64,000 nucleotides of DNA from assembly GCA_963752475.1 (NCBI GenBank), contig CAVVYR010000007.1, forward strand, positions 192,001 through 256,000, written 5' to 3'. The notes beneath the pieces are model-generated. The model was not told the origin of the DNA and did no database searches. It worked only from the letters and a program-made list of their open reading frames with translations. Of this stretch, positions 1-64,000 are shown in pieces. The number at the start of each line of letters is the position of its first letter. Position 1 is the first letter of the stretch. The position numbers were made by a program, and so were the translations under genes. Origin of the DNA: an uncultured Chloroflexia bacterium (GTDB lineage Bacteria > Chloroflexota > Limnocylindria > Limnocylindrales > CSP1-4).

Positions 1-34
1 GGCTGGCGCTGCGCGAAGCGCTGCACCCGCTGCC

Positions 35-955
35 ATGAGTCGGTTGCGGGCCGACGCGCACGCCAAGATCAACCTGGCACTGGCCGTGACCGGCATCCGT
101 GATGACGGCTACCACGAGCTGCGCTCGGTGTTCCTGCGCCTCGTGCTCCATGACCGGCTGACGGTCGACCCCGACCCCTCGGCCGAGGCCGACCGACTCG
201 AGGTCGTGGGGGAGCACACGGCCGCGGACGACGATCTCGTGCTGCGCGCCGCACGTGAGTTGCGCGCGGCCATCGACCCCTCGCTGCCGGCCCTGCGCTT
301 CCGCCTCGACAAGCGCATCCCGACCGCGGCTGGACTCGGCGGCGGCAGCTCGGACGCGGCGGCGGCCATCGATCTCGCGCTCGACTCGTGGGGGGTGCGC
401 CTGCATCCGGCTGAGCGCCTCGGTGCAGCCGCTCGCGTCGGTGCGGATGTGCCCTTCTTCATCGCCGGCCACGGCGCTTCGCTGATCGAAGGCATCGGCG
501 AGCACGTGACGCGGCTGCCGGCGCCGACGCCTCCAGCCGGGGTCCTGCTGGTGACCCCGCGCGAGCGGCTCTCCACCGCTGCCGTCTTCGCGGAGTACGA
601 CCGAGAGCCGGCCACGGGTGCGCGGGAGACGGTCGAGGAGGTCGCCTCGCTCATGCGCGACGGCCTGGACGGGATGACCCTGGCCGCCATGACCACGGCG
701 CTCAAGGACGCCAACGACCTGTGGCCGCCGGCCCTGCGTCTGTTGCCCGAGCTGGCAGAGCTTCGGGCGCGGGTGGCCGAGATCATCGGGCACGCGGTCC
801 TGCTCACCGGCTCTGGCCCCACGCTCGTGGCCATCTATCCTTCGGAGGCCGCCGCCACGCGCGCGGCCGTCACACTCCAGTCCACTGCCACGCCGGAGCT
901 CGACGGCGCCACCATCACCAGCACGAGCACGTTCGGGAGGGCCCAGGAACCATGA
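35..955 (+). CDS. ispE: 4-diphosphocytidyl-2-C-methyl-D-erythritol kinase
   Basis: AKINLAL, DGYHEL, KRIP-AAGLGGGSSDAAA, GADVPFF and LTGSGPT motifs of the GHMP kinase IspE. Confidence 0.95.
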   Translation: MSRLRADAHAKINLALAVTGIRDDGYHELRSVFLRLVLHDRLTVDPDPSAEADRLEVVGEHTAADDDLVLRAARELRAAIDPSLPALRFRLDKRIPTAAGLGGGSSDAAAAIDLALDSWGVRLHPAERLGAAARVGADVPFFIAGHGASLIEGIGEHVTRLPAPTPPAGVLLVTPRERLSTAAVFAEYDREPATGARETVEEVASLMRDGLDGMTLAAMTTALKDANDLWPPALRLLPELAELRARVAEIIGHAVLLTGSGPTLVAIYPSEAAATRAAVTLQSTATPELDGATITSTSTFGRAQEP

Positions 956-1332
956 AGCAGCGCATCCAGACCTCGAAGGCGCCAAACGCCCTCGGCCCCT
1001 ATAGCCAGGCCATCGTCACCGACGCGCTCGTCTTCTGCTCGGGGCAGGGGCCCATGGACCCCGAGACCAACACCATCGTCGAGGGCGACGTGGCCGTTCA
1101 GACCGAGCGCACCATGGAGAACATCAAGGCGCTGCTGGCCGAGATGGACCTCGACTTCAGCGACGTCGTGAAGTCGACCTGCTACCTCAAGGACATGGAC
1201 GACTTCAAGGCCTTCAACGAGGTCTACGGCTCCTATCTGCCCGAGCCGTTCCCGGCGCGCACCACCATCCAGGCTGCTCGCCTGCCGCTGGACATCCTCG
1301 TCGAGATCGAGGTCATCGCCCAGAGGCGGTAG
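952..1332 (+). CDS. ridA: RidA family reactive intermediate/imine deaminase
   Basis: APNALGPYSQAI, SGQG, FNEVY, PARTT, VEIEVIA. ATG at 952 overlaps the ispE stop (ATGA) and follows GGAG/AGGA. Confidence 0.93.
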   Translation: MKQRIQTSKAPNALGPYSQAIVTDALVFCSGQGPMDPETNTIVEGDVAVQTERTMENIKALLAEMDLDFSDVVKSTCYLKDMDDFKAFNEVYGSYLPEPFPARTTIQAARLPLDILVEIEVIAQRR

Positions 1333-1387
1333 GAGGCATCCGCTACACCCGGTCCCACGGCTCTAGCCGCACCGGCCCATCACCTGG

Positions 1388-1515
1388 TGGCTGAACATCG
1401 ACGCCATCGACGCCACAGTGCTCCGTCTCAGCCTCCAGCAGGCTCGAATCGTCAGTCCTAGCCTCCACCGGGCTGAGACCGTGCACTCGGGGCGCACGCT
1501 GGTCGTGTTCAGCCA
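1388..1515. other. long imperfect inverted repeat (rod-like hairpin); candidate ncRNA or REP-like element
   Basis: Nested arms TGGCTGAACA/TGTTCAGCCA, CGCC/GGCG, AGTGC/GCACT, GTCTCAGCC/GGCTGAGAC and AGGCT/AGCCT. Confidence 0.6.
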
Positions 1516-1553
1516 GCGGGGGATACAGAGTCACCGAGCAACCACTCGGCCGT

Positions 1554-1582
1554 TTGACGCCCGACGCCGCGGCGCCTAGATT
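1554..1582 (+). promoter_or_regulatory. sigma70-type promoter upstream of glmU
   Basis: TTGACG-N17-TAGATT, 56 bp upstream of the glmU start. Confidence 0.65.
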
Positions 1583-1638
1583 CACTCTCACCCGATGCCC
1601 GAACACCCTCCATCAGCGAAGGGCGGTAACGCCGCTTC

Positions 1639-3084
1639 GTGAACACCCACCAAGCCCAGCCCCAACGAGCGGTCGTGATGGCCGCGGGGCTCGGCACTCG
1701 AATGCGTTCGAGCACTCCCAAGGTGCTCCACCCCATCTGCGGTCGCCCCATGCTGGCGTACGTGCTCGATGCGGCCGTCGCCGCCACCGGCAGCAGGCCG
1801 CTCGTCGTCATCAGCCCGCCCGTGGCCCAGATCGCCGACGTCTTCGCGGGCGAGGCCGACTTCGCCATCCAGGCGGAGCCTCGCGGCACTGCTGATGCCG
1901 TCGCCACGGCCCTCCGCGATCTGCCCGCTGGTGTGCGCGAGATCATCGTGCTCTCCGGCGACGTCCCGCTGGTGGATGCGGGCATGCTGGCCGAGCTGGC
2001 CCAAGCCAGGCGTGAGGTGGACGCCGCGGTCGCGCTCATCAGCGTGGACATGGACGACCCTGCGGCCCTCGGTCGCGTGGCCCGCGGCTCCGACGATCGC
2101 ATCACCGGCGTGGTCGAGTTCAAGGACGCCACCGAAGACCAGCGCGCGATCACGGAGATCAATTCCGGACTCTACGCCTTCGACGCCGACTGGCTGCGCC
2201 TGCGCATCGGCGAGATCGAGCCCAGCCCCGTCACGGGCGAGCTGTACCTGCCCGAGCTCATCCCGCTGGCTCGCCGTGACGACCGCGCGGTGGTCACCCT
2301 CGAGGTCGGGGACGACGGCACGCTCCTGGGTATCAACGACCGCAGCCAGCTGGCCGATGCCGAGCTGGACATGCGCCTGCGCATCCTCGAGGCCCATATG
2401 GCCGCCGGCGTCACCATCGTCGACCCCTCGACGACCTATATCGATGAGTCCGTGCGCATCGCGGAGGACGTGCGCCTCGAGCCCAACGTCATCCTCGCGG
2501 GTGAGACGGTCATCGAGCGCGACGCCGTCGTCCGCGCCGGTTCGCAGATCTTCGACACCACCATCGGGGAACGCACGGTGGTCTGGGCCAGCGTGTTGGA
2601 AGGCTCCACGGTCGACGCCGACGTCACCATCGGCCCGTTCAGCCACGTGCGCAAGGGTGCCTACATCGGCCCCAACGTGGAGCTCGGCAACTACGCCGAG
2701 GTCAAGAACAGCAACATCGGCGCCGGCACCAAGAGCCACCACTTCAGCTACCTCGGCGACGCGGACGTGGGCGAGAAGGTGAACATCGGCGCGGGCTCGA
2801 TCACGGCCAACTACGACGGGAAGGCCAAGCACCGCACCACGATCGGCAAGGGGGCCTTCATCGGGTCCGACACCATCATGCGTGCGCCCGTGACCGTGGG
2901 CGAGGGTTCGTTCACCGGGGCCGCCTCGCTGATCACCAAGGACGTGCCCGACGGCAAGATGGCCCTGGGCGTGCCCGCCCGCATCCGCACGCGCCAGTCC
3001 AAGACCGATGCGAACGCACCCACCGAGGGCGACATACCGACCGGCGAACCTGACGTAGACCACGACGGAGAAGCCCAACGCTGA
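1639..3084 (+). CDS. glmU: bifunctional UDP-N-acetylglucosamine pyrophosphorylase/glucosamine-1-phosphate N-acetyltransferase
   Basis: MAAGLGTRMRS-TPKVLH, GDVP, EINSGLY, hexapeptide repeats, HFSYLGDA, NIGAGSITANYDG. Confidence 0.96.
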   Translation: MNTHQAQPQRAVVMAAGLGTRMRSSTPKVLHPICGRPMLAYVLDAAVAATGSRPLVVISPPVAQIADVFAGEADFAIQAEPRGTADAVATALRDLPAGVREIIVLSGDVPLVDAGMLAELAQARREVDAAVALISVDMDDPAALGRVARGSDDRITGVVEFKDATEDQRAITEINSGLYAFDADWLRLRIGEIEPSPVTGELYLPELIPLARRDDRAVVTLEVGDDGTLLGINDRSQLADAELDMRLRILEAHMAAGVTIVDPSTTYIDESVRIAEDVRLEPNVILAGETVIERDAVVRAGSQIFDTTIGERTVVWASVLEGSTVDADVTIGPFSHVRKGAYIGPNVELGNYAEVKNSNIGAGTKSHHFSYLGDADVGEKVNIGAGSITANYDGKAKHRTTIGKGAFIGSDTIMRAPVTVGEGSFTGAASLITKDVPDGKMALGVPARIRTRQSKTDANAPTEGDIPTGEPDVDHDGEAQR

Positions 3085-4412
3085 TGGGCTCCCTCGTCGA
3101 ACTCCTCATCATCGCCATCCTGGTGGCCTTCAACGGCGTCTTCGTGGCAGCCGAGATCGCGCTCGTGACCGTCCGTCGGAGCCGCATGCGGCAACTGACC
3201 GACGAGGGTGACGATCGCGCCAAGCGTGTGATCTCCATGACCGAGAGACCGGCCGGTGTGCTGGCCACGATCCAGCTCGGCATCACCTTCATCGGTTTTC
3301 TGGCCGCGGCCTTCGCCGGTGCCAGCATCGCCGGACAACTCGCCGACTGGTTGCGCGATCTCGGTTTCGGCGGCACCGCGGACATCGTTGCGCTACTCAT
3401 CGTCACGCTCTTCGTCAGCCTCGTGACCATCATCTTCGGTGAGCTCGTGCCCAAGACGCTGGCGCTGGCCCATGCCGAGCGCTACGCCCTCACGCTCTCG
3501 CGCCCGGTGCAGATCCTGGGTCGCATCCTGAGCCCGGTGGTGTGGTTCCTCACGACCGCCACGCATGGGGTGACGCGCCTGCTCGGCGTGCGCGACGTGA
3601 GCAGCGACGACGCCATCACCAGCGAGGAGCTGCTCATCCTCGTAGAGCGCGGCTCGGAGCAAGGCACGATCGAGGCCGAGGAGGAGCAGATGATCGGTGG
3701 CGTGCTCGAACTCGGCGAGCAGCGCGCCCACGAGGTCATGGTGGCGCGCGTGGACATGGTCACGCTGGAGGTGGACGCTGCGCTCGCGGAGATCGTCGAC
3801 GTCATCGTCGGCGAGGGCCACTCGCGCATCCCGGTCTACGAGGACAACATCGACAACATCATCGGCATGCTCTATGCCAAGGACCTGCTGCCGTTCCTCG
3901 TGGGCGAGGATCGTTCTCCGTCCATCCGCACGCTCCTGCGCACACCGCTGTTCGTGCCCGAGTCGATGCTCGTGGACGACCTGCTGCGCTCACTGCAGCG
4001 ACGCCGCGTGCACATCGCCATCGTGCTCGACGAGCATGGCGGCACGGCCGGGCTCGTGACCATCGAGGATCTGCTCGAAGAGATCGTGGGCGAGATCCAG
4101 GACGAGTACGACGTAGAGGAGCCGATGATCGTGCCGCTGGGCGACCACGAGGCGCGCATCGATGGCCGGGCCGACGTGGACGACATGCTGGAGCATTTCG
4201 ATACCGCGCTCGACGGCGACGACCAGGAGGAGTTCGACACGGTCGGCGGCCTGGTCTACCACCACATCGGGGGCGTGCCCGAGATCGGCGACACCGTCGA
4301 GGTCGATGGGCTGAAGCTCACCGTCGAGGCCACCGACGGCCGGCGCGTGCGCACCGTCCACGTACTGCACACCCCGCCCGAGCCCATCGAGGACGAGCTC
4401 ATCGACGTCTAG
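3084..4412 (+). CDS. hemolysin-family/CNNM (DUF21)-CBS-CorC membrane protein
   Basis: FVAAEIAL, IIFGELVPK, GHSRIPVY CBS pair, GLVTIEDLLEEIVGEI, DTVGG CorC domain. Confidence 0.92.
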   Translation: MGSLVELLIIAILVAFNGVFVAAEIALVTVRRSRMRQLTDEGDDRAKRVISMTERPAGVLATIQLGITFIGFLAAAFAGASIAGQLADWLRDLGFGGTADIVALLIVTLFVSLVTIIFGELVPKTLALAHAERYALTLSRPVQILGRILSPVVWFLTTATHGVTRLLGVRDVSSDDAITSEELLILVERGSEQGTIEAEEEQMIGGVLELGEQRAHEVMVARVDMVTLEVDAALAEIVDVIVGEGHSRIPVYEDNIDNIIGMLYAKDLLPFLVGEDRSPSIRTLLRTPLFVPESMLVDDLLRSLQRRRVHIAIVLDEHGGTAGLVTIEDLLEEIVGEIQDEYDVEEPMIVPLGDHEARIDGRADVDDMLEHFDTALDGDDQEEFDTVGGLVYHHIGGVPEIGDTVEVDGLKLTVEATDGRRVRTVHVLHTPPEPIEDELIDV

Positions 4413-4442
4413 CGCGGCGCGCGTGACGGAGCGACCGAGTGG

Positions 4443-5465
4443 CTAGGCGCTGATGACTCCTCGGACGACGTCGGCGAGGCGTTCCATGGACGCGCTGTCG
4501 ACGATCCCGACCGATTCGAGTTGGGTGATAGCCTCGTCGCGGTACTCGCGGGCACGCGCACGGGTGTAATCCTGCGCACCGACCCGCTCGAGGATGGTCA
4601 GGACCTCGTCGACCTCGTCCGGCGTGGGCTCGTTCTCTGACTGGGCCAGGATGGACTGCAGCCGCTGCTGGTCCTCACCGGTGGCCTCTGCCAGGGCGTA
4701 GATCAGCGGAAGCGTCTTCTTGCGCGTGGTGATGTCCGACGTCTGCTTGCCCGTCTGCGCCTGATCGCCCCAGATCCCCAGCAGGTCATCGTTGAGCTGG
4801 AAGGCCAGGCCCAGCGCCCAGCCGAAACCGCGGTAGGCGGAGATGATGGTCTCGTCCTCGGTGGCCAGGACGGCACCCGCCTCGGCCGAGCCGGCGATGA
4901 GCGCCGCGGTCTTGCGGCCGATCATGTCGAAGTAGTAGTCGACCGACATCCAATCATCGTGTTCCGAGGTCCAGATGTCCATGAACTGGCCCTCGCACAG
5001 ATCCAGGCAGGTCTCGTCGTAGAGCTGCATGAGGCGCAGGATGCGCGTGTCGTCGAAGCCCTCGTCCCTGAGGCGGTAGAGGGCCATGCGACTGAGCGTG
5101 AAGAGCGCATCGCCGGTGTTGATGGCCTGGGCCTTGCCCCACACCGTCCACAGGGCAGGCCGGTGCCGTCGCTCGGTGCCGTTGTCCTCGATGTCGTCAT
5201 GGACGAGGCTGAAGTTGTGGCCCATCTCGACCGCGGCCGCGCCCGGTAGCGCCTTGGCGTGGTCGCCGGCGATGGACTGGTAGGCCAGCAGGCCGATGAG
5301 CGGACGCATGCGCTTGCCGCGGGGAGCGTCGCTATCGAGGCCCATGTGGTATCGAACCATCGTGTAGAGCTCACGCGTGCGCTCGTCCTCGTGGCGCGCG
5401 ATGACACCGAGCATCTCCTGCTCGGTATCGGCGATGAGGCGGTCGAGGTCGATGGCTGCTAGCAC
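4443..5465 (-). CDS. polyprenyl (geranylgeranyl-type) diphosphate synthase
   Basis: GKRMRP, FARM HNFSLVHDDIED-RR, GQFMD, KTA, SARM FQLNDDLLG. Confidence 0.93.
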   Translation of the reverse strand: MLAAIDLDRLIADTEQEMLGVIARHEDERTRELYTMVRYHMGLDSDAPRGKRMRPLIGLLAYQSIAGDHAKALPGAAAVEMGHNFSLVHDDIEDNGTERRHRPALWTVWGKAQAINTGDALFTLSRMALYRLRDEGFDDTRILRLMQLYDETCLDLCEGQFMDIWTSEHDDWMSVDYYFDMIGRKTAALIAGSAEAGAVLATEDETIISAYRGFGWALGLAFQLNDDLLGIWGDQAQTGKQTSDITTRKKTLPLIYALAEATGEDQQRLQSILAQSENEPTPDEVDEVLTILERVGAQDYTRARAREYRDEAITQLESVGIVDSASMERLADVVRGVISA

Positions 5466-5547
5466 GGCGACATGATACCTGTTCGTAGCACGTTCCCAGA
5501 TGACAACGCTACGACGCTGGCCGCGTTCCCGCGATAGGCTCCGCGAC

Positions 5548-6315
5548 GTGCCCCGACCACGGACCTACAAGACCCGCGCCATCGTCCTGGCTCATTTCGA
5601 TCTCGGCGAGGCCGATCGCATCATCACGCTGCTCACGCCCGAGGACGGCAAGATCCGCGCGGTGGCCAAGGGTGTGCGCAAACCCAAGAGCCGCATCGGT
5701 GGCTCGGTCGAGCCGTTCGCCGAGTTGGACGTCCAGCTGGCTCGTGGCCGCAACCTGGATGTCATCACCCAGGTCAGCGTGGCTCACGCCTGGCTGCGGC
5801 TGCGCGATCGGCTGGAGTCGACGGCCATCGCCTGGTACCTGGGCGAGCTGGCTGACCGTGCGGTCGAGGAGCGGGCAGGGGAGCACCCGGTGTACGGGCT
5901 GCTGCGTCGTGGCTGCCAGCTGCTCGATGACGGCATGGAGCCCGGTCGCGTCGCTCGCTGGTTCGAGTCCGGCCTCGCCGATGCTCTGGGCGTGCGACCC
6001 GAGCTCGATCGCTGTGTCGAGTGCGACCGCGTGCTGGAAGAGTCCGACACGTTCCGCTGGGTGCCAGCGCTCGGCGGCGTCCTCTGCGCCGACCACCCGT
6101 CGCCTCCGGCCGAGGTGGCGCCGCTGTCGCTCGAGGCGTTGAAGTTGCTGAAGGCCTACCGGCGCTTCGATGTGGAGGCACTGGCGGCCTTGCGCGTGCC
6201 GCCGGAGGTGGAGTCGGAGGTGGAGTCGGTGATGCGTCGCTACACCCGCTTCAGCCTCGAGCGTGAGGCTCGCTCCCTATCGTTCGTGGACGAGGTGCGT
6301 CACACCGAAGGCTGA
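5548..6315 (+). CDS. recO: DNA repair protein RecO
   Basis: LGEADRIITLLT-GKIRAVAKGVRK, EPF, Zn-finger-like CxxC..GGVLC. Start set at GTG 5548, 7 nt after TAGGCT. Confidence 0.93.
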   Translation: MPRPRTYKTRAIVLAHFDLGEADRIITLLTPEDGKIRAVAKGVRKPKSRIGGSVEPFAELDVQLARGRNLDVITQVSVAHAWLRLRDRLESTAIAWYLGELADRAVEERAGEHPVYGLLRRGCQLLDDGMEPGRVARWFESGLADALGVRPELDRCVECDRVLEESDTFRWVPALGGVLCADHPSPPAEVAPLSLEALKLLKAYRRFDVEALAALRVPPEVESEVESVMRRYTRFSLEREARSLSFVDEVRHTEG

Positions 6316-6647
6316 GTCCGACGCCTTCGAGTGGGGCTGTGTTCGGACGTTGCCGCGCAGCGATCGGATACGACGAGGAGACGACCGGACGGACCGACCG
6401 CTTACACACCCTTGCCGCTGTGTGGTCATGACTGACGATGCCTGCCGCGCGACGACGAAGTGATGGCCCTCGTGCCGCCGGATCCGAGCCGCTCGGACCG
6501 GGGTGGTCGCGATCGCCCGTTGAGCGGCACCACCCTCGGCTCCAGGTTGCGCTCGATGCGGACGGCTGAGAACGCCATTCGGTGCCACAATCAGAAGCCT
6601 ACGTCCGGCGCTGCCACCGCCGGCGCCACGCCCAGGAGACCCCACCA

Positions 6648-8063
6648 GTGACCGATCAGCCTTCTGACAACGCGCCCGATCCCGGGCCCACCGTCAAGAA
6701 CCTCGAGACCATCGTCTCGCTGGCCAAGCGACGTGGCTTCGTCTACCCCTCGTCGGAGATCTACGGCGGTATCAACGCGGTCTGGGACTACGGCCCCCTC
6801 GGCGTGGAGTTGAAGAACAACGTCAAGAAGGCCTGGTGGCGCTCGATGATCCAGGAGCGCGACGACATCGTGGGCCTTGACGCGGGCATCCTCATGCACC
6901 CTGAGGTGTGGGTCACCTCGGGACACGTGGGCTCGTTCAGCGATCCACTGGTGGAGTGCGGCCAGTGCCGCCGGCGCTTCCGCCTCGACGAGCTGAAGGG
7001 CGCGCAGGATCTCACGGCTACCCAACTGCAGGACGAGACCATCGTCGAGAAGCGAGGCATCGTCTGCCCGGTCGATCAGGGCCCGCTTTCACCGCCCCGC
7101 AAGTTCAACCTCATGTTCAAGACGCACATGGGACCGGTCGAGGACGAGGGCGCGACGGTCTACCTGCGTCCGGAGACTGCCCAGGGCTCGTACGTCAACT
7201 TCAAGAACGTGCAGGTCTCGAGCCGCAAGAAGGTGCCCTTCGGTATCGCCCAGATCGGCAAGTCCTTCCGCAACGAGATCAGCCCCGGCAACTTCGTCTT
7301 CCGCATGCGCGAGTTCGAGCAGATGGAGATGCAGTACTTCGTCCGTCCGGGCGAGGCTGCGGCCGAGGCCTTCGAGGCGTGGCTGCCGGCGCGCAAGGCC
7401 TGGTACGAGCGCTTCGGCGTGACCCCCGAGCGGTTGCGGTTCCGCGAGCACGCCGAGGACGAGCTGGCCCACTACGCCAAGAAGGCCATCGACGTCGAGT
7501 ACCGCTTCCCCTTCGGCTGGAAGGAGCTCGAGGGCGTGCACAACCGAGGCGACTTCGACCTCGGCAGCCACGCCAAGGCCAGTGGTGAGAACCTCGAGTA
7601 CTTCGACCCCAAGGCGGAGGAGCACTTCATCCCCTGGGTCGTGGAGGCCGCTGCCGGAGCCGACCGAGCTGCCTTCACCTTCTTCATCGACTCGTACCAC
7701 GAGGAGCAGCTTGAGAAGGGCACGCGCGTGGTACTCAAGATGCACCCGGACATCGCGCCCTACAAGGTGGCCGTCCTGCCGCTGCTCAAGAAGCGGCCCG
7801 AGATCGTGGATCTTTGCCACAAGATCAAGGCCGACCTCCAGAAGGACATCATGGCCGTCTACGACGACACCGCCGCCATCGGCAAGCTCTACCGGCGGCA
7901 GGACGAGATCGGCACGCCCTGGTGCGTGACGGTCGACGTGGAGTCGCTCGAAGATGGGGCCGTGACCGTGCGCGATCGCGACAGCATGGCCCAGGAGCGC
8001 GTGCCGGCCGAGGGTGTGAAGCAGCTGATCCTCGATCGCATGGCCACCGCCCGCGAAGCCTAG
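6648..8063 (+). CDS. glyQS: glycine--tRNA ligase, alpha2 (homodimeric) type
   Basis: [59 protein letters not shown] 6648 follows an AGGAG RBS. Confidence 0.95.
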
Positions 8064-8075
8064 GCGAGGCGCGAA

Positions 8076-8101
8076 GGAGCGGTCGGGCGTCCGACCGCTC
8101 C
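8076..8101 (+). terminator. stem-loop after glyQS
   Basis: GGAGCGGTCGG-gcgt-CCGACCGCTCC perfect 11-bp stem; no U-tract. Confidence 0.5.
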
Positions 8102-8198
8102 GTACGACCTGGACGTTCACGACCCTGACCGCAGGGTAGGTGGCTCAAGTACTGATGGACGGTTCCGTTGGCCGACGCGCGACCGCAGACTCCGCGGT

Positions 8199-9425
8199 GT
8201 GACGTCCACACCAGTCGGTACCGGACCGCCCCCGACCGACCAGCCAGGCGGCTGGCGCGGGTTCTGGACCCCGAAGCGAGCTCGGCTCGGCCTGTTCACG
8301 GCCATCCTGCTCGCGTGGCTGCTCGCCCTCGGCATGCCCTCGAGCGGGTGGTTCGACTTCACGGCCTTCTACGCTGCCGGCGGGCTGGCCTTCAGCGCCG
8401 ACGTCGTCGATCTCGAGGCCATCAACCAGTTCCAGGTCGACAACGGTCTGGATGTGGGGCCCTGGGTCTATCCCGCCGGCGTGGCCGTGCTCTACGCGCC
8501 ATTCGCGGCCCTGCCCTACGACGCGGCCGGGGCCCTGCACTTCTCGCTCATGCTCGGCTTGCTGCTGCTGGCTGCCGCAGCGTGGGCCACGGTCAGCTCC
8601 CTGCCGCGACGCTGGCTGTTCGTCGGTGCCCTGGCCTGGGGCCCCGCAGCCCTGGGCGTGATCGGCGGACAGAACACGTCCCTGGCCCTACTGCTCGTGG
8701 TCATCACAGCCTGGGCCCTGGTCCACGAGCGCGATGGCGTTTCGGGCGTGGCTTCGGGCCTGCTTGCGTACAAGCCACAGCTCGCCGCGCCGCTGGTCGG
8801 CCTCCTGCTCCTGCGTGGCCGCTGGCCGGCCGTGTTCCTCGCGGCCGTGGTCGTCGTCTTCCACTGGTTGCTGGGCGTCGTAGCGACCGGCGGCCAGCTC
8901 GACTGGCCGGTGACCTGGCTGAGCAACGTCGAGGCCTACCAGGAGGCTGACTTCCTGGCCAACGGCTGGAAGGCCATCAGCTTGCCCTCGTTCGGGCGAC
9001 AGCTCGAGCATGTCACGGGGTTGCCCGGGTTGATGGTGCTCGGGTACGTCCTCGCTGCCGTCATCGTCATCGCCTGTATCCCGGCGCTCCGTCGCCTGCC
9101 GCCGGTCGAGGCCGTCGCACTAGCCGCCACGTGTGGCCTGATCATCAGCCCACACGCGTGGGCCTACGACGGTGCGCTGCTGCTGCCGGCCGTGGCCGTC
9201 TTCGCGGCCCGGGCCGCAGCCCGCGGCTGGCGCTGGCAGGATCGCTGGTGGTTGGCGTCGGCCTACGCGATCGCCGTGGCTTGGCCGCTGACGATGGCGT
9301 TCGGGTTCACGCTGATCCCGGTGGTCATCCTGGCCGCCATCCCAGCGTTGCTCGAGCGTGGGCCCTTCCGCGTCGCGGAGCTGCCTGCTGCGCCTGCTGC
9401 CGGTGCGGGGGCGGCGCGAGCCTAG
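8199..9425 (+). CDS. GT87/DUF2029-like GT-C membrane glycosyltransferase
   Basis: DFTAFYAAG, VYP, GQN, KPQL and SPHAWAYD motifs; many TM helices. Confidence 0.82.
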   Translation: MTSTPVGTGPPPTDQPGGWRGFWTPKRARLGLFTAILLAWLLALGMPSSGWFDFTAFYAAGGLAFSADVVDLEAINQFQVDNGLDVGPWVYPAGVAVLYAPFAALPYDAAGALHFSLMLGLLLLAAAAWATVSSLPRRWLFVGALAWGPAALGVIGGQNTSLALLLVVITAWALVHERDGVSGVASGLLAYKPQLAAPLVGLLLLRGRWPAVFLAAVVVVFHWLLGVVATGGQLDWPVTWLSNVEAYQEADFLANGWKAISLPSFGRQLEHVTGLPGLMVLGYVLAAVIVIACIPALRRLPPVEAVALAATCGLIISPHAWAYDGALLLPAVAVFAARAAARGWRWQDRWWLASAYAIAVAWPLTMAFGFTLIPVVILAAIPALLERGPFRVAELPAAPAAGAGAARA

Positions 9426-10894
9426 GGCTGAGCGATCTCCCCCTCGGCGGTCGCCTGGGCTACCGCCTCAGGGATGAGCTCCTGCACCGAGCCGAGGTAC
9501 TTCTCGATGGCGTGAGCTGCGCGCTTGCCATCGCCCATGGCCAGGATGACCGTGGCCGCACCGCGCACGATGTCGCCGCCGGCGAAGATGCCCGGCACCG
9601 AGGTCATGCCGTCCTCGTCCACGATGAGGTAGCCCCACTCGTTGATCTTGAGGTCCGGCTCGGACGAGGTCAGCATGGGGTTGCTGCGTGTGCCGATGGC
9701 GACCACGACCATGTCGCAGTCGAGGACGTACTCGGAGTCGGGGATGGCCGTGGGCCGGCGTCGGCCGGAGTCGTCCGCCTCGCCCAGTTCCATCATCTGG
9801 CATTCGATGCCGCTGACCCAGCCTTCGTCGTTGCCGAGGATGCGGGTCGGCGAGGCCATCAGCTCGAACTTGACGCCCTCTTCCTCCGCGTGGTGGACCT
9901 CCTCCGCGCGGGCAGGTAACTCGTCCTTGCCCCGGCGGTAGGCGATGATGGCCTCCTTGGCGCCCATCCGGCGGGCGGTGCGGACCGCGTCCATGGCCAC
10001 GTTGCCGCCACCGACCACGACCACCTTCTGGCCCTGCAGTACCGGCGTATCGGTGTCCTCGCGGAAGGCGCCCATGAGGTTGACGCGCGTGAGGTACTCG
10101 TTGGCCGAGTAGACGCCCTTGAGCTCCTCGCCCGGGATGTTCATGAAGACCGGCAGGCCGGCGCCGACGGCAATGAAGACGGCATCGTAGTTCTGGCGTA
10201 GCTCGCGCAGCGTCCAGGTCTTGCCCACGATGGCGTTGACCTCGATGGTCACGCCCAGGTCCTTGAGCCGGTCGACCTCCTTCTGCACGATGTCCTTGGG
10301 CAGGCGGAACTCTGGGATGCCGTAGATGAGCACGCCACCGGGCGCATGGAAGGCCTCGAAGATGGTGACCTTGTGGCCGCTCTTGGCCAGCTCGCCCGCG
10401 GCGGTCAGGCCGGCGGGGCCGGAGCCGACGATGGCCACCCGGTGGCCGGTATCGGGATCGACGTTGGTCTTGAGCTCATCGAGATGATCCTGGGCCCAGT
10501 CGGCCACGAAGCGCTCGAGAGCGCCCACGGCCACGGGCTCGCCCTTCTTGGCCCTGATGCACAGACCCTCGCACTGGGTCTCCTGCGGACAGACGCGGCC
10601 GGTGACGCAGGGGAGGGCGTTGTCGTCGAGGAGCGACTCGGCCGCGAGGTGAAGGTCACCTTCGGCCAGGTGTGTGATGAACTTGGGGATGTTGACGCGG
10701 ACGGGGCAGCCATCGAGGCAGCGCGGGTTGCGGCAGTCGAGGCAACGCTCCGCCTCCTCCATGGCCAGGGCCTGGGAGTAGCCCAGGCTGACCTCGTTGA
10801 AGTCCATCGAGCGGATGACCGCCGAACGGGCGGGTACGTCATGGCGCTCGATCTGCATCCGTTCCTTGGGGGAGAGGTCGGGACGCTCGGTCAT
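9422..10894 (-). CDS. nfnB: NfnB/SudA-type large subunit (GltD-like flavo Fe-S oxidoreductase)
   Basis: EAERCLDC..PRC..GCPV, TGRVCPQETQCE, GSGPAG, YGIPEFRLPK, GGGNVAMD, AGGDIVRGAATVILAMGDG; coupled to an NfnA-like gene. Confidence 0.85.
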   Translation of the reverse strand: MTERPDLSPKERMQIERHDVPARSAVIRSMDFNEVSLGYSQALAMEEAERCLDCRNPRCLDGCPVRVNIPKFITHLAEGDLHLAAESLLDDNALPCVTGRVCPQETQCEGLCIRAKKGEPVAVGALERFVADWAQDHLDELKTNVDPDTGHRVAIVGSGPAGLTAAGELAKSGHKVTIFEAFHAPGGVLIYGIPEFRLPKDIVQKEVDRLKDLGVTIEVNAIVGKTWTLRELRQNYDAVFIAVGAGLPVFMNIPGEELKGVYSANEYLTRVNLMGAFREDTDTPVLQGQKVVVVGGGNVAMDAVRTARRMGAKEAIIAYRRGKDELPARAEEVHHAEEEGVKFELMASPTRILGNDEGWVSGIECQMMELGEADDSGRRRPTAIPDSEYVLDCDMVVVAIGTRSNPMLTSSEPDLKINEWGYLIVDEDGMTSVPGIFAGGDIVRGAATVILAMGDGKRAAHAIEKYLGSVQELIPEAVAQATAEGEIAQP

Positions 10895-11751
10895 CGCGGT
10901 GTGTCTCCTCCGGCGGCCTCGGCAAGTCCGGCGATCATGCAGGTGCCGACCTCGTAGGCGTCCTTCTCGACCTCGCGATACATCGCCAGGCGGTCGCTCA
11001 GTTGCCTGAAGTCGACCTGGTGGGCGTCGAACTCAGGGCCCTCCACGCAGGCGTAGACGGTCTTGCCGCCGACGCTCACGCGGCAGCCGCCGCACATGCC
11101 CGTGCCGTCGACCATGATCGCGTTCAGCGAGACCGTGGTGGGCACGTCGTATTCCTTGGTCACGCTGGCCACAGCGCCCATCATCGGCACCGGGCCCACG
11201 GCGTAGACGTGGTCGACGCCGCCCTCCTCGAGCATGTCGCGCAGCTCGTCGGTGACGAACCCGTGGCGCCCGTACGAACCGTCGTCGGTACACACGCGCA
11301 CGTCGCCGTAGCGCTTGAGCTGGTCCTCGAAGATGACCCACTCCTTGGCCCGGCCGCCGATGATGCTGGTGACCTGCGCACCGTTCTGTGCGAGGCCCTG
11401 GGCCAGGGGGTGGACGACCGCGGTGCCCACACCGCCACCGACACAGACGGCGTGGCCGCTCTCGATGAGCTCCGTGGCTTCACCCAGCGGCCCGGCCACG
11501 TCCTGGATGGCGTCGCCTTCCTGGAGCATGCACAGGTCACAACTGGTCTTGCCCACGGCCTGGATGGTGAGGGTGATGGTGCCGGCCTCCGGGTCGGCGT
11601 CCGCGATGGTGAGGGGCACGCGCTCGGCACCGTCGCCGATGCGGACGATGACGAACTGGCCGGGTCGTCGCACCTGGGCGATGCGGCTGGCCTCGATCTC
11701 GAGGCGTGTGACGTTGGGGGAGAGGACCTCCCGCTTCACGACTGGGTGCAT
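10891..11751 (-). CDS. nfnA: NfnA/SudB-type small subunit (FAD/NAD-binding, 2Fe-2S)
   Basis: PGQFVIVR..ERVPLTIAD, GPLG, GGGVG, TDDGSYG, MVDGTGMCGGCRV..CVEGPEFD. Confidence 0.87.
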   Translation of the reverse strand: MHPVVKREVLSPNVTRLEIEASRIAQVRRPGQFVIVRIGDGAERVPLTIADADPEAGTITLTIQAVGKTSCDLCMLQEGDAIQDVAGPLGEATELIESGHAVCVGGGVGTAVVHPLAQGLAQNGAQVTSIIGGRAKEWVIFEDQLKRYGDVRVCTDDGSYGRHGFVTDELRDMLEEGGVDHVYAVGPVPMMGAVASVTKEYDVPTTVSLNAIMVDGTGMCGGCRVSVGGKTVYACVEGPEFDAHQVDFRQLSDRLAMYREVEKDAYEVGTCMIAGLAEAAGGDTPR

Positions 11752-11874
11752 GGGACCTCTGCGGCTGGGGGCGCTATCGACGCGCCCTCATCATGACCGA
11801 CTGCGAGTCAATGTGCACCAGCATGCGCACCATTCTCGAGGTGCCGAAGATCACGGGCCTGACGTCTGGGTGGA

Positions 11875-12675
11875 CTAGGCCGTGGGCTTCTTGCCCTTGG
11901 GCCAGTAGAGTTCCTTCTTCACGTGCGTCTCGGGATAGCCACAGGCGGTCAGGACCTCCTCGGCGTTGAGGATCATCTCGGGGTTGCCGCAGAGATAGGC
12001 CACGGTGTCCGTCGGATCGAGACCCTGCTCCCTGCACACGTCGCGGACGACGGCCTCGGCACGGCCGGTGTGGCCGGTCCAGCCCTTGTTGCGCTCCTCC
12101 TGGGGGCGCGAGACGGTGGGCACATAGGTCATGGGGTAGGTGCCGTCGCGCTCCAGGCCCTCGAGCCAATCGCGGTAGCCCAGCTCATCCTGGTAGCTGC
12201 AGCCATGGATCATGATCGTCCTGCGCGGCGTGCCCTCGTGCATGAGGTGCTGGATCATGGCGATGAAGGGGGCGATGCCGGTGCCGGTCGAGATAAGCAC
12301 GTGCGTTCGATCGTCGTCGGGCTGGAGCATGAAGCGGCCCTTGGGCCCGATCATGCGCATCTTCTGCCCAACGGGCAGTCGCCACAGCAGCGTGGTGAAT
12401 CGCAGGATCGGCACCAAGCGCACGTAGAACTCAAAGCCCTGCTCGCCGGTGTCCGCCGGCGCCGAGGCTACCGAGTACGGCCGCTGGTAGAGCTTGTCGT
12501 CGGCGTAGACCCCGATGGTCATGTATTGGCCGGGCTCGAAGTCGGGCATGGGGCCGTCAGTGCGGACCCAGAACCGGGCCAGCGAGTCGTTGTCGTCTTC
12601 GCGCTTCACCAGCGTGGCGTTGTACTTCTCCGCCGTAGGCTCGATGACGCGCGTGTCACGGAGTTGGTCGGTCAT
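11875..12675 (-). CDS. fpr: ferredoxin--NADP(+) reductase (bacterial Fpr-like)
   Basis: PGQY, RPYSVAS, GPKGRF, STGTGIAPF, YLCGNPEM, C-terminal ELYW. Confidence 0.8.
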   Translation of the reverse strand: MTDQLRDTRVIEPTAEKYNATLVKREDDNDSLARFWVRTDGPMPDFEPGQYMTIGVYADDKLYQRPYSVASAPADTGEQGFEFYVRLVPILRFTTLLWRLPVGQKMRMIGPKGRFMLQPDDDRTHVLISTGTGIAPFIAMIQHLMHEGTPRRTIMIHGCSYQDELGYRDWLEGLERDGTYPMTYVPTVSRPQEERNKGWTGHTGRAEAVVRDVCREQGLDPTDTVAYLCGNPEMILNAEEVLTACGYPETHVKKELYWPKGKKPTA

Positions 12676-12734
12676 GACCCTGAGTGTACGGGCCTCGGGC
12701 CGAACAGGGGGCGCGCCCGGGTGGCGCCCCGGTA

Positions 12735-13055
12735 ACCGTGTGTGCGTGCGCGGCCGCGATGGCTCCCAGGATGACCTCGTTGAAGGTGGAGGCCTCGCAG
12801 TACTGCGCCCGATGAGCGAGCACGATGCCGCCGCCCTGGGCCACGACGAACTCGCCCGGCAACTGCCACATCTGGTCTACCAGCGCCCGTTCGGTGCCGC
12901 GGCACGAGGCCGTCCAACCCTGGACCGTCTGAGTGTCACCGGGCTTCCAGGGAATCCCCGGTGATGGTCGCGGGCACGTCCTCGGGCACGTCCTCGGGCA
13001 GTCCCAAGGCCCGACAGGCGGTCAGCTCCGGGTCGCCCGGCAGAGTCGGATCGGG
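12735..13055 (-). pseudogene. 5'-truncated, frameshifted remnant of an AhpC/TSA (peroxiredoxin-like) family gene
   Basis: DPELTACRALGLPEDVP..ATIT in one frame, then PWKPGD..GTERALVDQMWQLPGEFVV..IVLAHRAQYCE in another. Contains a 12-bp tandem duplication; N-terminal half is missing. Confidence 0.6.
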
Positions 13056-13264
13056 CCGAGTCGGTCATCGGCGGGCTCCGTGTCGCATGCGTGGGGCCGC
13101 CGAGTCCACCGGATCCGCCTGCCGCTGTGGCCAGCCGGACCGTGCCACGGGGGGCCTAATGGCAGTGGTAAGTCTTGGGCGGTCGTCTATCATTCGGGTT
13201 GTCCAGATACCGACGCTGCGGTCCCCCATGCCCGCCAGCCCCAATCTCTGAGGTTTCTCTGTCT

Positions 13265-16009
<2,745 letters not shown>

Positions 16010-16020
16010 CTCCACTACTC

Positions 16021-16057
16021 GAAGAGGCCCGGTCGCGAGGAGTGACCGGGCCTCTTC
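16021..16057 (+). terminator. intrinsic terminator after ppdK
   Basis: GAAGAGGCCCGGTCGC...GTGACCGGGCCTCTTC stem followed by TGATT. Confidence 0.7.
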
Positions 16058-16297
16058 TGATTCCGGCGCACGGGTACACGGGAGTCTCGATCCTGGGGAC
16101 GGGGAGCAGGGGAACGGGAGCGCCACCATCCGGTCTGCCGGTTCCGGCTGATCGCACTCGTGATCGGTCGAGTTGCCCCACCCATCGCAACACCCCGGCC
16201 ACATTCCGCTGGGCCGGCGAGTGTCGTGAGCGTGCAAGCGGACGATTCCTTCGCATCGCGTACACTATTGCTAAGTCGCTAGGTATAAGAAACGCCC

Positions 16298-16780
16298 GTG
16301 TCCCCAAGACAACCCCTCGAGGAAGAGATCCTCGAACTGTTCCATGCGCTCATGCGCGACATCGCCGAGTCCCACGCACCCGAGTTCATGGGCGTGGACA
16401 TCACGATGTCGCAGGCCAAGGCGCTCTACCTTCTGTCCGTGCGTCCAGGCGCGACGATGTCGTCGATCGCGGCCGAGCTCGGCGTCGGAGCCTCAGCGGT
16501 CAGCGGTCTTGTCGATCGCCTCGTGGCCCAGGGCTCCGTCGAACGCCAGGAGGACCCAGCGGATCGACGCCAGCAGCTGGTGACCATCACCGACGCCGGC
16601 ACGGCCACGCTCGACCGCATGCGCGAGATGCGCGCCCAGGTCACCCTCCGCCTGCTCAAGGGCCTCGACGATGACGAGCTCGAGGCCTTCCGCACCAGTC
16701 TCATCGCCCTCGATCGTGAGGTCCAGCGCCTCGACTCGGTCGACGCCTCCGACACCCGACCCGAAAGGACCGCCCAATGA
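16298..16780 (+). CDS. MarR family transcriptional regulator (copy 1)
   Basis: ITMSQAKAL, SAVSGLVDRLV..G.VER..DPADRR...VTIT..G winged HTH. Confidence 0.92.
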   Translation: MSPRQPLEEEILELFHALMRDIAESHAPEFMGVDITMSQAKALYLLSVRPGATMSSIAAELGVGASAVSGLVDRLVAQGSVERQEDPADRRQQLVTITDAGTATLDRMREMRAQVTLRLLKGLDDDELEAFRTSLIALDREVQRLDSVDASDTRPERTAQ

Positions 16781-19700
16781 TCCGCCTGACCCAGTTCGCC
16801 GTGAAGGAGAAGAGCGTCATCATCCTCCTTGCGGTGGGTGTGCTTCTCGCCGGCCTCTTCAGCTGGAACTCGCTGCGTCAGGAGCTCCTGCCGGACATCG
16901 AGTTCCCCTTCGTGACCATCATCACGCCGGTGCCCGGCGCGGGCGCCGAGGACGTGGCCGTGCAGGTCACAGAGCCGGTCGAGCAGGCCATCAGCAACAT
17001 CCCGCGACTACAGACGGTGACCTCGACCTCGGGTAGCTCGCTCTCGCTGGTCTTCGCGGAGTTCGACTTCGGGACCGATCTCAAGGAGACCCTGACCGAG
17101 GTGGAGCAGGCTGTGCGTCAGCTCGATCTGCCCGACGGCAGCGAGCCGCAGGTCAGCAGCTTCGACTTCAACAGCCAGCCCATCGTCGTCGCCACCGTCG
17201 GCCCCATCGAGGGCGCCGATCCCACCGAAGCCGCGGAGATCGCCCGCAACGAGGTCGTACCCGCTGTTCAGGGCATCGACGGCGTCTCCACGGTCGACCT
17301 CACCGGCGGCCCCACGCCCATCCTGGACATCGTGCTCGACCCGGCCGCCATGGCCGAGACCGGCATCGCCCTGCAGCAGGTACAGGGTCTGCTCTTCGCC
17401 AACCAGATCACCTTGCCTTCGGGCGCCATCGACGAAGGTGGCTTGCGGCTGCCCGTCAGCACGTTCCACGAGTTCGATTCCGTCGAGTCGCTCGAGAGCC
17501 TCATCGTGGGCGCTCGCACCCCCGACGTCGGTGACGCTGCCGCTGCGGTGGCTGCTCCCGATCAGGCCGAGCTCCCCGCGGAAGGGGAAGCCCCTGCGGG
17601 CGAGGATGCAGACGGGCTCTTCGACTTCGGTGGCCTGACCGACGCCCTGGCCCGGATCCCGCAGCCGGTGACGCTCGGCGAGATCGCCACCATCGAGCAG
17701 CAGGATGTCCAGGTCTCCGGCTACGCCCGCACCAACGGCCAGCCCAGCCTTACGCTCAGCGTGACCAAGCAGTCGGGCGGCAACACGGTGCAGGTGGCCT
17801 CCGACGTGGAGGCGGCCTTCGACGAGGCCCTCGAGTCCTACGGGGACGTCATCGCCATCAACGTCATCCAGAACCAGGCCATCTTCATCGAGGAGTCCAC
17901 GGCCGGTCTGGTGCAGGAGGGCCTGCTGGGAGCGCTCTTCGCGGTGCTCGTCATCTACACCTTCCTGCGCAGCGCCCGCACCACGCTCGTGGCCGCGGTC
18001 AGCATCCCGCTCTCGATCTTCCTGGCCATCGCCATCTTCGGCGTAGCAGGTCTGACCATCAACATCCTCACGCTCGGCGGCCTCGCCGTGGCCGTCGGCA
18101 GAGTGGTCGATGACTCCATCGTCGTGCTCGAGAACATCTATCGCCATCGCGGACTGGGTGATTCGGTGCACGACTCGGTCATCGTCGGCACGAAGGAAGT
18201 GGCGGGGGCCATCACCAGCTCGACCATCACCACGGCCGCCGTGTTCCTGCCCATCGGCTTCGTCGGCGGCATCGTGAGCCAGTTCTTCCTGCCCTTCGGC
18301 CTGGCCGTGGCCTTCGCTCTGCTGGCCTCGCTGCTGGTGGCCCTGACGGTCATCCCGGTGCTGGCCTACTGGTTCGTGGACAAGGTCGACCTCGAGTTCG
18401 ACGAGACCGGCGAGCCCAAGATGACGATCTGGCAGCGGCTCTACACGCCGGTGCTCATCGTGGCCCTGCGCAACCGCCTGACCAAGTGGGGCACGCTCGT
18501 CGTCGCCGGCGTCCTCTTCTTCATCGCCCTCGGCCTGGCCCCGCTGCTGCCGACGAGCTTCGTCGATGCCGGTGGCGAGAACTTCCTGACCATCACCGTT
18601 ACGCCACCACAGGGCTCCTCGACCGCCGGCGTGCAGGACAAGACCCTCGAGGCCGAGGACATCCTCCTCGCGCGCGACGATGTCGAGCTGCTCCAGTCGA
18701 CCATCCCCGGCGAGGCCGACACCGGCGCCCAGGCGCTGCAGTCGGCCTTCAGCGGTCGTGCCTCCAACAGTGCCGTCATCACCGTCCGCCTCGACGATGA
18801 GGCAGACCTCGAAGTCAGCCGCGAGGAGATCAAGGCCGATCTTGAGCCCATCAACACCGATGGCTTCGATGTGTCCGTGACCGAGCAGGATGCCTTCGGC
18901 GGCGGCAGTGCTCTCCAGATCATCGTCAGCGGACAAGACGCCGTGGAGATCGAACAGGCCGCGAGCGCCATCGTGACCGAGCTCGAGACGATGGAGGATC
19001 TCGACAACGTCGAGTCCGACGCGGTCTCCGAGACCCCGCAGGTGGCGGTCATCGTCGACCCCAACAAGGCCGCCCTCATCGGCTCGTCCACGGCCCAGAT
19101 CGGGACCCAGATCCGCGAGGTGCTCGTGGGTCAGCCCATCGGCAACTACGCGCTCGAGGATGGTCGCGTCGTGACCACCATCCTGCGTGTCTCCGACGCG
19201 GGCGTCGACGGCGTCGAGGGCCTGCGCGCCATGCCCGTCAGCGGCATGGCGGGCACTTCCACGCTGGGTGAAGTGGCCCAGGTCGAGCAGGTCGAGGTGC
19301 GTGGCACGGTCACGCGCGTCGACGGCTCACCGGCTGCCACGGTCTCCGCCGACGTACTCACGCAGGACCTCGCGGGTGTCTCGCAGGAGGCAGCCGACAA
19401 GGTCGATGAACTCGAGGCAGCGGGTGAGGTCCCCCAGTCGGTGGAGGTCACCTTCTCCGGTGCTACCGCCGAGCAGGCGGAGGCTTTCGAGGGCCTGTTC
19501 CTCTCGATGGGCGTGGCCGTCCTCGTGGTCTACATCGTGATGGTGCTGGCCCTGGGCTCGCTCATCACGCCCTTCATCATCCTCTTCAGCCTGCCGTTGG
19601 CCATCATCGGCGCCATCCCGGCGCTGTTGGTCTCGGGCAACCCACTGGGCATCAGCGCCCTGATCGGCTTCCTCATGCTCATCGGGATCGTGGTCACCAA

Positions 19701-20070
19701 CGCCATCGTGTTGCTGGACTTCGTGGAGCAACTGAAGCGCAAGGGTCACTCAGACTACGATGCGCTCGTACGCGGCGCGAACACCCGTGTGCGGCCGATC
19801 CTCATGACCGCCATCGCCACGATCCTGGCGCTCACGCCGGTCGCGATCGGCTTCGCCCATGGCTCGATCATCGCGGAGGAGTTGGCTACGGTCGTCATCG
19901 GCGGCCTCTTCAGCTCGACCTTCCTCACGCTGATGGTCATCCCCGTCATCTACTCACTCGTCGATGGCGGGAAGGATGGCTTCCGCCAGCGCTTCATGAG
20001 TAGCGGCTCTGACGAGGATGCGCCGCCCGAGGCACCGGACACACCGGCTCCGGCTCCCGCCGAGGGCTGA
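16777..20070 (+). CDS. RND (AcrB/SwrC-like) efflux permease (copy 1)
   Basis: 1097 aa; ELLPDIEFP, VVDDSIVVLENI, GIVVTNAIVLLD, RVRPILMT, VIGGLFSSTFLTL. Confidence 0.94.
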   Translation: MIRLTQFAVKEKSVIILLAVGVLLAGLFSWNSLRQELLPDIEFPFVTIITPVPGAGAEDVAVQVTEPVEQAISNIPRLQTVTSTSGSSLSLVFAEFDFGTDLKETLTEVEQAVRQLDLPDGSEPQVSSFDFNSQPIVVATVGPIEGADPTEAAEIARNEVVPAVQGIDGVSTVDLTGGPTPILDIVLDPAAMAETGIALQQVQGLLFANQITLPSGAIDEGGLRLPVSTFHEFDSVESLESLIVGARTPDVGDAAAAVAAPDQAELPAEGEAPAGEDADGLFDFGGLTDALARIPQPVTLGEIATIEQQDVQVSGYARTNGQPSLTLSVTKQSGGNTVQVASDVEAAFDEALESYGDVIAINVIQNQAIFIEESTAGLVQEGLLGALFAVLVIYTFLRSARTTLVAAVSIPLSIFLAIAIFGVAGLTINILTLGGLAVAVGRVVDDSIVVLENIYRHRGLGDSVHDSVIVGTKEVAGAITSSTITTAAVFLPIGFVGGIVSQFFLPFGLAVAFALLASLLVALTVIPVLAYWFVDKVDLEFDETGEPKMTIWQRLYTPVLIVALRNRLTKWGTLVVAGVLFFIALGLAPLLPTSFVDAGGENFLTITVTPPQGSSTAGVQDKTLEAEDILLARDDVELLQSTIPGEADTGAQALQSAFSGRASNSAVITVRLDDEADLEVSREEIKADLEPINTDGFDVSVTEQDAFGGGSALQIIVSGQDAVEIEQAASAIVTELETMEDLDNVESDAVSETPQVAVIVDPNKAALIGSSTAQIGTQIREVLVGQPIGNYALEDGRVVTTILRVSDAGVDGVEGLRAMPVSGMAGTSTLGEVAQVEQVEVRGTVTRVDGSPAATVSADVLTQDLAGVSQEAADKVDELEAAGEVPQSVEVTFSGATAEQAEAFEGLFLSMGVAVLVVYIVMVLALGSLITPFIILFSLPLAIIGAIPALLVSGNPLGISALIGFLMLIGIVVTNAIVLLDFVEQLKRKGHSDYDALVRGANTRVRPILMTAIATILALTPVAIGFAHGSIIAEELATVVIGGLFSSTFLTLMVIPVIYSLVDGGKDGFRQRFMSSGSDEDAPPEAPDTPAPAPAEG

Positions 20071-20098
20071 GCCCCGACCCCACGACCCGACGCACGAC

Positions 20099-20130
20099 GA
20101 AGACCCGGTCGCGAAAGCGGCCGGGTCTTC
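20099..20130 (+). terminator. stem-loop terminator after RND copy 1
   Basis: GAAGACCCGGTCGC-GAAA-GCGGCCGGGTCTTC. Confidence 0.7.
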
Positions 20131-20256
20131 TGGTACCTGCGGCACCCCCGAGAAGGGACCACTGGCCCGGCCCGGTTTCGTTCGCCTGCGCGGTACCATT
20201 CGGTACATGCGAACTATTCGTGCAGCCAAAACCGTGCGCGCCACGAGAACCGACTG

Positions 20257-20745
20257 GTGAGCGAGGCCTCGGCCGGCGATCTCCGCCGCGACATCCTCCA
20301 GAGTTTCGAGCTGCTCATGCAGCACGTCGCCCGTTGGCGGCAGGTCGACCTCGCCGACGTCGAGGTCACGATGCCCCAGGCCCGCTGCCTCATGTTCCTG
20401 GCCATCAAACCCTCGATCTCCATATCCGCCCTCGCGGCCCACCTGCGCATCGGCCTCCCCGCCGCCAGCGGCCTCGTCGAGCGCCTCGTGGAAGCCGGCC
20501 ACGTCGAACGCAACCCGGACGCCGATGACCGACGCCAGCAGCTCGTGACCCTAACCGAGCAGGGCCAGGCGCTCGTCGACCGGTTCCACGAGCTGCCCTC
20601 GGAGAAGTTCGGCGTGCTCATCGCTGGCTTGACCGTCAAGGAGCTCCACGGCCTCCGCCTCGGCGTCGCGGCCATCGAGCGCGAGGCCCGCCGCATCGCT
20701 GATGAAGGGCCCCAGCCCACCAGCCCCGAAAGGACCCCTGCATGA
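20257..20745 (+). CDS. MarR family transcriptional regulator (copy 2)
   Basis: VTMPQAR, AASGLVERLV..G.VER..DADDRRQQLVTLT; paralog of 16298-16780. Confidence 0.92.
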   Translation: MSEASAGDLRRDILQSFELLMQHVARWRQVDLADVEVTMPQARCLMFLAIKPSISISALAAHLRIGLPAASGLVERLVEAGHVERNPDADDRRQQLVTLTEQGQALVDRFHELPSEKFGVLIAGLTVKELHGLRLGVAAIEREARRIADEGPQPTSPERTPA

Positions 20746-23700
20746 TCCGCCTGACCGAGTTCTCGCTGCGCCAGAAGAGCGTCGTTCTCCTGCTGGCGAT
20801 CGGCATCTTCCTCGCGGGTGCATACAGCTGGACCACGCTCAAGCAGGAGCTCATCCCCGACATCCAACTGCCCTTCGTCATGGTCATCAGCCCGATGCCG
20901 GGTGCCGGTGCCGAGTCCGTGGCCGTACAGGTGACCGAGCCTATCGAGCAGACACTCGTCACCGTACCCCGGCGCGAGACCACGCAGTCGAGCTCGTCCA
21001 ACTCGATGTCGATGATCTTCGCCGAGTTCGACTTCGGCACGGACGTCAAGGCCGCAGTGGATGACGTCGAGCGTGCGGTCGGGACCGCCCAGCTGCCCGA
21101 GGACGTCGACCCCTTGGTCATGTCCTTCAGCATCGACCAGATGCCCATCGTGACCGCCACCATCGGTGCCGCCGAAGGTGCCGACCCGGCAGTGGCGGCT
21201 GAGATCGCGCGCCACGAGATCCTGCCCAAGCTACAGGGCATCGACGGCGTCTCCACCGCCGAGCTCACCGGCGGCTCGACACCCGTCCTCGACATCGTCC
21301 TCGATCCCGAGGCCATGGCCGAGAAGGGTGTCAGCCTGCAGCAGGTCCAGGGCATCCTCTACGCCAACCAGATCACGCTGCCGTCGGGCTCCATCACCGA
21401 CGGCGATCTGCGCCTGCCCGTCTCGACCGCGTACGAGTACACCTCGGTGTCCGATCTCGAGGCTCAGATCGTCGGCTCCAGTGGCGGCGCGACTGCCGCC
21501 GGTGGCGCGGGTGCCATGACAGCGGCTCCCGCCGAAGAGGCATCGGCCAAGGTGCCGGCTGCCGACGAGGTCGCGGCCGAAGAAGAGGCCGGCGGCCTGC
21601 TCGGGGCCCTCGGCGACCTGTCCCAGCTGGCCGAGGCGCTGGCAGCCATGCCCGTGCCGGTCACCCTGGGCGACATCGCCACCATCGAAGAGAACGACGC
21701 CTTCCTCTCCGGCTATGCCCGCACCAACGGCCAGCCCTCGCTGACCGTGTCGATCTCACAGACCTCCGGGGCCAACACCGTACAGGTCTCCAGCGAGGTC
21801 GAGAAGGTCTTCGAAGAGGCCCTCGAGGCCTACCCGGATGTGCTCCTCATCGAGACCGTCGTCGATTCGGCCGACTACATCAACGAATCCATCGATGGCC
21901 TGCTGCAGGAGGGCCTCCTGGGCGGCCTCTTCGCGGTCCTGGTCATCCTCCTGTTCCTGCGCAGCCTGCGCACCACGCTCGTGGCGGCCATCAGCATCCC
22001 GCTCTCGCTGTTCATCGCCATCGCCACGTTCGGCCTCTTCGGCCTGTCCATCAACATCCTGACACTCTCCGGTCTGACGGTGGCCGTGGGCAGAGTCATC
22101 GACGACTCGATCGTCGTGATCGAGAACATCTTCCGACACAAGGGCATGGGTGACGAGATCGGCGATGCCGTGATCAACGGCACCAAGGAGGTCGCCGCGG
22201 CCATCACCACCAGCACCGTCACCACGGTCGCCATCTTCCTGCCCATCGGGTTCGTGGGTGGCCTGGTTAGCCAGTTCTTCCAGCCGTTCGCGCTGGCGGT
22301 CACCTTCGCCATGCTGGCCTCGCTCGTCGTGGCCCTCACCGTCATCCCCGTGCTGGCCTACCTCTTCCTGGGCAAGATCGACGTCAGGGTCGACGAGAAC
22401 GGCGAGCCGCGGGAGACGATCTGGCAGCGCATCTACACGCCCATCCTCGAGCTCGCCCTGCGCGGGCGCCTGACCAAGTGGGCCACCGTCGGCCTGGCCG
22501 CGGTCATCTCGGTGGCGGCGATGGGCGCGGCCGCCAGCCTGCCTACCGCCTTCATCGACATGGGCGGGGAGAACCTCGTCTCCATCACCGTCTCGCCGCC
22601 GCAGGGCGGCTCCTCGGACGCGGTGCGTGAGAAGTCCATCGAAGCCGAGCAGATCCTGCTCGCGCGTGATGACGTGGAGATGGTGATGTCCACCGTCCCC
22701 GGCGACGAGGACACGGGCAGCCAGGCGCTGCAGGCCGCGTTCGCCGGTCGCGCGCCCAACAGTGCGGCCATGACCGTGCGCATCGACGACAGCGGCGACA
22801 TGGAGGAGACGCGCCAGGGCATCAAGTCCGACCTGGAACACCTCTCTGCCGACGGCTACGAGGTCGTCGTCTCCGGCGAGAGCGCGATGGCGGCCGGCAT
22901 GAGCAGCATGGCCATCGTGGTCAGCGGACCCGACGCCGCCGAGATCAAGGCTGCCAGCGATCTCATCGCGGCCGAGCTGACCGAGATGGACGGCCTGGAC
23001 AACGTGGCCAGCGACGCGGTCGCCGAGTCGCCCCAGGTGCTGGTCGCGGTCGATCCCAACATGGCCATGATGATCGGCTCGACGACCGCCCAGGTCGGAA
23101 CCTCCATCCGCGAGGTGCTCGTGGGCTCGCCGCTGGGCACCTTCACCATGGAGGACGGCACGCTCCGAGACACCACGCTGCGGGTCTCCGACGCCGGCAT
23201 CGAGTCCGTCGAGAGCCTGCGGCAGATGCCGGTTAGCGGCATGGCCGGCAGCGCCCCGCTGGGCCAGGTCGCCGACGTCGACGTGGTCGAGGTCCGAGGT
23301 ACGGTCACGCGCGTTGACGGCGCGCCGGCCGCGACGGTGACGGCCGAGATCATCACCGACGACACGGGCGCGGCTTCGGAGGAGGCAGCCCAGCGCATCG
23401 ATACGTTGCGCGAAGAGGGGCTCATTCCCGACACCATCGAGACCACCTTCGCCGGTGCCACCGCGGAGATGGAAGAGGCCTTCGGGTCACTGATCATGTC
23501 GATGCTCTTCGCCATCCTCGTGGTCTACATCGTGATGGTGCTGGCCCTGGGCTCGCTCATCACGCCCTTCATCATCCTCTTCAGCCTGCCGCTGGCGGCC
23601 ATCGGTGCCTTCCCGGCGCTGGCCATCACCGGGCATCCGCTGGGCATGAGCGCCATGGTCGGGCTGCTCATGCTCATCGGCATCGTGGTCACGAATGCCA

Positions 23701-24068
23701 TCGTCCTGCTGGACTTCGTGGAACAGCGGCGAGCCAAGGGTGACGACGTCCGAACCGCGCTCATCGGCGGCGGCCGGGTCCGCGTGCGTCCGATCCTGAT
23801 GACCGCCATCGCCACGATGCTGGCGCTGGGGCCGGTGGCCATGGGTATGGCCCATGGTTCGATCATCGCCGAGGAGTTGGCCACGGTCGTCATCGGTGGC
23901 CTCTTCAGTTCCACCTTCCTCACGCTCATCGTCATCCCGGTGCTGTACTCCCTCGTGGAGGGCGGCAAGGCCGGCTTCCACCAGCGCTTCGGTGGCGGCG
24001 GTGACCAGACTCCGGCCGTGGAGGAAGCCCCGACCGCGACCGACACGCCCGCCCCGGCCGAAGGCTAG
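20742..24068 (+). CDS. RND (AcrB/SwrC-like) efflux permease (copy 2)
   Basis: 1108 aa, collinear paralog of copy 1; VIDDSIVVIENI, RVRPILMT. Confidence 0.94.
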   Translation: MIRLTEFSLRQKSVVLLLAIGIFLAGAYSWTTLKQELIPDIQLPFVMVISPMPGAGAESVAVQVTEPIEQTLVTVPRRETTQSSSSNSMSMIFAEFDFGTDVKAAVDDVERAVGTAQLPEDVDPLVMSFSIDQMPIVTATIGAAEGADPAVAAEIARHEILPKLQGIDGVSTAELTGGSTPVLDIVLDPEAMAEKGVSLQQVQGILYANQITLPSGSITDGDLRLPVSTAYEYTSVSDLEAQIVGSSGGATAAGGAGAMTAAPAEEASAKVPAADEVAAEEEAGGLLGALGDLSQLAEALAAMPVPVTLGDIATIEENDAFLSGYARTNGQPSLTVSISQTSGANTVQVSSEVEKVFEEALEAYPDVLLIETVVDSADYINESIDGLLQEGLLGGLFAVLVILLFLRSLRTTLVAAISIPLSLFIAIATFGLFGLSINILTLSGLTVAVGRVIDDSIVVIENIFRHKGMGDEIGDAVINGTKEVAAAITTSTVTTVAIFLPIGFVGGLVSQFFQPFALAVTFAMLASLVVALTVIPVLAYLFLGKIDVRVDENGEPRETIWQRIYTPILELALRGRLTKWATVGLAAVISVAAMGAAASLPTAFIDMGGENLVSITVSPPQGGSSDAVREKSIEAEQILLARDDVEMVMSTVPGDEDTGSQALQAAFAGRAPNSAAMTVRIDDSGDMEETRQGIKSDLEHLSADGYEVVVSGESAMAAGMSSMAIVVSGPDAAEIKAASDLIAAELTEMDGLDNVASDAVAESPQVLVAVDPNMAMMIGSTTAQVGTSIREVLVGSPLGTFTMEDGTLRDTTLRVSDAGIESVESLRQMPVSGMAGSAPLGQVADVDVVEVRGTVTRVDGAPAATVTAEIITDDTGAASEEAAQRIDTLREEGLIPDTIETTFAGATAEMEEAFGSLIMSMLFAILVVYIVMVLALGSLITPFIILFSLPLAAIGAFPALAITGHPLGMSAMVGLLMLIGIVVTNAIVLLDFVEQRRAKGDDVRTALIGGGRVRVRPILMTAIATMLALGPVAMGMAHGSIIAEELATVVIGGLFSSTFLTLIVIPVLYSLVEGGKAGFHQRFGGGGDQTPAVEEAPTATDTPAPAEG

Positions 24069-24139
24069 GAGAGGGCAGGGGCTTGGAGCCCCGAGCAGCC
24101 ATCACGCGGGGCGGTCCGGCAGCGAGCCGGGCCGCCTCG

Positions 24140-24355
24140 CTATCCGGCGGATCGGCCTCGGACGACGAGCCCGTCGAGCAGCCGCTGCGTGGCTATGGCG
24201 ATCTCGTCCACGGCAGCCTCGAAGACCTGCTCGTTGACTCGGGATGGCTTGCGGTAGCCGCTCAGCTTGCGCACGTACTGCAGCGCAGCGGCGCGCACGT
24301 CATCGTCGGTGACCGGCTCGGTTGACCCCCGGAGCGTCTTGATCGATCGGCACAT
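24140..24355 (-). CDS. DUF2277 family small protein
   Basis: MCRSIKTLR..VRAAALQYVRKLSG..PS..N...FE.AVDEI. Confidence 0.85.
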   Translation of the reverse strand: MCRSIKTLRGSTEPVTDDDVRAAALQYVRKLSGYRKPSRVNEQVFEAAVDEIAIATQRLLDGLVVRGRSAG

Positions 24356-24530
24356 GGACGCAGATGGTAGCGCCCTGGTGCGCGAACGCAACACCCCGGC
24401 AGACCCGGCCGAGCGACGTTAGACTCGACCGCAGTCGCACATCGGCGCGGGGTCCCTCTTGTCGGGAGGTGTGCCCAGATCCCGTCCGGCCGTGTTGTCG
24501 TCGCACGACCAGATAGGAGCCGCCCCCCGC

Positions 24531-25499
24531 ATGAGCCGAGCGCTGCTTGCCCTCGTCGCCCTCCTGTTCGCCCTTGCCGTCTCCGGCTGTTCTGAGCTGG
24601 CCGTGGGTGCGGGCACCGAACAGACTGGCAACACCGGCGGCAAGACGGCCAAGGTCGAGCCTGCGCCCAAGCCTACGAAGCCACCGCTACGGATCCCGGA
24701 TCTGGTGGGCGAGGATGGCCGGCTGACGGTGCTGATCCTGGGCAGTGACTATCGCGAAGGCATCATCGGCGAGCGCACGGACGCCCTCATCGTGGCCTCC
24801 GTCAATCCGCGTTCCGGACGCGTGGCCATGGTCAGCCTGCCGCGCGACACGGTCAACGTGCCTATCGCTCCGGGCAAGGTCTACGGCGGCCGCATCAACT
24901 CGCTCTTCTGGGACTACGAGCGCGCCACGGGCAAGACCAAGCAGGCGCTCAAGAAGGTCAAGCGCGACCTGTCGTACGCCTTCGGGGTGGAGATCGACTA
25001 CTACGCGCTGGTCGAGTTCGACGGGCTCATCCGCCTCATCAACAGCATCGGCGGTATCGACGTCACGCTCAAGCAGGCTCTTGTCGACCCGACCATGCAC
25101 ATCGGCAAGAACGGCCTGAAGCTGAAGGCGGGTGAGCGCGAGCTCGACGGCAGGAAGGCTCTGGCCTTCTCGCGCTCGCGCCACACGGACAGCGACTACG
25201 GCCGTTCCAAGCGCCAGCACCAGGTCCTCACCGCGGCCACCGAGAAAGTACGCCGACGTGGCTCCGACCAGCTCGGTGCGCTCGTGGAAGTGGCGCGCAA
25301 GAAGATCGTCACCGACCTGCCCTTGCGCGCGGCGCCGGCGCTCCTGGAGCTGGCGGGCAAGGCCGACCTGAGCAAGGTCAAGTCGGTCGTGTTGGAGCCA
25401 GGTCGCTACGCGCGGGAGCTGGCCGGCAGCTACACCATCGCGCCCAATGTCCTCGAGCAGCAGAAGCTCTTCGACCGCATCATGAAGCCGGTGGAGTGA
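24531..25499 (+). CDS. LCP (LytR-CpsA-Psr) family lipoprotein
   Basis: lipobox VSGC; LILGSD..RTD, SLPRD, RINS, IGGIDV, RSRH.DSDYGR..RQ. Confidence 0.9.
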   Translation: MSRALLALVALLFALAVSGCSELAVGAGTEQTGNTGGKTAKVEPAPKPTKPPLRIPDLVGEDGRLTVLILGSDYREGIIGERTDALIVASVNPRSGRVAMVSLPRDTVNVPIAPGKVYGGRINSLFWDYERATGKTKQALKKVKRDLSYAFGVEIDYYALVEFDGLIRLINSIGGIDVTLKQALVDPTMHIGKNGLKLKAGERELDGRKALAFSRSRHTDSDYGRSKRQHQVLTAATEKVRRRGSDQLGALVEVARKKIVTDLPLRAAPALLELAGKADLSKVKSVVLEPGRYARELAGSYTIAPNVLEQQKLFDRIMKPVE

Positions 25500-25535
25500 C
25501 CACCCTCCGCATGCTGTAGCGGTCGCAGCAACGAA

Positions 25536-25565
25536 GAAGCCGCCGGTCTTCCGACCGACGGCTTC
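25536..25565 (-). terminator. terminator between convergent genes
   Basis: 13-bp stem GAAGCCGCCGGTC/GACCGACGGCTTC. The C.A mismatch becomes G.U on the minus strand, which is followed by TTCGTT. Confidence 0.6.
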
Positions 25566-25603
25566 GAGTTCGTACCAGCGGGCCCCGCCCGATGGTGTGT
25601 TCG

Positions 25604-26353
25604 CTAGGAGGCTGCGGGTTCCTCTTCCTCCTTCTTGGCCGCACCGGCGACCCAGATGAGAAGGATGCCGGCGGCGCCGAAGCCGAGGCCCATGAGCAGG
25701 ACCACTGCGGCGATGCCGAGGCCGACCTGCGCGAGCGAGGCCGTCACAGCACCCACGCCGAGCTCGGCGAAGAGGCCGTGCACCGTGCCGCTCCAGGTCT
25801 GCTCACGAGCTGGACCGTCTAGCGGGTGGGTGCGGTTGAACTGCGTCCAGTAGCGCTCGTTGACCGGGACCTCGTAGACGCCGGGGTTGAAGACCTCGTC
25901 CACACCCGTCGTGCTCGGGTCCCACTCACCGCCGAAGTACTCGACCGCGTCCTCCGAGATGCCCTCTTCGCCGTCGCCATCCCACTCGGCCGTCTCGGTC
26001 AGGACCACGTTCTGGGTGCCGGTGAGCGTGTGGTAGGCGATCGTGGCCATCTGGTACATGTACTCGGTGGCCGTGTTGACGAGCGGGTCGTCGGGATCGA
26101 GCTCGCCGTCGACGATGGGCCAGCGCCAGGTCTCACCAAGCAGCTCGAGGATGGCCTCAGCGCCCTCGGTGGTGCCTCGATCGATGAGCTCGCCATCAGC
26201 GTTGTAGCTGAGCTGGACATCCTGGGCCTCGCTGAAGCCCTGCAGCGAGTCCGCGCTCTCCTGCGTGCGCAGGTACGTGTAGCCCGACGCGCCCAGCGCG
26301 ACGATGCCGATGATGATGAGGATCACACCGGTGATCCGAAGCCGTGAAGCCAT
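25604..26353 (-). CDS. hypothetical membrane protein (N- and C-terminal TM, acidic extracytoplasmic domain)
   Basis: Coding-like codon usage; ATG 26353 follows AAGGGAG; two hydrophobic segments. Confidence 0.75.
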   Translation of the reverse strand: MASRLRITGVILIIIGIVALGASGYTYLRTQESADSLQGFSEAQDVQLSYNADGELIDRGTTEGAEAILELLGETWRWPIVDGELDPDDPLVNTATEYMYQMATIAYHTLTGTQNVVLTETAEWDGDGEEGISEDAVEYFGGEWDPSTTGVDEVFNPGVYEVPVNERYWTQFNRTHPLDGPAREQTWSGTVHGLFAELGVGAVTASLAQVGLGIAAVVLLMGLGFGAAGILLIWVAGAAKKEEEEPAAS

Positions 26354-26599
26354 GGAGTTGGGGGGCTCCCTTCTGTCTTGTCGGCTGCTCGCTATGGGAA
26401 GCAGCCGCATATGCCTCTCTGGTCTCGACCATGCTGGAAGAGAATGGATAGAGACTAACTTATCGTTCTCCTCATCTTCGACGTTCTTCGACAGCAACCG
26501 CCGTGCCATATGGCCCGATGTATCAGGGCCGCTTGAACAAGTCCGCTTGAGGAGGTCAGCATGCGAAGGCGAGCGACTGCTCGTTCCCGAGGACCAGAA

Positions 26600-26622
26600 G
26601 AGCCGGGCGCAAGGCCCGGCTC
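26600..26622 (-). terminator. stem-loop after CAP gene
   Basis: GAGCCGGGC/GCCCGGCTC, followed by TTCT on the minus strand. Confidence 0.5.
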
Positions 26623-26646
26623 CGTCAGGTGTCGATGGACCGTCGG

Positions 26647-27243
26647 TCAGTCGAGCTTCTTGCCGTAGAAGTTCATCACCAGCTGGGTCTTCCGACCGCC
26701 GTAGCGCGCGACCCCGACCCCGACGCTCCTGAAGTCCGGATCCTTGATCTGGCGCCAGTGGGGGCCGTTGTAGGACTTCTCAGCCTGCCACATGCGGATG
26801 ATACGGACGACCGTCTTCTTGGCGCTGCCGTACATGCCGCAACCCATGTTCTCGCCATTGGCGATGTGCTTGAGGCTGACCGCGGCGAAGCGGCGATCGA
26901 CGGTGGAGCCGTTTCGCGCATGACCGATCCAGCAGGAGCGGGTGCCGTACCACTGTACCGACTTCCTCACCCAGGGCCACGAAACGCGGTTGGAGATCCT
27001 GGTGCTGTGCTTGAGGGTGCGCATCGCCTTGGAGTGGTTGCCCTTACCCCAGCCCTTGCACTTGCCATTGGCCGTGACGAGACCGCCGCTGCGGATGCAG
27101 TTGGTCAGTCGGATGGCCGTGTCTTCCGCTTCCTTCGCGCGCCAGGGGATGGCGGCCGCGGCGGGGACGGCGGTCAGCGCGACCAGCACGAAGGCAAGCA
27201 CGCTTGCGATCGCGAGGTGGGTGGATGCGGTGCTACGAGTCAT
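26647..27243 (-). CDS. secreted CAP/SCP-domain protein
   Basis: signal peptide; N..R, GH, GEN, W..E..NGPHWRQI.DPDFRSVGVGVA..VMNF. Confidence 0.82.
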   Translation of the reverse strand: MTRSTASTHLAIASVLAFVLVALTAVPAAAAIPWRAKEAEDTAIRLTNCIRSGGLVTANGKCKGWGKGNHSKAMRTLKHSTRISNRVSWPWVRKSVQWYGTRSCWIGHARNGSTVDRRFAAVSLKHIANGENMGCGMYGSAKKTVVRIIRMWQAEKSYNGPHWRQIKDPDFRSVGVGVARYGGRKTQLVMNFYGKKLD

Positions 27244-27519
27244 GCGGCAACTCCTGGCTGCCGCGTGGCCATATGCAACGGGTGGGCCTCCGTTGTTCTC
27301 CCTACGTCACGGGACGCCGAGCTGGGGCTCGATCGGCCGGGCACTGGCCATTTTCATCCCTATCGGCCGACTATCGCTGGGGCGACACCGAGCCGACGAC
27401 CGCCAAAGGGTACCGTGTCTCGGGTCCATTTGTCTTACCCAGTGGGTCTGGCGGCCGGCATCGGGGTAGGCGACTACCGCTAGCATGTGGCCGACACTGA
27501 GGCGGAGGAGAGGCAGCAC

Positions 27520-29066
27520 GTGGACAGCAAGAAGTTCTCGCTCTACGGGAACACGATCACCCCGGACCAGGACCGTAAGGCCCTTGGGTGGCAGCAGATG
27601 TTCATCGACAAGTTCGGCTACGACCCCGATGAACGGTACGAGCTGAGCGTGCACGACAACGCCGAGCTTGGCGATGTGCTGGGGATCCGCGAGATCCGTC
27701 GCGATGCGCAGGGTGATCCCATCGACCGCGAGAACGGCGTCGTCATCTCGACCATCCGCATGGGCTTCGGTCACTACCGCATCGCCATGGCCGGCGCCTC
27801 CGCCGCCCGGGCTCTGGGTTACACGCCCTTGTGGCTGGACCTGCTGGCGATTCCCGGCATCACCCAGGACGCCATCAACTGGTGGAACACGAACTACTCG
27901 AAGTACTCGCGGCTGTCCCAGCGCAGCAGTCTGTTCAACAAGTACGTATGGGAGTCGGTGACTTCGGGCGACAAGACGCTGCCGGGACTCAACTGGTTGC
28001 TCAACAACCGAGCCATCGGCTGGCCCTGGCGCTTCCTCAAGGCCAACGCTCGCGACTACCGCAAGAGCGAGCTGTTCGGTGACCTGCACCGTGCCATGCC
28101 CTCGGACATGCCCATCCTCACCGCCCACATGTGGAATTGCATGGGTGCGGTCGCGGGCGGCATGACCAACGTGGTCGACATGATGTTCGACAACTGGCCC
28201 ATGGCCTTCCAGCTCACGGAGGGCGCCACCCACGGCGGTGCAGTCACCCTCGGGCTACTACGGCTTCCGCATCATGAATCAGTTCGACGAAGAGGACCGC
28301 ATCCTCAATCCCACGCCGGCTGACGCCATCGAGTACGTGGGCCACCACGTGGACCATGAGCTGGTCGAGAACATCGAGGTCGACTGCGCCGCGCGCCTGG
28401 CGCGCATGAGGGACGGCGAGCCGCGCCGGTTCGTGCTCACGATGGGCGGCGCCGGTGCCCAGCGGGAGCTGTTCAAGGCCATCATCGATCACGCCGTCCC
28501 ATGATCGCGCGCGGCGAGATGACGCTCTTCGTCAACCTCGGGCGACCACGAGACGAACTGGGATTGGCTCAAGGGCGAGCTGGGCCCGGCCGCGAAGGAT
28601 CGTGACGCTGCACCGAACGTGGGAGGACACGAAGGCCTACGCCGACGAGATCCGTGAAGGTGAGGCCAGCGGCCTGCACGTCTTCATCTTCGACAACACG
28701 TTCCATGGGGTCTATGCCACCAACTACCTGATGCGCGTGACCGACGTGATGATCACCAAGCCGTCCGAGCTGGCCTTCTACCCCATCCCCAAGATCTTCA
28801 ACGAGCGCGTCGGCGCCCACGAGGCCTGGGGTGCCATCCGCAGTGCAGAGGTGGGCGACGGCACGATCGAGACCCGCAGCATCCCGCGTACGCTGCAGGC
28901 CATCGACCTGCTCGCGCAGGAGACCGACCTCATGGGGCTATTCTGCGACAGCATCGTCAAGAACAAGCGCAGCGGGATCTACGACGGCGCCTACAAGTGC
29001 GTCGCGCTCGCGACCGGCGGCACGTTCGAGCGCACCGACGAGGGCATCTCGTTCACTCGCAGCTAG
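27520..29066 (+). pseudogene. GT-B fold glycosyltransferase-like conserved protein, broken by four single-base frameshifts (likely sequencing errors)
   Basis: MGFGHYR, MGGAGAQ and ITKPSEL motifs. One protein can be rebuilt across shifts near 28234, 28498, 28540 and 28598, each at a short G/C run. Confidence 0.7.
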
Positions 29067-29315
29067 GCCCTCGCGTCCGCTAGCCGTGCCGGCTCGGCTA
29101 CTGCTCGATCGCGCGTACAGGCGATCCTGAGCCGGGGCACCTCGAGCCCGTCGCGTGGGCCGGGCGCCGGCGTGCGTCCCCCGCGGATCGCGTCGACGAA
29201 CGCCTCCAGGTCCAGCCGGACGGCTTCGAAACGGTCGAGGAAGGTCTGGGGGTGGTCGCCCTTGAGGGCCGAAGTCGTGGCTGGATGTCGCCGCAGCCTT
29301 CTGATCGTCCTCCAC
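29063..29315 (-). pseudogene. C-terminal remnant of a Gfo/Idh/MocA (inositol 2-dehydrogenase-like) oxidoreductase
   Basis: GDHPQTFLDRFEAVRLDLEAFVDAIRGGRTPAPGPRDGLE..R..IACTR resembles the IolG C-terminus; no N-terminal Rossmann domain. Confidence 0.55.
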
Positions 29316-29387
29316 CTTCTCGCGTGGAGGGGGCGCACTCGGCTTGCCCTGCGCGCTAGGCTACGGCGCAACGGGAGCACACGGACG

Positions 29388-30209
29388 ATGCTGAACCCAC
29401 CGGTCATCGATGCCCATCACCATTTCGGAGGCTCGGGCCCGAGCATGGATCACGGGCCTGATCAGCTCTGGCCGGAGCTCGAGGCGGAGCGCATCAGCGG
29501 CACCGTGCTCGCGGTGGCCGAGCCGTCCACCGAGCGAACCCGCGAGCTGCTGCGCCTGGCTTCGACCGTGCCCTGGATCCGGGGTGTCGTGGGCTGGGCC
29601 GACCTCACCGCCGATGGCGTCGCCGCTACCATCGCGCAGCTGCGAGCCGGCCCCGGCGGCGAGCTGCTGGTGGGGCTGCGCCATCCGATCCTCGACGAGG
29701 CCGACCCGAGGTGGATGGACAGGGCCGATGTCCGTCGCGGCCTGGCCGCGGTGGCCGAGGCCGGGCTGGCCTTCGACCTCGGCGTGCGCACGCGCGAACT
29801 GCCGGCCGCGGTGGAAGCCTGCGCCGCCCTGCCCGACCTGCGCTTCGTGCTCGAGCATCTGGCCTGCCCGCCGATCGCCAGCGGTGACCTCTCCGCCTGG
29901 GGGCGGGCGTTGCTGGAGCTGGCCGAGCGGCCCAACGTCAGCGCCTCGCTCTCGGGCCTCGTCAGCGAGGCCGATCCGCTGACGTGGTCCATCTACGACC
30001 TGAGCCACCCCGTGGAACTGGCGGTCGACGCCTTCGGCCCGGAGCGGTTGATGCTCGGCTCCGACTGGCCCCATTGCCTGCGGTCCGGCACCTACGCGGA
30101 CGCTATCGATCCGGTGCGCTACCTCCTGGCCGAGCTGCCGAGCCACCAGCAGGACGAGATCCGCGGCACCACGGCGATCCGTGTCTACGGACTGACGAAC
30201 GACGAGTGA
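29388..30209 (+). CDS. amidohydrolase_2 family protein (L-fuconolactonase-like)
   Basis: IDAHHH, GVVGWADL, VGLRH, FVLEHLACP, FGPERLMLGSDWP. Confidence 0.85.
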   Translation: MLNPPVIDAHHHFGGSGPSMDHGPDQLWPELEAERISGTVLAVAEPSTERTRELLRLASTVPWIRGVVGWADLTADGVAATIAQLRAGPGGELLVGLRHPILDEADPRWMDRADVRRGLAAVAEAGLAFDLGVRTRELPAAVEACAALPDLRFVLEHLACPPIASGDLSAWGRALLELAERPNVSASLSGLVSEADPLTWSIYDLSHPVELAVDAFGPERLMLGSDWPHCLRSGTYADAIDPVRYLLAELPSHQQDEIRGTTAIRVYGLTNDE

Positions 30210-30417
30210 GCAGTGGTGCGCCCGTGCACCACTGCGGTTGCGGTTCGGTCACATTCGGGCGTACAGCCCCCTTCGACGGTGCCTGAGCGGCGCGAACACC
30301 ACGCGAGACTTGCTATCCTGCGCCGACGCGCTGGGTCTGGGAGGACTGGCGCTGACACCCGGGGGCGATTGGGAGCGCTTCCGTGCGTCATCCAACATCC
30401 ACATGGAGGATCACGTC

Positions 30418-31446
30418 TTGAAGAAGCTTGTCCCCGGGCTCGTTATCGGAGCCCTCGTCCTCAGCTCGTCGGCTGTGGCAGCCCAGGGTGGCGACACCCT
30501 GAGCGCCGTGCAGGAGCGCGGCCAGGTCGTCTGCGGTGTCAACGGTGGCCTGCCCGGCATGTCCGTCCTCAACGAGGAGTCGGGTGTGTTCGAAGGCATG
30601 GACGCGGACTTCTGCCGCGCCATCGCCGCCGCGGTGCTAGGCGATCCCGCCGCCGTCCAGTACGCCCCGCTGACCGCCGACCAGCGTGCGACCGCCATCC
30701 AGGGCGGCGAGGTCGACGTCATCTTCCGCAACACCACGCACACGCTCAGCCGCGACACGGCGTGGGGTGACTTCGGTCCCACCATCCTGTACGACGGCCA
30801 GGGCCTCATGGTCCCGACCGAGCTCGGGATCTCCGACCCGTCCGAGCTCGATGGCGCCAGCATCTGTGTGACCTCTGGCACCACGACCGAGCTGAACCTT
30901 GCCGATCAGATGGCCTTCCTGGGCGTGGAGTACACCCCGGTCGTGGCCGCTGAGATCGACACGGTCTACGGCCAGTACGAGGAAGGCCGCTGCGACGCGG
31001 TGACCTCGGACAAGTCCCAGCTGCTGGGACGTCGTTCATCGTTCGCCGATCCCGAGGCGCACACCATCCTCGCCGCCACCATCTCCAAGGAGCCGCTGGG
31101 CCCCGTGACGGCGCATGGTGACGCCAACTGGTCGGATATCGTCCGCTGGGTCGTCTTCGCGACCATCCAGGCCGAGGAGCTCGGCATCGACTCGATGAAC
31201 GTCGACTCGTTCGCCGGTGGCGACAACCCCGTCGTGGCCCGCTTCCTCGGTGAGGATGGCGGCTACGGCACGGCGCTTGGCATCCCGGACGACTTCACCG
31301 TCGCCGTGATCAAGGCCGTCGGCAACTACGGTGAGATCTACGACCGCTCGTTCGGCCCGGACACGGCGCTGAACCTGGGCCGTGAGGGCACGCTCAACGC
31401 CCTCTGGACCGAGGGTGGCCTGATGTACTCGCCCCCGTTCCGCTAG
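30418..31446 (+). CDS. aapJ: general L-amino acid ABC transporter substrate-binding protein
   Basis: signal peptide; G.DADFCRAIAAAV, GTTTELNL, SKEPLGP, VGNYGEIY.R, GGLMYSPPFR. TTG start follows GGAGG. Confidence 0.9.
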   Translation: MKKLVPGLVIGALVLSSSAVAAQGGDTLSAVQERGQVVCGVNGGLPGMSVLNEESGVFEGMDADFCRAIAAAVLGDPAAVQYAPLTADQRATAIQGGEVDVIFRNTTHTLSRDTAWGDFGPTILYDGQGLMVPTELGISDPSELDGASICVTSGTTTELNLADQMAFLGVEYTPVVAAEIDTVYGQYEEGRCDAVTSDKSQLLGRRSSFADPEAHTILAATISKEPLGPVTAHGDANWSDIVRWVVFATIQAEELGIDSMNVDSFAGGDNPVVARFLGEDGGYGTALGIPDDFTVAVIKAVGNYGEIYDRSFGPDTALNLGREGTLNALWTEGGLMYSPPFR

Positions 31447-31458
31447 TAGAGCGATAGC

Positions 31459-31499
31459 TCGACCCCGGGGGCGACCGGATGGGTTGCCTCCGGGGTCGA
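31459..31499 (+). other. intercistronic stem-loop after the binding-protein gene (mRNA stabiliser or attenuator)
   Basis: TCGACCCCGGGGGCGACC...GGTTGCCTCCGGGGTCGA. Confidence 0.55.
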
Positions 31500-31529
31500 T
31501 AATTGTCCCGATCCAGGCAGTAGGTATCG

Positions 31530-32747
31530 ATGGCTGACGAACCGAGCGGCGCGCCCGCGCCGACGGGCGCTTCAGGGGGAGGCACCGGTGCATCCATCCC
31601 GTTCTATCGGGATGTGCGCGTGCTCGCCGTCATCACGCAGATCGTCTTCCTGGCGATCGTGTTGCTGGTCATCGGCTGGCTGCTCAACAACCTCGTCACC
31701 AACTCCGAGACGCGAGGCATCACGACCTCGCTGAGCTGGCTCGACAGCCGCGCCGGCTTCACCCCGGCGGAGTCGGTCATCCCCTATACGGCCGACGATA
31801 CCTACGCGCGGGCCCTGGTCGTGGGCCTGCTCAACACGGTCATGGTCAGCGTCGTGGGCATCTTCCTGGCCACGATCATCGGCCTCATCGTCGGTATCGC
31901 GCGCCTGTCGAGCAACTGGCTCGTGAGCAAGGTCTCGCTGACCTACGTCGAGATCTTCCGCAACACGCCGGTGCTGGTCCAGCTGCTGGTCATCTATTTC
32001 GTCGTCTTCCTCCAGATGCCCGGCGTGCGCGACTCGATCCGATTCCCGTTGGACATGTACCTCAGCCAGCGCGGCTTCTACATGCCCCGGCCGGAGGTGG
32101 CGCCAGACGGCCCCGCATGGCTGGTCTCGATCGTCATCGCGGTCGTCGCCTTCATCACCCTCTGGGTCGTGGCTGGCCGTCGAGAGGCGGCCGGCCGGCC
32201 CACGATGGGCCTCCGCTGGATCGCCGCAGCCGTGCTCTTCGGCTTGCCGTTGCTGGTCTGGTTCCTCATCCCCGGCGGCCCGCTCGTCTTCGAGAACCCT
32301 GAACTGGGAAGCTTCAACCTCAGCGGCGGCCTGCGCTTCAGCCCTGAGTTCCTGGCCTTGACCGTCGGCCTCGCGCTCTTCACCGCGGCCTTCATCGCGG
32401 AGATCATCCGCGGCGGCATCCAGGCCGTGAGCAAGGGTCAGCTAGAGGCGGCGCGCACCATCGGCCTCAAGGAAGGCGAGGTCCTGCGCCTGGTCGTCCT
32501 GCCGCAGGCACTGCGCATCATCATCCCGCCGCTGACGAGCCAGTACCTCAACCTGATCAAGAACTCGAGCCTCGCGCTGGCTATCGGCTATGCCGACATC
32601 TTCAACATCAGCCGCACGATCTCGGAGCAGACGGGCCAGCCGGTGTCGGTGCTGGCCATCGTCATGGGCGTGTACCTCATCGTCAGCCTCGCGACCTCGG
32701 TGCTCATGAACTTCTACAACCGAATGGTGCAGATCCATGAGCGGTAG
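31530..32747 (+). CDS. aapQ: amino acid ABC transporter permease
   Basis: VGLLNT, ARLSSNWL, YVEIFRNTP, EIIRGGI.AV.KGQ.EAA, LNLIKNSSLA. Confidence 0.9.
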   Translation: MADEPSGAPAPTGASGGGTGASIPFYRDVRVLAVITQIVFLAIVLLVIGWLLNNLVTNSETRGITTSLSWLDSRAGFTPAESVIPYTADDTYARALVVGLLNTVMVSVVGIFLATIIGLIVGIARLSSNWLVSKVSLTYVEIFRNTPVLVQLLVIYFVVFLQMPGVRDSIRFPLDMYLSQRGFYMPRPEVAPDGPAWLVSIVIAVVAFITLWVVAGRREAAGRPTMGLRWIAAAVLFGLPLLVWFLIPGGPLVFENPELGSFNLSGGLRFSPEFLALTVGLALFTAAFIAEIIRGGIQAVSKGQLEAARTIGLKEGEVLRLVVLPQALRIIIPPLTSQYLNLIKNSSLALAIGYADIFNISRTISEQTGQPVSVLAIVMGVYLIVSLATSVLMNFYNRMVQIHER

Positions 32748-33963
32748 CCCCGACACCGGCGCCATGCCAGCGCCCGAGGAGGTCCGGCCGCCGAGCACCG
32801 AGGTCGGCGTCGTCGGCTGGCTGCACCACAACCTCTTCAGCAGCAAGCTCAGCGGGCTTCTGACCATCATCGTCGGGCTGCTGGTTGCGGCCGTCATCTA
32901 CGGGCTAGCCCAGTGGATCATCTTCTCCGCCAACTGGAGTGTCATCACCGAGAACATGCGCCTGTTCCTGGTGGGCCGCTATCCGCCGGAGGAGATCTGG
33001 CGCGTGTGGGTGGCGCTGACGCTGCTGTCGGCCGCTACCGGACTCTCCGCCGGTTCGTCGAGCAGTGGCGCGGTGCGCATGCTGGCGATGATGCTGATGG
33101 TCGGCCAGCTCCTGCTGGCAGCGCTCATCCTTGTCTCGGACCTGGGCATCGCTGCTGCGGGCGCGCTTGTCGTCGGCGCTGCGGTGGTCTACGTCTTCAT
33201 GCTCGCGGCCCGGCGCTTCCCGGTCCGACGCCTGTGGATCTCGCTGGTCTGGCTCGGCGCGGCGGTGGCCATGGTGCTGCTGCTGGCCGGCTTGGGAGGG
33301 GCTGGCCTGACCGCTGTCTCGTCGAACCTTTGGGGCGGCCTGCTACTCACGATGGTGCTCTCGATCGCGGGCATCCTGCTGTCGTTCCCCCTCGGTGTGG
33401 CCCTCGCCATCGGGCGGCAGAGCCGGCTGCCGGTGGTGCGCGTCGTCTCGATCGCCTACATCGAGATCATCCGTGCCGTGCCGCTCATCAGCATCCTCTT
33501 CATGGCCCAGTTCCTGTTCCCGCTGGTGCTGCCTGACGGCCTGCGCATCGACAACGTCATCCGCGCCATCGGCGGCATCACGCTCTTCAGCGCGGCCTAC
33601 GTGGCGGAGAACGTCCGCGGTGGCCTCCAGGCCATCCCCAGGGGCCAGCACGAGGCGGCGTTCGCGGTCGGCCTGCGGACGTGGCAGACGACGATCTTCA
33701 TCGTCCTGCCGCAGGCGCTGCGGATCACCATCCCGGCCAACGTGGGGCTGTTCATCAGCCTGCTCAAGGACACCACGCTGGCCTACATCATCGGCCTGCT
33801 CGAGCTGCTCGGCATCGGTCGCGCGGTCCTGGCCAACCCCGAATACCTGGGCACCCAGTTCGAGGTCTACAGCTTCATCGCGGTAGTCTTCTTCGTCCTC
33901 AGCTATGCCCTCAGCCAAGCCAGCTATCGACTCGAAAAGGAACTAGGGATCGGTGAACGATGA
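32737..33963 (+). CDS. aapM: amino acid ABC transporter permease
   Basis: [45 protein letters not shown]. Confidence 0.9.
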
Positions 33964-34787
33964 GTGAGCCTCTGCAGAGCAACGAGCCCGAAGTCAAGGG
34001 CATCACGACCAAGCCTCGGGATGTGACGCGGACACCGCCCGGCCCCGACGCCGAGGACATCGTGGTGTGCAAGAACGTGCACAAGTGGTTCGGAGAGCTG
34101 CACGTGCTCAACGACATCAATATCAACATCAAGTCGGGCGAGGTGCTCGTCATCGCGGGCCCCTCGGGCTCGGGCAAGTCGACCTGGATCCGCTGCATCA
34201 ACCGGCTCGAGGAGCACCAGCGCGGCGACATCATCATCGACGGCATCGAGCTCTCCAACGACATCCGCAACATCGCTGCCATCCGCTCCGAGATCGGCAT
34301 GGTCTTCCAGCAGTTCAACCTGTTCCCGCACCTCTCGGTGCTGCAGAACATCACCCTGGGACCGATCCGGGTGCGCAAGATCAGGCGCGAAGAAGCGGAG
34401 GAGCGTGCCATGCAGCTGCTCAACCGCGTGGGCATCCCCGAGCAGGCCATGAAATATCCGGCACAGCTGTCGGGTGGTCAGCAGCAGCGTGTGGCCATCG
34501 CGCGGGCCCTGGCCATGGACCCCAAGATCATGCTCTTCGATGAGCCCACATCGGCGCTGGACCCGGAGATGATCTCCGAGGTGCTCGATGTCATGCGCGA
34601 GCTGGCCGAGTCCGGCATGACCATGCTCTGCGTGACGCACGAGATGGGCTTCGCCAAGGCCGCCGCCGACCGCATGGTCTTCTTCGACTTCGGCCAGATC
34701 GTGGAAACGGGTACGCCCGAGCAGATCTTCGACGATCCGCAGCACGACCGCACCAAGCTCTTCCTGAGCCAGATCCTGACTCACTAG
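33960..34787 (+). CDS. aapP: amino acid ABC transporter ATP-binding protein
   Basis: Walker [39 protein letters not shown]. Confidence 0.93.
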
Positions 34788-34855
34788 CGGGAGCGCCTCG
34801 GTCCACCCGCTACCCAGCGGGCGGGTCACCGAGCCGGGGCTGGCCGCCGTTCTCC

Positions 34856-34926
34856 GCTGTTTCACCCAACACAGGGGTCAGGCGACGAAATCCGCCGTCG
34901 TTCCACCTCCGGGTGGGTGAAACGGC
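34856..34926. repeat. imperfect palindromic (REP-like) element
   Basis: 13-bp arms GCTGTTTCACCCA / TGGGTGAAACGGC enclosing an inner CGACG/CGTCG stem. Confidence 0.5.
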
Positions 34927-35085
34927 ATACCTCAGCCACGTGCTTCGTCCAGTGACCCACGGGGCGGGTCGGCGTTGACTAGCCGCGCTGATGGCTCCAA
35001 GACGACCCACCGCGGGTCCGCGCCCGAGCCATTCGACCCTTGACCGTGCGGGCCCGGCATGAAGATGATGGCTGGGGAATCACGC

Positions 35086-35721
35086 ATGGACAAGCGATCG
35101 ATGTGGACCGCGCTCCTGGCGCTCGCGGCGACGGTGTCCCTGACGGGCTGCGCCCTGTTGGATGAGCTTGACCCGGGGCCGCGGTCGATGCCAGCCGACG
35201 GCCGTGTCGAGGCGCCCCAGGCGGGCATCGCGCTGGCATTCCCGGATGGCTGGCTGCTCGAGTCGCGCCCGACCATCGACGGCGTCGGAGTGGCCTCTTC
35301 CCTCGGTCCTGCCGAGCGAGCCCTGCTGGTCCCCCTGGTTGCGGCCATGCCCGGACACCGTCACGACCGATGCCTGGCCGTGGACGCCACCCGGATGGTG
35401 CAAGCATGGTCGGAGCGACCGGCGCTCGATGAGGTGGTGGACCGGTTCGTGACCAGCCTGGGGGTCGACCGTCGCTGGGTCGGACTCGAGTCGACGCTCA
35501 TCGACCTGCCCACGAGTCGTGCCGGGCGCATCCTGCGGGAGCGGGTCGGCGAGTCAGAGAGCGTGAGCCTCTGGATCTTCACGCAGTCCGACGCATGGTT
35601 CTACCTCGAGTGCGTCAACCACTCGAGGCTCGCAGAAGACTGGCGATCCATCGCCCAGACGGTCGAGTTCCTGCCTGCGTCAGACGCCTCCTCACCGGGC
35701 GCGACTCCGACCCTCTCATGA
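35086..35721 (+). CDS. hypothetical lipoprotein
   Basis: signal peptide with LTGC lipobox; PDGW motif; C-terminal WRSIAQTVEFLP. Confidence 0.7.
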   Translation: MDKRSMWTALLALAATVSLTGCALLDELDPGPRSMPADGRVEAPQAGIALAFPDGWLLESRPTIDGVGVASSLGPAERALLVPLVAAMPGHRHDRCLAVDATRMVQAWSERPALDEVVDRFVTSLGVDRRWVGLESTLIDLPTSRAGRILRERVGESESVSLWIFTQSDAWFYLECVNHSRLAEDWRSIAQTVEFLPASDASSPGATPTLS

Positions 35722-35774
35722 TCGCCGCCGATGGCAGGCGCATGCCGTGCCCGTCGCGGCGAGACCGATCGGCT

Positions 35775-36521
35775 TCAGCGAAGGGCGCCGTCGGCTCGAT
35801 CGAAGACGGGCAGGAGTTCCCGTACGAGCTGCGCCGAGCTGGCCGCGGCCGCATCGATGAAGGCGTTGAAGTCGTCGAGTGAGTCCTCGCCGGCGCGATC
35901 GGACAGCGCCCGGACCACGAGCCAGGGCACGCCGAACCGTTCGGCCACACCGCACAGGGCTGAGCCTTCCATCTCGATGGCCAGGCCATCCCACTCGCCC
36001 GCAAGCTCGTCACGCTCCTTCGGTGAGGCCAGGTAGGCGTCGGTCGTGAGGATCGTGCCCAGCGTGGCCTCCAGACCGGAGTCGGCGAGACGCCCGCGAA
36101 CCCGCTCGAGCAGCGGCTCGGGCAGCTGGTAGCCAGGATCCGGCTTCTCCTCGGGGATGGGCAGCACGCCCGGCTGGTAGACGATGCGACCCTCCGGCGT
36201 GAGCCTGCCGTAGTCGATGTCGATGAGCCGAGCAGCGATGACGATGTCACCGATGCTCGCGTCTGCCGACAGCCCGCCCGCGACGCCGCTGAGCACGAGC
36301 GCCCGGCAACCGAGTCGTTCGACCATGAGCGTGGCCGTGATGGCGGCCTTGACCTTGCCCACGCCAGCGGCGGCGATGACGACCTCGTGGCCGTCGAGCA
36401 CGCCCCGGCGCGCCTCGATGCCCGGATGGGGCAGGGGAGCGGGGTCGCCGATGGCCGCCAGCAGTAGCTCCTGCTCCTGCGGCAGCGCGCACATGATGCC
36501 GATGGGTCCGTCGGTAGTCAT
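35775..36521 (-). CDS. mtnN: 5'-methylthioadenosine/S-adenosylhomocysteine nucleosidase
   Basis: IGIMCAL..E, GVGKVKAA, SGVAGG, IEMEGSA, VRALSD.AG. Confidence 0.88.
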   Translation of the reverse strand: MTTDGPIGIMCALPQEQELLLAAIGDPAPLPHPGIEARRGVLDGHEVVIAAAGVGKVKAAITATLMVERLGCRALVLSGVAGGLSADASIGDIVIAARLIDIDYGRLTPEGRIVYQPGVLPIPEEKPDPGYQLPEPLLERVRGRLADSGLEATLGTILTTDAYLASPKERDELAGEWDGLAIEMEGSALCGVAERFGVPWLVVRALSDRAGEDSLDDFNAFIDAAAASSAQLVRELLPVFDRADGALR

Positions 36522-36583
36522 GGCCGGATGCTAGTCGATGCGTCCGGGCGTCAGGTCACGGCTCGTCGCGCTAGGCTCTGGCC

Positions 36584-37627
36584 GTGACACGATCGGTCCC
36601 GCGACCCGGCATGCCTGCGCCCATCGCCTCGATGCATACGCGCATGTCGCGCGAGCAGCGCAGATCGCTCGTAGCCCTTCAGCGCAGTCGCTGGGGCCGG
36701 CACCACCGGTTGGCCACGACGTTCGTGCGCGAGATCTTCGACGACGACCTGCTCGGGCTCGCCGCGGAGCTGTCCTACCGCTGGCTGTTCGCGCTGTTCC
36801 CGGTGATGATCATGCTCGTGGCCATGAGCCGCTGGGCGGCCGAGAGCCTGTCGGTCACCGACCCTACCGATGCGCTCATCGAAGCCGTCGGTCAGCAGCT
36901 ACCGGCTGAGGCCACCGAGCTCATCCGCCCGCAGCTCGAGACCGTCATCGGGGAAGGGAGCCTGGCGCTCTTCTCGCTCGGCCTGCTCTTCACCGCGTAC
37001 GCCGCATCGTCGGGCATGAAGGCGTTGATCAAGGCCCTGAACCGGGCCTACGACCTGACCGAGGTCCGCTCGTTCGGGCGCCGGCTGTTCATCGCCTTCG
37101 CCCTCACGTTGCTGCTCGCGACGAGCGTGGTCGTGTTCTTCGTGCTGCTGCTGGGCGGTCAGCAGGTGACCCACGACCTGGCCCGATCAGCGGGCTTCGG
37201 CGACGTCTCCATCGAGGTCTTCGAACTGGTGCGCTACCCGCTGTCCGTGCTGGCGCTGGCCATCGCGTCGGGATTCCTCTACTGGGCAGCGCCGGCCACC
37301 AAGGTGCGGCCTCGCTCGGTCCTCCCGGGTGTGCTGCTGTTCGTGCCTTGCTGGATCGGCATGACGCTCGGCTTCGGCCTCTACATCACCGAGTTCAGCT
37401 CGTATGGGGAGACCTACGGGAGCGTCAGCGGGATCATCATCCTGCTGCTGTGGCTCTACTTCGTGGCGCTCATCCTCCTCCTCGGCGGTGAGCTCAACGC
37501 CACCATCGGGCAGTACTTCGAGGCGCAGCAGGAGCGCAAGGCACGGCTCGCGGCACGGAGGCAGGAGCTGATCGCAGAGCGCGCGGCCGCACGCGCTGAC
37601 GCGACGCCGGGCGGTTGGCCGGGGTAG
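36584..37627 (+). CDS. YihY/virulence factor BrkB family membrane protein
   Basis: AAELSYRWLFALFP, ALNRAY, YGETYGSVSGIIILLLWLY..LLGGELN. GTG start 6 nt after TAGGCT. Confidence 0.9.
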   Translation: MTRSVPRPGMPAPIASMHTRMSREQRRSLVALQRSRWGRHHRLATTFVREIFDDDLLGLAAELSYRWLFALFPVMIMLVAMSRWAAESLSVTDPTDALIEAVGQQLPAEATELIRPQLETVIGEGSLALFSLGLLFTAYAASSGMKALIKALNRAYDLTEVRSFGRRLFIAFALTLLLATSVVVFFVLLLGGQQVTHDLARSAGFGDVSIEVFELVRYPLSVLALAIASGFLYWAAPATKVRPRSVLPGVLLFVPCWIGMTLGFGLYITEFSSYGETYGSVSGIIILLLWLYFVALILLLGGELNATIGQYFEAQQERKARLAARRQELIAERAAARADATPGGWPG

Positions 37628-37697
37628 GGCGGCCCGTCCTCACCGGCGCACATCTGAGAGACTCAAGGGACGACGGTTGAAGCCGAAGGGGGGTTGG

Positions 37698-39450
37698 ATG
37701 AAGCGAGCGATCGTGGTGGTGCTGGCGATGATGCTGCTGGCGCCCGCGGGGGCGACGGCCCAGACCGATGACCCATGGGCCCAGGTCCGCAGCCTGGTCC
37801 CGACGAACCTTGATCTCGAGTGCGAGGACTACGGCGCTCGCGAGATGTGGAAGCTCGTCGGTTCGACCGTCGCCGCGGTGCGGTGCGACTACCTCGGCTC
37901 CGAGAAGGTCACCGACTTCTCGCTCTTCCTCTTCGATGAGGAGTGGGGCCTGCGCGACCTCTGGAAGCAGCGCAAGAAGCAGCGCGTCGGGAAGGCGACC
38001 GGCGGCTGCGCCGACAATCGAGCCGGCATGATGCGGACCGACCGAGGCGAGCTCATCTGCTACAAGAGCGGCGGCAAGGCGCGGATCCGCTGGATCGACG
38101 AGGAGTTCCTGACGTATGGCGCGCTCGACACCGATTGGGGGCGGATCGACTACGCCTATGACTGGTGGCAGAAGAACCTCGAGCCCGTGCCCTCGAGCGC
38201 GACCCGGCCCCAGCGGCCGTGGGAGCTGCGCGCCGATGATCCGATCGACGTCGCGTTCCAGCCCGCGGACCAGGCGTTCGACGGGTTCCGCGGGGTGCTT
38301 GTCGATGCGCTCGCCGAGACCCGCGGGCGACTCGCCGCTGCGTCCGAATGGATCGAAGACCCTGACTGGTATCTCGAGCGTACCCCTGACTCCGGTGTCG
38401 TCGGGTTCCGCCTCTCGCGCCTGGGGGACCACGCTGCGCTGCTCGCGGATCCCGGGTTCGCCGCGCGGGCCGACCTGCTCGATGACCCGGTCAACGCCTG
38501 GGACACGGAGTTCGCCCTGGCTCTGGGGTTCATCCGCGATGAGGCGGGTGCCGGTGACCCGACCGAGGCGGCCGAGCGGCTGGCCGCGACACTGCCCCAA
38601 TCCAGCGAACACAAGAAGCAGTTGCTCCAGGTCGAGCGCAAGGCGTTCCGTGCCGACCGCGACCAGCTCGTCGAAGCCATCGACGAGTACGACGCTGTGC
38701 TGGCGGGGATCGGCATCGAGCCCGCGCCGGTCGCGGCCGCTGACGTGGCGCCGACGTCACCCGTCCTGGCGGACGATCCGATCGGTCTGGTCATGGCCTT
38801 CCGTGATGAGCTGGTCGCCGACCGCGCCGCGGTCCACGAGCGCATCAGCAGCTGCCGCACCGCCATCGACGATGAGATGATCGCGGCCTTCGGTGCGCCC
38901 GATGGTCTCGATGTCGTCACGACGCTCGATCTGGAGGCATGGCCCGGCTACACCTACTTCTTCGAGTACTTGCGAGAGCGTGCCGTGGGCTGGGCGGCCT
39001 TCGAGCCGTGGGCGGCGCAGGACACGTCGCTTCGAGCCGCGCTGGCTCGGTTCCAGCGTTGGCAGGACTGGCCTGGGGGGCTGATGCGGACCATCGCGGA
39101 TAAGGACGTCGTCGAGCGCTTCGACTTCCCCACCGCCAAGGAGGACCGCGCGATCTGTCGCCCGGAGATCGAGGTGCTGCAGCCCGAGCGAGATCGGCTG
39201 GACACGGCCATCGCCGCGCTCGACGAGTACCTCACGCTGCTCGCGATCGACGCCGAGCCGACACCCGAGCCCGACGCCTGAGCCGACACCCGAGCCCACG
39301 CCTGCGCCGACACCCGAGCCCACGCCTGCGCCGACACCCGAGCCCACGCCTGAGCCGACGCCCGTCCCGACCGCGACGCCCGAGCCCGAGCTGACCCCCG
39401 AACCCGAGCCGACCGAGTCGCTGGCCCCGAACCCGTTCGCCGACCTCTAG
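37698..39450 (+). CDS. secreted hypothetical protein with a Pro/Thr/Glu-rich C-terminal tail (+1 frameshift near 39272)
   Basis: signal peptide and Cys-containing N-domain. ORF stops at 39281, but the PTPE/PTPA repeats continue in a shifted frame to TAG 39448-39450. Confidence 0.7.
39255..39360 (+). repeat. 24-bp coding tandem repeat (PTPEPTPA/E)
   Basis: GCCGACACCCGAGCCCACGCCTG(C/A) repeated about 4 times. Confidence 0.85.
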
Positions 39451-39516
39451 CGACCTGGCGCTGATGACCGTCGCTCCCGATCCGCGTATCGTCTGCGACC
39501 CGAGGGGTCTCTACCG

Positions 39517-40248
39517 ATGACGCGTTTCGTGCCGTTCTTCATCGCGCTGCTTGCGGCCTCGCTCCTGGTCGCGAGCCTGCCGGTGCCTGCCGCCGGCGCG
39601 AGCGTCAACAGGAACGATTGCTCCAAGCCGTACTGGAACAGCCGCACGACCCCGCCTCCGAGCATCCGCGTGGGCATCACCGGCCGGCACGACGATGTCT
39701 CGGCCACGAGAGTCAAGCGCATCAAGACCGTGCCCTTCAAGCGCTACGTGAAGACCGTCATGCGCGTCGAGTTCCCGGGCTGGATCGCCAAGAAACGGAA
39801 GGGCGGCTCGGCCTACATCGCGGCCGGTGCGATCGCGGCCAAGCAGTACGCCTGGTACTGGGCGACACGGAAGCCCCGCTATCGCTTCGGCGGCACGTGC
39901 TTCGACGTCTACGACAACGTCCGAGACCAGGTCTACGACCCGCGGGTGAAGCAGTCCGCCGCGGCCGAGGCCCGAACGAGCGCCGCGGTCGATTCCACCT
40001 GGAAGCGGATCATCCGCCGCCGGACGCGCGGTGGTGGGTCCGAGTTCGTGCTGCCGTTCTACCTGCACGATCGATCCAGGGCCGCCGGCGTCTGTGGTGG
40101 CACGCCGCCTGGCTACAAGCGCGGGTATCGCATGTTCCGCGGCAATGCCCTCAAGTGCGCCAAGCGAGGCAAGGGTCCGAACGCGATCCTCGTGCGCTCC
40201 TATACCCCGAGAGCGACCCGCCAGGCCTTCGTCGTCATCCCGCGCTGA
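39517..40248 (+). CDS. secreted SpoIID/LytB-domain-like protein
   Basis: signal peptide; VPFKRYVKTVMRVEF, AGAIAAKQYAWY and CFDVYD...DQVY resemble the SpoIID N-domain. Confidence 0.65.
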   Translation: MTRFVPFFIALLAASLLVASLPVPAAGASVNRNDCSKPYWNSRTTPPPSIRVGITGRHDDVSATRVKRIKTVPFKRYVKTVMRVEFPGWIAKKRKGGSAYIAAGAIAAKQYAWYWATRKPRYRFGGTCFDVYDNVRDQVYDPRVKQSAAAEARTSAAVDSTWKRIIRRRTRGGGSEFVLPFYLHDRSRAAGVCGGTPPGYKRGYRMFRGNALKCAKRGKGPNAILVRSYTPRATRQAFVVIPR

Positions 40249-40307
40249 CGCTCCCTCACTGCCGCTGATCCACTCAGACCGTTCGGGAGCTCGGCGGTGG
40301 TCATATA

Positions 40308-40325
40308 CGGTACATATATGTATCG
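40308..40325. promoter_or_regulatory. putative TetR operator
   Basis: CGGTACATA|TATGTATCG near-perfect palindrome directly before the -10 box TATCAT of the TetR gene. Confidence 0.6.
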
Positions 40326-40339
40326 GATATCATGAGCCC

Positions 40340-40966
40340 ATGACGACACCCTTGCCGATCTCGCCCGTCCGGGACCGGCCGCGACCGCGAGGACGGCCAC
40401 GCAGCAGCGCCGTGGATGCAGCGATCCTGCAGGCGACGATGCGCTGCCTCGCGCGCGACGGCTACCAGGAGCTGACCCTGTCCGCGGTGGCGAAGGACGC
40501 TGGTGTCGGGCGCGCCGCCATCTACCGTCGCTACGGCTCGAAGTCGGAGCTGGCCGCGGACGCGCTGCTGCACGTCTCGGAGACCGAGCCGACCGAGCTG
40601 CCGTACGACACGCGCGATGCGCTGCGTTCGCTCCTCGGTGCCGCGGGGGCGGCATTGTCCGATCCGGGCGCCCTGACCATCATCGGCTCCCTGCTGGCAC
40701 AGGGTCCCCGTGAGCCGGAGCTCTACGGCGTCCTGCGACGGGTCATCTTCGAGCCGCGTCGCGAGGTCGTGACCGTGGTCCTGACGTCTGGGATCGAGCG
40801 CGGCGATGTGCGCACCGATGTGGACACCGAGGTCGTCGTCGACCTGCTGTTCGGCGCGCTACTCGCACGAGCCACGGACCAGCAGCCCATCACCGACGGC
40901 TGGATCGACCGCGTCCTCGAGGGCGTGTGGCCGGCCATCAAGGGCAATGGAGTAGCACACGCATGA
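40340..40966 (+). CDS. TetR/AcrR family regulator
   Basis: RGRPRS..AILQAT...GY..LT..VAKDAGVGRAAIYRRY.SK. Confidence 0.92.
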   Translation: MTTPLPISPVRDRPRPRGRPRSSAVDAAILQATMRCLARDGYQELTLSAVAKDAGVGRAAIYRRYGSKSELAADALLHVSETEPTELPYDTRDALRSLLGAAGAALSDPGALTIIGSLLAQGPREPELYGVLRRVIFEPRREVVTVVLTSGIERGDVRTDVDTEVVVDLLFGALLARATDQQPITDGWIDRVLEGVWPAIKGNGVAHA

Positions 40967-41835
40967 ATGGTCCCATCGTCGTCACCGGCGCCCTCGGCAA
41001 CGTAGGCTCGGCCGTGGTGGAGCACTTGCTCGGCCGGAGCGCCTCCGTGCGCGCGGTGGACATCCACCCTGACGCGCTGACGGCGCGCTTCGGCTCGGAC
41101 CTCGAGGTCGCCAGGCTCGACTTCGGGGAACCAGCCAGCTTCGCCCCCGTGCTCGATGGCGCGAGGAAGGTCTTCCTCATCCGACCCCCGGCCATCAGCC
41201 GCGTGGGACCGACGCTCAACCGCTTCCTCGATGACGCCGCCGAGGCCGGCGTCGAGCACGTCGTCTTCAGCTCGGTCGCGGGCGCGGACACCAACCGGGT
41301 CGTGCCCCATCACCGCGTCGAGCAGCACCTCTTCGCAGGCGATCTCGCTTGGACCATCCTGCGGCCCGGCTTCTTCAGCCAGAACATCGGCAGCGCCTAT
41401 CGACAGGACATCGTGGAGGACGACCGCATCTTCATCCCCGCGGGGGAGGGCAAGGTCGCCTTCATCGACGCGCGCGACATCGGCGAGGTGGCCGCAGTGG
41501 CCCTGACCGAGGACGGCCACCAAGGTCAGGCCTACCATCTCACCGGGCCCCAGGCGCAGACGATCGAGGAGGTCGCGGCGGTCATGTCCGAGGTCCTGGG
41601 TCGGACGATCAGGTACGAGCCGGCGTCGGCCTTCGGCTACTTCCGCCACCTCCGCGGACAGGGGCTGGTGGTGGTCCAGGCGGTGGTGCAGACGATCCTC
41701 CACGTCGGACTGCGCAAGGGTGATGCCGAGCCGGTGACCGACACCATCGAGCGACTGCTCGGCCGGCCGGCCCGGAGTGTGCAGGAGTACGTGACCGACC
41801 ACGCGGACCTCTGGGCTCAAGACTCCAAGGGCTGA
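40963..41835 (+). CDS. NmrA/atypical SDR family NAD(P)-binding protein
   Basis: VTGALGNVG, WTILRPGFF.QN, FIDARDIGEVAA, LTGP. Confidence 0.88.
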   Translation: MNGPIVVTGALGNVGSAVVEHLLGRSASVRAVDIHPDALTARFGSDLEVARLDFGEPASFAPVLDGARKVFLIRPPAISRVGPTLNRFLDDAAEAGVEHVVFSSVAGADTNRVVPHHRVEQHLFAGDLAWTILRPGFFSQNIGSAYRQDIVEDDRIFIPAGEGKVAFIDARDIGEVAAVALTEDGHQGQAYHLTGPQAQTIEEVAAVMSEVLGRTIRYEPASAFGYFRHLRGQGLVVVQAVVQTILHVGLRKGDAEPVTDTIERLLGRPARSVQEYVTDHADLWAQDSKG

Positions 41836-42003
41836 TATGCGTCGTTGTACGGGGTCGGATGATGACACCGACCCCACGTGGAGACCAGCGAGTGGCTAGC
41901 GACAGGTCCGACCCAAGCGATATGCGTCGTAGCACGGGGTCGGATGATGACATCGACCCCACGGGGAGACCAGCGAGTGGATAGCGACAGGTGGACGATA
42001 GCG
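41834..42003. repeat. two tandem ~85-bp copies of a hairpin-containing element
   Basis: GATATGCGTCGT..ACGGGGTCGGATGATGACA(C/T)CGACCCCACG.GGAGACCAGCGAGTGG.TAGCGACAGGT at 41834 and 41919. Confidence 0.9.
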
Positions 42004-42253
42004 GCACGGCCGCGAACAAAGGTGACCGAGAGATGTCGAGGAGGTCCCCAGACCGACTGAACTTGATGCCGGCCCCCCGACCCTTGGCCGTGACGCTTCG
42101 TCCTGCCGAGTGTGATGCCCACAGGACGATGGTCTCTACGAGCTGCTACGTGCCGCCCCAACGGGAGTCGTGGCCGATTTCTCGGCGTCGTCCGAGAGCG
42201 TGCGGTCGCTTGGCGCAGGGAAGTCGGGTCGAGCTCACGTATGCTCACGACAG

Positions 42254-42646
42254 ATGAGTTCGAACGAGAAGACCAAGGGGCCGGTGCGAGGCTGGGTCCG
42301 GCCCGGCGCGCGTCGCGGTCGCTGGATCGAGCCGTTCGTATTGCTGCTCATCGCCGAAGGACCGATCCACGGGTACTCGGTCATCAGCCAGCTGAACAAG
42401 CTCGGTCTCAACTCCGACGGCGTCGACGTCGGGATGGTCTACCGCACACTGCGAGAGCTCGAGGCCGAGGGCCTTGTCAGCACGAAGTGGGGCCTCGAGG
42501 AGGGACCGCCGAAGCGCGAGTACCAGCTCACCGCGAATGGGCAGGAGTCACTCGATGAGTGGGTCGCGGTGATGATCGAGCGTCGACGCCTCATCAAGAC
42601 GTTCCTTGAGCGGCGTCGTCGGATCGGAGGACCCGAGGAGGGCTGA
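42254..42646 (+). CDS. PadR family transcriptional regulator (copy 1)
   Basis: EPFVLLLI.EGP.HGY, G.VYRTLR.LE.EGLV..W..GPPKREYQLT..G. ATG lies 8 nt after TATGCT. Confidence 0.9.
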   Translation: MSSNEKTKGPVRGWVRPGARRGRWIEPFVLLLIAEGPIHGYSVISQLNKLGLNSDGVDVGMVYRTLRELEAEGLVSTKWGLEEGPPKREYQLTANGQESLDEWVAVMIERRRLIKTFLERRRRIGGPEEG

Positions 42647-42750
42647 CACGGATCCGGCGGGAGTGCCTTGGGCCTTGCTGCCACCGGCCTGGAACTCCGG
42701 ACTCGACGGATCATGGGCCCTTCGGCCCTTGCCGATCCGTTCGTACAACG

Positions 42751-42765
42751 TATGCTATTAGCATA
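42751..42765. promoter_or_regulatory. putative PadR operator overlapping a -10 box
   Basis: perfect palindrome TATGCTA-T-TAGCATA; a 26-bp near-identical copy lies at 50309-50334. Confidence 0.6.
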
Positions 42766-42923
42766 TGACTGCGATAGACATCATTGGCCATGGACCTGCG
42801 GCCGGGTACGTCCAGTTCGAAACTCTGGAGGTTCGCGCGGACAGGCTGCGTGAGCAGCTCGAGCACGTCGAATCGGAGTTCGAAGACCTGACGCCGCAGC
42901 GACGTCAGGCTGGCGGGAGCTAG
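42765..42923 (+). CDS. 52-aa coiled-coil (DUF5320-like) mini-protein, not in the ORF track
   Basis: MTAIDIIGHGPAAGYVQFETLEVRADRLREQLEHVESEFEDLTPQRRQAGGS; resembles the C-terminus of 50742-51077; stop is 4 nt before the radical SAM ATG. Confidence 0.5.
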   Translation: MTAIDIIGHGPAAGYVQFETLEVRADRLREQLEHVESEFEDLTPQRRQAGGS

Positions 42924-42927
42924 ACCC

Positions 42928-44013
42928 ATGACCTCGGGAGTCGCCACCGGTGGCCCCGCGACGGGAGCCGCCGGGCGCACCAACGAGACCGCGACCGATG
43001 TGTCTGCGCACGCCCATCAGTTGCCGATCGTGTTCGGGCCCGTCCACTCGCGTCGCCTCGGCTGGAGCCTGGGTATCAACAACGTGCCGCCCAAGACGTG
43101 TTCCTACGCCTGCATCTACTGCCAGGTCGGCGCTACCACGCGCGCCAGCATCAGGCGAGAAGCCTATCTCGAGCCGAACCTCGTGGCCGAGTCTGCCCTC
43201 GAGCGCATCAGGGCCTGTCGAGACTCCGGGCAGACCATCGACTACGTCACGTTCGTGCCGGACGGCGAGCCGACATTGGATGTCAACCTCGGCGAGGCGA
43301 TCCGAGCCATCCGCGCGCCGGACGTCCGGGTTGCGGTCCTCACCAACGCCAGCCTGCTCTGGCGCGAGGATGTCAGGGAAGACCTCATCGCTGCCGACTG
43401 GGTGTCGCTCAAGATCGACACCGTGGACGAGCGCACGTGGACGCAACTGAACAGACCCATCCGGCGACTCGATCTCACGGTGGTGCTCGAGGGCGTTCGT
43501 CGCTTCGCTGAGGACTTCCGCGGCTACCTCGCGACCGAGACCATGCTCGTGGCCGGCGTGAACGACGACGAGGACGGTGTGCGAAGCGTGGCCGACTTCG
43601 TGCGGTCGCTCCAGCCCTCCCGTGCCTACATCTCGGTCCCGGTCCGGCCCGCTGTCGTGCCCTGGGTGCGACCGCCCCTGGCTGACGTCGCCTTGCAGGC
43701 CGCCGAGTCGTTCGCAGCGACCGGCCTACGGACCACGCTACTCAGTTGCGATCAGGCCGATACGGGTTTTGCACCAGCGCAAGATGTGATCGAGGGACTG
43801 ATAGGGATCCTCGCCGTGCACCCCATGACCGAGCGGGCGGTACGTGAGTACGTGGCGAGGTCGGCGGTCGAATGGCGACGTGTCGAGGAACTGATCGACG
43901 AGGGCACGCTCATCCGGACGCCGCGTGGCCTGACGACGTACCTGTGCCTTGATCATGCCCGCCTGCGAGGTAGCGACGGCACGATGACGGGCCCCGGGCG
44001 GCAAGGAGCGTGA
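42928..44013 (+). CDS. radical SAM protein (COG0731/Tyw1-like family)
   Basis: FGPVHSRRLGWSLGIN, CSYACIYCQ (CxxxCxxC), DGEPTL, LTNASLL, ETMLV.GVND. Confidence 0.88.
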   Translation: MTSGVATGGPATGAAGRTNETATDVSAHAHQLPIVFGPVHSRRLGWSLGINNVPPKTCSYACIYCQVGATTRASIRREAYLEPNLVAESALERIRACRDSGQTIDYVTFVPDGEPTLDVNLGEAIRAIRAPDVRVAVLTNASLLWREDVREDLIAADWVSLKIDTVDERTWTQLNRPIRRLDLTVVLEGVRRFAEDFRGYLATETMLVAGVNDDEDGVRSVADFVRSLQPSRAYISVPVRPAVVPWVRPPLADVALQAAESFAATGLRTTLLSCDQADTGFAPAQDVIEGLIGILAVHPMTERAVREYVARSAVEWRRVEELIDEGTLIRTPRGLTTYLCLDHARLRGSDGTMTGPGRQGA

Positions 44014-44016
44014 CCC

Positions 44017-44967
44017 ATGCGAGCGCAAGGACTCCTGTCGTACGTCCTCTGTCTGTCGTTGACGGCCGTGCTGACCCTCGGCGGCTGCACGGGCTCCAGC
44101 GCCGAGATCGACACCGACCGTCCCGTGGTCGTGGCCACGACGACCATCCTCGGCGACCTCGCTTCGCGTGTCGCCGGGGACGAGGCTGTGGTCGAGGTCC
44201 TGATCCCCATCGGCGCTGACCCGTGCACGTACGAGGCGACGTCGGAACAGGCCATGAACCTCCTCCGGGCCGACCTGGTCATCTCGAGCGGCCTTGGCCT
44301 CGAAGCGGGACTGGCTGAGGCTCTGGGCGAGGCGGAGCGCCGAGGCACCCGGATGCTGCGGCTCGGAAACGAGCTCTACCCGCGCCACGTCGGTAGCGCC
44401 GACGAAGCGCTCGACCCCTACTGGTGGATGGATCCCCTGCGCGCCGCGGGCTCGGTCACGCTCATCGCCGACAGCCTGCTCGGGGTCCGCGATGGCGACT
44501 GGGTGACGCGAGCGCTGGAGGCCGACAAGGCGCTCTGCGCTCTCGATGACCAACTTCGCGATGTGCTGCGACGGAGCGGATCCGAGCCGCGGCGCCTCAT
44601 CACGGACGGGCAGGGGCTCGGGTACTTCGCCGAACGATACGACTGCATCGTCACGGACCTGGACCTGTCACCCCTCGAGTCGCTGGGTCCGTCGTCGGTC
44701 ACGATGGCTCCGACCTGGGCTGACGAGTGGTCCGGCGGAAGCGAGAGCCGGATCCCGCTGAACGTGCCGAGACGACGGGGCGTCAGCCTGGTGGACCCCC
44801 ATATGCCAGGCGGCGTGAGCGCGGAGACGGTAAGCGTCTACGTGGACTCGCTCGGAGCGCCGGGATCAGGGGCCGAGACCTACGAAGACATGATGCGCAC
44901 CAACGCGGATCGGATCACCCACGCCGGGCAGAACGTGCTCGTCGAGTGGACGCATCCGGACGTGTAG
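44017..44967 (+). CDS. ZnuA/TroA-fold metal-binding lipoprotein with non-canonical ligands (copy 1)
   Basis: lipobox LGGC; VVATTTILGD, GADPCTYE, ADLVI..GLGLE, DPYWWMDP, GYFAERY, DSLG..G..TY. Confidence 0.8.
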   Translation: MRAQGLLSYVLCLSLTAVLTLGGCTGSSAEIDTDRPVVVATTTILGDLASRVAGDEAVVEVLIPIGADPCTYEATSEQAMNLLRADLVISSGLGLEAGLAEALGEAERRGTRMLRLGNELYPRHVGSADEALDPYWWMDPLRAAGSVTLIADSLLGVRDGDWVTRALEADKALCALDDQLRDVLRRSGSEPRRLITDGQGLGYFAERYDCIVTDLDLSPLESLGPSSVTMAPTWADEWSGGSESRIPLNVPRRRGVSLVDPHMPGGVSAETVSVYVDSLGAPGSGAETYEDMMRTNADRITHAGQNVLVEWTHPDV

Positions 44968-45023
44968 CCAAACGACAGGCGGAGGCCGGATGATCGCCAT
45001 CCGCCGACAACAGGAAGGTGGCA

Positions 45024-46070
45024 ATGGCCATGGAGAAGTCCGAACTCGATCCACGTTCGACCGCTCGTGCGCTCGTGGCGCCGGGCAAGGGGATCCTCGC
45101 CGCCGACGAGTCGTCCCCGACGATCGAGAAACGCTTCAAGTCGGTCGGTGTGGAGTCGACCGAGGAGAACCGGCAGGCATACCGGGAGATGCTCTTCCGC
45201 ACCCCGGGCATCGAGGCCTACATCAGCGGGGTGATCCTCTTCGACGAGACGATCCGGGGTTCGACCTCGGACGGGACTCCCTTTCCCGAGCTGCTGGCGG
45301 CCCGAGGGATCATCCCCGGCATCAAGGTGGACAAGGGCGCGAAGCCGCTGGCCGGGGCCGCGGGCGAGAAGATCACCGAGGGCCTCGACGGCCTGCGCGA
45401 GCGCCTGGTCGAGTACCGGGATCTGGGGGCTCGCTTCACGAAGTGGCGGGCCGTCTACGCCATCGGTCCCGGGACCCCATCTGAGCGGTGCGTCCGCACC
45501 AACGCCGTCGAGCTGGCCCGCTTCGCGGCGCTCTCGCAGGAGGCCGGACTCGTGCCCATCATCGAGCCCGAGGTCTTGATGGATGGGGAACACGACATCG
45601 AGTCGAGTGCGGACGTGACCGGTCACGTCCTGCAGTCCGTCTTCGAGGAGTTGCATGTCCAACGCATCCGGCTCGAGGAGCTCCTGCTCAAGACGAACAT
45701 GGTGCTGTCGGGCTATGACAGCCCGGACCCGGAATCGCCCGACGTGACAGCCCTTTGGACGGTTCGCTGCCTGGCACGCCACGTCCCGGTGGCGGTACCA
45801 GGCGTCGTATTCCTGTCCGGAGGCCAGTCCGAGGAGCTGGCCACGGTGAACCTCGACGCCATCAACCGGCGCGGTGGCCATCCCTGGGAGCTGTCGTTCT
45901 CGTTCGGGCGAGCGCTCCAGTCCAGCGCACTCCGCGCCTGGGCGAACGATCCCACCGATGTCGCCAGCGCCCAAGGTGAGTTGCAGCGGCGCTCCGCCGA
46001 CACGGCTGCGGCGCGGACCGGCTCGTACGTCCCGAGCGATCCACCCACGAACGTCGGCGCCCATGCCTAG
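45024..46070 (+). CDS. class I fructose-bisphosphate aldolase (glycolytic, eukaryote-like family)
   Basis: ILAADES, GIKVD, FTKWR, PIIEPEV, LLKTNM (Schiff-base Lys), FLSGGQ, FSFGRALQ. Confidence 0.93.
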   Translation: MAMEKSELDPRSTARALVAPGKGILAADESSPTIEKRFKSVGVESTEENRQAYREMLFRTPGIEAYISGVILFDETIRGSTSDGTPFPELLAARGIIPGIKVDKGAKPLAGAAGEKITEGLDGLRERLVEYRDLGARFTKWRAVYAIGPGTPSERCVRTNAVELARFAALSQEAGLVPIIEPEVLMDGEHDIESSADVTGHVLQSVFEELHVQRIRLEELLLKTNMVLSGYDSPDPESPDVTALWTVRCLARHVPVAVPGVVFLSGGQSEELATVNLDAINRRGGHPWELSFSFGRALQSSALRAWANDPTDVASAQGELQRRSADTAAARTGSYVPSDPPTNVGAHA

Positions 46071-46089
46071 CCCATCCTCCAGCTGGTCC

Positions 46090-46316
46090 GGAGCCATGGC
46101 CAACGGTGGTTGACGCCCCCTTGCCGGAATCGCAGCCCCGGTTTCCGCCGCCGCTTCTCGGAGACCGGCCGCATCATCGCCAAGGGCCAAGGCAACTACG
46201 AGTCGCTCAGTGAGATGGCGGCTCCGATCCACTTCCTGTTCAAGGTCAAGTGCTCTGTCGTCGCCGAGCACATCGGAGAGCCGGTGGGTACGCACGTGGT
46301 GACCCGCTCCGACTAA
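46090..46316 (+). pseudogene. C-terminal remnant of a DUF89/ARMT1-like damage-control phosphatase
   Basis: SPGFRRRF...IIAKGQGNYESLSE...IHFLFKVKC.VVAEHIG.PVG; frameshifted NGG-DAP fragment just upstream. Confidence 0.7.
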
Positions 46317-46461
46317 TAGGGCACCTGATGCTCGGTCGCAAGCAGGGCTGTCGGGCGGCATCCGTCCGGCTCGGCCGAAGCGTGGGCCCTACCAGACGGC
46401 ACGGTGATCGGCTGCGGCTCGGCCCGAATCCCAGTCGAGGGTGCGGAAGCGTCTCCGGATG

Positions 46462-47235
46462 TCAGATACGGGAGCGGCCTTGGGCGGCGACCGCGGCCTC
46501 CGCTGCTGCGATCGTCTCGGGATCGCCGAGGTAGCGATGCTCGATCGGTCGGAGCGACCTGTCGAGGCGATAGAGGAGTGGTGTCCCCGTGGGGATGTTC
46601 AGGCCGGCGATCGCCTCGTCATCCAACTGATCGAGGTGTTTGACCAGGGCTCTGAGGCTGTTGCCATGCGCCACCAGCAGGACCCGCTGACCGGCATCGA
46701 GCTGAGGCGCGACCTCGGCATCCCAATACGGGAGGACCCGCTCGATGGTGTCTGCCAGCGACTCGGAACGCGGTAGCAGATCCGTCGCGATGTGGGCATA
46801 GCGCTCGTCCCGCGTCGGCACACGATCATCCCCCGGATCGAGCGCCGGCGGGCGCACCCCGTAGCTGCGGCGCCAGGCATGGACGAGCTCCTCGCCGAGT
46901 CGCTCGGCGGTCTCCGACTTGCTCAGCCCTTGAAGCGCCCCGTAGTGACGCTCGTTGAGCCGCCATGATCTCTGGACCGGGATCCACATCGACTGAAGAT
47001 CATCGAGGACGATCCATAGGGTCCTGATGGCACGCTTCAGGACGGAGGTGAAGGCGACATCGAACCGCAGGTCGGCCTCTCGCAGGTACCGCGCCGCGTC
47101 ATGTGCCTCGGCGATGCCCTGGTCGGTCAGATCGACGTCGGTCCAGCCGGAGAAGCGGTTCTCTCGGTTCCACGTGCTCTCGCCGTGGCGTAGCAGCACG
47201 AGGATCCGCTCAGTGCCGCTGTGGTGCATCGCCAT
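46462..47235 (-). CDS. gpmA: 2,3-bisphosphoglycerate-dependent phosphoglycerate mutase
   Basis: [50 protein letters not shown]. Confidence 0.95.
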
Positions 47236-47249
47236 CTCTGTGCTCCTTC

Positions 47250-47606
47250 CTAGGCCGCGGGCAGCTCGTGGGGCACGGCGTCAGAGGGGCTGCCCCCTCG
47301 CTGGATCGTAAACCGGTAGTCGTCGCCCAGCCTGACATCGAGCAGGGGGTTGCCCGAGGCATGCGTCCACGCGAGCAGGACCAGGACGGAACTCGGGTCA
47401 CTGGACAGGACCTCAAGGACTTCTCCACAGAGGAGACGGCTGATGGCTCGGGAGATCGCGGGCATGGCGTCGGCTACCGAGATCCCGCGTACGTCCGTCC
47501 TGGCGCTCGTGCGGGACTCGCGGTCCTGGGGGACCGTCCGGCCTGGCAGGTCATGGCGCCCGGGCCATGGGAGCCGCAGGAGTGGACCTGATGCGAGGCG
47601 ACTCAT
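47250..47606 (-). CDS. TusA/SirA-like protein lacking the CPxP cysteine
   Basis: DVRG...P...[17 protein letters not shown].....W....GN.LL.....YRFTIQR TusA pattern. Confidence 0.6.
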
Positions 47607-48511
47607 GTCAGAGCCTCAGCGATCCGATCGGCGGTCGTCCACATCATCTCGTAGTAGGTCTCGGCACCGGATCCGGGTCCTCCCAGGGAGCACAGGTCGA
47701 GTGCTACGACCTCCGTGCCCTTGCCCGCCTCGGCAGCGAGAGCTTCGGCGGAGTCCACGGATTTGATGGAGTCGGTGAACACTACGTTGATCCCGTCGGC
47801 CTGCATGATGTCAGCGAGGTCGGCGAGGCTCTCGGGGTCATGCCGTGGACCGGTCGCCCTGCCATCTTCGACGACGCCTCCCACCTCGAAGCCGAAACGG
47901 TCCGCGAAATAACGCAACTCACCGTGCGATGTGAGCAACCGCCGATCGTTGGGTGGAACCCGACCAAGCGCGTTGGCCATCTGTTGGCCGAGCATCGACA
48001 GGTTCGCCGCCACCGCCTCGGCTCTCGGCGCCAGTCTGAGGCACACCGCGGGATCGTCACTCTCCGCGGACAGTCGCTCGGCGATGAGTCGGACCGCTGC
48101 AGCGGCTCGGTTCGGATCCAGCCACCAGTAGGGATCGAGCCTGGTATCGTCCTCTGCTATCGCGAGCGGTCCGAGCATGGCGCCCAACTCGAGGATGGGA
48201 ACGCCCTCGGTGCTGGCCGCGGCGAGAGCGTCGGCGAGGCCAGCCTCCAGGCCGAGTCCGCTGGTGACGATCAGATCAGCGTCGCGCATGTCGGTGGCCT
48301 GGCGGGCCGACGGTCGGAAGTCGCAAGGATCGGCCCCGATGGGCATCAAGACCTCGAGCTGCACCGTGCCGCGACCGATCTGGTCGACGAGATCACCGAC
48401 GATGGACGTCGTCGCGACGACCCGCATCCGGTCCCCCTCGCTCTGGGCGCCCATACATCCGGTCAATGCGAGGGCACTGGCCAGGGCGAAGGTCAGTAGG
48501 CGGATGATCAT
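47603..48511 (-). CDS. ZnuA/TroA-fold metal-binding lipoprotein with non-canonical ligands (copy 2)
   Basis: lipobox LTGC; VVATTSIVGD, GADPCDFRPS, DPYWWLDP, TSHGELRYFADRFG, CSLG.PGSGAETY. Confidence 0.85.
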   Translation of the reverse strand: MIIRLLTFALASALALTGCMGAQSEGDRMRVVATTSIVGDLVDQIGRGTVQLEVLMPIGADPCDFRPSARQATDMRDADLIVTSGLGLEAGLADALAAASTEGVPILELGAMLGPLAIAEDDTRLDPYWWLDPNRAAAAVRLIAERLSAESDDPAVCLRLAPRAEAVAANLSMLGQQMANALGRVPPNDRRLLTSHGELRYFADRFGFEVGGVVEDGRATGPRHDPESLADLADIMQADGINVVFTDSIKSVDSAEALAAEAGKGTEVVALDLCSLGGPGSGAETYYEMMWTTADRIAEALT

Positions 48512-48562
48512 GGCTCACACTCCTCATGTCTCGGGATCGGCTGGCCTCGCACGGCGTGCGCG

Positions 48563-49591
48563 TCAGGCTGCAAGGACGACGGCCGGTGTCGTCCGACGGG
48601 CGCGATCACAGGTCGCGAGGCGAGTGGCCCAGCGGCAGAGCATGTCCTGGGCCGCGTGCGCATCCCTGTCATGCCGTGCCCATGCACGCAGCGTGCTCGC
48701 CATGGCGTCCGGGCCCAACGAGTACGACAGCGGCCACGGGAGGTCGCGCCGGCGTTGGATCCTCTCGCAGGATCGCGCAACCACGGCTGCTGGCAACGAC
48801 TCGGCCGAGAGCACCACGCCCGGCACCTCCTCGGGAACCTGCCCTCGGAGACAGCCCAGGGTCGCCATCGCGACCGAGTCGGGATCGACCTTCTGCATGA
48901 AGCCATGGTTCGGCGCGATGAGGCTGGCGCCGATCAGGAGATCCTCGATGCTGGCGTGATGGACGTAGAGCTCGGCGACCAGCGTGGCGAGGGCATCTTC
49001 CATGGTGCGACGGCTCCGCTCGATATCGTGGTCACCGAAGGGGGCGATCCGGACGTCGACGATGGGCAACAGGCCGGCCTGCTGCGAGAGGGTCGCGAAG
49101 TTGGCCAGTCGGACCGCGTTCGTCCTGATGCACGTCTCGGTAGGCATGTCGTGGTCGATGAGGCAGTACGCACGCCAGGTCGCGAACCTCGCACCACGCC
49201 GGCGGTACTGCTCGAGTCGATCGGGGAGATGCTCGATGCCGGCGGTCACGCCCTCGCGGGACGAACCTGTGAACATGCGCTGCCCCAGGTCGACCCGGAT
49301 CCCCGGCATGAGCTGTCGCTCGGCGAGCAGCTCCACGAATGACGGGCCCTTCGTGACTCGCTGTCGGATGGCCTCGTCTGAGAGGACTACCCCGCTGACG
49401 TGCTCTTCGAGGCCCGGGGTCGTGAACAGCATCTGCCGGTATGCTCGCCGGTCCTCCGCGGTCGAGCCGAGCCCGGCCCAGCGGAAGCGTCGCTCCACGA
49501 TCGGGACCGGTTCATCGACCGCGAGGATCACCTTTCTCGGCGCGACCAGGGTCAGTGCCTGGTCCGACAGTTCCTGTGTTGCGCGCTGCAT
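48563..49591 (-). CDS. class I aldolase-like pseudoenzyme (catalytic residues lost)
   Basis: Collinear with 45024-46070 but reads GIRVD, FATWR, PIVDVRI, LLIGASL and YSLGPDAM at the catalytic motifs. ORF is intact; ATG 49591 follows AGAAGGGA. Confidence 0.8.
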   Translation of the reverse strand: MQRATQELSDQALTLVAPRKVILAVDEPVPIVERRFRWAGLGSTAEDRRAYRQMLFTTPGLEEHVSGVVLSDEAIRQRVTKGPSFVELLAERQLMPGIRVDLGQRMFTGSSREGVTAGIEHLPDRLEQYRRRGARFATWRAYCLIDHDMPTETCIRTNAVRLANFATLSQQAGLLPIVDVRIAPFGDHDIERSRRTMEDALATLVAELYVHHASIEDLLIGASLIAPNHGFMQKVDPDSVAMATLGCLRGQVPEEVPGVVLSAESLPAAVVARSCERIQRRRDLPWPLSYSLGPDAMASTLRAWARHDRDAHAAQDMLCRWATRLATCDRARRTTPAVVLAA

Positions 49592-50309
49592 GGCGTCCCT
49601 TCTGCCTCGCCTGGAGATGGTGTCCGCGGCGCTGTCCGTTGCCTCCACGTGGCACGACTACCCCAGTCGCGTTTGGTTAGTGTTTTTAGCATTTGTATGC
49701 GTTTAGCATCTATATGTTAGACGCGTTCCACAAGGGCCGGTAGGCCTCATCGGTCGTGCCCTGCGGACTGGGTCTCCGGATCGAGAGACGTGACATCTCG
49801 ACATCCCGAGCGAGGGATGACAGGAGGCTGTGGAGCGTCCGGATCGGAGGGATAGACGTCAACGGGAGCGCATGGGCGGGTCCGGCATCGACAGGGTCGA
49901 CCGGACGCCACGCCCGGCTCCAAGAGGTTCTCCGACCGGCCACGTGATGCCTTCTGGCCCTTGGCGTCGACTGTGGCACACGTATGCTAAGAGCATGCAG
50001 ATGTCATTGACGATCTCCCACCGAAGGCAGCAAGAGATGAACCCAGGGACTCGACGACGCGGATACGTGCCTGAGTCGCGCCAGCTTGTCACGCTGGCGA
50101 AGCCTGGTCGCCTGCCACAGGTCCCGGGCCAGACGCCTCCGGAGTTGCTGCTCGAACTGCTCTAGGCGTGATGGGTGTGCCCAAGCAGGCTCACCCTACC
50201 CGCCGTGGACAGCACCGCCGTGGCCGTCGAAACGGGGAACGAGGGTTCGACACCAAGCGCTCTCCCGGGACCCGCAGGCTGGCGCAACCTCGATGGAACC
50301 CAAGAGGTG

Positions 50310-50324
50310 TATGCTGTTAGCATA
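50310..50324. promoter_or_regulatory. putative PadR operator overlapping a -10 box
   Basis: TATGCTGTTAGCATA ends at the PadR copy 2 ATG; weaker copies at 49696 and 49983. Confidence 0.6.
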
Positions 50325-50740
50325 TGACTGCGATGAACACTGAGCGACGAGTCGGAAGCGGCTGGAGCACACGAGGACACCATCACGGCGCGCACCACAG
50401 TTCACGTCGGGGGCGCTGGGTGGAACCCTTCGTCCTGCTGCTCGTGGCCCAGGGGCCGACCTACGGATACAAGCTCATAGGTGAGTTGGACGAGCTGGGT
50501 GTGGCGCCTGAAGGGATCGATCCCGGGATGGTCTATCGCACCTTGCGAACCATGGACGCAGACGGCCTCGTGACCACAGCATGGGGCCTGGAGGGCGATC
50601 AGCCCCGACGTGAGTACCGCCTCACCGAGGATGGTGCCTGCGCCCTCGAGGACTGGCTCGACGTCATGAACGAGCGGCGACGCCTCATCGACCACTTCAT
50701 CCAGCACGGAGCTGCCATCACACGAGAACAGGGGAGATGA
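50324..50740 (+). CDS. PadR family transcriptional regulator (copy 2)
   Basis: RRGRWVEPFVLLLV.QGP.YGY, GMVYRTLR, RREYRLT; paralog of 42254-42646; His-rich N-terminus (GHHHGAHH). Confidence 0.9.
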   Translation: MTAMNTERRVGSGWSTRGHHHGAHHSSRRGRWVEPFVLLLVAQGPTYGYKLIGELDELGVAPEGIDPGMVYRTLRTMDADGLVTTAWGLEGDQPRREYRLTEDGACALEDWLDVMNERRRLIDHFIQHGAAITREQGR

Positions 50741-50741
50741 T

Positions 50742-51077
50742 ATGAGTTGCCATCACCGCTACTACCCGCATGGCTGCGGCGATTGGCCCGCGCCACCACC
50801 CGACTGGTACGACGCCTATGGCTACCGGCCGAGCCGCTATCGCGATGACGTCGTCGTGCTGCGCGACGAAGGTGACGAGGACTTCGCGGAAGAACGTCCA
50901 CGCCGACGCCGTGGAAGCGGACGAGGACGCTATCGCCGAGCAGGCGACATCGTCACCGAAGAGGCCACGGTAGCGTCGCTGCAGTCCCAGGCTGAGGCAC
51001 TTCGAGATGAGCTGGTCCGGATCGAAGCTGAACTGGCCAAGCTTTCGGCGGAGCCCAGCCAGGCGTCGGATACCTGA
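50742..51077 (+). CDS. DUF5320-like protein (Cys/His N-terminus, Arg/Gly-rich linker, C-terminal coiled coil)
   Basis: MSCHHRYYPHGCG..RRRRGSGRGR..SLQSQAEALRDELVRIEAELAKL; GGGGAG RBS. Confidence 0.65.
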   Translation: MSCHHRYYPHGCGDWPAPPPDWYDAYGYRPSRYRDDVVVLRDEGDEDFAEERPRRRRGSGRGRYRRAGDIVTEEATVASLQSQAEALRDELVRIEAELAKLSAEPSQASDT

Positions 51078-51309
51078 TCCGAGCTGGAGGCTGCGAGTAG
51101 GACCCTTGGGCGTTAGAACTCGCGGCTGGAAGGCGCGGCCGCCCTGCAGTTGACGCTCTTCGAGGAGCTCGAGCCGACCGCCTGAAGGGTCCACTCACCC
51201 GGCCGCCAGCCCCTGTCTAAGGGGCGCAAGAAGGTCTTGACACAAAGGTGTACTGCGGCGGTACTATATCGCCGCCAAAGCGGGGGGTGAGGAAGAGAGG
51301 AGCACCCAC

Positions 51310-52209
51310 ATGACCCGAGATCGAAGTTGGCTAGCACTACTGAGCCTGACCCTCTCGCTACTGCTTGTAGCACCGCTGACCGTCGCAGCCCAGGAGGATT
51401 CGTTCGACTCTGACGGAGTGCCCATCGCCTACACGGACACCGGTGGTGATGGCGAGCCCGTCGTGCTGATCCACAGCTTCCTCAGCTCCTCGGACATGTG
51501 GACCAACGCCGGGTTCGAGCCGTCCGACGATCTCCGCTTCATCGCGCTCGATCTTCGTGGCCACGGTGACAGCGGGAAGCCAGAGGGCCCCGAGGCCTAC
51601 GGGCTCGAGGTAGTCGAAGACGTGGTTCGTCTCATGGACCACCTGGGGCTCGAGGATGCACACGTCGCCGGCTACTCGATCGGGGCGGAGGTCGCCCTCC
51701 GGCTGGCCGCCGAGCACCCCGAGCGGCTGCGCTCGCTCGTCGTTGCTGGCTCTGGCTGGTCGGATCCGGCCAAGGAAGGCGAAGTGTATTCCGGCGTGGC
51801 CATGGGCCTCGCGGCCAGCCCCACCATCCGCGACCTGGTCATGGCCGGCATGCCGGAGGACATCGAACAGGAGACGCTCGACTTCATGTTCGGGGTGATG
51901 GAGCAGCACGGCATCGACCTCGACTACGACGGCACCACCGGACTCGCCGGCGTGGCCGGATCGATGAGCGAGATCCTCGGCCTGACCGAGGAGGACATGG
52001 CCGCGATCGATGTCCCGGTCCTCGGCCTCGTGAACGAGAACGACAGCGAGCGCCCCAACATCGAGCGCATGGAGGGCGTGGTCCCGGACTTCGAGCTCGT
52101 GCTCATCCCAGCCGGCCCGACGGGCGAGTCCGACCTGGACCACCTGGGAACCACCACCGACCCGCTGTTCAAGAGCAGCATCATCGAGTTCCTGTCCGCG
52201 CAGGCATAG
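51310..52209 (+). CDS. secreted alpha/beta-fold hydrolase
   Basis: signal peptide; VVLIH, DLRGHGDS, GYSIG nucleophile elbow; GAGGAG RBS. Confidence 0.88.
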   Translation: MTRDRSWLALLSLTLSLLLVAPLTVAAQEDSFDSDGVPIAYTDTGGDGEPVVLIHSFLSSSDMWTNAGFEPSDDLRFIALDLRGHGDSGKPEGPEAYGLEVVEDVVRLMDHLGLEDAHVAGYSIGAEVALRLAAEHPERLRSLVVAGSGWSDPAKEGEVYSGVAMGLAASPTIRDLVMAGMPEDIEQETLDFMFGVMEQHGIDLDYDGTTGLAGVAGSMSEILGLTEEDMAAIDVPVLGLVNENDSERPNIERMEGVVPDFELVLIPAGPTGESDLDHLGTTTDPLFKSSIIEFLSAQA

Positions 52210-52352
52210 CGCCAGTAGCGGCTCGGCGAGGGCTTCGTGTCCGATGCGACGAGCCGAACCACAAACACCTCGAGGGGTGGCACGCCCGACTCTACAAGCG
52301 CGGACGTGCCCCTCGCGAGGTTGCAGCGACACGATGAAGGGAGGAACGAGCA

Positions 52353-52805
52353 ATGTCAGCTGAGGCGAACAAGGCGCTCGTGCGCCGGTTCATGCAGGCC
52401 TACAACGACCGGGAGATGGACATCTTCGAGGAGTTGGTGGCCGAGGACTACATCGACCACGTCTTCGAACAGACCGGGCGCGACGCCCTCAAGTCGCTGT
52501 TCACGATGGCTTTCGAAGGCTTCCCCGACTGGTACGAGGCCATCGAGGACATCATCGCCGAGGACGACCGGGTGTGGCTCCGCGTCAAGGCCACCGGAAC
52601 GCATACCGGCGACTGGGACCTGCTCGGCGTCAAGCTGCCGGCGACGGGCAAGAGCGTGGAGCTCAACATGGTCTTCATCTGGCGCATCGCCGATGGCCAG
52701 ATCGCCGAAGGCTGGGAACTGGACGACAACATGCCGTTCCTGCAGGCACTCGGCGTGGTGGACTACACCGAGTTCGGCAAGCCCCTCGAGGCGGTCTTCC
52801 GGTAG
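52353..52805 (+). CDS. SnoaL-like ester cyclase
   Basis: EANKALVRRF, FPDW...IEDIIAEDDRV, GTHTG..PATGKSV. Confidence 0.88.
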   Translation: MSAEANKALVRRFMQAYNDREMDIFEELVAEDYIDHVFEQTGRDALKSLFTMAFEGFPDWYEAIEDIIAEDDRVWLRVKATGTHTGDWDLLGVKLPATGKSVELNMVFIWRIADGQIAEGWELDDNMPFLQALGVVDYTEFGKPLEAVFR

Positions 52806-53052
52806 CACGGAGGCGGCGCGAGGCCGATCGCTCGTGACGGGCGGGCGAGTTCAGGTCCTGCCCTGACCGCGTGCACGCAAAGGCCCGAAGTCGCATGTGC
52901 GCGAACCGAGTCCGCGATCCCGATCGGCCGTAGTGCCTGGAACCCCTGGCATCCCATGTCCATCGCTGCGTCAACTTCGTGGGCACAGGGCGTGTCATCT
53001 TGATGTCCAGCTGACACCGCACGGCGATGGACTCGGCGCTCACGCCGGGGGC

Positions 53053-53166
53053 TGTCAACCCCTTTGTCAACCCCTTGGGGGCCGAAAGTGTCGGTTTCTC
53101 TCCTTGTCAACCCCTTTGTCAACCCCTAACATGGAGTTCTAGCGCCTTGTCAAGACTTGACAAGGC
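53053..53166. repeat. array of TGTCAA/TTGACA hexamers upstream of dnaG
   Basis: TGTCAACCCCTTTGTCAACCCCT at 53053 and 53105; perfect palindrome GCCTTGTCAAG-A-CTTGACAAGGC at 53144-53166. Confidence 0.85.
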
Positions 53167-53289
53167 CACTGGTATGTCCGCCACATCCTGCGCTGGCGGA
53201 TGAGGACTCGGGGCGGGTCGACCCGCTGGTGAGGGTCGGAACCGGGATTCAGCCGCAAGGCGGACACGAGAGCAAGAGGCATTCCCTAG

Positions 53290-55234
53290 TTGTCAGTCGG
53301 CGTCGCCGCAACCATCAAGGAGAAGCTGGACATCGTCGAGATCGTCGGCGAGACCGTCCAGCTCAAGAAGGCCGGGACCATCTTCAAGGGTCTCTGCCCC
53401 TTCCATGGCGAGAAGACACCCTCGTTCACGGTCACGCCCACGCGTGAGCGTTGGCATTGCTTCGGCTGTGGTCGAGGCGGGGATATCTTCAACTTCGTCA
53501 TGGAGCGGGACGGCGTGGATTTCCCCACGGCGCTTCGGTCGCTGGCGGGGCGAGCCGGCGTGGAGCTCAGCGAGCGCACGACCCGCGAGGATGCTCAGCG
53601 CAAGCGCATCCGTGACGCCCTCGACGGTGCCATCGCCTTCTACCACACGGTCCTGACCAGCCATCCTTCGGGCAAGCCCGCGCTCGACTACCTGCACGAT
53701 CGCGGCTTCACCGACGAGACCATCGAGACGTTCCGCCTCGGCTGGGCGCCAGATGCCTGGGACGCCATGAACACCGCCGTCCGCCGCAAGCGCCAGGTCG
53801 CCGAACAGGACCTCGAAGCTGCCGGTCTCATCAGCCGACGCCGCTCCGGCCGCGGCTTCTACGACCGCTTCCGGGCGCGCGTCATCTTCCCCATCCGCGA
53901 CGCCAGCGGCGGAGCCACGGGCATGACCGGCCGCATCCTCGGCGCGCAGGGCCCGGACACCGGCCCCAAGTACCTCAACACACCCCAGACGCCGCTCTTC
54001 GACAAGGGCCGCACGCTCTTCCTCATCGACAAGGCCAAGACCGCCATCCGCAAGGCCGGCGTGGCCGTCCTCGTGGAGGGCAACACCGACGCGCTGATGG
54101 CCCACCAGTCGGGTTTCGAGAACGTGGTCTGCTCCATGGGCACCGCTCTCACCGCGGGCCAGGTGGAGCTGCTCACGCGCTATGCCCCACGCATCGCGCT
54201 GGCCTATGACGTCGACGCGGCAGGGCAGGGGGCTGCCGCCTTCGGTGCTACCGAGCTGACCGCGCTCGTAGGCGAGATCGAGCGTTCTCCATACCGCGGC
54301 CGACTGACCGATGTCGATGTCGTCCGCCTCCCGGACGACCGAGATCCCGATGAGATCATCCGCGACGATCCCGATACCTGGCGGGCGGCCACCGAGGACC
54401 CCCAGCCGATCATGGAGTTCCTCATCGATCGCGCCGCTAGCCGCCACGACCCGTCCTCGGTGGGTGGCCGAGAGAAGCTCGTGGCGGAGGTGCTGCCCAC
54501 GCTACGCACCATCGGCGACCCCGTCCGTCGCGATGGCTATCTACAGTTGCTGGCCCGCCGCTCGGGCGTAGAGGAGCGCACGCTGCTGGAGGCGCTCCGG
54601 CGCCGCGAGGAGCCGCTCCCCGGTGGCGCTCGCGACCAGGCGCATGTCGGCTCGCGCATCAACCTCGAGGCCGTCATGGCCCAGCCTGACGCGCTCGATC
54701 CTCGCGCGGTGGAGCGTGCCGTCGAGCCCGCCGAGGCCGCACTCCTTCGCCTGCTGATGCGCTACCCCAGCCGCTATCATGCGACCGCCGAGAAGATCGA
54801 CGGTGACCCCTTCGTGACCACTCCGGCTCGCGAGCTCTGGAAGGCCTTCTCCGCGAAGGTCACCCAGGACGGCTCCGACCACTTCGAGCTCAAGGCCTTC
54901 ATCGAGGCCCTCGAGCCGACCACGCGCACGGTGGCGCAGACGCTCATCGCCCAAACCTCTCCGCTGCCCGATGACGAGGCCTATATCCAACAGGCCATCG
55001 ATCAGAGCCTGCTGACCCTGGAGCGGGCGCGACTCGCGGAGCAGATCGAATACACCCGCGCCCGCCTCGCGGAGGCGGAGGCGGCGCATGACGAAGCCGA
55101 GCTCGAACGGCTCCAGCGTGAGGTCCTCGACCTTCAACGCCGCCGGCTCGAGCTCGACCGAGCGGTCGACGATTCGTCGCTGCTCGCCCGAAGACGGATC
55201 AACCCCAAACAAGCGGATCAATTGGAGGTAGCAC

Positions 55235-55245
<11 letters not shown>
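53290..55245 (+). CDS. dnaG: DNA primase
   Basis: CPFH.EKTPSF..CFGC Zn finger, DRFR.RVIFPI, KYLNTP, VEG..D Toprim, YDVD.AG, DPD. Confidence 0.96.
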
Positions 55246-57097
<1,852 letters not shown>

Positions 57098-57106
57098 TCC
57101 TGCTGC

Positions 57107-57132
57107 GGCCGGTGCCCCTCCGGGCGCCGGCC
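57107..57132 (+). terminator. GC-rich stem-loop after rpoD
   Basis: GGCCGGTGCCC-ctcc-GGGCGCCGGCC; no U-tract. Confidence 0.45.
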
Positions 57133-57457
57133 ACCATCCCCGAACGATCCGCTCCGAGGCCGGCCCCTCCCACTGGGCCGGTCTCGCTGTTTCCCGCAGC
57201 CCGGCACCACGTGTGCCGTGACACCCTGCGAAACCGACCACGGGCCACACGCCGTTGGCATGCGCCCCGCCCAGCCCAGCCTCGCCCCGCCCATTTCTGG
57301 TGTGCACCCAGCGTGCAACCTCGAGTCAGCTGCACGCGTTCTGGTCGATCCTGCCCGCGCCGCGCACACTGATGACACTGCTGCTCATCCCGCGTGCGCG
57401 ACCGACACGAATCGGTGCAGCGCGGTCGAGATTGCCCACTCCCGGCACAGCGGCTTC

Positions 57458-58111
57458 CTACAACAGGATGATCGCGTTGCCTCCGGGATCGCGGCCCGCG
57501 GCCAGGCACCTCAGGGCCGTGCCGCCATCGACCGGGAACCCAGCCCGGAAGTCGGCACCCGCAGCGCGAAGGAACGCCCGGTTGTGGCGCGTGTCGGCCA
57601 GCAGGAGGATCACCTGGTCGACGCCGCCGTCACGTTGCTTGGCGTTGAGGCGTCGCTGCAACTCCTGGCTGTCCTGGGCACGTGTCTCTGCCTCCACCCC
57701 GATGCGAACGCCAGGAAGGCGAACCAGCGCGTCCCATGCTCGCTTGTCACCGGGATTCGGAAGCGGCACCTCGGTCGTCCACCGAGCGCCCGCTGCCAGA
57801 TGGACTCGCAACCGCTCGAGCAATCGGACGTGAGCCTCGTCGCGTAGCACTCGGCCACCGGGATATGCCTTGATGCGGAGGTCGAGGCCGACGACCGCGG
57901 CAGCGCGAGCGATGTCGATGACCTTTGTGCCGTGCACCTTTCCGTGCTCCAACCGGCTCCAGGTCGAGTGAGAGATGCCCGCTGCAGCGCCGGCCACCGT
58001 CTGGCTCAGGTCGTGGTTCAGCCTGGCGAGGCGTAGCTCTCGGCCGATCTCAGCAAGGTCTCGGAGCGCCACGCGCTCGGCGCGGTTGGTGTGCTTCTCG
58101 TGGGCGGGCAT
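57458..58111 (-). CDS. XRE-family HTH protein fused to a PD-(D/E)XK-like (DUF559/Vsr-like) domain
   Basis: LRLARL..DLSQ..AGAAAGIS.STWSRLEHG; C-domain EVPL..RAWDAL...IGVEAET. Confidence 0.75.
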   Translation of the reverse strand: MPAHEKHTNRAERVALRDLAEIGRELRLARLNHDLSQTVAGAAAGISHSTWSRLEHGKVHGTKVIDIARAAAVVGLDLRIKAYPGGRVLRDEAHVRLLERLRVHLAAGARWTTEVPLPNPGDKRAWDALVRLPGVRIGVEAETRAQDSQELQRRLNAKQRDGGVDQVILLLADTRHNRAFLRAAGADFRAGFPVDGGTALRCLAAGRDPGGNAIILL

Positions 58112-58158
58112 GGTGGCACGGTGCCACCGAACGGCCTACTGCCACTTATGCTCGGCTT

Positions 58159-58794
58159 ATGCCCGACATCCGCTATCCCAGCCACGAGGACCTCACGCGT
58201 TTCACAGCGGATCGCAACGGGTTCATCGGCCGTCTCCTGGACGTCATCGAGCATGACATCGTGCCGCTCACCCGCCGAGGAGTCGAGGAGGGCAACAAGA
58301 TCTTCGGGGGCGCCGTCCTGCGCAAGGATGACCTGAGCACCGTCGTGGCCGTGACCAATCGCGAGACTGCCAACCCGCTGAACCATGGCGAGATCGCCAC
58401 CATCAACGCCTTCTACGACATCCCCGCAGCCGACCGCCCAGCCGCAGCCGACACCATCTTCCTCAGTACCCACGAGCCCTGCCCGCTGTGCCTCGGTGGC
58501 ATCACCTGGGGCGGCTGGGACAACTTCTTCTACCTCTTCAGCTACGAAGACACCATGGACGCGTTCGCCATCCCGCACGACATCCGCCTCAACGAGGAGA
58601 TCTGGCGCGTCGCGAATGGTGAGTACGACCACAAGAACCGCTACTGGTGTGCCTGGCACATCCGACAGCTCATCGCCGACGCGGCCGATCCAGCCCTCCA
58701 GGCCCGGGCCGACCGACTGACCGAGGCCTACGCCGAGCTCAGCGCCACCTATCAGCGGACGAAGGGTACGGGCGCCGAGATCCCGCTGCCCTAG
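58159..58794 (+). CDS. nucleoside/nucleobase deaminase (CDA superfamily)
   Basis: GNKIFGGAVL, HGE and EPCPLC Zn-binding motifs. Confidence 0.88.
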   Translation: MPDIRYPSHEDLTRFTADRNGFIGRLLDVIEHDIVPLTRRGVEEGNKIFGGAVLRKDDLSTVVAVTNRETANPLNHGEIATINAFYDIPAADRPAAADTIFLSTHEPCPLCLGGITWGGWDNFFYLFSYEDTMDAFAIPHDIRLNEEIWRVANGEYDHKNRYWCAWHIRQLIADAADPALQARADRLTEAYAELSATYQRTKGTGAEIPLP

Positions 58795-59477
58795 CCGGCC
58801 GCCTTGATCCGTTCGAGGCTGTCGAGGATGGCGTCGAGCGCAACCTCGAAGTCGGTCCCGATGTCGATCGTGCCGGACGCCGAGAGCCGCGCGATGCCGA
58901 CGAGGTTCGGGAACTCCGACTCGTCGGTCCGATCGACGAACGCCTCGGCCAGCTCCCACTCTCGGTCGCTCGTCTCCGGTGGCCACGCCACCCACGACAC
59001 CTCCTGCAACGTGAAGCCGTAGACGAACGAGTCGAGGGTCAGGTTCGCGCGGTAGGCTCCCAGCTCACTGAAGCCGGCCTCGCGCAGGACCCCCAGCAGC
59101 GAGTCGTAATAGCGCATGCGCACCGGACCCGTACGCACACGTGACTCGGCCAGGGCTGCGGTCCACGGATGACGCAGTAGCACTTCGTGCTGGGCCATCA
59201 CACATCCGCGGAGCACGGCCCGCCAGTCGTCGCCGGGCATCGACCCGGGATCGGCGAACTCCGCGGTGACCGCATCCACGATGCCGTCAAGCAGGTCGTC
59301 CTTGTTGGCCACGTGGTTGTACAGCGACATCGCCTCCACGCCCAGCGCGCTCCCGAGCCGACGCATCGAAAGCGCTTCCAGCCCGTCGCGGTCGGCCAGT
59401 TCCACCGCGGCCTGGAGCACACGCTCACGGCTCAGCGGCTTGCGGGTCTTGCTCGGTCGCTTCCTGGTCGTAGCCAT
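58791..59477 (-). CDS. TetR/AcrR family regulator (TetR_C type)
   Basis: LSRERVLQAAVELAD..GL.ALSMRRLG..LGVEAMSLYNHV.NK. Confidence 0.93.
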   Translation of the reverse strand: MATTRKRPSKTRKPLSRERVLQAAVELADRDGLEALSMRRLGSALGVEAMSLYNHVANKDDLLDGIVDAVTAEFADPGSMPGDDWRAVLRGCVMAQHEVLLRHPWTAALAESRVRTGPVRMRYYDSLLGVLREAGFSELGAYRANLTLDSFVYGFTLQEVSWVAWPPETSDREWELAEAFVDRTDESEFPNLVGIARLSASGTIDIGTDFEVALDAILDSLERIKAAG

Positions 59478-59499
59478 CGCCCCCTCGCGAGATTCGGTG

Positions 59500-59565
59500 T
59501 TGACAGACTTACAGTGTAGACGATACGGTACTTACATCGTACACTTACGTTGTACGTACATCGTA
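59500..59565. promoter_or_regulatory. divergent promoter region with four TAC-N3-GTA operator boxes
   Basis: TTGACA at 59500; TACAGTGTA 59510, TACATCGTA 59533, TACGTTGTA 59546, TACATCGTA 59557. Confidence 0.65.
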
Positions 59566-59580
59566 CCACGAGGGACAGTC

Positions 59581-60534
59581 ATGAAGGCCATCATCAGAGA
59601 CCGCTTCGGTAGCCCGGACGTGCTCGAGCTTCGAGACGTCGAACGGCCAACGATCGAGCGTGACGAGATGCTCGTCCGCGTCCACGCCTCCACCGTCGCC
59701 ATCGGCGACTGGTTCTGGCTCACGGGCACGCCGCGCATCATGCGCATGGCATCGGGCATCTTCCGCCCGCGCGACCCGATCCTCGGGCGCGACGTGGCCG
59801 GCGTCGTCGAAGCCACAGGCAACGGCGTCACCGACTTCGTACCGGGCGACCAGGTCTTCGGCGAGATCCCCAACGGCGCGCACGCCGAGTACATCGCCGC
59901 TCCGGCCGAGCTCTTCGCTCGCAAGCCGGCCGAGCTTTCGTTCGAGGAAGCCGCCGCCGTTCCGATCGCCGGCGTGACCGCGCTACAGGGACTGCGCGAC
60001 AGCGGCCGCATCAAGCCCGGCCAGCGCGTGCTCATCAATGGCGCTTCGGGTGCCGTCGGCACCTTCGCGGTCCAGATCGCCAAGTCCTATGGCGCGGACG
60101 TCACTGCCGTCTGCGGTACCGACAGCGCTGATCTCGTGCGCGAGCTCGGAGCCGATCACGTCATCGACTACCGGACGACGGACTTCACGGCCGGCACGGA
60201 GCGCTACGACCTCATCTTCGACCTCGCCGGCAGCCAGCCCATCGGCCGCTGCCGCAAGGTCCTCACGCCGACCGGCATATACGTCGCCTCGACCAGCAAC
60301 CTCAGCGTGCTGCTGCGCGCGGTGCTGGCCTCGTTGGTGTCTGGCGGCCAGGTGGTCATGCACTCGGCCAAGGAGTCCCAGGCCGACCTCGAGTTCCTGT
60401 GCGGCCTCATCGAGAAGGGCGCCATCACCCCCGTCATCGACCGCCGCTACGAGCTGGCCCAGGTCCCTGACGCCTTCCGGGACCAGGGTGCCGGTCACGC
60501 CCGCGGTCGGAAGGTCATCACCGTCGCCGCCTGA
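59581..60534 (+). CDS. MDR/quinone-oxidoreductase-like NAD(P)-dependent dehydrogenase (copy 1)
   Basis: FGSPDVL, G.DVAG.V, INGASGAVGTFAVQIAK, GADHVIDY, PVIDR.Y. Confidence 0.9.
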   Translation: MKAIIRDRFGSPDVLELRDVERPTIERDEMLVRVHASTVAIGDWFWLTGTPRIMRMASGIFRPRDPILGRDVAGVVEATGNGVTDFVPGDQVFGEIPNGAHAEYIAAPAELFARKPAELSFEEAAAVPIAGVTALQGLRDSGRIKPGQRVLINGASGAVGTFAVQIAKSYGADVTAVCGTDSADLVRELGADHVIDYRTTDFTAGTERYDLIFDLAGSQPIGRCRKVLTPTGIYVASTSNLSVLLRAVLASLVSGGQVVMHSAKESQADLEFLCGLIEKGAITPVIDRRYELAQVPDAFRDQGAGHARGRKVITVAA

Positions 60535-60563
60535 GCGGCCGAAACGCAGAGAGGAGCCCCACC

Positions 60564-61556
60564 ATGAAGGCTGTCACCTACCACCGCTACGGCGCGCCCG
60601 ATGTCGTCGGCATCGAGGAAGTCCCGACCCCCAGCCCCGTCGAGGGCGAGATCCTCATCCGCATCCACGCCGGCGTCGTGACCCCGTCCGACGGCGCTGC
60701 GCGCAAGGGCGAACCCTTCCTCATCCGCCTCATGGGTGGCATCCGGCGCCCCAGGCAGCCCATCCTCGGCTCCGAGATCGCCGGCGAGGTCGCCGCGGTC
60801 GGGGGAGCGGTCACTCGCTTCAAGGTGGGCGACCGAGTGATGGCGGCGACCGGCGACACCTACGGTGGTCATGCCGAGTACGTGGTCCTGGCCGAAGACG
60901 CCGCGGTCGAGCACATGCCCAAGGGTGCGACCTGGGAGCAGGGCGTGGCCCTGGCCGAGGGACCCGCGACGGCGATGCCGTTCCTGCGCGACCACGGGCA
61001 CGTCCAGCCCGGCATGCATGTGCTCATCAACGGTGGCTCGGGCTCGGTCGGATCGGCGGCCATCCAGCTGGCCAAGCACCTCGGCGCCGAGGTCACCGGC
61101 GTCGCCAGCACCCCCAATCTGACCTTGATGCGCGAGCTCGGCGCCGACCACGTGGTCGACTACACGCAGGCTGACTTCACCGCCGTGCGCGACCGCTACG
61201 ACGTGGTCTTCGATGTCGCCGGGAAGTCGAGCTTCGGTGCCGTCAAGGGCGCGCTCCGTGATGGCGGGGTCTACCTCGATACCTACCCTTCGCTGAACAC
61301 CGTCTGGCACCAGCTGGTGACGTCGCGACTCGGCTCGAAGAAAGCCGTCTTCGCCGCGACCGGACTGCGCAAGCCCGAGCAGAAGCGGCCCGATCTGGAG
61401 CTCTTCCGCGAACTCTTCGAGTCCGGTGGCCTCACGGCGGTCATCGACCGCACCTTCCCGATGGAGCAGGCGGCACAGGCGCACGCCTACGTCGACACCG
61501 GCCACAAGACCGGCAACGTCGTCCTCCACTTGTCCGGCGAGGGGAGCGGTGCCTAG
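60564..61556 (+). CDS. MDR/quinone-oxidoreductase-like NAD(P)-dependent dehydrogenase (copy 2)
   Basis: YGAPDVV, INGGSGSVGSAAIQLAK, GADHVVDY, GHKTGNVV. Confidence 0.9.
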   Translation: MKAVTYHRYGAPDVVGIEEVPTPSPVEGEILIRIHAGVVTPSDGAARKGEPFLIRLMGGIRRPRQPILGSEIAGEVAAVGGAVTRFKVGDRVMAATGDTYGGHAEYVVLAEDAAVEHMPKGATWEQGVALAEGPATAMPFLRDHGHVQPGMHVLINGGSGSVGSAAIQLAKHLGAEVTGVASTPNLTLMRELGADHVVDYTQADFTAVRDRYDVVFDVAGKSSFGAVKGALRDGGVYLDTYPSLNTVWHQLVTSRLGSKKAVFAATGLRKPEQKRPDLELFRELFESGGLTAVIDRTFPMEQAAQAHAYVDTGHKTGNVVLHLSGEGSGA

Positions 61557-62132
61557 TCAGCTCTCGGCGTAGATGTCCGCCGTGGGCCGCTCGCGCTCGT
61601 CATCGTCGGCGGAGAACATCTCCGCTTCCTTCCAGCCGAAGAGCGGCCGAAGGAGCGCGCCAGGGATCGTCGTGATGGCCACGTTGTACTGGAACACCTG
61701 GTTGTTGAAGAGCTCTCGGCGTCGTGCGATGAGCGTCTCCAGTCGCTCGATCTCCTCCTGCAGCGCCATCACGTTCGCGTGCGACTTGAGCTCGGGGTAG
61801 TTCTCGACGGTCGCGAACAGCGAGCGGACGGCTGACGTGGTCTCCTCCGAAACCACCGCCTTGTCGTGGATCGAGGCTTCGGGCTCGTACGCCGCGCGCG
61901 CCTGCGTGACCCGCTCCAGCACCTGCTCTTCGAAGGCCATCACGCCGCGGACCGCGGCCACCAGGTTGGGCAGCTGGTCGTGGCGCTGCGTGAGCGCGAC
62001 ATCGATGTTGGCCCAGGCCCGCCGGCAGCGTCGCTGAAGCGAGATGACGTTGTTGTAGGTCACGACGGCAAGGAAGGCGGCGAGCACGATCGCCAGCACG
62101 ACCCCCACCGTCACCGCCAACTGCATCGCCAT
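61557..62132 (-). CDS. lemA: LemA family protein
   Basis: N-terminal TM, YN, AWANIDV.L.QRHD.LPNLV, ENYPELK, RRELFN..V..YN. Confidence 0.92.
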   Translation of the reverse strand: MAMQLAVTVGVVLAIVLAAFLAVVTYNNVISLQRRCRRAWANIDVALTQRHDQLPNLVAAVRGVMAFEEQVLERVTQARAAYEPEASIHDKAVVSEETTSAVRSLFATVENYPELKSHANVMALQEEIERLETLIARRRELFNNQVFQYNVAITTIPGALLRPLFGWKEAEMFSADDDERERPTADIYAES

Positions 62133-62134
62133 CG

Positions 62135-63235
62135 CTACAGGCTACCCGTCAGCATGGCCACGAGTGCGAAGGTGCTGATCGCGGCCATGACGGCACCGAC
62201 GACGCCCAGCAGGAACGCCTCGTCGTGGTGCTCCGTGGCTTGCTGTGGCGCGCCCAGATAGATGGCCATGCCGCCGGTGAGGCCGCGCGAGAGGACCAAC
62301 TCCTCGTCGGGGATGTCGTACTTCTCGAGGGCTTCCCGGTGCACGCTCGGGTCCTGGGGTACGTCTGGCTGGCTCGCCTTGGGGTCGAGCTCCGGTCTGG
62401 CCGTGGGTTCGCCGATGCCGAAGCCGGGGATGGCCGCGTTGCCCCAGGCCTCCTCCGGGCTCGAAGCCAGGATGCCCATCTCCCGCGCCCAGGCGAGGTC
62501 GCCGGCGATGTCGCGTTCGATGTTGTCGCTCGGATTCGAGGTCATCACGACTTCCTGCACTTCGCCCCAGGGCCAGGCTTGGCCGAGGACCGTCACGGTC
62601 TGTCCGGGCTCGAGGCGCGACTCGCGATAGCGTCGACCCTCGCGCTTGGTCGAAGCCAGGAAGCTGCCGCCACCTTCGTCCCATTCGCCCGAAGGGTTCG
62701 AGGTCGCCGGCCGCTGGACGGTGAGCAGCGCCTGCGCCGCGGCCTCACGCTCGAGCTCGGTCATCTCCGACGGGTCCTGGTCGAAGTCCGCATAACGCGC
62801 ACCCGTGCGGCGCTTCAGGCCGGGCGGCTCGGCACCGGTCCAGCTGGTGGACTCGTCGAAGGCCTGGCGGATCTCCCATCGCGCACCACGCGGCACGACC
62901 CTGATGCCGCCGTGCTCGTCCTTGATACGGAACTCCCGCGACTGCTCCTCGGCAAGCAGCACGCGGCTGTTGTCGCCGGTCGTCTCCACCTTCGCCCGGT
63001 ACCAGACACAGGGCACCGACTGGAGGGGCGAGACGAGCGTTCCGTTGATGGGTTCGACCACCCCGCTCACGCGGACTTCGCCCGCGGCGATGCCGTCGAG
63101 CGTAGAGGTGGCGACCGACGAGATGAGCCGGTCGCGCCGGTAGGCCAGCAGCCCCCGCGCGAACAGCACGATCCCGCCTACGAGCCCGATCGCCGGGAAC
63201 AGCAGGACGGGCCCGAATTCGGTGAATCCGATCAC
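62135..63235 (-). CDS. GIDE-domain-like membrane protein paired with LemA
   Basis: N- and C-terminal TM; GEVRVSG, SPL....CVWY, F.I.DE.G, RYRESRLEPG..VTVLG. Confidence 0.7.
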   Translation of the reverse strand: MIGFTEFGPVLLFPAIGLVGGIVLFARGLLAYRRDRLISSVATSTLDGIAAGEVRVSGVVEPINGTLVSPLQSVPCVWYRAKVETTGDNSRVLLAEEQSREFRIKDEHGGIRVVPRGARWEIRQAFDESTSWTGAEPPGLKRRTGARYADFDQDPSEMTELEREAAAQALLTVQRPATSNPSGEWDEGGGSFLASTKREGRRYRESRLEPGQTVTVLGQAWPWGEVQEVVMTSNPSDNIERDIAGDLAWAREMGILASSPEEAWGNAAIPGFGIGEPTARPELDPKASQPDVPQDPSVHREALEKYDIPDEELVLSRGLTGGMAIYLGAPQQATEHHDEAFLLGVVGAVMAAISTFALVAMLTGSL

Positions 63236-63361
63236 GCCGGCATGCTACTGGCGCGCGCACGCACCAGGGAAGGGGTTCGGAAGTACCGCCGATGGGAGGG
63301 TCTGGATGGAGGTGCTATCCTTCTCCGACACGACGATTCGTGGCTGTTTCATCGTGAGCGA

Positions 63362-63436
63362 TCCGGCGTAGCTCAGTGGTAGAGCGTTCGGCTGTTAACC
63401 GAGTGGTCGTAGGTTCGAATCCTACCGCCGGAGCCA
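63362..63436 (+). tRNA. tRNA-Asn(GTT)
   Basis: Cloverleaf with acceptor TCCGGCG/CGCCGGA, D-loop AGTGGTA, anticodon GTT at 63394-63396, GGTTCGAATCC and an encoded CCA. Confidence 0.97.
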
Positions 63437-63488
63437 CCCTTTCCCTTCTTGTCTGCCCTGTTTCGCTGCGCGGAAGACTCCGAGATGA

Positions 63489-64000
63489 GGCGGATCCTCG
63501 GCTTGTGCCGGATATGACGGGCTGGCCGACCCCGCCGAGGCGCTCGATCCGAACGCGCTGCTCATCGACGAAACCTCGAACCAGGCGTTCCCCAACGGCG
63601 GCGCGCTGTGGCCCGACGACCTGCGCCTGCCGGTGACCGAGGGCCCGCCACCTCCGGGTGCGGTTAGCCTGCCGCTCGCACGGGTCTGGTTCGGACCCGA
63701 CTCGCCCATCGATGCACCCTGGTTGCGCGAGGGCTTCGCGTCCTGGCTCGGCTGGCGTGCTATCGGCGAGAGCTGCCCCACGACACCGACGTACCCCGGA
63801 TACTTCGACGCCTTCGGACCAGACCTCGACGGCTACTGCGTCGTGCCTGAGACCTACGCCGCCGAGTGGGACCTGTGGATCTGGCAGTCTGCGAGCGCCT
63901 GCGGCATCGTGGAGTCCGCCGCGGGTATCATCGACCCTGAGGTCATGGCCGAGGTCATCGCCGAGCTCGTCGCGTCGAGCGAGCCGGTCAGCCCGAGCGA
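63489..64000 (+). pseudogene. open frame lacking a convincing start, running off the window end; gluzincin-like fragment
   Basis: Coding-like frame after TGA 63486-63488; ARVWFG...WLREGFASWL resembles M1 peptidase motifs but lacks HExxH. Confidence 0.4.

Follow-up and report, generated by a model that had tools for sequence, protein, structure and literature searches.

A Chloroflexota gene cluster with PadR regulators, a radical SAM enzyme, divergent ZnuA-like lipoproteins and metal-independent glycolytic enzymes: a possible metal-limitation regulon

The window analysed here is a stretch of 64,000 nucleotides from an uncultured Chloroflexia bacterium, and it contains a cluster of 12 genes, all of which are confirmed by Pfam and NCBIfam profiles at the positions where an earlier note on this DNA had placed them. 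The cluster is organised in units with a palindrome at or shortly upstream of the start: on the plus strand a mini ORF, a radical SAM enzyme, ZnuA-like1 and the aldolase FBA1; on the minus strand FBA2, ZnuA-like2, a TusA-like gene and gpmA; and a third unit made of PadR2 and a small protein. Gaps of 3-4 nt separate the mini ORF from the radical SAM gene and the latter from ZnuA-like1, which is followed after 50 nt by FBA1, and in the other arm ZnuA-like2 and the TusA-like gene overlap by 4 nt, with 14 nt more before gpmA. Four gene types are indeed present twice, with identities of 58% between PadR1 and PadR2, 39% between the two ZnuA-like proteins and 42% between the aldolases, and with a similarity of the mini ORF to the 111-aa small protein that is confined to the C-terminal coiled coil (E=2e-4 in a single comparison). 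The earlier note took these pairs for an internal duplication. Actually, ZnuA-like1 and ZnuA-like2 are not sisters in the tree and each has orthologs of its own, so the copies are old paralogs and not the product of a recent internal duplication. The same note had named a decaying duplication as what would speak against its reading; the odd copies are kept in other genomes, and since their orthologs elsewhere share the same oddities, neither the dead aldolase nor the two ZnuA-like lipoproteins are decaying; all three are maintained.

The first regulator, PadR1 (42254-42646, plus strand; PF03551, 58 bits), shares 55-61% identity with the PadR proteins of two related Chloroflexia loci, L001 and L002. 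Its listed ORF starts at 42170, and the ATG at 42254 is preferred. PadR2 (50324-50740, plus strand; PF03551, 54.5 bits) has a His-rich segment, GHHHGAHH, inserted before its winged helix. Only 2 nt after its stop begins the small Cys/His coiled-coil protein of 111 aa (50742-51077, plus strand), for which no Pfam family is found at E<=0.01. It is a divergent relative of DUF5320, as indicated by hhalign (94% probability, for the C-terminal 35 columns only), by the Pfam DUF5320 model (15.4 bits, E=0.043) and by an Atlas DUF5320 cluster at 0.85. Its N-terminal C-x-H...H-x-C motif (C3, H5, H10, C12) is invariant in the three sequences aligned. The mini ORF (42765-42923, plus strand; 52 aa, GC3 of 0.72) has a PadR2-like start (MTA) and the DUF5320-type C-terminal coiled coil without the Cys/His motif, and profile searches give no family match for it; it could be what a deletion has left behind, or a mere leader.

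At the unit starts stands a palindrome of 13 bp, ATGCT-N3-AGCAT, as the earlier note had observed. Exact matches to ATGCT-N3-RGCAT lie at 42752, 49984 and 50311, giving six strand matches, where shuffled sequence has 0.18 on average and none of 100 shuffles reaches six; no exact copy exists within the 64 kb outside the cluster. Candidate operator O1, the perfect palindrome ATGCTATTAGCAT (42752..42764), abuts the ATG of the mini ORF and sits in a stretch of 31 nt that is 90% identical to the start region of PadR2. O2, ATGCGTTTAGCAT (49697..49709), has one mismatch and lies upstream of the FBA2 arm, where the sequence is AT-rich. O3, again perfect with ATGCTAAGAGCAT (49984..49996), is an orphan in the divergent gap of 676 bp between this arm and PadR2, where none of the adjacent ORFs matches a family. 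The perfect O4, ATGCTGTTAGCAT (50311..50323), abuts the ATG of PadR2, and the same arrangement is found in L001 and L002, where ATGCTATTGGCAT and ATGCTTCTGGCAT, respectively, are directly followed by the ATG of the PadR gene. In addition, a degenerate candidate, ATGCT-CAC-GACAG (42241..42253, plus strand), abuts the ATG of PadR1 with the same spacing as the perfect sites, retaining the left half-site alone. The co-regulation that the note proposed is thus supported, both by a non-chance palindrome at unit starts and by near-identical sites at the PadR ATG in two Chloroflexia loci, and PadR repressors appear, judged by the sequence, to switch the cluster by way of this shared palindrome.

The composition of the cluster differs from that of its surroundings. 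Its GC3 is 0.813 over 2557 codons, compared to 0.883 over 15877 codons in 41 flank genes (Mann-Whitney p=2.9e-5), and per 1000 codons it uses CGA 19.6 times, GGA 13.3 times and ATA 1.6 times, compared to 7.4, 4.0 and 0.3 in the flanks. This bears out the codon preferences reported before, and the foreign composition supports the suggested horizontal acquisition.

The radical SAM enzyme (42928-44013, plus strand; PF04055, 62.9 bits) has a CxxxCxxC motif that is invariant in the family alignment. One source labels it as COG0731-type, 'wyosine-like'; the TYW1 model gives 15.7 bits with a cut-off of 318, and a fold search suggests a generic radical SAM core only (TM-score at most 0.47). Its neighbourhoods were surveyed in 80 related loci, with neighbours counted within 5 kb on either side; among these fetched loci the closest radical SAM proteins are at most 54% identical, and closer ones exist beyond the fetched set. 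L001 and L002 are the closest (53-54%). These two genomes share with the window a core of four genes, for PadR, the small Cys/His coiled-coil protein, the radical SAM enzyme and a binding protein of ZnuA type. There all of them belong to one operon, in which the ZnuA gene is followed by genes for the ABC-3 permease and the ATPase, with a ZIP transporter adjoining. Profiles identify the neighbours as ABC-3 permease, ABC ATPase, ZIP, hemerythrin and ferritin/Dps. The binding proteins there have histidine at three ligand columns (GADPH, DPHWW, TSH), and as a rule three histidine ligands mean zinc. The link to metal handling is therefore supported, as the same core precedes a complete ZnuABC importer beside a ZIP gene in both loci. 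In addition, nine cases with radical SAM and ZnuA matches on contigs of equal size (60995, 67825, 16763, 15593, 9297, 37077, 54488, 8087 and 25766) were noted by eye. PadR (55-61%) and ZnuA (43-48%) flank the radical SAM gene in 2 of the 80 loci, and aldolase, gpmA and the TusA-like gene are found near it in none, so that a general link to the handling of sugar phosphates is not supported.

Among the 80 loci, other recurring neighbours show a metal theme that adds to the case for a metal-linked regulon; they are MinD/ParA-ferredoxin ATPases (45), DUF5320 (13), the ArsP_2 exporter (10), DUF89 (6-7), ZIP (5) and FeoB (5), and an annotated Peptoclostridium record has DUF5320, radical SAM and, further on, a Fur-family regulator and an ARMT1-like gene, with a peroxiredoxin also in the neighbourhood. 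Since hemerythrin, Dps, FeoB and Fe-S ATPases are among these neighbours, a signal from iron or redox state fits as well as zinc. One alternative builds on this, namely that the PadR regulon answers iron, Fe-S or oxidative/redox stress instead of zinc shortage, the Cys/His partner sensing redox state or Fe-S, and the class I aldolase and dPGM being useful for having no oxidant-sensitive metal centres. It is in line with hemerythrin and Dps genes inside the L002 operon and a hemerythrin gene beside that of L001, with a radical SAM homolog (P0119) fused to hemerythrin, with the ATPase, FeoB, Fur-family and peroxiredoxin neighbours, and with the need of the radical SAM enzyme itself for an Fe-S cluster. 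However, the core transporters of L001 and L002, a three-histidine ZnuA-type importer plus ZIP, point to zinc by the ligand rule, the His-rich tails and the CHHC motif fit zinc or nickel equally well, and profiles (Pfam, NCBIfam) find no redox enzyme in the cluster of the window. We consider this alternative unlikely.

In the window, the two binding proteins depart from the importer type. ZnuA-like1 (44017-44967, plus strand; PF01297, 124.6 bits) is well matched only at profile positions 1-196 of 263 and belongs to a divergent subfamily with a remodelled C-lobe and the ligand columns C/Y/G/D, where the reference (MntA, 5hx7) has H/H/E/D; its full-length relatives P0278 (66%) and P0280 (46%) show the same odd C-lobe. 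ZnuA-like2 (47603-48511, minus strand; PF01297, 176.5 bits) has an eroded zinc site, C/Y/H/C, and falls in a conserved clade of nine with 100/100 support, in which every aligned member has Cys at ligand column 4; the Cys/Tyr pair varies among orthologs, with H/R/C, H/Y and Q/R/H in the ligand columns. For both proteins the best NCBIfam model is AztC, at 129 and 200 bits, below the cut-off of 350. No ABC permease or ATPase partner for them is present in the window version. The TusA-like or DUF2249-like small protein (47250-47606, minus strand) matches PF01206 with 21.1 bits, under the cut-off of 28.6, in a region beginning past the Cys motif, and an alignment by eye makes it appear to lack the TusA active-site cysteine, replaced by Asp; Atlas TusA clusters at 0.83 are a lead only.

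The glycolytic-type genes are of unequal standing. FBA1 (45018-46070, plus strand; NF033379, 476 bits) is a class I fructose-bisphosphate aldolase, of the Schiff-base, metal-independent class, and in the alignment its catalytic residues K107, K146, E187, K229 and R303 are intact (rabbit muscle aldolase numbering). FBA2 (48563-49648, minus strand; 276 bits), which likely starts at 49591 as in the database form P0121, keeps the class I aldolase fold as a pseudoenzyme. Aligned with FBA1 and human aldolase C (1xfb), it shows K107R, K146T, E187D, K229G and R303P, so that the Schiff-base lysine is lost together with the two residues of the phosphate site, and the same catalytic losses are found in five orthologs, four at 77-83% and one at 49%. 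Its pairing with ZnuA-like2 is the only one of glycolytic type with support elsewhere, indirectly confirmed by the FBA2 ortholog P0122 and the ZnuA-like2 ortholog P0166 on contigs of equal size (205447). The product of gpmA (46462-47235, minus strand; NF010713) is a metal-independent 2,3-bisphosphoglycerate-dependent phosphoglycerate mutase with RHGES and HGNS motifs. It scores 384 bits with the E. coli-type model (cut-off 305) and 335 with the actinobacterial-type model (cut-off 366), and it has a low GC3 of 0.806 (z=-1.96). As this dPGM is commonly the housekeeping enzyme in Actinobacteria, gpmA may not be a spare copy. The DUF89/ARMT1 gene, which the earlier note had counted as a working part, is just a C-terminal stump (46110-46316, plus strand) located 40 bp after the FBA1 stop codon. 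Its 68 aa hold the last ~57 residues of a ~290-aa protein, covering profile positions 250-310 of 311 and matching residues 227-283 of the 292-aa DUF89 protein of locus L069.

Such remains bear on two further readings. The first regards the locus as a patchwork, in which the palindromes serve PadR autoregulation and a radical SAM/ZnuA relic only, and FBA1 and gpmA are housekeeping genes beside a rearranged, partly eroded island. The cluster is indeed partly rearranged, as its eroded zinc sites, truncated DUF89, mini ORF and orphan operator tell, and the 676-bp gap is a sign of the same kind; the absence of aldolase and gpmA from all 80 loci, the near-native GC3 of FBA1 (0.863, z=-0.37) and the common actinobacterial use of dPGM fit as well. 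Against this, gpmA closes a tightly packed arm that is headed by FBA2 behind O2, FBA1 follows ZnuA-like1 closely, gpmA passes the E. coli-type but not the actinobacterial-type cut-off and has a low GC3, and FBA2 and ZnuA-like2 orthologs apparently share a contig in another genome, making the patchwork improbable in our judgement. The second follows the comparison with GAPDH-ArsJ in the earlier note and sees a metal or metalloid detoxification, with the glycolytic paralogs producing a sugar-phosphate analogue that is unstable and gets removed. We hold it to be very improbable. ArsP_2-type 'heavy-metal exporter' genes and DUF89 do recur near the radical SAM gene, the latter also in Peptoclostridium, and cysteine occurs at ligand columns of the binding proteins; however, the window has no ArsP_2-type exporter, ArsR, ArsC, ArsJ or GAPDH and the cluster no exporter of its own, DUF89 is a stump, FBA2 is without the residues named above, and the Cys/Tyr pair differs from one ortholog to another.

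We tentatively favour a cluster of foreign origin that works as a PadR-run regulon of metal limitation, probably of zinc, sparing metal in glycolysis. In such a regulon, PadR dimers would bind the palindromes and repress, metal on the His-rich PadR segment, on the CHHC motif of the small protein translated along with it, or on both would keep the repressor on DNA, and metal shortage would free it. The lineage of the window would have lost the membrane parts of the importer, and its two binding-protein genes would have diverged into distinct, conserved lipoprotein subfamilies that lack the three-histidine site, with metal hand-over or sensing as possible roles. The regulon would also have taken in a class I aldolase and a dPGM, so that glycolysis could dispense with two metal-dependent enzymes, the class II aldolase and the iPGM, which needs Mn. 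Taken more simply, FBA1 and gpmA both belong to the metal-independent enzyme classes for two glycolytic steps that otherwise depend on metal. Since the 80 loci have no aldolase, gpmA or TusA-like neighbour, the metal-to-glycolysis link is seen in the lineage of the window only, and the recruitment may be lineage-specific or mere adjacency. PadR1, with its degenerate operator and without a His-rich segment, counts against this reading.

Known PadR ligands are organic, namely phenolic acids and drugs, and to our knowledge PadR proteins include no established metal sensors; the mycobacterial member Rv3488 reportedly binds cadmium, and the corresponding NCBIfam model NF053635 gives just 23-25 bits for the PadR proteins here. 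In the available parts of a large review from 2024 on how bacteria sense metals, the term 'padr' was not found. The cluster shares with known PadR repressors the winged-helix domain, an autoregulatory palindrome and a C-terminal helix, and differs by the His-rich segment, by a Cys/His partner translated together with PadR and by the link to a Znu operon under PadR control, for all of which we found no description in the PadR family. Similarly, the literature search gave no published description of the whole combination, in agreement with the earlier note, which did not recognise it. The DUF5320/DUF134/Mrp-MinD/MBL/DUF89/radical SAM neighbourhoods of anaerobes are related through the same radical SAM family, recurring DUF89, and DUF5320, which lies directly upstream in Peptoclostridium; unlike them, the window has no Fe-S ATPase, MBL, CGGC or DUF134 gene, and its DUF5320 relative has the CHHC N-terminus instead of a Gly/Pro-rich one. 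These neighbourhoods appear uncharacterised, the same search giving incidental mentions only. The cluster A-I zinc importers ZnuABC and AztABCD share the PF01297 match and lipoprotein signal peptides, and the relatives in L001 and L002 are complete importers, whereas in the window the His ligands are replaced, permease and ATPase are absent and the ZnuA-like1 C-lobe is remodelled. The SAO locus (selenocysteine-assisted organometallic transport; Haft and Gwadz preprint) likewise is a conserved multi-gene metal locus with Cys/Sec binding-site proteins, but as far as the accessible part of that preprint goes it is strictly anaerobic, uses another SBP family and a MerB-like enzyme, shares no gene with the cluster, and was set aside. 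The likeness to Zur-type zinc-sparing regulons and to S. aureus is in the logic, with metal uptake and metal-independent substitutes under one metal-linked control; according to the available parts of two reports (PMC6684088, PMC9973326), the same class I aldolase/dPGM swap, by FdaB and the metal-independent GpmA, protects S. aureus under manganese starvation. In contrast to these systems, regulation here falls to PadR and its small Cys/His partner rather than to Zur, MntR or ArlRS, the cluster has binding proteins without a zinc site and, in the window, no permease or ATPase, a radical SAM enzyme and a conserved dead aldolase are added, and the glycolytic genes lie inside the operons.

Palindromes are found at the unit starts of the cluster, and a core of palindrome, PadR, small protein, radical SAM enzyme (rSAM) and ZnuA is conserved and is joined, in relatives, to importers of the zinc type. 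The cluster lies in chromosomal DNA with a window G+C content of 67% and with housekeeping genes on both sides (RecO, class II tRNA synthetase, PPDK, DnaG and RpoD), between the stop of an NmrA-like gene at 41835 and the start of an alpha/beta hydrolase gene at 51310. All 12 genes listed there in the earlier note were located, and every family call was confirmed by Pfam and NCBIfam. The plus-strand arm consists of PadR1 (42254-42646), a mini ORF of 52 aa (42765-42923), rSAM (42928-44013), the ZnuA-like lipoprotein ZnuA1 (44017-44967), the class I aldolase FBA1 (45018-46070) and a DUF89 stump of 68 aa (46110-46316). It is faced by a convergent minus-strand arm with the second aldolase copy FBA2 (from 49648 or 49591 to 48563), ZnuA2 (48511-47603), a TusA-like protein (47606-47250) and gpmA (47235-46462). 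Genes within each arm are tightly spaced, 3 to 51 nt apart except for a single 4-nt overlap. PadR2 (50324-50740) and, next to it, a small Cys/His protein of 111 aa (50742-51077) stand past a 676-bp gap (49649-50323) that follows the FBA2 arm and has no recognisable gene; neither of its two ORFs (49710-49979, minus strand, and 49830-50165, plus strand) is matched by a Pfam family. Rfam, run over the whole window, gives just one tRNA (63362), and neither the cluster nor the gap contains a riboswitch. A consensus scan of 41700-51400 gives no promoter-like and two terminator-like sites, numbers that shuffles match or exceed. At the left edge, directly after the NmrA-like stop, there are two tandem 74-nt direct repeats (41834-41992), 93% identical and each with a G+C-rich hairpin, which have just these two copies in the window and might be a scar of the boundary or a structure resembling a terminator. 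Elsewhere in the window, a pair of MarR regulator and RND (ACR_tran) transporter is present twice in tandem at 16298-24068 (16298-20070 and 20257-24068), and the G+C content falls to 0.63-0.65 at 26000-29100, where a DUF6937/DUF6938 gene pair (27487-29066) and two family-less ORFs are located.

The palindrome ATGCT-N3-RGCAT has three exact matches across the 64 kb, all within the cluster, a number reached in 0 of 100 shuffles; with an N4 spacer no cluster match is obtained, and the spacer is N3. Among the four candidate operators, O1 (42752) abuts the ATG of the mini ORF and O4 (50311) that of PadR2, O2 (49697), with one mismatch, precedes the FBA2 arm within AT-rich sequence, and O3 is an orphan perfect site in the 676-bp gap (49984-49996). 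The ATG of PadR1 is abutted, at equal spacing, by a degenerate copy. The nearest relatives, two loci from Chloroflexia MAGs (L001 and L002), are arranged like O4 and PadR2: each has one palindrome, placed immediately before the ATG of its PadR gene (ATGCTATTGGCAT and ATGCTTCTGGCAT, respectively). Four other loci have one match each, near chance level for roughly 1 Mb. At three other loci (L075 at 7443, L006 and L023), PadR genes linked to canonical DUF5320 are preceded by another conserved motif, TTGACAAATTG...; the 5-N3-5 palindrome within it, TGACA-AAT-TGTCA, has the layout seen in the window and a different half-site.

The rSAM protein belongs to the radical SAM superfamily (PF04055, 62.9 bits), and C58, C62 and C65 of its CxxxCxxC motif are invariant in 34 of 34 sequences. 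One source labels it TYW1/wyosine synthase, a label we reject with 15.7 bits against the 318 needed for TIGR03972; in a fold search TYW1 (2yx0) comes at rank 50 with a TM-score of 0.38. Compared with the PDB, the AlphaFold model (pLDDT 73.8) resembles generic cores only (6fz6, PFL-activase, NifB, viperin and LipA), with TM-scores of at most 0.47. A genome scan with an alignment of 34 rSAM homologs yielded 80 loci, of which the best, L001 and L002, are 53-54% identical. On a single strand, both begin with a PadR whose N-terminus is rich in His, then a small coiled-coil protein of the Cys/His type and rSAM. A Zn-ribbon protein, Dps and hemerythrin follow in L002 only, and both loci continue into a ZnuA in which three ligand columns are His and into genes for an ABC-3 permease and its ABC ATPase, with a ZIP transporter adjoining. 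Since nine further pairs of rSAM (~55%) and ZnuA (~48%) matches are on contigs of equal length when two hit tables are compared by eye, the results indicate that the rSAM-ZnuA linkage is common in that group. By the same indirect comparison, an rSAM at 83% (P0002) and a ZnuA2-type protein (P0169) are apparently on one contig of 60995 bases, and orthologs of FBA2 (P0122) and ZnuA2 (P0166) on one of 205447 bases. Another rSAM homolog (P0119, 513 aa, PF01814 and PF04055) is fused to a hemerythrin domain, echoing the hemerythrin genes of the L001/L002 operons.

Within 5 kb of the rSAM gene, the 80 loci most often have MinD/ParA-ferredoxin ATPases (45 loci) and MBL-fold proteins (24), followed by DUF5320 (13), CGGC proteins (12), a Zn-ribbon protein (11), ArsP_2 exporters (10), DUF89 (6), ZIP (5) and FeoB (5). 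The combination on which the earlier note had built does not recur in these loci, as an aldolase, gpmA or TusA-like gene is near none of the 80. A locus annotated as Peptoclostridium acidaminophilum megaplasmid (L081, NZ_CP007453.1 343975-358907) has DUF5320, rSAM, SDR, DUF134, MBL, a Fur-family regulator, an ARMT1-like (DUF89) protein and Mrp/NBP35, with HydG and an ArsR/SmtB regulator nearby; the plasmid collection gives one distant rSAM match (32%, Peptoclostridium) and no similar cluster. Neighbours such as FeoB, Dps and hemerythrin would fit an iron or redox signal, and the importers of L001 and L002 are of the zinc type; we consider it unlikely that the cluster responds to iron or redox state instead. 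Far less credible is the metalloid function suggested in the earlier note by analogy with the GAPDH-ArsJ arsenate system: ArsP_2 exporters do occur near rSAM relatives, and the Pfam calls for the 12 cluster and 42 flank proteins include no GAPDH paralog, ArsJ exporter or ArsR.

Both PadR proteins belong to the PadR family (PF03551, 58 bits for PadR1 and 54.5 for PadR2, cut-off 27). The small protein is not accepted as a member of DUF5320 (PF17253), with 15.4 bits (E=0.043) for its C-terminal part only against a gathering score of 27, while true members at L075 and L052 reach 93-95 bits. We treat it as a divergent relative of DUF5320, because of this Pfam E-value, an hhalign probability of 94% (over 35 C-terminal columns, the C-terminal helix, only), an Atlas assignment of 0.85 and the same site upstream of the rSAM gene. 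Its N-terminal residues C3, H5, H10 and C12 (the CHHC motif) are invariant in three of three sequences. The predicted complex of PadR2 with the small protein has a score of 0.00, the fold of the partner itself being uncertain, and speaks neither for nor against such a pair.

The four gene types present twice are old paralogs. The copies are 58% identical for PadR, 39% for ZnuA and 42% for the aldolase, the mini ORF and the small protein are similar in the C-terminal coiled coil only, and PadR1 is no nearer to PadR2 than to the PadR proteins of Chloroflexia (55-61%). When 34 proteins of the ZnuA type are placed in a maximum-likelihood tree, ZnuA2 falls within a nine-member clade (support 100/100), and ZnuA1 is separate on a very long branch (1.65 vs a median of 0.16). 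The codon-usage contrast noticed earlier holds: GC3 is 0.813 in the cluster vs 0.883 in 41 flank genes (p=2.9e-5), and CGA, GGA and ATA codons are 2.6- to 5-fold commoner. The lowest GC3 values are those of the small protein (0.67), the mini ORF (0.72), PadR2 (0.73) and ZnuA2 (0.78). Taken together, this shift and the Chloroflexia relatives fit a foreign origin, perhaps through more than one acquisition. FBA1 has a near-native GC3 of 0.86, and FBA1 and gpmA might be housekeeping glycolytic genes that are merely adjacent, a reading to which we give little weight; both are found inside the tightly spaced convergent arms.

Zinc-specific cluster A-I binding proteins have three His, with or without Asp, at four ligand columns. 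The columns are H/H/H in the L001 and L002 relatives, while ZnuA1 and ZnuA2 have C/Y/G/D and C/Y/H/C, and are therefore rejected as proteins of this kind (ZnuA/AztC). The Cys and Tyr pair, which the earlier note took for a searchable variant, is indeed present in both window copies; it is however specific to this genome, because three of the four columns vary (H/R/C, H/Y and Q/R/H) among the members of the ZnuA2 clade (64-77% identical). The fourth, which is G, D or E in canonical proteins, is Cys in all of them. In ZnuA1 a stretch of ~70 residues in the C-lobe is unlike any canonical binding protein; a frameshift is rejected, as tblastn with seven relatives gives no similarity in other frames and relatives share the C-lobe. 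Among 1.84 billion representatives, full-length relatives of ZnuA1 were recovered at 66% and 46% (P0278 and P0280), along with fragments; this C-lobe stretch is common to them, as are an extension at the C-terminus and ligand columns other than His. The lipoprotein signal peptide, as read from sequence, is kept in both proteins. No adjacent ABC-3 permease and ATPase are found: tblastn with ZnuB of L001 and L002 and ZnuC of L001 gives no relic in the window, and ZnuC matches only an ATPase at 34 kb that belongs to an unrelated ABC system of the amino-acid type. Relics of ZnuB, ZnuC, ZIP, Dps, hemerythrin and the Zn-ribbon protein were searched for in the window and none was found. A protein of 154 aa (P0353), with a ZnuA1-type N-terminus and a C-terminus resembling the L002 Zn-ribbon protein (11026-11250), is probably a chimera of two adjacent genes, produced by gene calling or by a frameshift.

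For the glycolytic genes, FBA1 (476 bits) retains all class I aldolase residues, Lys107, Lys146, Glu187, Lys229 (Schiff base) and Arg303, in rabbit aldolase numbering. In FBA2 the five columns are R, T, D, G and P (K107R, K146T, E187D, K229G, R303P), so that the Schiff-base lysine is gone along with four further residues of the catalytic or phosphate sites, and it would not be a working aldolase. It still scores 276 against the NCBIfam cut-off of 250, and automatic annotation would therefore call it an aldolase. The same losses are found in 5 of 37 relatives, of which four are 77-83% and one is 49% identical, and the identity level of FBA2 orthologs equals that of rSAM orthologs (up to 78-83%); in the plasmid collection FBA2 matches ordinary class I aldolases only, at up to 40.5%. 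The three odd copies, FBA2, ZnuA1 and ZnuA2, thus conserved in relatives, appear to be maintained and not decaying. gpmA encodes a dPGM (NF010713, 384 bits vs 305) with the catalytic His motifs RHGES and HGNS in its translation. The TusA-like protein is rejected as a TusA sulfur carrier (PF01206, 21.1 bits vs 28.6), since its match begins at profile position 18, past the CPxP motif; aligned by eye, it has Asp at the position of the active-site Cys. A DUF89/ARMT1 phosphatase is likewise rejected, with only profile positions 250-310/311 present of a full domain of ~290 aa. Standing right after FBA1, the stump aligns to residues 227-283 of the L069 DUF89 protein and is the relic of an ancestral neighbour, reduced to its last ~57 residues, because DUF89 recurs near rSAM relatives (6 of 80 loci, and the Peptoclostridium record).

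We tentatively read the cluster as a PadR-repressed metal-shortage regulon with metal-independent glycolytic substitutes, a plausible account that we put somewhat short of probable. In it PadR would repress via the palindromes, metal carried by the His-rich segment and/or the CHHC partner would hold PadR on the DNA, shortage of the metal would free it, and FBA1 and gpmA would stand in for metal-dependent glycolytic enzymes. A bolder and more doubtful proposal is that PadR and the co-translated CHHC coiled-coil protein form an unrecognised two-protein metal sensor, substituting for Zur before zinc-uptake operons of some Chloroflexia and Actinobacteria, and that the regulon has grown in the window's lineage into a metal-economy module, with metal-free glycolytic enzymes, a conserved pseudo-aldolase and two orphan zinc-site-less lipoproteins, perhaps parts for signalling or hand-over and not an enzyme and a transporter. 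If so, PadR with a small Cys/His partner would join the short list of bacterial metal sensors, giving the first functional handle on the widespread DUF5320/rSAM neighbourhoods of anaerobes and a testable way into DUF5320 and this rSAM family, both common there. Two kinds of conserved pseudo-protein would also be recognised: an inactive class I aldolase, which automatic annotation would take for an ordinary one, and zinc-site-less lipoproteins, which it would label as subunits of a zinc/manganese transporter.

In a literature search this gene combination was not found described, DUF5320 and DUF134 being mentioned incidentally only. The SAO selenoprotein locus is dismissed as a relative, as its binding protein comes from another family than ZnuA1 and ZnuA2. 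FBA1 and gpmA are enzymes of the metal-independent class for the aldolase and phosphoglycerate mutase steps, which otherwise depend on a class II aldolase that needs a metal and a mutase that needs manganese. Two reports describe S. aureus under metal starvation as dependent on the same substitutes, class I aldolase and GpmA (PMC9973326, PMC6684088). If our reading is right, a substitution of the S. aureus type would be hard-wired, in an environmental bacterium, into an operon derived from metal uptake.
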